From the NCBI GenBank assembly GCA_028282585.1, contig JANQHR010000114.1, positions 1-40,549 on the forward strand: a DNA stretch of 40,549 bases. Reading direction: 5' to 3'. The notes beneath the pieces were generated by a model that was not told the DNA's origin, searched no databases, and was given only the letters and a program-made list of their open reading frames with translations. How positions within the stretch are numbered: position 1 is the stretch's first letter; every line of letters starts with the position of its first letter. Below are positions 1-40,549 of this stretch, piece after piece. The stretch comes from Bacteroidales bacterium (GTDB lineage: Bacteria > Bacteroidota > Bacteroidia > Bacteroidales > UBA12077). A program made the position numbers and the translations under genes.

Positions 1-124
1 ACATTTTTTATCAATTTCATCTTAATACCATACTTTTTTTATCAAAAAGACAATAACCAAAACTTATTTGAAACCAAAAATAAAAAAGCGGCATAAAAAC
101 GAGACTGCCTTTTTGGACAGCCTC
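1..124 (+). mobile_element. Probable right end of an IS (IS1182-like): open frame ending ...KNKKAA* at 96, then terminal sequence TTTTGGACAGCCTC
   Basis: Frame 1 is open from the window edge to TAA at 94-96 (TFFINFILIPYFFYQKDNNQNLFETKNKKAA). A KKAA* tail followed by GAGACTGCC-T5-GGACAGCCTC resembles, from memory, ends of Bacteroidota IS1182-type elements. No catalytic domain is visible. Confidence 0.4.
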
Positions 125-132
125 TTTTTTTT
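101..132. terminator. Imperfect hairpin plus T-run downstream of the LacI gene and the IS-like frame
   Basis: GAGACTGCC TTTTT GGACAGCCTC followed by T8. Confidence 0.45.
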
Positions 133-142
133 ATTTAAGAAA

Positions 143-1162
143 TTATTTCTTTTTTAGACTCGATTTTCTTACAACGAGTTCTGTATTGAGAATTGTGGTT
201 ACAGGACCATAATTTTCATCGCTTTTTATTCTTTTCAATAACATACGCGCAGCGTGTTGTCCCATTTCAAAACCTTTTTGATCAATTGTAGTTAATTCAG
301 GATCAGCTATATATGATATAAATGAATTTGTAAAACCTGATATGGCAACATCTTCAGGTACTTTTCTATTAATTGATTTAATAGCTTTCATAGCACCAAC
401 AGCTGTTAAATCATTCACAGCAAAAATACCATCAATACTATTGTATTTACTTATCAATTCCGGAATTAACCTTATTGCATGATCGTGACTATCACATATT
501 TGTACTGAATAATCTCTTGTTTCAATGTTAGCATCGCTGAGTGCAGAGAGAAATCCTTCTTTTCTTTTAACTCCTATATCCAAATTTTGAGGGCCGGCTA
601 AATGAATTATGTTTTTACAACCATTTTCAATTAAATGTGCAGTAGCTTTATAAGCTCCATCAAAATCATCCACTAAAACTTTATCAGCAGTTACTATATC
701 ACACGATCGGTCAACAAAAACCATCGGAACTCCTATTTCTTCCACATTCTTAAAATGATCAAAGTTTAAAGTAGTTTTCGCCATAGAAATAATAAAACCA
801 TCAATATTACTTGATAATAATGCTTGTATATTATCAACTTCTTTATGATAAGATTCATCAGACTGTGCTATTATTATATGATACCCTAACTCATTAGCAA
901 TTTTTTCAATACCGCTTATTACCGTTGAAAAGAAATAATGTATTATTTCAGGAACAATAACACCTATTATTTTACTTTCTTTTTGTAATAGGTTTAAAGC
1001 AATTTGGTTTGGCTTATAGTTTAATTTTTTGGCTAATTCCCGAACATTTTTTTTTGTTTGAGGATTAATATCGGGATGATCTTTTAACGCTCTGGAAACT
1101 GTAGAGGGAGAAATATGTAAAATTTTAGCTATATCTTTTATGGTAACTTGATGTCCCTTCAT
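143..1162 (-). CDS. LacI-family transcriptional regulator (MalR-like) of the alpha-glucan locus
   Basis: N-terminal HTH VTIKDIAKILHISPSTVSRAL, hinge YKPNQIA and a sugar-binding domain; divergent from susC. Confidence 0.95.
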   Translation of the reverse strand: MKGHQVTIKDIAKILHISPSTVSRALKDHPDINPQTKKNVRELAKKLNYKPNQIALNLLQKESKIIGVIVPEIIHYFFSTVISGIEKIANELGYHIIIAQSDESYHKEVDNIQALLSSNIDGFIISMAKTTLNFDHFKNVEEIGVPMVFVDRSCDIVTADKVLVDDFDGAYKATAHLIENGCKNIIHLAGPQNLDIGVKRKEGFLSALSDANIETRDYSVQICDSHDHAIRLIPELISKYNSIDGIFAVNDLTAVGAMKAIKSINRKVPEDVAISGFTNSFISYIADPELTTIDQKGFEMGQHAARMLLKRIKSDENYGPVTTILNTELVVRKSSLKKK

Positions 1163-1299
1163 TTTAAACTAAATCATTAAATTTTTGTTATGAAGAAAGA
1201 AAAACTATTTTAATTCTCAAATATTTTCTGTAAAAAATGTTAAAAAGTTTGTAGAAATAAAAATTTACAGGAGATTTCTATTTTGTTTTAAATCCTTTT

Positions 1300-1314
1300 C
1301 GCAAACGTTTGAAA
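1300..1314. promoter_or_regulatory. Candidate LacI-family operator CGCAAACGTTTGAAA (core palindrome CAAACGTTTG)
   Basis: Palindrome with central CG, typical of LacI/GalR sites; exact reverse-complement copy at 19995-20009. Confidence 0.8.
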
Positions 1315-1371
1315 TAATACTTCTAGGTAGTTTTATGTGGTCTAATGTACTGATTATAAAATATTTTGCTA

Positions 1372-1402
1372 TTGAAGTTAGCGCTGATTTTTTGTAATTT
1401 TA
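1372..1402 (+). promoter_or_regulatory. Candidate Bacteroidota housekeeping promoter for susC
   Basis: TTG (1372-1374), 20-nt spacer, TAATTTTA (1395-1402), one mismatch to TAnnTTTG. Confidence 0.4.
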
Positions 1403-1442
1403 ACAATAAATTAATACTGAAATTTAATAAAAAAGAAACTCG

Positions 1443-4409
1443 ATGAAAAATTTTCGTTTTAAGCTATCTTTATTTTTCTTCATATTAGTATTTCCGGGAC
1501 TTATCTCAGCTCAAACAACTATAACAGGTGTAGTTACTGATGCTGAAGAAGGTATAACATTACCGGGAGTAACGATATTAGAGAAAAATTCAGGAATTGG
1601 TTCAATTACTGATATTGAAGGAAATTACTCTATTGCAGTACCCGGTGACGCAGTTTTAGTTTTTTCTTATGTAGGGTATAAAACTCAGGAGATACCTATA
1701 GGAAACCAAACTATAATTAATGTACAGTTACAAAAGCAAATCGAATTATTGGAAGAGATAATTGTAATTGGTTATGGAGTTCAGAAGAAAGAAGATAAGA
1801 CTGGTGCAGTGGCACAAGTAAAAGCTGCTGATTTAAGCGGAGGTGTTGTTACTGATGCAATTCAAACAATTCAAGGGAAAACAGCAGGTGTTTTAATTTC
1901 AAAAAAAGGTGGTGACCCTAATGAAGGTTTTTCTGTTAGAATTAGAGGTGCTTCAGGATTTGAAACTAGTACTCAACCATTATATGTTGTTGATGGGGTA
2001 CCGGGTGTTGATCCGACCACTGTAGCTCCGGAAGATATAGAAACTTTCAATATTTTAAAAGATGCGGCATCTACTGCTATTTATGGTTCACAAGGTGCAA
2101 ATGGTGTAATAATTATTACTACTAAGAAGGGTAGTGAAGGAAGTTTTAAAGTGCATTTCAACTCAAAGGTTTCAATTGATAATGTGGCAAAAAGATATGA
2201 TTTATTAGATGCCGGAGATATTAGAGAATATGCACAAGGATTGCTTGAAGAAGCACAAGTGACAAATCCTCAGTATACTATAGATAGTGTCTTTAATGAT
2301 GGTGGAGCAAATACAGATTGGCAAGATGAGATATTTAGAACAGGGATAACACAATCCTATAACATTGGTTTTTCCGGTGGAACCGAGAAGAATTCATATT
2401 ATGCTTCAATTACACAAGCTGATTGGCAAGGTGTAATGAAGGGAACGGAAAAATCGAGAACAATTGCAAAGATTAACCTATCACATAAAGCGTTAGATGA
2501 TCGTTTGATGCTTTCAGGGAGTATTTCTCAAACATTTGAACAAAATGATTATGAGAATTATGATGGTTGGGATAAAGACGATATTATTTATCAGGCTTTA
2601 ACCAGAAATCCTACCGATCCGGTTTATGAGGAAGATGGTAAAACACCTTATCAGACTCTACGTGTTTTTAACTATGAAAACCCGATTGCCGTGATTGAAC
2701 AGGTTGATAATACGAGAGATTTTAAAAGTTTTCTGGGAAATTTTAAAGCAGATTTGGAAATAACGAAAGGTTTAGTGGGTAGCGTAAATGTTGGATACAA
2801 TCGCGATGATTACGAACCTGACTATTTTAGACCAAGCGGTATTTACGCTTCTGCGGACAATGGATATGGAAAAAGACAATATGAAAATACTGTAAAAAAA
2901 CTATTAGAGGTTACGGGTAATTATGTTAAATCTTTTTATGAAATGCATAATGTAGATATTATGCTTGGATATTCATGGCAGGAAAAAGAAGTTGATGGAT
3001 TTTTTGCTCAGGCAACTAATTCACAATCAGATTATTTAGGAACCGATAATTTAAAAAGTTTTTTAGAACTTAATCACGGAGATATAGAATCATGGAGAAG
3101 AAGAGAGAATTTAATAGGTTTCTTTGGTAGATTACAATATAATTTCAACCAAAAGTATTATTTAGCAGGTTCACTGCGAAGAGATGGTTCATCTAAGTTT
3201 GGAGAGAATAATGAGTGGGGATGGTTTCCAACAGTTTCGTTAGGATGGAATTTACATGAGGAAAGTTTTATACAAACCTTGGACTGGATAAATCAGTTAA
3301 AACTAAGAGCAAGTTATGGTATTTCTGGTAATCAGGAGTTTGATCCTTACCAAAGTATTTCTGCTCAGGAAATCGACGGAATTACAGTTGATCCCGAAAC
3401 AGGAAAAGATGTATTAATATTTAGACAAGCATTAGCAAACAATCCGGAATTGAGATGGGAGGAAACTACTGAATATAATGTGGGTATTGATTATGCAGTA
3501 TTTAACACTCGTATAAATGGTAGTATAGAATTTTACTATAAACTTACAGATGGCTTATTAGGTAGGTTCACGGCAGATCAAACTATAAATGAAAATGATG
3601 ATGAGTGGGCAAATTCAGGTCAGGTGTCAAACATGGGTCTTGAGTTTTTCGTACAAGCATTTGCACTTGAAAAATCTAACTTAAAGTGGAAAACTTCAAT
3701 AAACCTCTCATTTAATAAATCTGAATATGTTGATTTAGGAAAGCATGACGGAAAAGATGGATTCATTTCAGGAAGAGGATTAGTTGGAGATGAAAATTAT
3801 GTTACTGGAGTTATAGAAGGTGAAGAAATAGGCTCTTTTTATTTACCTACATATGTTACATTGCAGGATGGTTTGTTTATATTTAATTCTGAAACTGGTG
3901 GTTTTACGGATAAATTAGTTGATGCAAAAAGAACTATCGTTGGAACTGCAGCTCCAAAATTTGAGATAGGTTGGTCAAACTCTTTACGTTTCTATGAAAA
4001 TTGGGACCTAGATTTTAATTTCAGGGCCTGGATAGGAAATGATGTATTCAATGCTACAGAAATGCTTTTAGATAGCCCCGACTTACCTTCTTTAAATGCT
4101 GCACCTTCAGCATTAGATTGGGAAGAGCAAGGACGTATTTCTGGTCCTACAGTAGCTGACATATATGTTGAAGATGCTTCTTTCTTAAAGTTAGATTATT
4201 TATCATTGGGTTATAATTTTAACACAGATGGATTGAAGTGGTTTAGTAACCTAAAAATCTATTTTGCTTCAAATAACGTATTTACTATAACTGGTTATTC
4301 CGGAATTGATCCTGAAACAAGAGTTGACGGAACCTCTTTTGGTATAGATTATTTTAATGTATATCCAAAAACGAGAACATTTACATTTGGTATTAATGCA
4401 ACATTCTAA
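1443..4409 (+). CDS. susC: SusC/RagA TonB-dependent outer-membrane transporter
   Basis: Signal peptide, N-terminal extension, plug motifs IRIRG/PLYVVDGV/LKDAASTAIYGSQGANGVIIITTKKG, C-terminal YPKTRTFTFGINATF. Confidence 0.97.
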   Translation: MKNFRFKLSLFFFILVFPGLISAQTTITGVVTDAEEGITLPGVTILEKNSGIGSITDIEGNYSIAVPGDAVLVFSYVGYKTQEIPIGNQTIINVQLQKQIELLEEIIVIGYGVQKKEDKTGAVAQVKAADLSGGVVTDAIQTIQGKTAGVLISKKGGDPNEGFSVRIRGASGFETSTQPLYVVDGVPGVDPTTVAPEDIETFNILKDAASTAIYGSQGANGVIIITTKKGSEGSFKVHFNSKVSIDNVAKRYDLLDAGDIREYAQGLLEEAQVTNPQYTIDSVFNDGGANTDWQDEIFRTGITQSYNIGFSGGTEKNSYYASITQADWQGVMKGTEKSRTIAKINLSHKALDDRLMLSGSISQTFEQNDYENYDGWDKDDIIYQALTRNPTDPVYEEDGKTPYQTLRVFNYENPIAVIEQVDNTRDFKSFLGNFKADLEITKGLVGSVNVGYNRDDYEPDYFRPSGIYASADNGYGKRQYENTVKKLLEVTGNYVKSFYEMHNVDIMLGYSWQEKEVDGFFAQATNSQSDYLGTDNLKSFLELNHGDIESWRRRENLIGFFGRLQYNFNQKYYLAGSLRRDGSSKFGENNEWGWFPTVSLGWNLHEESFIQTLDWINQLKLRASYGISGNQEFDPYQSISAQEIDGITVDPETGKDVLIFRQALANNPELRWEETTEYNVGIDYAVFNTRINGSIEFYYKLTDGLLGRFTADQTINENDDEWANSGQVSNMGLEFFVQAFALEKSNLKWKTSINLSFNKSEYVDLGKHDGKDGFISGRGLVGDENYVTGVIEGEEIGSFYLPTYVTLQDGLFIFNSETGGFTDKLVDAKRTIVGTAAPKFEIGWSNSLRFYENWDLDFNFRAWIGNDVFNATEMLLDSPDLPSLNAAPSALDWEEQGRISGPTVADIYVEDASFLKLDYLSLGYNFNTDGLKWFSNLKIYFASNNVFTITGYSGIDPETRVDGTSFGIDYFNVYPKTRTFTFGINATF

Positions 4410-4420
4410 AATATAAGAAC

Positions 4421-5935
4421 ATGAAGAATATATTTTATATAATAGCAATCTTTTCCATAGTTGGACTTGCTTGCACAGATTTAACCGAGGAATTATATGA
4501 TGATATTCCAACTGATATATACCCGGAAAATGAAGCACAAGTTGCATCAATTACGGCAAATGCTTACGTTGGACTCAAGCCTCTTGCTGATGATGAAGGT
4601 TGGTGGTTTTTGGCACAAGAAATTTCTTCCGATGCATTATGTGCCCCTACAAGGGATGCAGACTGGTTTGATGGTGGTAAATGGGTAAATGTACATTATC
4701 ATGATTGGACTAATGATGATGAATCAGTAAACAGAATGTGGGATAAATTGACCGATGGGGTTGTTAAAGCAAATACTACAATTGAATTTTTAAAAGATTT
4801 GCCATCAAGTGAGATTATAGGTAAAAAAATTGCTGAAGTTGAGACTGTGAGGGCATTTTTTCATTATTTACTGATTGATAATTTTGGTGATATTCCTTAT
4901 ACTACAAGTATTTCAAATGCTGTTGAAGATCCTTTTAAACTTAAAAGAGAAGATGTTTATGATAGTTTAGTTACAACGTTAGAAGGGAATCTTTCAAAAC
5001 TAAAAGCAATTGATAATAAGTATTTAGCCACTCGCTATTTAGCTTTCTCATTACTTGCAAAACTTTACATCAATGCAGAGGTATATACTGGAACACCTCA
5101 ATGGGCAAAAGCAGATGCATTTATCGATAGCGTGTTAGCAGGACCTTATAGTTTGGCTGCAAATGTAGAGGATCCTTTTGTAACAAATAATGAAAACTCT
5201 TCTGAGATAATTTTTTCTATACCTTACGATGAAGATACTTATGAAGGGTTTAGATTACATATGCGTACGCTGCATTATCAGCACAATTTAACTTATGATA
5301 TGCCTGTAGGACCCTGGAATGGTTTTGCAGTGACACCAAATCATTTTGATACATATGAGTTAATTGATAAACGTAGAGATGCGTATTTTATTTTCGGACC
5401 TCAATTTGATGTTTCTGGAAATATAATTAATGATGGAGTTACAAATCAGCCCTTAGATATTGATCCTTATTTACCCGCATTATATATGACAGCTGCAAAT
5501 TATACCCCAATGGAAATTAGAACTTCAGGGGCAAGAATTGGGAAATATGAAATTGCAATAGGAGCAAAAGAAAACTTAAGTAATGATTTTCCATTGTTTA
5601 GAATTACAGATTTTCATTTAATGAAAGCAGAAACTCAGATTCGTTTATTTGGTGCTGGAAGTGGTGATAATTGGATTAATCCTATTAGAACAAGAGCTGG
5701 AGTTACAACATGGGCGGGAGCCGATTTAGATGACTTACTGGCTGAAAGAGGAAGAGAATTATGGGTTGAGGGGCATCGACGACAAGATTTAATTCGTTAT
5801 GGAGAATTTACTAAATCTTGGTGGGCCAAAGGAGATGATCAAGGAGGTATATCAGGTGACGAGTCTGTTAAGATATTTCCAATACCAAAATTTGCGACTG
5901 ATGCAAACCCTAATCTATTATTAGATCCACAATAG
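4421..5935 (+). CDS. susD: SusD/RagB surface glycan-binding lipoprotein
   Basis: Lipobox GLAC; RAFFHYLLIDNFGDIP; ERGRELWVEGHRRQDLIRYG; directly after susC. Confidence 0.96.
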   Translation: MKNIFYIIAIFSIVGLACTDLTEELYDDIPTDIYPENEAQVASITANAYVGLKPLADDEGWWFLAQEISSDALCAPTRDADWFDGGKWVNVHYHDWTNDDESVNRMWDKLTDGVVKANTTIEFLKDLPSSEIIGKKIAEVETVRAFFHYLLIDNFGDIPYTTSISNAVEDPFKLKREDVYDSLVTTLEGNLSKLKAIDNKYLATRYLAFSLLAKLYINAEVYTGTPQWAKADAFIDSVLAGPYSLAANVEDPFVTNNENSSEIIFSIPYDEDTYEGFRLHMRTLHYQHNLTYDMPVGPWNGFAVTPNHFDTYELIDKRRDAYFIFGPQFDVSGNIINDGVTNQPLDIDPYLPALYMTAANYTPMEIRTSGARIGKYEIAIGAKENLSNDFPLFRITDFHLMKAETQIRLFGAGSGDNWINPIRTRAGVTTWAGADLDDLLAERGRELWVEGHRRQDLIRYGEFTKSWWAKGDDQGGISGDESVKIFPIPKFATDANPNLLLDPQ

Positions 5936-5973
5936 GAAATTATTAAATTAATTATTAACTAAAATTCATAACT

Positions 5974-7227
5974 ATGAAAAAAAATGTTTTTAAAAAAGTG
6001 TTTAACCTTTCTTGGTTGATTTTGGCAGCCTTGTTAACATTCACTGCATGTGATGATGATGACGATGATGATAATGATGATATTATTGTACTTGATGGTA
6101 TATATATCAAAGGAGATGCAACTGCATTAGCTGAATTTGATAGCAAGGGACGGTTTGAAGTTACAAAAAATGAAATTACTCAAGAAGACAGGGCCAGCTT
6201 ATATGAAAAGTATATTGCTGTAAGTGCTACCGGTGGTTTTAATATTGTAATGGTTGCGGGAGAAACTAGAACTACCTATGGGCCGGGTGCTGATTTTGCC
6301 GTTGTTGCTGAAGCGGATAAGATTACGGATGAACCTAAAGACGTAGATTTTAGGAGAGGTTCTTACATGGAAACTGAAACAATGTTTACAGTTCCAGCTG
6401 ATGGTTTGTATCATGTTGTAATTGACACTGAATTAATGAAAGTTGCTATTATGCCTGTAATCTGGGGTGTAATTGGTGCTGCTACTCCTGATGGATGGGG
6501 AGGTTCTACCGCTATGACTGAACCTGCTTTTAATAACGAAACTATGGCTTTCTCTATCTCAGATATGGAATTAAGAGGTGGCGACTGGAAATTCCGTTAT
6601 TCTAATGGCTGGAAGGTTGTACTTGACACTGTTGTAGAATTAACAGGAGGAGATAAAGGAGTTCGAGTGAATACTAATTTTGGTGGTGCTGTAGATGCTT
6701 TAGTTTCTGGAGGAGACAACATTGTAAATGAGGATCCTGGTGTATATACTATTACAATGACATGGGAATTAGGCTCGGGACACACGGCAACAGCAACAAA
6801 AACAGATGATCTTCCATTAACTAATTGGGAAGGTGTTATCTGTGATGCTGTTGGTGATGGAGTAAGTGTCGACAATGTTAATGCGATTCCAGATCCAAGT
6901 GGATGGGCATGGGGCAACAAACTATTGGCTGATGGTCCTCCGGTTAAAGATGGAGATGTTTATACCTGGACCTGGACTGGGATCATTCTTGAAGCAGATT
7001 CTGGTTTCAAGTTAAGAACTGAAAACGGTGAAGCACCTGCTAGTGGTGGGGCTAACTTTGATGCTGGTTTGGAAGCCGTTGATCATGCAAATAGTTCAGC
7101 AAATGTAAATCCTGATACTTCAGGAGACTTAACTGTAACTGTTAAGGGTACATATGATATAACTCTTACGATTGATGCAGCTGATAGCGATGCTAAAGTA
7201 ATAACAATTAAAGATTCTGCTAAATAA
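5974..7227 (+). CDS. SusE/SusF-like starch-binding surface lipoprotein
   Basis: Lipobox FTAC followed by a poly-Asp run; CBM-like motifs WGVIGAATPDGWG, WKFRYSNGW, GFKLR; third gene of the sus operon. Confidence 0.8.
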   Translation: MKKNVFKKVFNLSWLILAALLTFTACDDDDDDDNDDIIVLDGIYIKGDATALAEFDSKGRFEVTKNEITQEDRASLYEKYIAVSATGGFNIVMVAGETRTTYGPGADFAVVAEADKITDEPKDVDFRRGSYMETETMFTVPADGLYHVVIDTELMKVAIMPVIWGVIGAATPDGWGGSTAMTEPAFNNETMAFSISDMELRGGDWKFRYSNGWKVVLDTVVELTGGDKGVRVNTNFGGAVDALVSGGDNIVNEDPGVYTITMTWELGSGHTATATKTDDLPLTNWEGVICDAVGDGVSVDNVNAIPDPSGWAWGNKLLADGPPVKDGDVYTWTWTGIILEADSGFKLRTENGEAPASGGANFDAGLEAVDHANSSANVNPDTSGDLTVTVKGTYDITLTIDAADSDAKVITIKDSAK

Positions 7228-7244
7228 ACCTTATAGAAGTCTTT

Positions 7245-7271
7245 GAAGGCATGCATTGCATGCCTTCTTTT
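7245..7271 (+). terminator. Hairpin terminator/attenuator after susC-susD-susE/F
   Basis: Perfect 10-bp stem GAAGGCATGC-ATT-GCATGCCTTC followed by TTTT. Confidence 0.75.
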
Positions 7272-7293
7272 CAAATTTATAATAGTTTAAGAT

Positions 7294-10059
7294 ATGGTTT
7301 TAAAGTGTATAATATTATCACTTTTAGTAAGTTTATGTTTTGGTTTTAACAGTTCTTCACAAGTAATTACCGTAGATCCTGAATTTCCAACAATTAATGA
7401 TACTGTTACAATTTATTTTGATGCTTCAAAGGGTAATGAGGAGCTAATAGATTTTGATGGTGATATTTATGCACATACCGGACTAATTACAAGTAAAAGT
7501 TCGGATAATACAGACTGGAAATATGTAATTGCAGGATGGACAGAAAATACTGAAAAAGCAAAACTTACCAGGGTAACAACGAATCAGTACAAATTGGAGA
7601 TACAACCAAATATAAAAGAATTTTATGGTGTTGCTGAAGATGAAGATGTTTTAAAAATCGCATTCGTGTTCAGGAATTCTGATGGTTCTAAGGTTGGTAG
7701 AGATGACGATGGTGGCGATATTTTTTATGACATTTATGAGGATGGACTAAATGTTAATATTTCTTCTCCCACAGATGATTTTATTATTTTACCGGGTGAA
7801 ACAATTCAAGTTGAAGCTTCTTCAAATGAATCAGATAGTATGTTCCTTTATATTGATGATGTATTAATTTCAAAAATTGAAGGAAATACTTTATTGTATT
7901 CCTATACTGAGAATAGTCCAGGTTCTCATCTAGTTAAAGTACTAGCCAAAAACATTGACAATACCAAAACCGATTCGGTTTATTTCTTTGTTCGTGGAAA
8001 TAACAATATTGCTGAACTACCAACAGGTTGGGTAAAAGGAATAAATTATTTGGGTGATGATTCTGTTGGGTTGGTTCTTTTTGCTCCACATAAAGAGTTT
8101 GTATTTGTTATTGGGGACTTTACCGAATGGAGGCTTATGGACGAATTTTTAATGAATCAAACTCCGGATGCTGAATATTATTGGTTAGCAATAAGTGATT
8201 TAACCCCGCAGAAAGAATATATTTTTCAATACTATATTGATAGCGAATTACGAATTGCTGACCCATATACAGAAAAAACAAGCGACCCCAATGATAAGTA
8301 TATCTCGGAAAACACCTACCCGGGATTAATCGAATACCCTGCATCTAAGACACAAGGAATAGCTTCAACCTTGCAAACAAACCAGATTGAATATAAATGG
8401 AAAAATAATGATTATGTGCTGCCTGATAAAGAAAATTTAATTATTTACGAATTACTGGTTCGAGATTTTCTTGAAGCACATGATTATAAAACATTAATAG
8501 ATACGTTAGATTATCTTGACACTTTAGGAATAAATGCAATAGAACTCATGCCTTTTAATGAGTTTGAAGGTAACGAGAGTTGGGGGTATAATCCAAGTTT
8601 TTATTTTGCTCCGGATAAATATTACGGACCTAAAAACGATTTAAAAGCATTTATTGATTCATGCCATGGAAGAGGAGTTGCTGTAATTATGGATATGGTA
8701 TTAAATCATTCATACGGACAGTCTCCTTTAGTACAAATGTATTTTAATCCTTCGGCAGGAGAATATGGACAACCAACAGCAGAAAATCCTTGGTATAATG
8801 AGCAATCTCCCAATAACGTATTTTCTTGGGGGTTTGACTTCGATCATGAAAGTAATTATACAAAAGAATTCGTGGATAGTGTTAATAGATTTTGGTTAGA
8901 AAATTATAAGATAGATGGGTTTCGATTTGATTTTACCAAAGGCTTTACAAATACTCCTGGTGACGGAGGAGGTTATGATATTTCCAGAATTAATATCCTA
9001 AAAAGAATGATGCTTAAAATTTGGGACTTTAATCCTAATGCATATGCAATTCTTGAGCACTTTGCCGATAATTCTGAAGAAGAAAATTTGGCAAATTTTG
9101 GTGCTATGCTATGGGGTAATATGAATCATGAATATAATGAGGCCACCATGGGATATTCATCTGATATAAGTAGAATTTCATATAAAGAAAGAGGCTGGAA
9201 TTCTCCTCATTTAGTCGGTTACATGGAAAGTCATGACGAGGAACGTCTCATGTATAAAAATATTCAGTATGGCAATTCGGTTGATGGATACAACATTAAG
9301 GACTTATATACGGGCCTAAATAGAGTAGAGTTGGCAGCGAATTTTTTTATCCCGGTACCAGGGCCTAAAATGATATGGCAATTTGGAGAACTTGGATATG
9401 ATTATTCAATTGATTATAACGGTAGGGTGGGCAATAAGCCAATTAGGTGGGATTACTTTACATCTAATAGAAAGCGCCTGTATTATGTTTTCAAAGCACT
9501 AAATAATTTAAAAACAAATTATGAAGTTTTCTCTACAACTGATTTTGAATTATCCCAAACTGAGAAATTAAAAACTCTTCATTTATTTGGTGATGATATG
9601 GATGTTGTGATTCTGGGAAATTTCGATGTTGAAGCAAAGGATATTAATCCCAATTTCACAAATACGGGCAGTTGGTATGAGTTTTATTCGGGAGATACAT
9701 TAGATGTATCTGGTACTGATGATTTGATATCACTTGAAGCCGGAGAATATAGGCTTTATACAAGCATAAAACTAGGTGATCCGGGAATACCAGCTTCTTT
9801 ATTTAAAGCAAATAAAGTTGATAATTTATCTCTAAATGTTTTTCCTAATCCTTCTGTGAGTACATTTTACTTTGAATTAGGATATAATAATAAAGGAGAT
9901 CTATACATATTTGATGTTCAGGGTAGATTGAGGTATAAAAAAGAAAACATCACTGAAAACTTATTAGAATTTGATTCTAGTAATTTTAATAATGGAATCT
10001 ATTTCTACAAATATGTTTCTGATGACAGAATATATACAGGTAAAATGCTTAAAAATTAG
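7294..10059 (+). CDS. Secreted GH13 alpha-amylase/pullulanase-like enzyme with N-terminal Ig/CBM-like domains and T9SS type A sorting domain
   Basis: GH13 regions MDMVLNH, DGFRFDFTKG, ILEH, SHDEER; WGYNP; C-terminal VFPNP...IFDVQGR...NGIYF...K. Confidence 0.9.
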   Translation: MVLKCIILSLLVSLCFGFNSSSQVITVDPEFPTINDTVTIYFDASKGNEELIDFDGDIYAHTGLITSKSSDNTDWKYVIAGWTENTEKAKLTRVTTNQYKLEIQPNIKEFYGVAEDEDVLKIAFVFRNSDGSKVGRDDDGGDIFYDIYEDGLNVNISSPTDDFIILPGETIQVEASSNESDSMFLYIDDVLISKIEGNTLLYSYTENSPGSHLVKVLAKNIDNTKTDSVYFFVRGNNNIAELPTGWVKGINYLGDDSVGLVLFAPHKEFVFVIGDFTEWRLMDEFLMNQTPDAEYYWLAISDLTPQKEYIFQYYIDSELRIADPYTEKTSDPNDKYISENTYPGLIEYPASKTQGIASTLQTNQIEYKWKNNDYVLPDKENLIIYELLVRDFLEAHDYKTLIDTLDYLDTLGINAIELMPFNEFEGNESWGYNPSFYFAPDKYYGPKNDLKAFIDSCHGRGVAVIMDMVLNHSYGQSPLVQMYFNPSAGEYGQPTAENPWYNEQSPNNVFSWGFDFDHESNYTKEFVDSVNRFWLENYKIDGFRFDFTKGFTNTPGDGGGYDISRINILKRMMLKIWDFNPNAYAILEHFADNSEEENLANFGAMLWGNMNHEYNEATMGYSSDISRISYKERGWNSPHLVGYMESHDEERLMYKNIQYGNSVDGYNIKDLYTGLNRVELAANFFIPVPGPKMIWQFGELGYDYSIDYNGRVGNKPIRWDYFTSNRKRLYYVFKALNNLKTNYEVFSTTDFELSQTEKLKTLHLFGDDMDVVILGNFDVEAKDINPNFTNTGSWYEFYSGDTLDVSGTDDLISLEAGEYRLYTSIKLGDPGIPASLFKANKVDNLSLNVFPNPSVSTFYFELGYNNKGDLYIFDVQGRLRYKKENITENLLEFDSSNFNNGIYFYKYVSDDRIYTGKMLKN

Positions 10060-10080
10060 TTCTAATTAACTTAGTATATA

Positions 10081-10704
10081 ATGGGTGTTAAATTTAGTTT
10101 TTATAGTTTGTTAATAATCTTCATATCGATTTCCTTTGGGTTTGTTATGGCTTACTGGCGGTTTAGGGGAAGGATCGCCAGTTTAAAAAGCCTTGCTTTC
10201 TCCGATGATTTAGGAATATACAATCACAGGGAACTTAAAAAGAAATTAAGATCTCTTATTAAAAATCCTGATATTAATTCATTTGTGTTTGTATTAATTG
10301 ATATTGACCGGTTTAAGAATTACAATGATCACTATGGTTATGATAACGCAGATGCTTTACTTCAAGAATTTGTGGATATAACGAAGAACTTTATCCGAAA
10401 ATCGGATATGTTTTTTAGATATAAGAATGGAGATGAGTTCGCACTATTGTTTAGAAATACCGGTTCAACGGAAGCAAAAGAAATTGGAAACAGGTTAAGA
10501 AGAGCTATTGCAAATCATACCTTTCACTTAGACGATCACGATATCAACCTTACTATAAGTATGGGAATTACAAGCTGTCAGAAAAGTGATAATCCTGATA
10601 ATGTGAGGAAGAGAGCAGAGCTTGCTTTATATGAAGCTAAACAATCAAAAAACACAGTAGTTCTTATTGGCGAAGAACAAAAAAAAGCAGACCTCGTATA
10701 TTAA
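10081..10704 (+). CDS. Membrane-anchored GGDEF-domain protein with variant active-site motif (RYKNGDEF)
   Basis: One N-terminal hydrophobic helix; LIDIDRFKNYNDHYGYDNAD, RKSD, NGDEF, LTISMGI, RAELALYEAK. Confidence 0.85.
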   Translation: MGVKFSFYSLLIIFISISFGFVMAYWRFRGRIASLKSLAFSDDLGIYNHRELKKKLRSLIKNPDINSFVFVLIDIDRFKNYNDHYGYDNADALLQEFVDITKNFIRKSDMFFRYKNGDEFALLFRNTGSTEAKEIGNRLRRAIANHTFHLDDHDINLTISMGITSCQKSDNPDNVRKRAELALYEAKQSKNTVVLIGEEQKKADLVY

Positions 10705-10713
10705 GGCCTGCTT
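10681..10713 (-). terminator. Probable terminator of the GH13 lipoprotein gene, overlapping the GGDEF stop codon
   Basis: AAGCAGACCT...AGGCCTGCTT stem with an A-run on the left (U-tract on the minus strand). Confidence 0.55.
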
Positions 10714-10729
10714 AAGCTCTTATTAAGAG

Positions 10730-12106
10730 CTATTTAAATACTTTATAATCCCAGGCTGCTAAAGAATAACTATTTGCAAACTCTTCATCTGTAAATAATT
10801 CACTTAGATTTGAACCATCGATTTGATTTGCAAATTCAAATTCAACTTCTTCTGCAGAGAGGTTTAGTATTGTTATTACTTTATGATCATCCTTAACTCT
10901 TGAAAAGGCAAAGATATTGCCATCGGCATTGGTTTCAATTCTTTCCATTGTACCGCCAAAATTTCCATTCCACAAAGCAGGATTTTCTTTTTTAAGTTTA
11001 AGTAGAGCAGAATATAACTCATCAAAATGGCATTCTTTGCTCCAGTCAATCTCATCTTTTTCGAAAAATTCCAAGCGTTTATCTAAACATGCTTCCTGGC
11101 CGCTATAAATTAATGGCATACCTGGTATTGTAACAGATAATACAGCAAAGGCTTCCGCTGCATCTCCCAATCTTTCTTCAACAGTACCATTCCAAGAATT
11201 TTCATCGTGATTACTTATGAAGTGCATTCTGTAATCAGCGAAATCATAATCTGTTTTTTCTTTTTCTAATCTTTCAACTAAATCTTGAATAGTTTTTTTA
11301 CCTTGTGCTATTTCGTTAAAAATATGATGCATTCCCCATGCATAGGTCATGTCAAAACCGTTTTCGTGTAATTCAGGTTCCCAAGCTTCGGCTAACATAA
11401 ACACGGGTTTAATTTTATCAAGTTCAGTTCTTGTTTTATTCCAGAAATCAAAAGGAACCATTCCTGCTACATCGCAACGATAGCCATCAATATTAAATTC
11501 CTTAACCCAATATTTTAAGGCTTCAATCATATAATCTCGCATTTCCGGAACATCGAAATTAAAATCTGCAACATCGCTCCAATCATCCACAGGTGAAACA
11601 ATTTCGCCAGCTTCATTTTTAGTATACCATTCGGGATTGGTGTAAATTAATTCGTTATCCCAAGCAGAATGATTTGCAACCCAATCAATAATGATATACA
11701 TATCCATTTCATGGATTTTTGCTACCAGGCTTCTGAAATCTTCTTCAGTTCCAAATTCAGGATTAATTCCGTAATAGTCTTTTACAGAATAATAACTACC
11801 TAAAGTACCTTTTCTGTTTTTTTCTCCGATAGGATGAATTGGCATTAACCATAAAATATCGGTTCCAAGTTCTTTTAATCTTGGTAAATGTTCAGCAAAA
11901 GCATTAAATGTTCCTTCAGGAGTATACTGTCGAATATTAACTTCATAAATACTCAGGTTCTTGCTCCATTCTACGGGTTCAACTTTCTTATCTTCAGCAC
12001 TTTGTTCTTGGTTGGTTGTGGATGGTCCACAGCCAGTTAAATACGTCAATGTTATAGTTAACATTATCAAGGACATAGCCCTTTTTGTTAAATTAATTTT
12101 TTTCAT
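10730..12106 (-). CDS. GH13 alpha-amylase-family lipoprotein
   Basis: Lipobox LTGC; IDWVANH, DGYRCDVAG, AEAW, SNHDENSW. Confidence 0.92.
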   Translation of the reverse strand: MKKINLTKRAMSLIMLTITLTYLTGCGPSTTNQEQSAEDKKVEPVEWSKNLSIYEVNIRQYTPEGTFNAFAEHLPRLKELGTDILWLMPIHPIGEKNRKGTLGSYYSVKDYYGINPEFGTEEDFRSLVAKIHEMDMYIIIDWVANHSAWDNELIYTNPEWYTKNEAGEIVSPVDDWSDVADFNFDVPEMRDYMIEALKYWVKEFNIDGYRCDVAGMVPFDFWNKTRTELDKIKPVFMLAEAWEPELHENGFDMTYAWGMHHIFNEIAQGKKTIQDLVERLEKEKTDYDFADYRMHFISNHDENSWNGTVEERLGDAAEAFAVLSVTIPGMPLIYSGQEACLDKRLEFFEKDEIDWSKECHFDELYSALLKLKKENPALWNGNFGGTMERIETNADGNIFAFSRVKDDHKVITILNLSAEEVEFEFANQIDGSNLSELFTDEEFANSYSLAAWDYKVFK

Positions 12107-12314
12107 GTTAAATAATTTTGAATTTTTGTAATTATAAGCTCCCTAAATTGTGATATATCAAGGCATTTTGTTATTTTTGACAAGATTAGTTTTTGCCTTT
12201 TAAAGATAATAAAATTTTGATGAAAAACTGCATGAAAAGCAGACTAATTAAAGAGAATAGAGCGTTTTCTTCCCTAGTTAAAATTAGTTTAATAATCATT
12301 AAAAAAAGATTACA

Positions 12315-13409
12315 ATGAAACGTGTATTAGTTGCAACTGCAGGAGGAGATTGTCCTGGGCTTAATGCTGTTATTAGAGCAATTGTAAAAAGGGCATCTCA
12401 GGAGCGTGACTGGGAGATTTTAGGTAGTATCCAAGCTTTCAATGGAATATTGTGGGAACCAACTGAGGTTAAGATCTTGGATGAAAAGGCTGTTGCTGGA
12501 ATCCACTTCCAGGGAGGAACAATAATTGAAACAACAAACAAAGGAGGGCCTTTTGCATGGCCTATAAAGGATAAAAATGGCAAATGGACAACTGTGGATC
12601 GTTCAGAAGAGATGATTCGTAAGTTGATGTACATGGGTGTTGATGCGGTTATTAATATTGGTGGCGATGGCTCGCAGAGAATTTCTCAAGCTTTATATGA
12701 GAAAGGTTTGAGTATTATTGGCGTTCCAAAAACGATTGATAATGACTTGTCTGCTACAGATACAACCTTTGGTTATCAAACTGCAGTGCAAATTGCTACA
12801 GAGGCAGTGGATAAATTGGTGACAACTGCTGCCAGTCATAACCGTGTAATGGTGCTGGAAGTTATGGGACGAGATGCCGGATGGATTGCGATGAATGCAG
12901 CTGTTGCAGGAGGTGCTGAGATTTGCCTTATTCCGGAAATTCCTTATGATATTAATAAGGTAGTTGAAAAAATTAACGACAGGTTTAGAAGAGATAGAGG
13001 ATTTACAATTATTGTAATTGCAGAAGGAGCGCATGCTATAGGAAAAGAAGTTTCTCAAGAAAAGAACGATGAAATTGGTTATGCCAATGCAAAACTTGCC
13101 GGAGCTGCAACAAAACTAGTTCAGGAACTAAAAGAAGCTGGAATAAAGCATAGTATACGTAAAGCGGTATTGGGTCATATACAAAGAGGTGGTGTGCCAA
13201 TTGCTTACGATCGTGTGTTGGCTACACAATTTGGAGTTCATGTATTTGAAATGGTACTTGAAGGTAAGTTTGGAGAAATGGTTTCATACCGCCATCCTCA
13301 TATTACCTCGGTTCCTTTCAAGGAGGCAATTCAAGAGCCTAATTTTGTTACGCTTGATACAGCATTAATGAGGAATGCAAGGGGTGTAGGGATTAGTTTT
13401 GGAGATTAA
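12315..13409 (+). CDS. pfkA: 6-phosphofructokinase (PfkA family, group III-like, probably ATP-dependent)
   Basis: GGDCPGLNAVIRA, GGDGS, PKTIDND, EVMGRDAGWIA, LGHIQRGG. Confidence 0.93.
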   Translation: MKRVLVATAGGDCPGLNAVIRAIVKRASQERDWEILGSIQAFNGILWEPTEVKILDEKAVAGIHFQGGTIIETTNKGGPFAWPIKDKNGKWTTVDRSEEMIRKLMYMGVDAVINIGGDGSQRISQALYEKGLSIIGVPKTIDNDLSATDTTFGYQTAVQIATEAVDKLVTTAASHNRVMVLEVMGRDAGWIAMNAAVAGGAEICLIPEIPYDINKVVEKINDRFRRDRGFTIIVIAEGAHAIGKEVSQEKNDEIGYANAKLAGAATKLVQELKEAGIKHSIRKAVLGHIQRGGVPIAYDRVLATQFGVHVFEMVLEGKFGEMVSYRHPHITSVPFKEAIQEPNFVTLDTALMRNARGVGISFGD

Positions 13410-13425
13410 TCAAACAGATAATAAT

Positions 13426-13456
13426 AAAAAACGGCTTTTAAAAAGGGCCGTTTTTT
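13426..13456. terminator. Bidirectional intrinsic terminator between convergent pfkA and the neopullulanase gene
   Basis: AAAAAACGGCTTTT-AAA-AAGGGCCGTTTTTT. Confidence 0.8.
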
Positions 13457-13511
13457 GGTTGGTTCAAATTAACTTTCGTAATTGCTCGCGAGAAAAGTTT
13501 CTAGTTGTAAG

Positions 13512-15359
13512 TTATTTACGAAGTTCTATAATCATTGCAGACTTTTTGCCACAACTAATTTTATTAAGGTTTTTTAATTCAGATTTTGATATAATATCAA
13601 TTCCAGATGTATAACCTGAAAGTATTTCATTAAATCTACCGGTTTCAATAACTTGCTCAGATTCATTATTATTAAGGATGATCATTACGCAATCATTCTC
13701 ATTATGTCTGAAATAAACATAAATATTATTTTCCGGCACAAAGTGTGTTAAATTACCCGTGTGTATTACTGGCTTAGATTTTCTCCAGTCTAAAATGTTT
13801 TTGTAATAATTAAATATTTCATTCTGATCAATATTTCTACCCGTCTCATCAAAACAGTTTATTTTATCGCCTGGCCAACCACCTGGAAAATCTTTACGCA
13901 TTTTTCCATGCGCTTCATGAGCATAACCTTCCATAAGTATCTCCGTTCCGTAATAAACAGAAGGAATGCCACGAGTGGTTAATTGAAATGCTATGGCTAA
14001 TTTCAATTTATTTAAATCTTTATTTAAAGATGAGTAAATTCTGGTAACATCATGATTGTCCAGAAATACCAATGTATTCATGGCTTTTTCATAAACGAAA
14101 TCTTGAGCAAGAACATAATACAGCCTTGACATGCCTTCGGTCCAGGATTGTTCTTCACTAAAAGCTTGATTAATTGCATTAAATAGTGGGAAGTCAGTAA
14201 TGACCGGAATATTTGAAGAATAATCGTCAAAGTTACTGGAGCTCTTTTGCCAGTAAGCTGTAATTGGAATTTTTTGGAGCCAGGCTTCTCCAAGAATTGT
14301 GAAATCAGGATATTCATCATATATTTTCTTTGCCCACTCAGCGACCATGTCCTTATCTGAATATGGTTGGGTATCTAACCGTATTCCATCAATTCCTGCA
14401 TATTCGATCCACCATATTGAGTTTTGAATAAGGTAATTGGAAAGGTATTCGTTTTTCTGGTTTAAATCAGGCATATTTACATCAAACCAACCGTTTTGTT
14501 GTAAGTTAAAATCGTATTCGGAAGCATATGGGTCAGTTATAACAGACGATCTAAAATTTGAACGTGTGAATTCGGGGAATTGATGAATCCAATCTTCGCT
14601 TGGTAGGTCATCCATCCACCAATGATTAATTCCACAATGATTTAAGACAACATCTTTGATAATTTTTAGTTCTTTTTGATGTGCTTTATTAACCAGCTCT
14701 TTATACTGTTCGTTGTTACCGTAACGTGGATCAATCTTATAGAAGTCTGTAATGGCATAACCGTGATAAGTATATTTCTCTTGGTTATTTTCCAACAAAG
14801 GGTTTATCCAAACTGACGTTACCCCAAGGTTTTTTAAATAATCCATATGATTTATAATCCCCTGGATATCTCCTCCGTGTCTTCCGTCCGGATTTTCACG
14901 GTTTACTTTTTCACGCATGTCGGGTGAAGAATCGTTGTTTACATTTCCATTTGAGAACCTATCGGGCATTAACAGATAAACCACATCTGAATTATCAAAT
15001 CCCTGATGTTGATTTTTACTTTTAATTCTTTTTTTTAATTCATAATGTATAGTTTCTATTAACTCACCATCTTTCTCCAGGCTTATTTTAAGTTTGGTAG
15101 CCTGTAGATTTTTAGGAATAGATAAATTTAAGAATACATAATTTGGATTTTCGATCTTATCAATGCCTACCAATAATTCATTCTTGTCAATTTGTATATT
15201 ATATTCAGAAATGTTATCTCCATATAACATAATTTGTAATTCCGGGTTTTTCATTTCCGTCCACCAAAAAGGAGGGGCAACCCTATTTATAACTTGTGAA
15301 TTAGATATTAATGTTACACAAGTGAAAATAATAACCAATATAGTTTCTTTAATTTTCAT
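13512..15359 (-). CDS. SusA-like neopullulanase/cyclomaltodextrinase (GH13), exported
   Basis: Signal peptide; N-domain RVAPPFWW..M; YLLMPDRFSNG, YHGYAITD, DGIRLDT, GEAW, DNHD. Confidence 0.92.
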   Translation of the reverse strand: MKIKETILVIIFTCVTLISNSQVINRVAPPFWWTEMKNPELQIMLYGDNISEYNIQIDKNELLVGIDKIENPNYVFLNLSIPKNLQATKLKISLEKDGELIETIHYELKKRIKSKNQHQGFDNSDVVYLLMPDRFSNGNVNNDSSPDMREKVNRENPDGRHGGDIQGIINHMDYLKNLGVTSVWINPLLENNQEKYTYHGYAITDFYKIDPRYGNNEQYKELVNKAHQKELKIIKDVVLNHCGINHWWMDDLPSEDWIHQFPEFTRSNFRSSVITDPYASEYDFNLQQNGWFDVNMPDLNQKNEYLSNYLIQNSIWWIEYAGIDGIRLDTQPYSDKDMVAEWAKKIYDEYPDFTILGEAWLQKIPITAYWQKSSSNFDDYSSNIPVITDFPLFNAINQAFSEEQSWTEGMSRLYYVLAQDFVYEKAMNTLVFLDNHDVTRIYSSLNKDLNKLKLAIAFQLTTRGIPSVYYGTEILMEGYAHEAHGKMRKDFPGGWPGDKINCFDETGRNIDQNEIFNYYKNILDWRKSKPVIHTGNLTHFVPENNIYVYFRHNENDCVMIILNNNESEQVIETGRFNEILSGYTSGIDIISKSELKNLNKISCGKKSAMIIELRK

Positions 15360-15370
15360 AGGGCTAATAT

Positions 15371-17683
15371 TTAATTACAGTAATATGTCTTTGATTCTCT
15401 TTCTTTAATTTTATATTCAATCCCATAAATAAATAACCTGATCTTTTCTCCTCCCTGGTTAGAGATTACCACTTTTTCCTTTGTTACTTCCACCTTTAAA
15501 AGTGTATCTCTATATTTAACCATGAATGAATATACGTCCCATTTTTCCGGAATGAAAGGATTGAAGTGAAGCTCATCATTAATTAAGCGCATTCCCCCAA
15601 ATCCTTCTACAATAGAAAGATAAGTTCCTGCCATGCTAGTAATATGTAATCCCTGATAAACTTCATCATTATAATCATCCAGGTCTAAACGCGCTGTTCG
15701 GAGGTATAACTCATAAGCTTTTTCTTTATAGCCTAATTTAGCAGCCAAAATGGTATGTACACAAGGTGAAAGTGAAGATTCATGAACTGTTTTTGGTTCA
15801 TAAAAATCGAAATTCCTTTTAATAGTTTCGTCGTCATAATTGTCTTCAAATATATATATCCCTTGTAAAACATCTGCTTGCTTAATAAAGCAAGAACGTA
15901 ATATCCTGTCCCATGACCATTTTTGATTTATAGGCCTGTCTTCCGGTTTTAGGTCATCAACGGTTAACAATTCCTTATCCATAAAACCATCTTGTTGTAA
16001 GAATACACCTAATTCTTCATTTTCCGGGAAATACATATTATCAATAATGTTGGTCCATTTTCCAACTTCTTTCAATTCATCAAAATTTATTTTTTCTTTT
16101 AATGCTTTGTATTTTTCCGGGTTTGTTGATTGAATCTTGGTTATGCATTTTATGGTATAATCCAGACACCAAACAGCCATAAGGTTTGAATACCAGTTAT
16201 TGTTAACATTGTTCTCATATTCATTAGGACCTGTTACACCTAGCATTACATATTTGTTCTTGGCATTTGAAAAGTTTACGCGTTGTGCCCAGAATCGACT
16301 AATAGCTATTAAAACTTCAAGCCCATAGTCTTCTATGTACGTTTCATCACTGGTATAACGAGTATAATTATAAATTGCAAAAGCTATAGCTCCATTTCTG
16401 TGGATTTCTTCGAAAGTAATTTCCCATTCGTTATGGCATTCTTCACCATTCATTGTCACCATTGGATAAAGAGCGGCACCATTTGTAAAACCTAGCTTTT
16501 CGGCATTTTCAATTGCTTTCTGAAGATGCCTGTATCGATATAGTAATAGATTTTTTGATACTTTTTTATCTGATGTTCTTAAATAGAAAGGTAAACAATA
16601 AGCTTCTGTGTCCCAATACGTACTTCCTCCATATTTTTCTCCGGTAAATCCTTTTGGTCCAATGTTTAACCTTTCGTCATCACCTGTATAAGTTTGATTT
16701 AACTGGAAAATATTAAATCGAATTGCTTGTTGGGCTGCAACATCACCTTCAATTACAATATCACTATCCGTCCATTTGCACTTCCATGCATTTGCATGCA
16801 GATTAAAAAGCTCATCGAATCCTTTTTCGAATGATCTTTGCAATATATTATGTGCAGCAATGGTTAGCGTATCATTACTATGATTTTCGGAATGAGTAAT
16901 TGCAGCGTATTTATAAATTGTTATAGTATCTTCCGGTTTTACTTCAAGCTCAATCGTTTGTCCAATGTATTTTTCTTTTTGTTCCTCTTTAACAGCATGT
17001 GTAACTTTTATTCCGTTTTTTTCGATATTAAATTTCATGCTGGTACAAACATTAAAATCTAATTTTTTCGTTTTAACAGTCACATAAGCTTCTCCTGGCC
17101 GGCTTTCTACAGCTACTTCTTCCCAAAACTTTTCCTGATAGTTAGCATCTTCATTAATTACATCTCCATCTATATAAGGAGTAATAGATAATTTGTCGTT
17201 TACACTTATACTTTTTATTTCATACTTAATACAACCCAGTTCTTTCTCATGAATACTGATAAACCTTTTCGATTTTACTTCTATGATATTTTCATCTGAA
17301 AATTCAGCAGTGAACGACCTTTCAAGATAACCTTCCTGCATATTTAATACTCTTCTAAAGTTCTCAACCTTCACTTTCGATAAATCTAAGCTCTTGTTTC
17401 CAACTTTTATATTTATTCCAATCCAGTTTGGTGCGTTCAATACTTTTGCAAAATATTCGGGATAACCATTTTTCCACCATCCGACTTTGGTTTTATCCGG
17501 ATAGTAAATACCTGCAATATAACTACCCTGCAGGCTATCACCTTCATATTGTTCTTCGAAATTTGCTCTTTGCCCAATATGCCCGTTTCCCAGTGAAAAT
17601 ATACTTTCTGAAGATCTTTGATTTTTCGGATTAAACCCTTCTTCAATTATACACCAATCGTCATGTTTCAAATACTTGTTCAT
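15371..17683 (-). CDS. GH65 maltose phosphorylase
   Basis: ESIFSLGNG, IGPKGFTGEKYGG..YWDTE, GVTGPNEYE, IKQADV, HESSLS; adjacent to beta-PGM. Confidence 0.95.
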   Translation of the reverse strand: MNKYLKHDDWCIIEEGFNPKNQRSSESIFSLGNGHIGQRANFEEQYEGDSLQGSYIAGIYYPDKTKVGWWKNGYPEYFAKVLNAPNWIGINIKVGNKSLDLSKVKVENFRRVLNMQEGYLERSFTAEFSDENIIEVKSKRFISIHEKELGCIKYEIKSISVNDKLSITPYIDGDVINEDANYQEKFWEEVAVESRPGEAYVTVKTKKLDFNVCTSMKFNIEKNGIKVTHAVKEEQKEKYIGQTIELEVKPEDTITIYKYAAITHSENHSNDTLTIAAHNILQRSFEKGFDELFNLHANAWKCKWTDSDIVIEGDVAAQQAIRFNIFQLNQTYTGDDERLNIGPKGFTGEKYGGSTYWDTEAYCLPFYLRTSDKKVSKNLLLYRYRHLQKAIENAEKLGFTNGAALYPMVTMNGEECHNEWEITFEEIHRNGAIAFAIYNYTRYTSDETYIEDYGLEVLIAISRFWAQRVNFSNAKNKYVMLGVTGPNEYENNVNNNWYSNLMAVWCLDYTIKCITKIQSTNPEKYKALKEKINFDELKEVGKWTNIIDNMYFPENEELGVFLQQDGFMDKELLTVDDLKPEDRPINQKWSWDRILRSCFIKQADVLQGIYIFEDNYDDETIKRNFDFYEPKTVHESSLSPCVHTILAAKLGYKEKAYELYLRTARLDLDDYNDEVYQGLHITSMAGTYLSIVEGFGGMRLINDELHFNPFIPEKWDVYSFMVKYRDTLLKVEVTKEKVVISNQGGEKIRLFIYGIEYKIKERESKTYYCN

Positions 17684-17707
17684 TTGAAAGATCTTTTTAA
17701 AATTGTT

Positions 17708-18364
17708 TTAATTAAGTTCGTCAATAATTCTTTTGTCAATATCATTTAGGTCGGATACCACAATATCAGCATCAAATAATACTTGTTTGCTACCTACACC
17801 AACTGTTCTCATTTTTGCTCTTTTGGCAGCTTCAATTCCTGCATGCGCATCTTCGAATACGACACAATTTTCCGGTTTTATTCCAAGTTCTTCTGCAGCT
17901 TTTAGAAATACCTCAGGATCAGGTTTGGAATTTATAATTTTTGTACCATCGACAATTGCATCAAAGAATTTATCATATCCAATTCTTTCCAGGATAGTAC
18001 CTGCATTTTTACTTGATGATCCTATGGCAAGCTTATATTTTGCTTTTTTAAGTTCTTTTAGGAAGTTTTCGACGCCCGGCAACAGGTCTTTGGGAGTCAT
18101 TTTAAGTATATTCTCGCGGTACCAGTCATTTTTTTTAGTAGCTAACTGAACCTGCTCTTTTTCCGATGGAAGAGGTAATTCACCAAACTCAAAAAGTAAT
18201 TCAAGAGACTCCATTCTGCTAACACCTTTCAATCTTTCATTTTGTTCCAGTGAAAAATAGAATCCTAACTCTTGAGCCAGTCTTTTCCAGGCCTGGTAAT
18301 GAAACCTGGCAGTGTCTACAATAACACCATCTAAATCGAAAATAATAGCCTCTATGTTTTGCAT
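17708..18364 (-). CDS. pgmB: Beta-phosphoglucomutase (HAD family)
   Basis: IFDLDGVIVDTA, KGVSR, KPDPEVF, FEDA..G. Start moved to the ATG at 18364 (MQNIEA), 1 nt after the MFS stop, rather than the track start inside the MFS gene. Confidence 0.93.
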   Translation of the reverse strand: MQNIEAIIFDLDGVIVDTARFHYQAWKRLAQELGFYFSLEQNERLKGVSRMESLELLFEFGELPLPSEKEQVQLATKKNDWYRENILKMTPKDLLPGVENFLKELKKAKYKLAIGSSSKNAGTILERIGYDKFFDAIVDGTKIINSKPDPEVFLKAAEELGIKPENCVVFEDAHAGIEAAKRAKMRTVGVGSKQVLFDADIVVSDLNDIDKRIIDELN

Positions 18365-18365
18365 T

Positions 18366-19859
18366 TTAATCTTCATCTTTAACAAATACAACTAATATTC
18401 CAGCAAGTATCATTGAAATACCACCAAGTACCAGTGCATATATCGATTGATTATTAAATATTGATTTAATAAAGAACCCTAGTATGCTAGCAGCAACAAT
18501 CTGTGGAATTACAATGAAAAAGTTGAATATTCCCATGTAAATACCCATCTTGTTAGATGGTAATGAGCCTGTGAGAATTGCATAAGGCATAGCAAGAATA
18601 CTTGCCCAAACCAGTCCGATTCCTATGAAAGGAATCAATAAAATAGTACTATTTGTAATAAAGTATATAGAAATAAAGCTTATTCCTCCTACTAATAGAG
18701 ATATTGTGTGAGTTATTTTTCTATTTGTTAGTTTTGATAAGGTAACCAAAAGAAAGGCAAATAAGGCCGCCGTTCCGTTATATATGCCAAAACAAATTCC
18801 CACCCAGTTTGCCCCTTCATTATATTCTAAAGTGCCTGGTAAAGTATTATATATATGTTCGGTAATTGCCGGCGTTGTATAGATCCACATTGCAAATAAA
18901 GCAAACCACGAAAAAAACTGAACTACAGCAAGTTGTTTCATGGTTTTTGGCATTGCATTAAGGTCATTCATAATCTCGACCAAACCGCCTTTGGTACTTC
19001 CGGTTTTTTGAAGTAATCCGGCTAGTATTTCAAATACGCCAAATGCTAAAAGGCCTATTGATAAGATGTATACCTCTTTGTCAACTTTAAAATAATATAG
19101 AATTACAGTTGTTAATATACCTAAAAGTGTGAGTATAAGACCTATTTTAATACACTTGCCTCCCAAAACCGTATTTCCTTGTTCATGAACCTCACCGGTT
19201 GGTTCAGAATCTTCGAAACTTGCCAGTTCTTCAGGCGAATATTCTTTGGTAGAAAAAACGGTCCAGGCAACTGCCAATAGAAATACAACACCTCCTATAT
19301 AAAATGAGAACTTAACAGAAGGTGGAATTACACCATCCGGAGCAGTATTTTCAATACCTAACCAGTTAGTCATTACCCATGGCAATACAGAAGCTACAAT
19401 CGCTCCAATTCCAATGAAAAAGCTCTGCATAGCAAATCCCTGAGTTCTTTGTTTTGCAGGTAGCATATCACCAACAAAGGCCCTAAATGGCTCCATAGAA
19501 ATATTGATCGATGCATCCATTATCCATAGCATTCCTATGGCAATCCATAACATAGGTGAATTAGGCATAAAAAATAAGGCAATGGTTGCTAATATTGCAC
19601 CAACAAGGAAATATGGCCTTCTGCGGCCTAAACGTCCCCAGGTTTTATCGCTATAATGTCCAACTATGGGTTGTACTATTAAACCAGTCACAGGTGCAGC
19701 TAACCAATACAAAGAAAGATTTTCAACTTCCCCGCCCAGGGTCTGAAATATTCTACTAACGTTGGCATTTTGAAGGGCAAATCCGAATTGAATTCCGAGG
19801 AATCCAAAACTCATGTTCCATATTTGCCAAAAACTCAAAGGTTTTTTCTCTTTTTTCAT
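18366..19859 (-). CDS. MFS (GPH/SLC45-like) maltose/maltodextrin transporter
   Basis: QIWNMSFGFLGIQFGFALQ, SD.TWGRLGRRRPY, MGIFNFFIVIPQI; many TM helices. Confidence 0.92.
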   Translation of the reverse strand: MKKEKKPLSFWQIWNMSFGFLGIQFGFALQNANVSRIFQTLGGEVENLSLYWLAAPVTGLIVQPIVGHYSDKTWGRLGRRRPYFLVGAILATIALFFMPNSPMLWIAIGMLWIMDASINISMEPFRAFVGDMLPAKQRTQGFAMQSFFIGIGAIVASVLPWVMTNWLGIENTAPDGVIPPSVKFSFYIGGVVFLLAVAWTVFSTKEYSPEELASFEDSEPTGEVHEQGNTVLGGKCIKIGLILTLLGILTTVILYYFKVDKEVYILSIGLLAFGVFEILAGLLQKTGSTKGGLVEIMNDLNAMPKTMKQLAVVQFFSWFALFAMWIYTTPAITEHIYNTLPGTLEYNEGANWVGICFGIYNGTAALFAFLLVTLSKLTNRKITHTISLLVGGISFISIYFITNSTILLIPFIGIGLVWASILAMPYAILTGSLPSNKMGIYMGIFNFFIVIPQIVAASILGFFIKSIFNNQSIYALVLGGISMILAGILVVFVKDED

Positions 19860-19908
19860 GGATTTTATTTAAGAAAAACGAAATGTTATTTTAAAGTTTT
19901 AATAATCT

Positions 19909-19916
19909 CAAATATA
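19909..19916 (-). promoter_or_regulatory. -7 promoter element of the MFS-pgmB-GH65-susA operon
   Basis: TATATTTG on the minus strand (perfect TAnnTTTG), about 50 nt before the start; no clear -33 element. Confidence 0.6.
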
Positions 19917-19994
19917 AATAAAAAAAGCAGATTTTTGCGTATGTGTCTGTAAGGCAATATATTGTGAATAAGCTTAAGAAGCCTGAAAAGCTTG

Positions 19995-20009
19995 TTTCAA
20001 ACGTTTGCG
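19995..20009. promoter_or_regulatory. Second copy of the LacI-type operator
   Basis: TTTCAAACGTTTGCG is the exact reverse complement of 1300-1314. Confidence 0.8.
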
Positions 20010-20088
20010 GATTAGAAAAAAGGTGGTAAATTTTAATCAAAAAAAATCTAAACGAAAATGTTATAATGTTTATCGAGTTTTATTAAAT

Positions 20089-20118
20089 AAAAAAACCGCC
20101 TCGATAAGAGACGGTTTT
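20089..20118 (-). terminator. Intrinsic terminator of the POT transporter gene
   Basis: Minus strand AAAACCGTCTC-TTATC-GAGGCGGTTTTTTT. Confidence 0.8.
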
Positions 20119-20137
20119 GAATGATATAAAATAATTA

Positions 20138-21676
20138 CTATTTAGCTACTCTTTCTAACCATTTTAACAATACAATCATAGTAGTCATAGAAATTAAGCA
20201 TGCTACAACGAAGATTGTCCATGTTGCCCAGATTGGAATACTTTCATAGAAAATTGCTCCAATAAATAATAATTGATTACCAACTGCAGTTGCTCCTAAC
20301 CATAATCCCTGCATAATACCCTGGTATTGCGGTGGAGAAACCTTAGAAACAAATGAAATTCCTAAAGGACTAATGAATAATTCTGCTACAGTTAAAATGA
20401 AGTATGTACCAATCAATAGGAAAGGAGTTACTTTAAGTGATTGGTCTAAACCACCCTGTGCTTTAAGATCTCTTAATAATGGAAGATCCGAAGAGCCTAC
20501 AGCCATAAGTAAGTATGCTAATGCAGCAATGAACATACCGATAGCAATTTTTTTAGGAGTGCTTGGTTCTATTCCTTTGTTACGTAAGTATCCGAATAAA
20601 CCAACAATAATTGGAGTTAAGAATACAACAAAGAAAGGATTAACCGATTGGAATAATTCAGCACCTACAAGCTTTAAACCGCCAAGGTTAATATTAATTG
20701 AACTTAGGTCAGTATAATCTTTAGCAAAATATGTTAATGTTAAACCATTTTGATGGAAAGAAAACCAGAAGAAAATTACAACGCCAAATACTGCAAATAA
20801 TGCGTAAAGTCTTTGTTTAACTTCTTTAGGGTCCATTTTAATTTCAGTTGAACCTGATGTAGCTGCGGCTGCAGCTTTTGCTTTAACATCCGGAAAACGG
20901 TTTTTATTTGATAAGTAAATAACTAAAGAAATTAACATTGCGCCAATAGCAATTGCAAATGCATAGTGGAACCCCGTTGTAAATACGTTCAAATATTCAT
21001 TTGCAAATTCACTCATGTTGGTTACATTTCCATTAATTGTTGCAGCATTTGCTGCTTCAGTTAATGCAGCTGAAGTTTGCTCAGTTAAAGTTCCGTTTAT
21101 TTGTTGGTGACATAGCGCAGGTAAACCAGCATCATATTCAAAACCATTACGCTGTAACCACCAGTTTCTGATACCTACAGCAGTAAAAGGAGCAAATACG
21201 GCACCTACATTAATAAACATATAAAATATTTGGAAACCTGAATCTCTTACTTTATCAAATTTTGGGTCGTCATACATCTGACCAACTAAAGCCTGCAAAT
21301 TACCTTTAAATAAACCATTACCAAAAGCAATTACAAAAAGAGCAATACATGAAAGTATTAAGAATAATGTTTGATTAGGTACAGGTGTCGGAGTAGGGTA
21401 AGCTAGTATTACATATCCGATTGTCATGGTAACAATACCAACTAGTATTGTTCCCTTAAAATTCTTTAATCTATCAGCAATTATACCACCAACTAGTGCT
21501 AGCATATAAATAGAAAAGTAAAATACTGAATAGATGATACCAGCATTTGTTTCATCAAGGCTAAATTTAGCTTGTAAGAATAATACAAGTATAGCCATCA
21601 TCGTGTAGAAACCAAATCGCTCACCCATATTCGCAAGTGCTGCAGCAATTAAACCTTTCGGTTGTCCTTTAAACAT
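20138..21676 (-). CDS. POT/PTR2-family proton-dependent oligopeptide transporter
   Basis: NMGERFGFYTM (ExxERF-like), GNGLFKGN, FYMFINVGA, AELFISPLG. Confidence 0.95.
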   Translation of the reverse strand: MFKGQPKGLIAAALANMGERFGFYTMMAILVLFLQAKFSLDETNAGIIYSVFYFSIYMLALVGGIIADRLKNFKGTILVGIVTMTIGYVILAYPTPTPVPNQTLFLILSCIALFVIAFGNGLFKGNLQALVGQMYDDPKFDKVRDSGFQIFYMFINVGAVFAPFTAVGIRNWWLQRNGFEYDAGLPALCHQQINGTLTEQTSAALTEAANAATINGNVTNMSEFANEYLNVFTTGFHYAFAIAIGAMLISLVIYLSNKNRFPDVKAKAAAAATSGSTEIKMDPKEVKQRLYALFAVFGVVIFFWFSFHQNGLTLTYFAKDYTDLSSININLGGLKLVGAELFQSVNPFFVVFLTPIIVGLFGYLRNKGIEPSTPKKIAIGMFIAALAYLLMAVGSSDLPLLRDLKAQGGLDQSLKVTPFLLIGTYFILTVAELFISPLGISFVSKVSPPQYQGIMQGLWLGATAVGNQLLFIGAIFYESIPIWATWTIFVVACLISMTTMIVLLKWLERVAK

Positions 21677-21728
21677 AATTTTTAATTTTAGTTAATATTA
21701 ATTTTCAATATCTTAAATTTCGGAATGA

Positions 21729-21758
21729 CAAATATAAAAATCTTTTTTTTGAGACCAA
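21729..21758 (-). promoter_or_regulatory. Bacteroidota promoter of the POT transporter
   Basis: TTG, 19-nt spacer, TATATTTG on the minus strand. Confidence 0.65.
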
Positions 21759-22008
21759 GTTTTTAAATGAAGGTTTAATACTATTTAATTGATTGAAATA
21801 ATGGAATTATAGCAAATACAGATGATTAAAATTGATTCAGATTTTGTATTGAGATTAACCCTGAAAAACTCTAATTTTTTATTATAATACAGGTTGATCT
21901 TAACAAGAAACAATAAATAGAATAAATCGATAAACAGTTTATTATTTCTTCTTTAAAAGATTAATTCATAAGTTTATGAGTCAATCAGATTAAAAAAAGT
22001 TTACCACT

Positions 22009-23514
22009 ATGAAGATACTGAAATCATCGCAGATAAGAGATGTTGATGCTTATACAATAAAAAACGAGCCTATTGAATCTATTAATTTAATGGAACGGGC
22101 TGCAATGACCATTACAAAATGGATTAATGAAAATATTTCTAAAGATAAAAGTATAAAGATTTTTGCAGGGCCAGGAAATAATGGTGGTGATGCTTTAGCA
22201 ATTGCCCGGCAACTGAAGGATTACAAATCTGAAGTTTATTTGCTGAAAATTTCCAATAAACTCTCTGTAGATTGCCAGATAAACCTGGACAGGTTAACAG
22301 AATCCGGGATTAATGTAAAAGCGATTGAAGCTAAAAAAGATTTCCCCAAAATAGGTAAAAATGATGTTGTACTCGAAGGGTTGTTTGGATCAGGTTTAAC
22401 AAGAAGGTTGGAAGGTTTACCTAAAGAACTTGTTATTTATTTAAACGAATCTGGTGCTGATATCATTTCAATTGATATACCTTCGGGTTTATTTGGAGAG
22501 GATAATACTGAAAATGATTTTGAAGCGATCATAAGAGCTAAAAACACTTTAACATTTCAATTACCAAAACTTTCTTTTATGTTGGCTGATAATGAAAATT
22601 ACGTTGGCGGCTGGGAAGTATTACCTATCGGGTTAAATGAAGATTTTATCAATAAACAGGAGTCCGGTTTTTATTATGTTGATAATGATTATGTCAAAAA
22701 AGGTTTGAAAACACGTTCCAAATTTTCGCATAAGGGAACTTACGGACATGTTTTGTTAGTTGCAGGTAGTTATGGAAAAATGGGAGCAGCTATTTTAGGA
22801 GCAAAAGCGGCATTAAGAAGTGGTTCGGGACTGGTAACTGTTCATGTTCCAAAAATTGGGTATGAAATTATGCAAACTGCAGTACCTGAAGCAATGATAA
22901 GCATCGATTGGTCGGATATTATCTATACTCACGTCCCGGATCCGGAAAATTATACTGCCATAGGAATAGGTCCGGGAATCGGAACAAAAAAAAATACACA
23001 CAAAGGATTAGCAAATTTATTGGAGTTAACCTCCAAACCAGTGATAGTTGATGCGGATGGATTAAATATTTTATCAGAAAATAGAGAACTGATTAAAAAG
23101 TTACCTCAAAATAGTATTTTAACCCCACATCCAAAGGAATTTGAAAGATTAATTGGAAAGCCAACTAAAGGTTTGGAACGAATTCAAGAGCAAATTAACT
23201 TTTCCACAACCAATCAAGTTTATCTTGTTTTAAAAGGAGCCTATACTTCTATAAGCTGCCCGGATGGAAGCTGCTATTTTAATTCTACGGGTAACCCGGG
23301 AATGGCAACTGCTGGTAGTGGTGATGTACTAACCGGGATAATACTTTCGTTATTAGGTCAGAATTATGAATCCAAAATGGCAGCAATTATTGGTGTATAT
23401 TTGCATGGATTATCAGGTGATTTAGCTTCGGAAATGATGGGAGAGGAATCGGTAATTGCATCAGATATAATAGAGAGCTTAGGAGCTGCATTTAATTTTA
23501 TAAAAGAAATATAG
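22009..23514 (+). CDS. nnr: Bifunctional NAD(P)H-hydrate epimerase/dehydratase
   Basis: LMERAA, GPGNNGGDAL, DIPSG (YjeF_N); HKGTYG, VDADGLN, TPHPKEF, ATAGSGDVLTG. Confidence 0.95.
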   Translation: MKILKSSQIRDVDAYTIKNEPIESINLMERAAMTITKWINENISKDKSIKIFAGPGNNGGDALAIARQLKDYKSEVYLLKISNKLSVDCQINLDRLTESGINVKAIEAKKDFPKIGKNDVVLEGLFGSGLTRRLEGLPKELVIYLNESGADIISIDIPSGLFGEDNTENDFEAIIRAKNTLTFQLPKLSFMLADNENYVGGWEVLPIGLNEDFINKQESGFYYVDNDYVKKGLKTRSKFSHKGTYGHVLLVAGSYGKMGAAILGAKAALRSGSGLVTVHVPKIGYEIMQTAVPEAMISIDWSDIIYTHVPDPENYTAIGIGPGIGTKKNTHKGLANLLELTSKPVIVDADGLNILSENRELIKKLPQNSILTPHPKEFERLIGKPTKGLERIQEQINFSTTNQVYLVLKGAYTSISCPDGSCYFNSTGNPGMATAGSGDVLTGIILSLLGQNYESKMAAIIGVYLHGLSGDLASEMMGEESVIASDIIESLGAAFNFIKEI

Positions 23515-23641
23515 AAAATAACTTAACAGTTGATGATTAAACAGATGTTTTTCACGCCACAACCAGTCGACTGGCAGGCTTTAGGAATGAGGTAAATAAA
23601 GAAAACGTAAGATATGGAACTAAAAAAAAATAAACAATAAC

Positions 23642-24787
23642 ATGAAAAAAGTAGCATTTATATATATCATTTTAATTGTATTTTCATCTTGTAAATCAAC
23701 TTCGGAAACAAGGACAAGCAAAATAAACCAGAATAGTTTAATATCGGAATCAGGAATAATTTATGCTTTGCCGAGAACAAACCTGGTGTTTAAGGTTGAG
23801 GCGTCGAAAACAGAAATTTTTCCCGGACCATATCATGAATACGCCGAAAAGTATATGGGTTTGGAAAACGTACCTGAAGAGAGGGAAACCATTTGGAACA
23901 TTACCAATATAGAAATTAAAACCTACCGGGATATTGATCCTGAGCAATACTATATGATTGAACCTTCGGGAAAAATGAATATCGATTTCGATAAATTATT
24001 TGAGAATGGAACTATTTTATCTGTCAATAAATCAGTTGAATCGGAATTTCCAACTAAATTTTATGGCAGTACTTCTAATAAGAATGAAATTGTATTTACC
24101 GATTTAAGTGTTACCAAATATGTTGGTAAGGAAGAGGTAACATTCTTTAAACGTGTACAGCGCGATTCTTTATTTGCTAAAGTGCCGGTTACACAAACCA
24201 AATCGGTTTATAAATCATTTGAAGAAAAAGCAGCAGAAGCTGCCAATTTCATTTTTATGATTCGTGAAAAACGTTTTGAGCTATTAACCGGAATGGCCGA
24301 TTTTTATCCGGAAGGAAACTCTTTACAAGTTGCTATTGATGAACTGAACAGGTTGGAAAATGATTACCTGGAACTATTTATTGGTAAAAGATTCGTAAGT
24401 AATTATGGTGCAACTTTCGATTTTGTCCCTACCCAAAAAGAACTGGAACAGCCTTATATTTTATTCCGTTTTAACGAAGAGAAAGGATTGCTTTCGGCAA
24501 ATGATTTACGGGGCCGGCCAATTATTATAGAACTAGAAAAAAAGGATAAAAACAAGAATCTTAAATTTTTAATGGATGATAAAGTAAACCGTGAAGGATT
24601 GGAATACAAAAATAAATTGTATTATAGAGTACCGGACCTTGCCCGGGTAAAGGTTTTCGATGGGAATACCTTACTGGCAACTCGAAAGGTAAATGTAGAA
24701 CAATATGGTGAGGTATTGATGTTCCCATCCATGTTTTTGATGGACGAAGAAAAGTTTATAGAGTTTTACAGAGAAGAGGATGAATAA
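23642..24787 (+). CDS. DUF4831-like lipoprotein
   Basis: Lipobox FSSC; GIIYALPRT, PGPY..YAEKY.G, YLELFIGK, YYRVP, EQYG; usual neighbour of nnr in Bacteroidales (from memory). Confidence 0.75.
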   Translation: MKKVAFIYIILIVFSSCKSTSETRTSKINQNSLISESGIIYALPRTNLVFKVEASKTEIFPGPYHEYAEKYMGLENVPEERETIWNITNIEIKTYRDIDPEQYYMIEPSGKMNIDFDKLFENGTILSVNKSVESEFPTKFYGSTSNKNEIVFTDLSVTKYVGKEEVTFFKRVQRDSLFAKVPVTQTKSVYKSFEEKAAEAANFIFMIREKRFELLTGMADFYPEGNSLQVAIDELNRLENDYLELFIGKRFVSNYGATFDFVPTQKELEQPYILFRFNEEKGLLSANDLRGRPIIIELEKKDKNKNLKFLMDDKVNREGLEYKNKLYYRVPDLARVKVFDGNTLLATRKVNVEQYGEVLMFPSMFLMDEEKFIEFYREEDE

Positions 24788-25110
24788 TTCCGTAAAAAGG
24801 AAATAATATGGAACCTTATTTTGGATATCGGTCCTTGTGTATGAAATAGGCAAGAGTTTTGTTGTGTTTTAGTGTTATCCATTGGCCTGTATGCTAATAT
24901 GCAGGGCCTATCTTACTTTGTATGTTTCTAAACAAACATCTTTTTTTTATAAATATTTATCCTTATTTGGTATTAGGTTAATAAATTAAAATTGATTATT
25001 TAAATATTAATTCCTGAAAAATTTTAAATGTGACCCCTTAAAAGAAAAGAATTATTGATTTTAACTGGAGAAATAGACCAGATTTGCAATTAATTGTAAA
25101 AGTAATTTAA

Positions 25111-26175
25111 CTAAAACCATCTTTTTCTTTTAAAATAAAAGAGCATAATAACAGCAACCATTATCATAACACCCCACATGCCAAAATATCCATATTTGAA
25201 ATGTAGCTCAGGAATATTATCGAAATTAGTACCGTATATTCCTGCAATAAAAGTTAAAGGAATAAAGATTGATGCAAATATGGTTAGAACTTTCATTACA
25301 TCATTTACTCTATTACTTATTTTTGTTTGGTACAAATTAATTTGGTCAGAAATCATTATATAATATAAATCAAACGTCTCAATCGCCTGTAAAATTAAAT
25401 CTTCTAAGTCATTCCAATAATTAAAAGTTTCTCTTTCGATTAAACTAAATTCGGACTTTGTTAGTTTTAGAATTATTTCTTTTACTGGTCTTATTGATTT
25501 TCTAACAAAATTCATTTCTGTTTTTTGCATATATAATGTTTCAGCAAGTTGTTTGGTGTCTGTTTTAATAACGTGTTCCTCTTGATTCTCAATTATGCTA
25601 CCTATTTTCTCAATGTTTAATAAATAACTATCAATTATTGTATCTACTAAAGCGTATTGTAAATAATCAGCCTTTCTGGTTCTGATTTTGCCTGAACGGT
25701 TTCTTATTCTTTCTCTTACCGGTTCAAAAAAGTCACCGATTCTTTCCTGTACAGTTAAAATATAGTTGTCTCCAAGTATAAAGGAGATTTGTTCGGTCTG
25801 CAAAACATTGTTATCATTTTCTGAAAAGAAAACTTTTAAAATAATTACCAAATGATTACGGCTTTCAATAACTTTTGATCTATTATCAGTGTTTAGAATA
25901 TCTTCCATTATCAATGCAGGAATATCAAAATCATTCTTAACTTTATTCATTAAGCTTAAATCATGTAAACCATCTATATTAATCCACGTTGTACTATTCT
26001 TGTCTAATAACGCAGAAAAGTCAGAATCTAATTCAACTTCTTTTTCAATAAATTCTTGCTCATTATATTGAATTAATCGAATTTGGCTTTTGTCCATTTT
26101 TTGCTTGCCAATGTGGATTAATGAACCCGGAGCTTTACCAATTGCTTGATTCCTTTTCTTTATAAATCTTGCCAT
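25111..26175 (-). CDS. corA: CorA Mg2+/Co2+ transporter
   Basis: G.APGSLIHIG, WINIDGLHD, EDILNT, MKVLT...FIPLTFIAGIYGTNF..PEL (GMN signature here GTN). Confidence 0.95.
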   Translation of the reverse strand: MARFIKKRNQAIGKAPGSLIHIGKQKMDKSQIRLIQYNEQEFIEKEVELDSDFSALLDKNSTTWINIDGLHDLSLMNKVKNDFDIPALIMEDILNTDNRSKVIESRNHLVIILKVFFSENDNNVLQTEQISFILGDNYILTVQERIGDFFEPVRERIRNRSGKIRTRKADYLQYALVDTIIDSYLLNIEKIGSIIENQEEHVIKTDTKQLAETLYMQKTEMNFVRKSIRPVKEIILKLTKSEFSLIERETFNYWNDLEDLILQAIETFDLYYIMISDQINLYQTKISNRVNDVMKVLTIFASIFIPLTFIAGIYGTNFDNIPELHFKYGYFGMWGVMIMVAVIMLFYFKRKRWF

Positions 26176-26194
26176 AACTTCTTACATGTTTATT

Positions 26195-26224
26195 CAAATT
26201 TAAAGAATCTAATATTTAATCAAA
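26195..26224 (-). promoter_or_regulatory. Promoter of corA
   Basis: TTTG, 18-nt spacer, TAAATTTG on the minus strand. Confidence 0.5.
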
Positions 26225-26315
26225 AGAAATTCTAACTATTTCAAATCTTGTTTAAATTGATAATTGAATCTTATTTTTTTATATTAGATAAACATTTATT
26301 ACAAATCTTACCAAG

Positions 26316-27416
26316 ATGATTGAAAATATTGTTTTATTTATTAATGCCTTACCAATTCCGGTTTTTATACAGGACTTAAATGGTGTTTATTTGGATTGTA
26401 ATGATAGGTTTGCAATTTACCTTGAAGCTGATAAGAATGAAATTATTGGAAAAACTGTAAACGACATCGTAGTCAATAAAGATTTAGCCCAAAAAGCAAT
26501 AGGCTTAAATGAACAGTTAATTGCAAAATCTGAATATGCAGAAGGGCAATATTCTTGGGCTGGAAACTCTGTTGCCAATTCTTATAAGGATTTTGTTGTT
26601 AATAAGTCATTGTTAAGGGATTATGATGGAAATGTATTTGGTATTATAGGCACAATTACCGACCTAAAAAATTATAAAATATTTAAGGAGGAATTGGTAA
26701 AAACTGAGAATATTATAAATCAAAGAGGATTAGATCCTGAAGCTTTAAGGATATTAAACCACGAATTTAGGACTCCTATGAATGCGATCATAGGATTAAC
26801 GGATTTATTGTATAAAACCGAGGAAGATTATGAAAAAAAAGGACTTTTAGAAAAGATAAAAATTAGTAATGAAAGGTTGCTGAAGCTAATTATAAATATA
26901 TTGCAGTTAGCAGAAATAGAATCGGATGAATTTGACTTGGATATTAAAAAAATAAATATAGTTGAAATAATAAAAAGAAGTATTGAAAATTATAAGTATA
27001 AAGCCCAACTAAAGGGTTTAGATTTAAAGTTTAATTACGAAAATGATTCTCCGCTAGAATTACATACATGTAGTTTTGCAGTAACTGTCATACTTTCAAA
27101 TTTATTAAGTAACGCAATTAAGTACAGCATTAAAGGTGAAGTGATTGTCTCTCTAAATCATTCAATTAAGAATGAAAAAGTAATAGTGGAAATCTCTGTC
27201 TCTGATCAAGGTATTGGGATTCCGGAGAAAGAATTAAAGAATATTTTTAAGAAATATGTTAAAATTGAGAAAGAACATGAGGAATTCTTCGATGGAGCTG
27301 GTTTAGGGCTTAATATTGTAAAACAAATAGTTGAAGCAATGAAAGGAAAAATCTATACACAAAGTAGCATAGATGTTGGCACGGTTTTTACAGTTCTTTT
27401 TCCTGTAAGTTTATAG
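26316..27416 (+). CDS. Cytoplasmic PAS-domain sensor histidine kinase (no cognate response regulator nearby)
   Basis: PAS (LPIPVFIQDLNG.Y..CN..F), H-box HEFRTPMNAIIG, N-box NLLSNAIKY, DQGIGI, GAGLGL; no TM segment. Confidence 0.9.
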   Translation: MIENIVLFINALPIPVFIQDLNGVYLDCNDRFAIYLEADKNEIIGKTVNDIVVNKDLAQKAIGLNEQLIAKSEYAEGQYSWAGNSVANSYKDFVVNKSLLRDYDGNVFGIIGTITDLKNYKIFKEELVKTENIINQRGLDPEALRILNHEFRTPMNAIIGLTDLLYKTEEDYEKKGLLEKIKISNERLLKLIINILQLAEIESDEFDLDIKKINIVEIIKRSIENYKYKAQLKGLDLKFNYENDSPLELHTCSFAVTVILSNLLSNAIKYSIKGEVIVSLNHSIKNEKVIVEISVSDQGIGIPEKELKNIFKKYVKIEKEHEEFFDGAGLGLNIVKQIVEAMKGKIYTQSSIDVGTVFTVLFPVSL

Positions 27417-27436
27417 GATAATTTATATATGGATTC

Positions 27437-28351
27437 TTATTTTTTGATATTAAGTTCTAATGGATTGATTTTTTCTCCCCAATAAACCGTTGTATGTGGA
27501 AATGGAATTTCAATACCTTTTTTATCAAAAACTTTCTTAAGCCTTTTTCGATATTCACGACCTGCAGCCCATTGCTCACCAGGTATAGTTTTTAATCTTG
27601 CTCTAATTACCACCGCGCTATCAGCAAATTTATCTAAACCATAAATTTCGATGGTTTCAAGTAATTTATCTTTATAATTTGCATCATTAAACATGCTTTC
27701 TCCAACTTCTTTCATTGTTTGAATTACATTGTCAATATCTTCTTTATAAGCAACTCCTATTTCAAGAATAGTTGCTGACCACTCTTTGGTCATATTTGCT
27801 AAACTGTTTATTTTACCATTTTGAAATACATGCACAACTCCTGAGAAATCTCTCAATGTTATTGTACGTAATTCTATGCTTTCTATTAATCCGATTGTTC
27901 CATTAATTATGGCATAATCTCCTGAACGAACTTGATTCTCCAACAAAACAAAAAAACCAGAGATAACATCTCTTACTAACTCTTGAGCTCCAAAGCCAAT
28001 TGCTAAACCCACAATTCCAGCACCTGCCAAAATTGGCCCAATATCTAAACCAATTTTTTTAAGGATAGTCATTAAAAAGACTAACCAAACTATAATCTTT
28101 CCTAAACCACTTAGTATACCTAACAAAGTATTAATTCTTTTGCTGGCTTCAATTGTATTATATTTTGGGCTTTTTGTAGCATGCCTAATTAATATTTTCT
28201 TCAATCTCCTGATAAGTATTTTAATAATTTTCAATGAAACAAACAGCAATACTATTAAGAGAAGAATCATAGGTAAATTGCCAACCGACCATTCAATTAG
28301 TCTTCGAAATAATTCATTCCAAAAATCCTGTGTAAAAATTTCTTGCATCAT
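27437..28351 (-). CDS. mscS: MscS-family mechanosensitive channel (YbiO-like)
   Basis: AGAGIVGLAIGFGAQELVRDVISGFFVLLENQ..GD; GIEIPFP. ATG at 28351 preferred over the track's TTG at 28369; TATATTTG -7 element at 28382-28389. Confidence 0.92.
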   Translation of the reverse strand: MMQEIFTQDFWNELFRRLIEWSVGNLPMILLLIVLLFVSLKIIKILIRRLKKILIRHATKSPKYNTIEASKRINTLLGILSGLGKIIVWLVFLMTILKKIGLDIGPILAGAGIVGLAIGFGAQELVRDVISGFFVLLENQVRSGDYAIINGTIGLIESIELRTITLRDFSGVVHVFQNGKINSLANMTKEWSATILEIGVAYKEDIDNVIQTMKEVGESMFNDANYKDKLLETIEIYGLDKFADSAVVIRARLKTIPGEQWAAGREYRKRLKKVFDKKGIEIPFPHTTVYWGEKINPLELNIKK

Positions 28352-28614
28352 AGTTTCAACATTTTGCAATTACAAGTAAATCAAATATACGAATTAATTT
28401 AGTATGCATTTCTCAAAGAGTTTAAATTGAAATCATGTTTATAGGTAATATAGAAGCAAGCAGGAATAGTTATTCGTGCTCAATATTATTAAATAAAATA
28501 CCTGTTAAACAGCTAATTTATACAATTGAAATGTTATTCTTTAAAGATCATAGAATTTTAATAACAAAAATTTATATTCTCACTACAAAAAACTGTCACA
28601 CATCATTTAGACAA

Positions 28615-28656
28615 GCCATTTTGTCTTATCTTTAAACCTTAACGTGTCAATATGGC
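28615..28656. promoter_or_regulatory. Pair of imperfect palindromes G(C/T)CA-N3-TG(G/T)C, candidate enhancer sites upstream of hsp20
   Basis: GCCATTTTGTC (28615-28625) and GTCAATATGGC (28646-28656), 31 bp apart. Confidence 0.45.
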
Positions 28657-28759
28657 GCAATTATTAAAAGTTGGTAAAATATTATAATAGTTATTTTTTT
28701 ATGTAAAATCCTGTTTATCTGTCTGTAATGTTTGTTATTTTAATGTGAAAAGTTTCATT

Positions 28760-28774
28760 TGGTATACAATTTGG
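28760..28774 (+). promoter_or_regulatory. Sigma54-like -24/-12 promoter of hsp20
   Basis: TGGTAT-ACAAT-TTGG, i.e. GG-N10-GG versus consensus TGGCAC-N5-TTGC. Confidence 0.55.
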
Positions 28775-28844
28775 AAATTCCAAAATGAAAATAAAAACAC
28801 TTTTAATAATTTCTAAAGTTTAACTAAAAATGGAGGATACAGTT

Positions 28845-29297
28845 ATGACACTAACTAAATTAAGAAACGATTGGATGCCATCATTTCCTTCTTTGATAGA
28901 TAGATTTTTTGAAGGAGATTTGATGGATTGGAACAGTACTAACTATGCAGGAACTAATTCTACTTTACCTGCAGTAAATGTTAGAGAGAACCAAGATGAA
29001 TTTCAGATTGAGGTAGCTGCTCCCGGAATGAAAAAAGACGATTTTAAAATCAATTATGATAATGGAAGGTTAACTATCTCTTCTGAAAAGAAAAATGAAC
29101 GCGAAGAAAAAGAAGGTGAAAGAGTATCTCGTAAGGAGTTCAGTTATCAATCTTTCCAACGTTCATTCACAGTTTCTCAGAATGCTGTTGTTGCTGACAA
29201 AATTACGGCAAACTATGAAGATGGAATACTTAATATTACTTTACCAAAACGCGAAGAGGTTAAACCAAAACCTGCGAGAGAAATAAAAATCAAATAA
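28845..29297 (+). CDS. Hsp20/alpha-crystallin small heat-shock protein
   Basis: PAVNVRE, EVAAPGMKK.DF, EFSYQSFQRSF, A.YEDGIL.ITLPK. ATG at 28845 (MTLTK) preferred because GGAGG lies 8 nt upstream; alternative ATG at 28830. Confidence 0.95.
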   Translation: MTLTKLRNDWMPSFPSLIDRFFEGDLMDWNSTNYAGTNSTLPAVNVRENQDEFQIEVAAPGMKKDDFKINYDNGRLTISSEKKNEREEKEGERVSRKEFSYQSFQRSFTVSQNAVVADKITANYEDGILNITLPKREEVKPKPAREIKIK

Positions 29298-29309
29298 TTT
29301 TTAAAAAGT

Positions 29310-29406
29310 CTTAGTGTTCTTTGTGCCTGCTTTGTGAAACTTTGTGGTATAATTATAAAAGGCTGTTACACAGAGAACCACAAAGAAGACACAAAGTTAC
29401 TCAAAG
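29310..29406. repeat. REP/MITE-like inverted-repeat element built of CTTTGTG/CACAAAG heptamers
   Basis: Left arm CTTAGTG, CTTTGTG x3 (29310-29346); right arm CACAGAG, CACAAAG x2, CTCAAAG (29369-29406). Confidence 0.7.
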
Positions 29407-29458
29407 TAAAAAATACAAACAAAATTCAACTATTGTACTTTTGGGACACCCCCTTTTA

Positions 29459-32452
29459 TTATTTCTTTTCCAATATTATTAGCCTATCATTCAGTTCTTT
29501 TAGTTTAGCCTCAAGTTCTTCATTTTTCCTAGCTTGCTCATCAATAATTGATTGCTGTTCTTGTATACTCTTTATTAAAACAGGAATTAAATCGGAATAT
29601 CTTAAACTTAGCGTATTATTTTCGTCATTTCCAACATCCACAATCTCCTTTATTACAGGTTGAACTTCTTGCGCTATTAAGCCTAACTTCATACCTTGTT
29701 CCGGTTTATCTCTCCATAAAAAACTTACCGGCCGCAACTTTAAAACATCTTTTAATCCATATGAAATATTCAAAATATTAGATTTCAACCTTTTATCAGA
29801 AGAAGTTGATACACCACTTATTGCATATACCGTATTCCAATCATTTGATCCTAATATACCCAGATCATTTGCCCCGTCATCAGCAGGATATAAATCGCCA
29901 TCAATTTTAGCATTTCCGTTTTTATAGACAACAAAAGCATCATTTGCCCATCCATTTGTTACATATCCGTTTCCTACAACAAACACTGGATCAGAAGTGG
30001 ACCAGGTTGTTGCACTTGCCGATATGCTGGCATTATATTGCCCTATTACTAAAGATGCAAAAGCGTGTGATTCAATGTTATTACCTAAAGCTACAGAATA
30101 ATTACCTGAAGATTCAGTATTTGTTCCTGAAGCTATAGAAGCTCTACCTGAAGCTGTTGTATTTAATCCGGCAGCAAATGATTCATCGCCATTAGCGGTA
30201 GTTTCTGTGCCCTGACCTATTACCAGAGAATAATCTCCGTTTGCTGTTGTATTTAATCCGGCAGATATAGATGCCTGACCTGCTGCTTCCGTTCCGGATC
30301 CCGTAGCAAAAGAATATGCACCACTTGCAGTATTTCCTTGTCCAATTGCTGATGCTGCTGTTTGAGTACTTGAATTTAATTTACCTGCGATAAATGTTCC
30401 ATCACCATTAGCAGAATTACTTGATCCAAAAACAACCGATGCAACTCCTACGGCTGTATTATCGCTTCCTGCAACCATTGACTGCAAGCCTTCAGCAGAA
30501 TTTCCCAAACCAAATGCTACTGATGCTGCACCTTGCGCTTGATTATTTGCACCTATTGCTAAAGAATAATTTCCGCTTGCAACATTTTTAGCTCCCATTG
30601 CCGTCGCATTCCATCCTGTTGCTTCGGATTCAAACCCTGCTGCGCTTGAAAAATTACCAATAGCACTACAATTAGTTCCCATCACGAAAGAACCAATACC
30701 ACTAGCCTCTGAACCAAGTCCAAATGCAAAAGAATAATCTTCAGTGGCTTTTGTATACGAAGAAGTTGGATTTCCAAGCGAATCTACACCATTTGAACCA
30801 AATGCGAAACTATTAAATCCCAAGGCTTTTGTACCCCTTCCAAATGCAAATGAGTTAGTATCGGCAACAGTTTCATAGCCTATGGCAGTGCTATATTCCC
30901 CACGAGCTACGCTCATGTAACCCATGGCTTGAGACCAATCTCCAATAGCCAAATTCTTATATCCAAGAGAAAGAGAGTATTCACCAACACTATCAGCACT
31001 TGGTATAAACAATTCCCCCGCAAGTAACGCAGATTTCCCCGGATACCACATAACTCTCGATTCATTATTAATTACTTCTGCAGTAAAATTAGGTGATATG
31101 TTGAAATAATCTTTACTTGGTCCCTTACTTGGATTACGTCCACTAACTGCAAAGCCACCAACTTTTGCTTTATCAATTGGTTCTGCAACATATATTCGAG
31201 TTGAATCTTTATTAATCTGTATATATTCATTTATACTTCCTTTTGATGGATTACGCCCGCTTACAGCGAAACCTCCTACTTTGGCTTTACTTGCAGACTC
31301 TTCAACATAAATCCTTGTGCTATCATTCGTAACTACTAGATAATCATTTACAACTCCTTTGCTTGGATTTCGACCGCTGACCGCAAAACCTCCCACTTTG
31401 GCCTTACCAACCGGTTCTTCAACGTAAACTCTTGTACTATCATTCGTAACTACTAAATAATCATGTACAACTCCTTTACTTGGATTTCGACCACTTACCG
31501 CAAAACCTCCCACTTTGGCTTTATCTAATGACTCGTTAACGTAGATCCGCGTACTATCAATTGTAACTTTTAATATATCAATATCTCCCGCTTTTGAAGG
31601 ATTTCTTCCACTTACTGCAAAACCTCCTACTTTTCCTTTGGCTTGCGAATCAACAAAAATCTTAACACCATCCGGATAAACGGCAAATACAGTATCATTA
31701 TTTGCATTTATTACCTGGAACAATGCTTCTGTCCCTGCAACATTAGCTTTAACTTCCAAATTACTAACCGGCGCAGAAGATCCAATACCAACGTTTCCTG
31801 CATTATAATATATCTGTTCACCGTTCATTATCCAACTACTACTATCATAAGGTAATACCACCTTATTTCCATTCGAAATAATCAAAGTATCTCCATTTAA
31901 GGTAAGTTCCTGCTCATCGGTATTATTTCCGGTAAATGGTGCTAAATTTATGGCAGTAGGCGAAGGGTTTCCAGTGATGGTTAACACATCATCACTTAAA
32001 TTTAAGTCCTGAATCTCATTTGTCGGATCAGGGTCAGCATCATCGTTATTTTCAACATTTAGTGCATAATTTGCAAAAGGGACGGAAAATAACTGGAACG
32101 TTCCCATATCTACAAATCCATTTCCAATATCAACTTCGAGTTTAATAAATTTAGAATTGTTTCCCCAGTTTATTGAAGTGAAAGTACCTAGATCCGAGCT
32201 ACCATTTCCAACTAATAAATTGATCATTCCTTGTTCAGATGTAGTTACATCGTGTGTTTCTCTATAGATTTCATTTCCACTTGCAGTAGATTCAATAATG
32301 GTCAGGCGAATATCTACCTGCTGATTTGAAATTAGCTCACCATCATTATCCCTGATTACAGCCTGGTAATTAAAATTCTCTGTTGTTTGCGCAAATAATC
32401 CGATTATCTGCATTTTTAAAACAACAATGATAAAAAACGCTATCCTTCTCAT
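29459..32452 (-). CDS. Exported tail-fibre/adhesin-like protein (paralogue 1) with five 39-aa repeats, YadA-head-like repeats and C-terminal peptidase S74-type chaperone
   Basis: Signal peptide ..LFA|Q; NYQAVIRD..SVPFANYA domain; DADPDPTNEIQ; GNVGIG; 5x KVGGFAVSGRNPSK; S.A.G..(N/T).A.G repeats; SDKRLK..LRPVSF.W..GLIAQEV..YSDLIPVLIKSIQE plus coiled coil. Confidence 0.85.
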   Translation of the reverse strand: MRRIAFFIIVVLKMQIIGLFAQTTENFNYQAVIRDNDGELISNQQVDIRLTIIESTASGNEIYRETHDVTTSEQGMINLLVGNGSSDLGTFTSINWGNNSKFIKLEVDIGNGFVDMGTFQLFSVPFANYALNVENNDDADPDPTNEIQDLNLSDDVLTITGNPSPTAINLAPFTGNNTDEQELTLNGDTLIISNGNKVVLPYDSSSWIMNGEQIYYNAGNVGIGSSAPVSNLEVKANVAGTEALFQVINANNDTVFAVYPDGVKIFVDSQAKGKVGGFAVSGRNPSKAGDIDILKVTIDSTRIYVNESLDKAKVGGFAVSGRNPSKGVVHDYLVVTNDSTRVYVEEPVGKAKVGGFAVSGRNPSKGVVNDYLVVTNDSTRIYVEESASKAKVGGFAVSGRNPSKGSINEYIQINKDSTRIYVAEPIDKAKVGGFAVSGRNPSKGPSKDYFNISPNFTAEVINNESRVMWYPGKSALLAGELFIPSADSVGEYSLSLGYKNLAIGDWSQAMGYMSVARGEYSTAIGYETVADTNSFAFGRGTKALGFNSFAFGSNGVDSLGNPTSSYTKATEDYSFAFGLGSEASGIGSFVMGTNCSAIGNFSSAAGFESEATGWNATAMGAKNVASGNYSLAIGANNQAQGAASVAFGLGNSAEGLQSMVAGSDNTAVGVASVVFGSSNSANGDGTFIAGKLNSSTQTAASAIGQGNTASGAYSFATGSGTEAAGQASISAGLNTTANGDYSLVIGQGTETTANGDESFAAGLNTTASGRASIASGTNTESSGNYSVALGNNIESHAFASLVIGQYNASISASATTWSTSDPVFVVGNGYVTNGWANDAFVVYKNGNAKIDGDLYPADDGANDLGILGSNDWNTVYAISGVSTSSDKRLKSNILNISYGLKDVLKLRPVSFLWRDKPEQGMKLGLIAQEVQPVIKEIVDVGNDENNTLSLRYSDLIPVLIKSIQEQQSIIDEQARKNEELEAKLKELNDRLIILEKK
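31124..31633 (-). repeat. Five intragenic repeats with exact 117-bp (39-aa) period
   Basis: The motif Ala codon recurs at 31148, 31265, 31382, 31499 and 31616. Confidence 0.9.
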
Positions 32453-32556
32453 AACTATAAATTTAAATGTTAGAGTAAGATAACGTTTTAAATACTTATA
32501 ATCAAATCAAATAAATAACCGTCTGTAATTTCTAATTAAACGATTTTATTTCGCTA

Positions 32557-35304
32557 TTAATCGTTTTTTAATAATTTTTCAATTTCATGGATTTTATTTT
32601 CCAATTGATTAATCCGCTCGCTTTGTTCCTGAATAATAACCTGTTGTTCCTGAATTCCTTTAATTAACACAGGTATCAAATCAGAATAATTTATACCTAG
32701 TGTTTCATTCTCATCATCTCCATGATGAACCACTTCCTCAATAACTTCATCTACTTCCTGTGCGATTAATCCTATTTTTTGCTTTTCGCTTTCTTTTCCC
32801 TTCCAATTAAACATTACCGGGCGTAATTTCATTATATCCACTAAGCCATAGCTTATTAAACCAATATTTGATTTTAATCTTAGGTCGGAAACATTTATGG
32901 TTCCGGTTGTTGCATAAACAGTATTCCATCTGTTTGAAGAAGTTCCTAAGTTATTTCCACCGTCACTATCGGGGTATAAGTTTCCATCGAATTTGACATT
33001 TCCGCTTTTATAAATCACTAATGCATCATTCCTACTTAAGAAGGCTGTTCCATTTCCGACTACAAATAATCTATCCCCACCTACCCAACTTGTAGCATTA
33101 CCTGAAACTTGCGTAGGATAAATTCCAAATACAGATTCGCCATAAGAATTTGCTTCATTGTAATAACCTCCACCTACAAATGAATAGTTTCCTGCGGCAA
33201 TATTCTGTCTTCCTCCACCAATGGTTGAATAATCACCAGATGCAGCATTTGTTTGTCCACCCGTCACAGATGCTCTTGAACCACTGGCGTCGTTTCCATG
33301 TCCGCCGGCTACAACCGACATAGACGCTAATGCTTCATTCAGATATCCTCCACCAATTGTTGACATGTAACCCGTAGCTTGATTCCCTTCTCCTCCACCA
33401 ACAGTTGTGGCATATTCACTAGCGATATGGTAAAGCCCCCCTCCTATGGCAGCATATTCATCGGACGCCTTATTATTTCTCCCTCCTGAAACTGTAGCTC
33501 CTTCTGCCGTAGAATTATTTAAAAATCCCAATACAGTTGCATAGTTTGCGGTTACCGTATCAATGGCTCCAATCGCAACAGAGGCTATTCCTGAAGCATA
33601 GGTTCCTGATCCTATTGCAATAGAATTAGCACCTGCGGCTTCGGCTCCCGGAGCATCTAAATATAAAGTAAAATCGCCACCACCTACTACTAACTCAAAG
33701 TCTCTAAAAGCAGATCCCAGAGCCACTGAGTTTAAACCGGAAGCGGTTGCAGAGTCTCCAATGGCGATTGAATTATGGTTTAAAGCCCTTGTATGACTAC
33801 CAAAAGAGTAAGCATTTGACACTGTATCCGTATAACCGGCAATTGCATTATTCCCAACAGCCATGGAATAACTACCTCTCGTAATTGATTTGTAGCCCAT
33901 TGCCTGCGAATAATCACCTATTGCTTTTGACTCAAAGCCCGAAACAAGAGAATTCGTACCAACACTATCAGCAGATTCAACCAGTACTCTTCCTGTTAAA
34001 AACGCTTCTTTATTAGGATACCAAAGAATTCTTGGTTCACTGGGATCGATTATTTCAGCAGTAAGATTGCCAGAAACATTGAAATAGTCACTGTAATTAC
34101 TTTTTGATGGATTTCGGCCACTCACAGCAAAACCACCAACTTTTCCCTTTCCTGCTGTTTCCGATATATAAATACGTGTACTATCTTTATTAATTTGCAG
34201 ATAATCATTTACCGACCCTTTACTAGGATTGCGCCCGCTTACAGCAAATCCTCCTACTTTTGCTTTGGTGGCAGATTCATTAACATATATTCTGGTACTA
34301 TCCATCGTAACCTTTAAAATATCCCATCCTCCGGATTTAGATGGATTTCGGCCACTCACTGCAAAACCACCAACTTTTCCTTTAGCTTCATCATTAATAA
34401 ATATTTTTACACCATCGGGATAAACTGCGAAAACCGTATCGTTAATTGCATTTATAACCTGAAACAATGCATCCGTCCCTACCGAATTAGCTTTTACCTC
34501 CAAGTTACTAACAGGATTAGCCGAACCTATTCCTACATTCCCGGTATTGTAATAAACATGATTACTATTTAAAGACCATACGCTACTGTCATAAGGAAAT
34601 GCAATTTTATTTCCACTACTAATCTGTAATGTATCATCTAAAAATGTTAAAGTTTGTATTTCATTTGTTGGATCATGATCAGCATCATCAAAACCATCTT
34701 GTAAAGAACTAACATCAATTGTGTTTCCACCTGAAATTGATAAATTCGTTCCTGAAAGACTTAACACCTGTTCATCTGTATTATCTCCCTGAAAAGGTGC
34801 TAAATTAATTTCCGTAGGGTTGGTTTTATTGGTAACTGTTAAAATGTTATTGGTTAAATCAAGGTCCTGAATTTCATTTGTAGGATCAGCATCCGCATCA
34901 TCCTTATTCTTTACATCAAATGCATAATTTGCATATGGCACAGATTGTAGTTGAAAAGTACCCATATCTACAAACCCATTTCCTAAATCTATCTCAACCA
35001 TAATAAATTTTGAATTTTCTCCCCATTGTATACTTTCAAAGTCACCGAGACTAGAAGTTCCCATTCCAATTGACAAGTTTATTAAACCTACCTCATTGGT
35101 AGTAACAGTATGATTTTCAGAATAAATTTCATCTCCGTCAGCTTCAGAGTCAATGATTGTTAACTGAATTTGAACAGACTGATTTATAACTAATTCGCCT
35201 TCACTATTTCTTACAATTGCTTGATAGTTAAAATTCTTAATTGTATTTGCACTTATAAATGCTCCGAATATAAGTGCAGGAAAAAGAAGTAAAAATCGTT
35301 TCAT
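32557..35304 (-). CDS. Exported tail-fibre/adhesin-like protein (paralogue 2) with three 39-aa repeats, Gly-rich head repeats and C-terminal peptidase S74-type chaperone
   Basis: Signal peptide; NYQAIVRN..SVPYANYA; 2x DAD.DPTNEIQ; GNVGIG; 3x KVGGFAVSGRNPSK; (S/A)T(V/I)GGG..N.A repeats; SDLRLK..LRPV.F.W..GLIAQEV..YSDLIPVLIKGIQE plus coiled coil. Confidence 0.85.
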   Translation of the reverse strand: MKRFLLLFPALIFGAFISANTIKNFNYQAIVRNSEGELVINQSVQIQLTIIDSEADGDEIYSENHTVTTNEVGLINLSIGMGTSSLGDFESIQWGENSKFIMVEIDLGNGFVDMGTFQLQSVPYANYAFDVKNKDDADADPTNEIQDLDLTNNILTVTNKTNPTEINLAPFQGDNTDEQVLSLSGTNLSISGGNTIDVSSLQDGFDDADHDPTNEIQTLTFLDDTLQISSGNKIAFPYDSSVWSLNSNHVYYNTGNVGIGSANPVSNLEVKANSVGTDALFQVINAINDTVFAVYPDGVKIFINDEAKGKVGGFAVSGRNPSKSGGWDILKVTMDSTRIYVNESATKAKVGGFAVSGRNPSKGSVNDYLQINKDSTRIYISETAGKGKVGGFAVSGRNPSKSNYSDYFNVSGNLTAEIIDPSEPRILWYPNKEAFLTGRVLVESADSVGTNSLVSGFESKAIGDYSQAMGYKSITRGSYSMAVGNNAIAGYTDTVSNAYSFGSHTRALNHNSIAIGDSATASGLNSVALGSAFRDFELVVGGGDFTLYLDAPGAEAAGANSIAIGSGTYASGIASVAIGAIDTVTANYATVLGFLNNSTAEGATVSGGRNNKASDEYAAIGGGLYHIASEYATTVGGGEGNQATGYMSTIGGGYLNEALASMSVVAGGHGNDASGSRASVTGGQTNAASGDYSTIGGGRQNIAAGNYSFVGGGYYNEANSYGESVFGIYPTQVSGNATSWVGGDRLFVVGNGTAFLSRNDALVIYKSGNVKFDGNLYPDSDGGNNLGTSSNRWNTVYATTGTINVSDLRLKSNIGLISYGLVDIMKLRPVMFNWKGKESEKQKIGLIAQEVDEVIEEVVHHGDDENETLGINYSDLIPVLIKGIQEQQVIIQEQSERINQLENKIHEIEKLLKND
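34102..34377 (-). repeat. Three intragenic repeats with exact 117-bp (39-aa) period
   Basis: The motif Ala codon recurs at 34126, 34243 and 34360. Confidence 0.9.
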
Positions 35305-35447
35305 AATAGTTATTTTTGCTTGTTAATTAGAGTTTTATGGCAAACCAGTTAAAGATATTGGATAACTTCCATACCCTTAACTTATTAAACAAAAATATTA
35401 ATAATTTCGAATCTTTTTATCTTTTTATCTTAATTTAATTTCGATGA

Positions 35448-35705
35448 TTTATCACCTTTAAAGTTCTTTCAATAATTTCAAGTTTTTCAATTAATTGCTG
35501 TTGCTTTTCTTCAATTCCTTTATCCCATTATTTAACTGCGTAATAAAATTATGCACCTTTCTCAACTTTTCTGACATTTGCTCTCTTTACTCTGAAATTA
35601 TTATATCCATTAGAATTTGAAAGGAATAATAATCATTTTTCATAACTCAAATCATTATAATTTAATGAAAAGAAAAATACTTGTATTTAGCATAAAGGTG
35701 ATAAA
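35448..35705. repeat. 13-bp perfect inverted repeats flanking a 232-bp segment
   Basis: TTTATCACCTTTA (35448-35460) and TAAAGGTGATAAA (35693-35705), with an imperfect outward extension TTTCGA/TCGAAA. Confidence 0.6.
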
Positions 35706-35957
35706 AGTCGAAAATTTCGTTCAGCCTAAAAAATTGTTTTTCTGAACCTTAACTTGAGAGATTAAAGTGATATCAATTGCAAGTCAGTTTTTGGAAAGTT
35801 ACTTATATTAAATTCCTGTTAATTAGAACAATTTTAGATATTTAACGTAATACTCGTTTAAAGTAAATAGTTTGCATAAATATTTATATTGAAGGCAATT
35901 ATTTTATTTAATAATTTTGGATTAAATTAGTACGATAGTCATAGAATAAACTTTAAC

Positions 35958-36917
35958 ATGAAAAACTCTTTATTAATAGTACTTTTGCTCTTTTCGATAA
36001 ATGTTGTGTTAGGTCAGTTACCTGGTGAAAAAAAATGGAAAGAAAGCTTAATTAAAAACCGCGTCCAAACCCAGGCACAATGGAATCATAAATATGAAAA
36101 AGGAAAGCCTAAAAAAGATGGTTATAAGAATTACACTAAGAAATTTGATCTTAATGGAAATATTATTGAAGAAATATATTATCAGTCTGGTAATGTGGAT
36201 CAAAAGTTAAGTTATAAATATGATGATGAAGATAAGCAGGTTGAGTACGCAAATTATAAAGGTGAGGAAGGAAAACTACTTTTTAAGCAAAATATAACCT
36301 ACGATAATTCCGGACAAAAAATAAGAGAAGAAAGATTTAACGGAACTGAATATCAAATAATTAAATATAACTACGTAGGAGATAAATTATCTGAAATAAC
36401 AAGATCTGATATTTATGGTTATGTTGAGCATAAAAGAGTATTCAAATATACTGGTAATATTTGCGCTATATCTATTTTTGATGACCAATCAAATAATATT
36501 GGAAAAATTATTAATAAGTACGATAATAATGATAATATAATCGAAAGCACAGAATATGATATCAATGGAAATATCAAAGAAAAGTACTTATATACTTTTG
36601 ATGGTGACCTGGTTAAGGAAAAATCAAAATTTGCCGGAGAAAATTTTATCTATAAAGAAATTTACGAATATAACTTAAATGACCAACTCATTAAAGTCAT
36701 TAAAGAAGAACAACAAGGGAAAACAGTTGTAAATAATATTTACAAATATGATTCTGCAGGTAGACTCATTGAAGAAAAATGGCATGATAATCATCCTACT
36801 GAAAATTCCCAAAAAACATATTTTTATAATAGTAAAGGATTACTAGAAAAAGTTGAAGTTTACTACGCACTGTATCGATACCGGATACAATACAGATATG
36901 AATATACTTATTATTAA
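35958..36917 (+). CDS. Exported YD/RHS-like beta-hairpin repeat protein of unknown function
   Basis: Signal peptide ..VLG|Q; recurring Y.YD..G..IEE..Y units about 23-25 aa apart; ends YRYEYTYY. Confidence 0.75.
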   Translation: MKNSLLIVLLLFSINVVLGQLPGEKKWKESLIKNRVQTQAQWNHKYEKGKPKKDGYKNYTKKFDLNGNIIEEIYYQSGNVDQKLSYKYDDEDKQVEYANYKGEEGKLLFKQNITYDNSGQKIREERFNGTEYQIIKYNYVGDKLSEITRSDIYGYVEHKRVFKYTGNICAISIFDDQSNNIGKIINKYDNNDNIIESTEYDINGNIKEKYLYTFDGDLVKEKSKFAGENFIYKEIYEYNLNDQLIKVIKEEQQGKTVVNNIYKYDSAGRLIEEKWHDNHPTENSQKTYFYNSKGLLEKVEVYYALYRYRIQYRYEYTYY

Positions 36918-36919
36918 AT

Positions 36920-36944
36920 AAAAAGCCCTATTCGGGCTTTTTTT
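36920..36944. terminator. Bidirectional intrinsic terminator
   Basis: AAAAAGCCC-TATTC-GGGCTTTTTTT between convergent genes. Confidence 0.8.
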
Positions 36945-37854
36945 AATCATATTTATTTAAATCTATATCTTCTTGTCTCAACCCAGGTTTAATTTCTAAT
37001 AACTCTACTTCAAAAAGCGTTGATGTAAATGGAGGAATTATACCCGTTGAAGAACCGGTTTCTCCAAATCCGATTTGTGACGGAATTATAAACAAAGCTC
37101 TCTCACCTTCCTGCATTCTTCCAATTGCTTCCTCCAACCCGTCTATAACCTGCCATTTTCTACCATACACAAATTGGAAAGGCGAATTTCTTCTTTTTGT
37201 TGAGTCAAAAAACTTATTATTTAAGAACTTACCTTCATAATGTACCGTTACGGTATCGCCTAAAAACACTTTATTTCCATTACCCGGTTCAATTGTAAGA
37301 TGATATAAACCAGATTCGGTTGGATTTATATCAATTCTCTTTTCGTCAATATATTGCCGTAGAATTACTTTCTCGTAATCACCAAAATCTTCAATCCAAT
37401 GTAAAAAAGCTTCTTTTTCCTTTAAATATTCTCCTTCAGTTAGTATATCAATTACATCAATATCAACAATCATTGGATCTTCATTTTGAATAAAAGCCGG
37501 TAGTGTTGTTTCCAACGTTTTTTTAAAAAAATCATTTGCCGAAATTATAAACGAAGCCATTTCTCCTTCCGCTAACATTAAAAAGCACTCGTCAATAGCA
37601 CCTATAAATGATGGTTCGGTAATTTGCAATCTGCGTCTTCCCTCAAAAAATACCGAATCAGTTATTGTTTTATATTTTATATCTGCAGTTATATAATCGC
37701 CGGGTTTAGCTTTAATTGAACTTTCGCCAAATTTGAGTAGTTTATAATAAATTCCTGATTTTGTTTTACTATAACCAGGATATTTTGAAAAATAATCACA
37801 AGAAGAAAATGTAAAAATAAAGGCAGTTAAAACAAATAATAATCTCTTAAACAT
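36943..37854 (-). CDS. FKBP-type peptidyl-prolyl isomerase lipoprotein (two FKBP-like domains)
   Basis: Lipobox FSSC; TESGLY, VTVHYEGKFL...FDS, VIDGLEEAI..M..GE, IPS..GFG, IPP....FEVEL. Confidence 0.92.
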   Translation of the reverse strand: MFKRLLFVLTAFIFTFSSCDYFSKYPGYSKTKSGIYYKLLKFGESSIKAKPGDYITADIKYKTITDSVFFEGRRRLQITEPSFIGAIDECFLMLAEGEMASFIISANDFFKKTLETTLPAFIQNEDPMIVDIDVIDILTEGEYLKEKEAFLHWIEDFGDYEKVILRQYIDEKRIDINPTESGLYHLTIEPGNGNKVFLGDTVTVHYEGKFLNNKFFDSTKRRNSPFQFVYGRKWQVIDGLEEAIGRMQEGERALFIIPSQIGFGETGSSTGIIPPFTSTLFEVELLEIKPGLRQEDIDLNKYD

Positions 37855-37864
37855 GGGTTTATAT

Positions 37865-38404
37865 TTATTCGTTGATTTCTAGTATTTCTATATCATAAAT
37901 TATTGTTGCTCTTGCGGGAATTCTATTCTCATCACCAATCAATCCGTGCGCTAAATGGGGAGGTAAAATAAATCTTGCTTTTGAACCTTTTCTAAGTAAT
38001 AATACTCCTTCTTCTAATCCTGATTCTACTCCTCCTTTTCCTACAACGAAACTTTTGGGACCTGATTCTTCTGATGAATAACTTTTTGTACCATCAAGCA
38101 GATTAACCTCATAATTAAAAGTTATATAATCTCCTCTCTTTACTAAATCCCCGGTTCCTTCTTTGTAAATCATAAACCACAATCCTGATTCACTTTCTTT
38201 CATTGCCCATCCCCTGCGCTCTACATAACTTTTTATTCGCTCGGAATCCTTCTCAACTAATAGTTTATTTACTTCTTCTAAAGACTTCTTGGGATTCGAT
38301 ATACTCTTCTTATTCTCAGTTACTTTTTCTCTTTTACAAGAAAAGAAAATTAACATAAAGATCAAAATAAAAGTATTCACAACTAATTGTTTATAACGAA
38401 TCAT
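37865..38404 (-). CDS. FKBP-type PPIase lipoprotein, GldI-like
   Basis: Lipobox FFSC; NK.LV, SGLWF, GD...F.YE..LLDG...YS, GLEEG..LLRKG, PPHLAHG..GD...I; lies right after the DHH gene. Confidence 0.85.
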   Translation of the reverse strand: MIRYKQLVVNTFILIFMLIFFSCKREKVTENKKSISNPKKSLEEVNKLLVEKDSERIKSYVERRGWAMKESESGLWFMIYKEGTGDLVKRGDYITFNYEVNLLDGTKSYSSEESGPKSFVVGKGGVESGLEEGVLLLRKGSKARFILPPHLAHGLIGDENRIPARATIIYDIEILEINE

Positions 38405-39419
38405 TTAAGTCATTTTTATAGTTCGGTAAAAGATTTCTAAACTTTTCTAATGTATCTGCCAAAGATAGGGAAGAATTACCTCCGGATGCATTTAAATGTC
38501 CACCTCCATTAAAGTGTTTTTCAGCAAACTTGTTGGTAGAAAATTTACCTTTTGACCTAAAAGAAATTTTAACATGTTTTTCTTTCTCAATAAAAATTGC
38601 AGTAAACCTAACACCTTTTATAGAAAGTGGATAATTAACAAAACCTTCCGAATCTCCGGGTTTAAAATTAAACTCATTCAACTCGTTCTGATTAATTGAA
38701 ATTAAGGCGGTATGATATTCGGGAAAAACTTCCATCTTTTTATGCAAACAATAACCCAAAAGTCTCATTCGGTCTTGTGAATAATTATCGTAAATATTCC
38801 TATAAATTTTATCCTTATCAATGCCTAATTCAATTAATTTGGAAACAACATAGTAAGTAAACGGATTCGATGAATTATAATTGAATGATCCTGTATCTGT
38901 CATAATACCTGTGTACAAACATTCGGCAATGGTTGAATCAATTAACTTATAATCAGACAAGCCATCAATAATATGAAATACCAACTCCGCAGTTGAACTG
39001 TAATGGGTATAAGAAAACAACAGATCGGCAAAATTTCCGGGGTCGGGATGATGATCGATTAATACCTTTTTTCCCGGTGCATCTTTTAAGTATTTTTCTA
39101 AACCCTCTGTTCGATCAGGATCATTAAAATCCAGAGCGAAAATTACATCCGCATCTTTTAATGCATTATGAACAGTACCACAGTTTCTTTTATAAACTAT
39201 AACCTTATCATTTCCAGGTATCCAATGCAAGAATTCAGGATAATCATTTGGAGTTACTATAATTGGTTCTTTCCCTTTTTTAACTAGATAATGATAAAAT
39301 CCGAGTGATGAACCCATAGCATCGCCATCAGGATTATAATGAGTTATAATTAAAGGTCGTTCAGCCTGAACAATTAAATCTTTTAATCTGTTTATATCTC
39401 TTTCTGGTATGGATTTCAC
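38391..39419 (-). CDS. nrnA: DHH/DHHA1 phosphoesterase (NrnA-like oligoribonuclease/pAp phosphatase)
   Basis: THYNPDGDAMGS, IDHH, GIMTDTGSF, ISFRS, GGGH.NASG; GTG start; TATCTTTG -7 element at 39451-39458. Confidence 0.9.
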   Translation of the reverse strand: MKSIPERDINRLKDLIVQAERPLIITHYNPDGDAMGSSLGFYHYLVKKGKEPIIVTPNDYPEFLHWIPGNDKVIVYKRNCGTVHNALKDADVIFALDFNDPDRTEGLEKYLKDAPGKKVLIDHHPDPGNFADLLFSYTHYSSTAELVFHIIDGLSDYKLIDSTIAECLYTGIMTDTGSFNYNSSNPFTYYVVSKLIELGIDKDKIYRNIYDNYSQDRMRLLGYCLHKKMEVFPEYHTALISINQNELNEFNFKPGDSEGFVNYPLSIKGVRFTAIFIEKEKHVKISFRSKGKFSTNKFAEKHFNGGGHLNASGGNSSLSLADTLEKFRNLLPNYKNDLNDSL

Positions 39420-39684
39420 GTTCTTTTATGATTCTAAAATTCGTAATTATCAAAGATAAAATAATCCGTTCAGAATTAAAGTTAATAATGAAATTTTTAT
39501 ATCTTAGTTTGACTATTAACAAAAGATTCGATAACATTTTTAATTATCCCGAATTAATGGATAATACTATAATTATGAATTTCCGTCTCATTCAGATCTC
39601 CATCATTCAAGCAATTAAGAAGTTAAGTAAATCAATTGTATTGACAAATTTAATTAGTATTAATCAAATAAATAACTTTATATT

Positions 39685-40104
39685 ATGCCATTAGGATACA
39701 CATTTGCAATGATTAAGCCTTCGGCTTGCAGAAAGAATCATGTTGGGCCAATTTTAGCTATGATTAATCAGGCTGGATTCAGAATCTCAGCAATTCGATC
39801 AACTAAATTAACTAAAGAAGAAGCTGAAACATTTTATGAAATGCACCGTGGAAAGGAATTCTTTGATAGTCTTTGTACTTTTATGAGTTCGGGATCAATT
39901 ATAGCTTTGTTACTCGAAAAAGAAAATGCTATTGAAGACTTTCGAAAATTAATCGGAAATACAAATCCTGAGATGGCTGAAGAAGGAACAATCAGAAAAA
40001 TGTTTGCAGAATCATTGCAAAAAAATGCTATTCACGGGTCTGATTCCATTGAAAATATGAAACGAGAAGCTGATTTCTTTTTTAACCAAAGAGAACGATA
40101 TTAA
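39685..40104 (+). CDS. ndk: Nucleoside diphosphate kinase
   Basis: TFAMIKP, FY..H.GK.FF..L..FMSSG, R.LIG.TNP..A..GTIR, NAIHGSDS. Confidence 0.97.
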   Translation: MPLGYTFAMIKPSACRKNHVGPILAMINQAGFRISAIRSTKLTKEEAETFYEMHRGKEFFDSLCTFMSSGSIIALLLEKENAIEDFRKLIGNTNPEMAEEGTIRKMFAESLQKNAIHGSDSIENMKREADFFFNQRERY

Positions 40105-40111
40105 TTAATAT

Positions 40112-40291
40112 ATGATTTCTGCTTGTGGTCTAAAATGTAAAGATTGTCAATTTTATAACAATCCTTGTTCGGGTTGCTATAATGTTGAAGGTAAAACTTT
40201 TTGGGCTAAAGATTATACACCAAATGGAATTTGCCAACTATATAATTGTTGCATAAATGAAAATAGTTATAAAAGGCACATTCTTAAGTAA
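40112..40291 (+). pseudogene. Cys-rich DUF3795-like gene, apparently truncated by an IS insertion (not in the ORF track)
   Basis: MISACGLKCKDCQFYNNPCSGCYNVEGKTFW...ICQLYNCCINENSYK-RHILK*; stops where the next CGxC cluster of the family is expected. Confidence 0.7.
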
Positions 40292-40549
40292 ATAACATTT
40301 TGAATATCAAGTAATTATTTGTATCTTTAGATAAGACAAAACCCCGAAAAGTGCCGAAAACACAAAAAATCGGGGTTTCATATTAAATATCTAATGCACA
40401 AAATACGAAAAATTTCACAATTTCAACACACTTTCCACTTTCAAAGCCCAGAAGAAAATTTTAATAGCATATACGCTCAATTCTTGGGAAGTAACCTGGG
40501 AAAGATTTATTATGCTATTCCATGGCAAGAATTGGTAAAATCATTTAAT
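40275..40549 (+). mobile_element. Left end of an IS (Bacteroidota DDE transposase, IS5/IS1182-like), running off the window
   Basis: Sequence change at GGCACATTCTTAAG; TATCTTTA promoter-like element; hairpin AAACCCCGA...TCGGGGTTT (40339-40378); transposase-like ORF from 40394. Confidence 0.6.
40394..40549 (+). CDS. Transposase N-terminus (partial, 52 aa)
   Basis: MHKIRKISQFQHTFHFQSPEENFNSIYAQFLGSNLGKIYYAIPWQELVKSFN resembles, from memory, N-termini (KI..IS...F...F..S.LG.....IP) of Bacteroides transposases. Confidence 0.6.
   Translation, partial: MHKIRKISQFQHTFHFQSPEENFNSIYAQFLGSNLGKIYYAIPWQELVKSFN

Follow-up and report, generated by a model that had tools for sequence, protein, structure and literature searches.

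Tandem MAT-like fibre genes of a Bacteroidales bacterium and a candidate T9SS-tagged adaptor for their export and anchoring

Two adjacent fibre genes in a 40,549-nucleotide stretch of DNA from a Bacteroidales bacterium (contig JANQHR010000114.1; hereafter the window) very probably encode MAT-like trimeric fibres, judging from the domains that they carry. We favour, with modest confidence, a reading in which such fibres have no secretion tag of their own and ride piggy-back on a separate, tagged adaptor protein that exports and anchors them and which for the pair in the window would likely be supplied in trans by a stand-alone gene elsewhere in the genome (C100).

Gene 1 (P0001; 29459..32452, minus strand) and gene 2 (P0002; 32557..35304, minus strand) are intact ORFs of 997 and 915 aa that are spaced 104 bp apart, and their products are 44% identical over 1051 alignment columns and have the same order of modules: signal peptide, N-terminal domain (N-domain), linker, 39-aa repeats, head and S74 chaperone. 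In gene 1, a predicted Sec signal peptide (aa 1-21; 32390..32452) is followed by the N-domain (aa 22-134; 32051..32389), five 39-aa repeats without a Pfam match (aa ~266-450; 31103..31657), YadA-head-type repeats (aa ~484-815; 30008..31003; PF05658, E 1.6e-25) and an S74 chaperone that starts at SDKRLK (aa 885) and closes with a coiled-coil-like stretch (29462..29800; PF13884, E 8e-12), all on the minus strand. Gene 2 has, on the same strand, an N-domain 64% identical to that of gene 1 (aa 20-132; 34909..35247), three 39-aa repeats (34075..34401) and an S74 chaperone from SDLRLK (aa 806) with its own terminal coiled-coil-like stretch (32560..32889; E 3e-13); its head region differs from that of gene 1 and matches YadA_head at E 4e-9. 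Both YadA_head and Peptidase_S74 exceeded their Pfam cut-offs in both proteins, and the S74 end had no sequence match in the PDB. The shorter motifs were also common to the two products: NYQA (aa 28 in gene 1, aa 26 in gene 2), SVP(F/Y)ANYA (aa 123 and 121), the DADxDPTNEIQ linker (one copy and two), GNVGIG (aa 219 and 255) and a 14-residue repeat core spaced at exactly 39 aa (five copies and three). The repeat region of gene 1 had 1327 homologues, and among the best 120 the named ones were nearly all from Bacteroidales or Bacteroidota. The signal peptides were called from sequence and hydrophobicity only, on the basis of a positive start, a hydrophobic 9-mer (3.7 in gene 1, 2.8 in gene 2) and small residues before Q/N, and that of gene 1 has a Lys within its h-region. 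Given the S74 and YadA-head content, both proteins are likely homotrimers.

Neither protein has a Cys (lipobox) in its first 30 aa, a transmembrane-like stretch past the start, a Pfam match to YadA_anchor or Por_Secre_tail, or a T9SS sorting domain detectable with Pfam or NCBIfam. The 24 other window ORFs that were scanned with Pfam comprise a starch-utilisation locus and housekeeping genes, one being without a match, and include no phage genes. These results bear out much of an earlier note on this DNA, which had described the pair as host-encoded, Sec-exported S74 fibres of identical module order: every motif that it listed was located in the order it gave, both starts are signal-peptide-like in their sequence features, and the Pfam search that it suggested returned Peptidase_S74 and YadA_head for both proteins. 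Its remark that phage, T9SS-CTD, lipobox and YadA-anchor sequences are missing was upheld by the Pfam scans, the Cys check and the window ORFs, and its argument that the C-terminus cannot anchor the fibre is supported. A third fibre gene survives upstream of the pair as a decayed 3' end (35476..35604, minus strand), interrupted by an in-frame stop and a frameshift, which is 41-63% identical to the C-termini of array paralogues in related genomes (best E 2e-5 by blastp and 8e-4 by blastx). At the corresponding site in relatives there are arrays with as many as seven N-domain genes, and on the strength of this and of the decayed gene we take the pair to be the remainder of a changing tandem array. 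A promoter and terminator scan gave results at chance level.

The N-domain, for which there is no Pfam model, is by profile comparison a distant homologue of the Bdellovibrio MAT N-domain that falls below the family cut-off. Against Bdello_MAT_N (NCBIfam NF053851) the window pair gave E values of 3e-8 and 4e-5 (33.5 and 23.6 bits, cut-off 60) in alignments covering only profile positions ~6-80 of 162. All seven N-domain copies in the genome, which are the window pair and five further paralogues, matched this model and none passed its cut-off; one paralogue reached E 2e-13, and the multi-copy relative P0003 was over the cut-off. The N-domain of gene 1 was modelled as a seven-strand all-beta sandwich with a C-terminal helix (pLDDT 87.5). 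Foldseek returned no match to this model at E<=0.001, only generic Ig-like sandwiches; a fold comparison likewise gave generic Ig-like neighbours (best Z 7.5, none of 8 or above), the PDB held no sequence match for the N-domain profile, and the ESM Atlas yielded 30 matches from Bacteroidota clusters that had no common Pfam family. The domain is widespread: a profile of seven sequences retrieved 26,113 clusters at 50% identity. Among 31 related genomes, 28 carried it, with up to 17 matches per genome. It was located within the first 45 aa in 463 of 472 proteins, none of which matched the type A T9SS tag profile, whereas the same profile found 41 ORFs in the genome. In the 73 proteins that were scanned from the best 150 matches, the parts downstream of the N-domain varied and included S74, YadA head, FISUMP, collagen, Lcl, Kelch, CBM9, F5/8 and LamG. 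Annotations of proteins with this domain now frequently read 'tail fiber' or 'hypothetical'. We propose that it is an adaptor-docking domain.

The closest known system is found in Bdellovibrio bacteriovorus, where 21 MAT fibres share a ~130-aa beta-rich domain after the signal peptide, 13 of the 21 end in S74, self-cleavage and surface display have been demonstrated, and the binding partner of the N-domain 'awaits further study' (Caulton et al. 2024, PMC10769870). The excerpted text of a 2026 review names no partner for this domain (PMC13689555). Like the MAT fibres, the proteins described here belong to a chromosomal paralogue family in which a signal peptide is directly followed by a conserved beta-rich N-domain, a mosaic fibre and a C-terminal S74 with SDxxxK (PF13884 over its cut-off), and in which S74 and non-S74 members occur side by side. 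Unlike them, they come from a non-predatory, Bacteroidales-type host, the shaft of the window fibres consists of YadA-head repeats and the Bacteroidales 39-aa repeat, the window N-domains stay under the 60-bit family cut-off, and the family is linked to a T9SS-tagged module. Since the N-domain is distantly related to that of the MAT fibres, host-encoded S74 fibres such as these are of a known kind, and the earlier note overstated matters in calling the fibre class uncharacterised, since the Bdellovibrio fibres share its plan (PMC10769870).

The module in question was recognised beside the one N-domain gene of the genome that has an adaptor neighbour (on C80), which lies 7 bp behind a gene for a 162-aa protein with a ~50-aa module between a signal peptide and a type A T9SS tag. 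The genome has exactly two such adaptor genes, that on C80 and the stand-alone gene (G000:C100:31450-31992). The type A tag of the proposed adaptor scored 42.1 and 44.1 bits with TIGR04183 (cut-off 23). When GTDB loci were fetched by the adaptor module sequence alone, 79 adaptor matches were obtained in 78 of 79 loci, and an N-domain gene was directly downstream of 72 and absent there for two, the other five lying at a contig edge. The linkage thus held in 72 of 74 informative cases, although the first adaptor profile had been seeded with genes found beside N-domain genes and one fetched locus was itself a seed. In one of the two exceptions the N-domain gene was one gene further on, and in the remaining, 79th locus the module was frameshifted and an N-domain gene came after it. 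The linkage persisted across the phylum even where the gene order, the type of tag or the fibre tip differed, and the tails of the module varied while it held: some had a type A tag, others a type B tag with a PorP/SprF gene after it, and others an IPTL-like end (a weak match). The module was also found with another C-terminal domain. Among the loci and proteins examined, adaptor and N-domain were never joined in a single natural chain, a word-based search carrying little weight in this result. Modelled alone on a 15-row alignment, the module gave a pLDDT below 50, which is weakly consistent with a module that may fold on a partner. One adaptor matched the CPR pilin PamT weakly (E 3e-5), a lead that was set aside in view of the description of a truncated Ig domain for PamT (PMC13278184). 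Taken from gene linkage, our prediction is that the adaptor probably binds the N-domain.

Co-occurrence was surveyed in 120 genomes of the phylum, at least 90% complete, with two N-domain profiles and one broad module profile. The N-domain was present in 40 of these genomes, and the 29 module-positive genomes all fell within those 40, with none among the 80 genomes lacking the N-domain, a result to be read with the fact that the broad module profile was trained in part on loci from the same 120 genomes. In an out-of-sample check, three genomes that were adaptor-positive and apparently N-domain-negative each turned out to carry a divergent N-domain gene next to the adaptor. Among the 11 N-domain genomes without a genome-level adaptor match, three had a match at the level of the locus, three had a candidate by eye and five had none within the 1.5-kb flanks that were searched. 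PorU exceeded its cut-off in 86 of the 120 genomes, among them 38 of the 40 with the N-domain, a contrast that is not independent because 25 of the 34 PorU-negative genomes belong to one family; the two PorU-negative N-domain genomes were also without an adaptor match. The genome studied here has a T9SS, with SprA and PorU both over cut-off.

No adaptor gene adjoins the window pair, nor is there one in the large arrays of relatives, and six N-domain genes of the genome are without an adaptor neighbour. The stand-alone gene on C100 is the candidate partner. An adaptor module gene was present in 17 of 18 genomes of the genus, the stand-alone adaptor occupied the same locus in all eight genus genomes where it was read, and in G011, which is 63% complete, an N-domain was detected and no module. 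Adaptors of the C100 subtype in metagenomes, counted as 69 distinct cases, had an N-domain gene as neighbour in 47, near in two, a contig edge in 11 and none in nine, and six of these nine were the stand-alone locus of the genus itself. Adaptors could be divided into two subtypes, G-E, which pairs with F[K/N]YQ-type N-domains, and G-Q, which pairs with [M/I/L]SYQ-type N-domains, and cross-validation on 130 non-redundant pairs assigned 121 of 123 correctly. The N-domain residues that vary with adaptor subtype are at family positions 4-6, 52 and 93-95, close to the first and last strands. By this measure the orphan N-domains of the genome all scored as G-E, the subtype of C100 (6/6), and the C80 N-domain scored as G-Q, like its adaptor neighbour; among N-domains of relatives that were flagged as unpaired, 44 of 48 had the C100 subtype, and one of the four misses was a mislabelled paired gene. 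Since the subtypes are nearly single clades (two label changes per tree), the match may reflect shared descent only. Over 79 pairs, identity to C100 and identity to the window domain were uncorrelated (rho 0.02). On balance we lean slightly towards C100 as the partner of the window pair.

Under the piggy-back reading, the fibre would be exported by Sec into the periplasm, as its sequence suggests, and the S74 domain would then drive trimer folding and cut itself off before the Ser of SDxRLK; the domain itself is observed, and its self-cleavage is expected by analogy with phage fibres and Bd3182. The N-domain would bind the adaptor module, as gene linkage suggests, and the tag of the adaptor would carry the complex through the T9SS and then attach it to the surface. 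Anchoring of type A cargo is covalent, to A-LPS. Type A tags are recognised together with the carrier PorV inside SprA (PMC10994853). The fibre would point outward with its N-terminus at the surface, and its variable head and tip may serve as adhesins. One stand-alone adaptor would in this way serve the six N-domain genes without an adaptor neighbour. Relative to described T9SS cargo, of type A or of type B with PorP/SprF partners (PMC10994853, PMC12618676), the adaptor is conventional in that it combines a signal peptide with a sorting tag, either of type A or of type B with an adjoining PorP/SprF gene, in a genome with a T9SS; it differs in being almost without a passenger (~50 aa), the large passenger being a separate protein that has no sorting domain and would be exported in trans.

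Other explanations were weighed against this reading. It is unlikely, in our judgement, that the adaptor anchors only, the fibre crossing the outer membrane by another route shared with MATs and being captured outside by a T9SS-displayed adaptor. Bdellovibrio is not known to have a T9SS, and because it nevertheless displays MATs the N-domain does not strictly need the T9SS route; moreover, all of the linkage evidence fits anchoring as well as it fits carriage. The surface display of MATs (PMC10769870) speaks for such a route, whereas no recurrent candidate exporter was seen beside the genes in the loci read and no YadA anchor was found in the genome, the control for this search matching in E. 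coli. A TpsB/ShlB partner, as in two-partner secretion, had no match in the genome, and the controls were also without a match. A second possibility is that the linkage is true for paired cassettes while orphan arrays, including the window pair, use no adaptor or another partner, C100 having some other job. The absence of an adaptor from the window and from the large arrays of relatives is what such a division would produce, as is genome G013, which keeps the stand-alone adaptor and in which no N-domain was detected (94% complete, 380 contigs), and the tree ties the window domains to no single adaptor clade, their nearest tips being a mixture of G-E and G-Q. We nonetheless regard it as quite unlikely, because the orphan N-domains retain the invariant residues of the family, mostly fall into the subtype of the stand-alone adaptor (all of them here, 44 of 48 in relatives), and coexist with an adaptor locus that is constant in the eight genus genomes.

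A co-regulated cassette without binding, in which the fibres remain periplasmic or leave the cell in outer-membrane vesicles, the small T9SS protein having a function of its own, is very unlikely. Inter-protein covariation (0.38, Meff 87) was indeed hardly distinguishable from the maximum of a within-subtype shuffle (0.37), but the small protein has only ~50 aa once its tag is removed and gives a low-confidence model alone, and the linkage outlasts the changes in its surroundings. Extremely improbable, finally, is the view that these are tail fibres of a phage, tailocin or eCIS, or split trimeric autotransporters. The proteins do have PHROG tail-fibre matches, and matches to YadA and Ata models far below cut-off, but these are confined to the head and chaperone, the parts that resemble phage tailspikes and fibres in the C-terminal S74 with SDxRxK (K1F endosialidase, T5 L-shaped fibre) and trimeric autotransporters in the YadA-head repeats. 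Unlike phage fibres, both proteins have a signal-peptide-like start and a cellular N-domain in place of a virion-binding one, and phage genes are absent from the locus; an assignment to phage or eCIS fibres was set aside on these grounds. No sheath gene was found in the genome (the control matched in 3 of 14 genomes). Unlike YadA and Ata, the proteins have no C-terminal barrel, the YadA anchor being absent from both of them and not found in the genome, and their polarity is reversed, with a proposed N-terminal anchor and a C-terminus that would be cut off. The earlier note had also raised the prospect of homologues confined to prophages: the N-domain had no match in 50,697 phage records and occurs on four IMG/VR contigs, two of which have it as a cargo cassette with the adaptor gene in front.

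As a rule, a T9SS cargo protein itself carries the C-terminal tag by which it is recognised. A search of main texts that covered a small part of the subscription literature found no paper that connects fibres of the MAT or S74 type with a T9SS-tagged adaptor, a point on which secretome tables in supplements may be informative; in the excerpted text of one paper both terms are present and are treated separately (PMC12428579). The earlier note's proposal that the N-domain is the likely docking module, with a partner encoded elsewhere, is supported, with a candidate at C100 and a T9SS-tagged module directly upstream of an N-domain gene at 72 of 74 informative loci. Its suggestion of an unrecognised export route survives in part: the route is probably not wholly new, as the evidence points to the T9SS; the use of a tagged adaptor with that system was not found described in the papers searched. 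We consider evenly poised the broader proposition of a phylum-wide clip-on secretion, in which a ~50-residue T9SS-tagged module binds, exports and anchors untagged MAT-type trimeric fibres; in the genus studied here one stand-alone adaptor would serve entire tandem arrays, whose interchangeable fibres may number a dozen or more. What the window locus contributes is the case of an unpaired array, a conserved stand-alone module and the subtype match, and the pair illustrates an adaptor gene separated from expanding, fast-turnover fibre arrays. The attachment partner of MAT fibres is a question stated as open (PMC10769870), and the module, if the reading is true, would be the first partner to be identified for the MAT N-domain and would provide a two-part tag for the surface display of trimers. 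Should the adaptor reading prove correct, this domain family, with its more than 26,000 clusters, would represent a hidden class of T9SS-dependent surface adhesins.

Both arrays of tandem fibre genes in the genome of the window are terminated by a convergent Hsp20-like gene (window 28830-29297, +; contig C73, 840-1286), and in a related genome the sites matching these two arrays are joined as one continuous array. At the head of the window array lies a divergent gene (35958-36917, +) that is kept across the genus and encodes a 319-aa protein with a signal peptide and YD-like repeats, for which no Pfam match was found. The window also holds an ordinary starch/maltose utilisation locus at 143-19859 (LacI, SusC/D/E-like proteins, alpha-amylases, GH65, HAD hydrolase and MFS); a phosphofructokinase gene lies within this locus, as does a GGDEF-only gene (10081-10704).

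The fibre body and the MAT-like N-domain were each found in other combinations. Array members with an alternative start at three fetched loci (L040:11961-15290, L043:1-777 and L045:9922-12714) have the fibre body in common with the array, with another conserved N-terminal motif replacing the MAT-like domain. The 916-aa protein P0003 carries six N-domains in tandem, scores above the Bdello_MAT_N cut-off, and ends in a FlgD-Ig-type C-terminus that resembles a sorting tail.

Chaperone-ended proteins in which the N-domain is absent are encoded in the genome of the window at C161:30037-32846 (L005), C23:194-1973 (L007) and C58:2244-3209 (L004). In C161:31131-32846 and C58:2244-3209, an S74-like region is followed by an apparent T9SS tag, and immediately ahead of the former gene a 363-aa protein without a tag is encoded; this arrangement may represent a second way of exporting such trimers. 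Besides the adaptor, this genome encodes another family of very small proteins with a T9SS tag (C105:9174-9650, C61:50672-51223 and C23:1494-1973). It has a short YxYDAAGNR motif and is encoded by genes adjoining large RHS-like genes, for whose products it is possibly an analogous adaptor.

The adaptor module itself occurs in other protein settings. In P0184 and P0213 it is fused to a C-terminal domain of ~230-280 aa with the motifs LEG/LQG...HRNHL, which had no NCBIfam match and is possibly another sorting or anchoring domain. Large enzymes or adhesins (L208:2657-4174, L209:1746-6005, L301 and L308) carry the module immediately ahead of the T9SS tag, an arrangement that would allow fibres to dock on another cargo.
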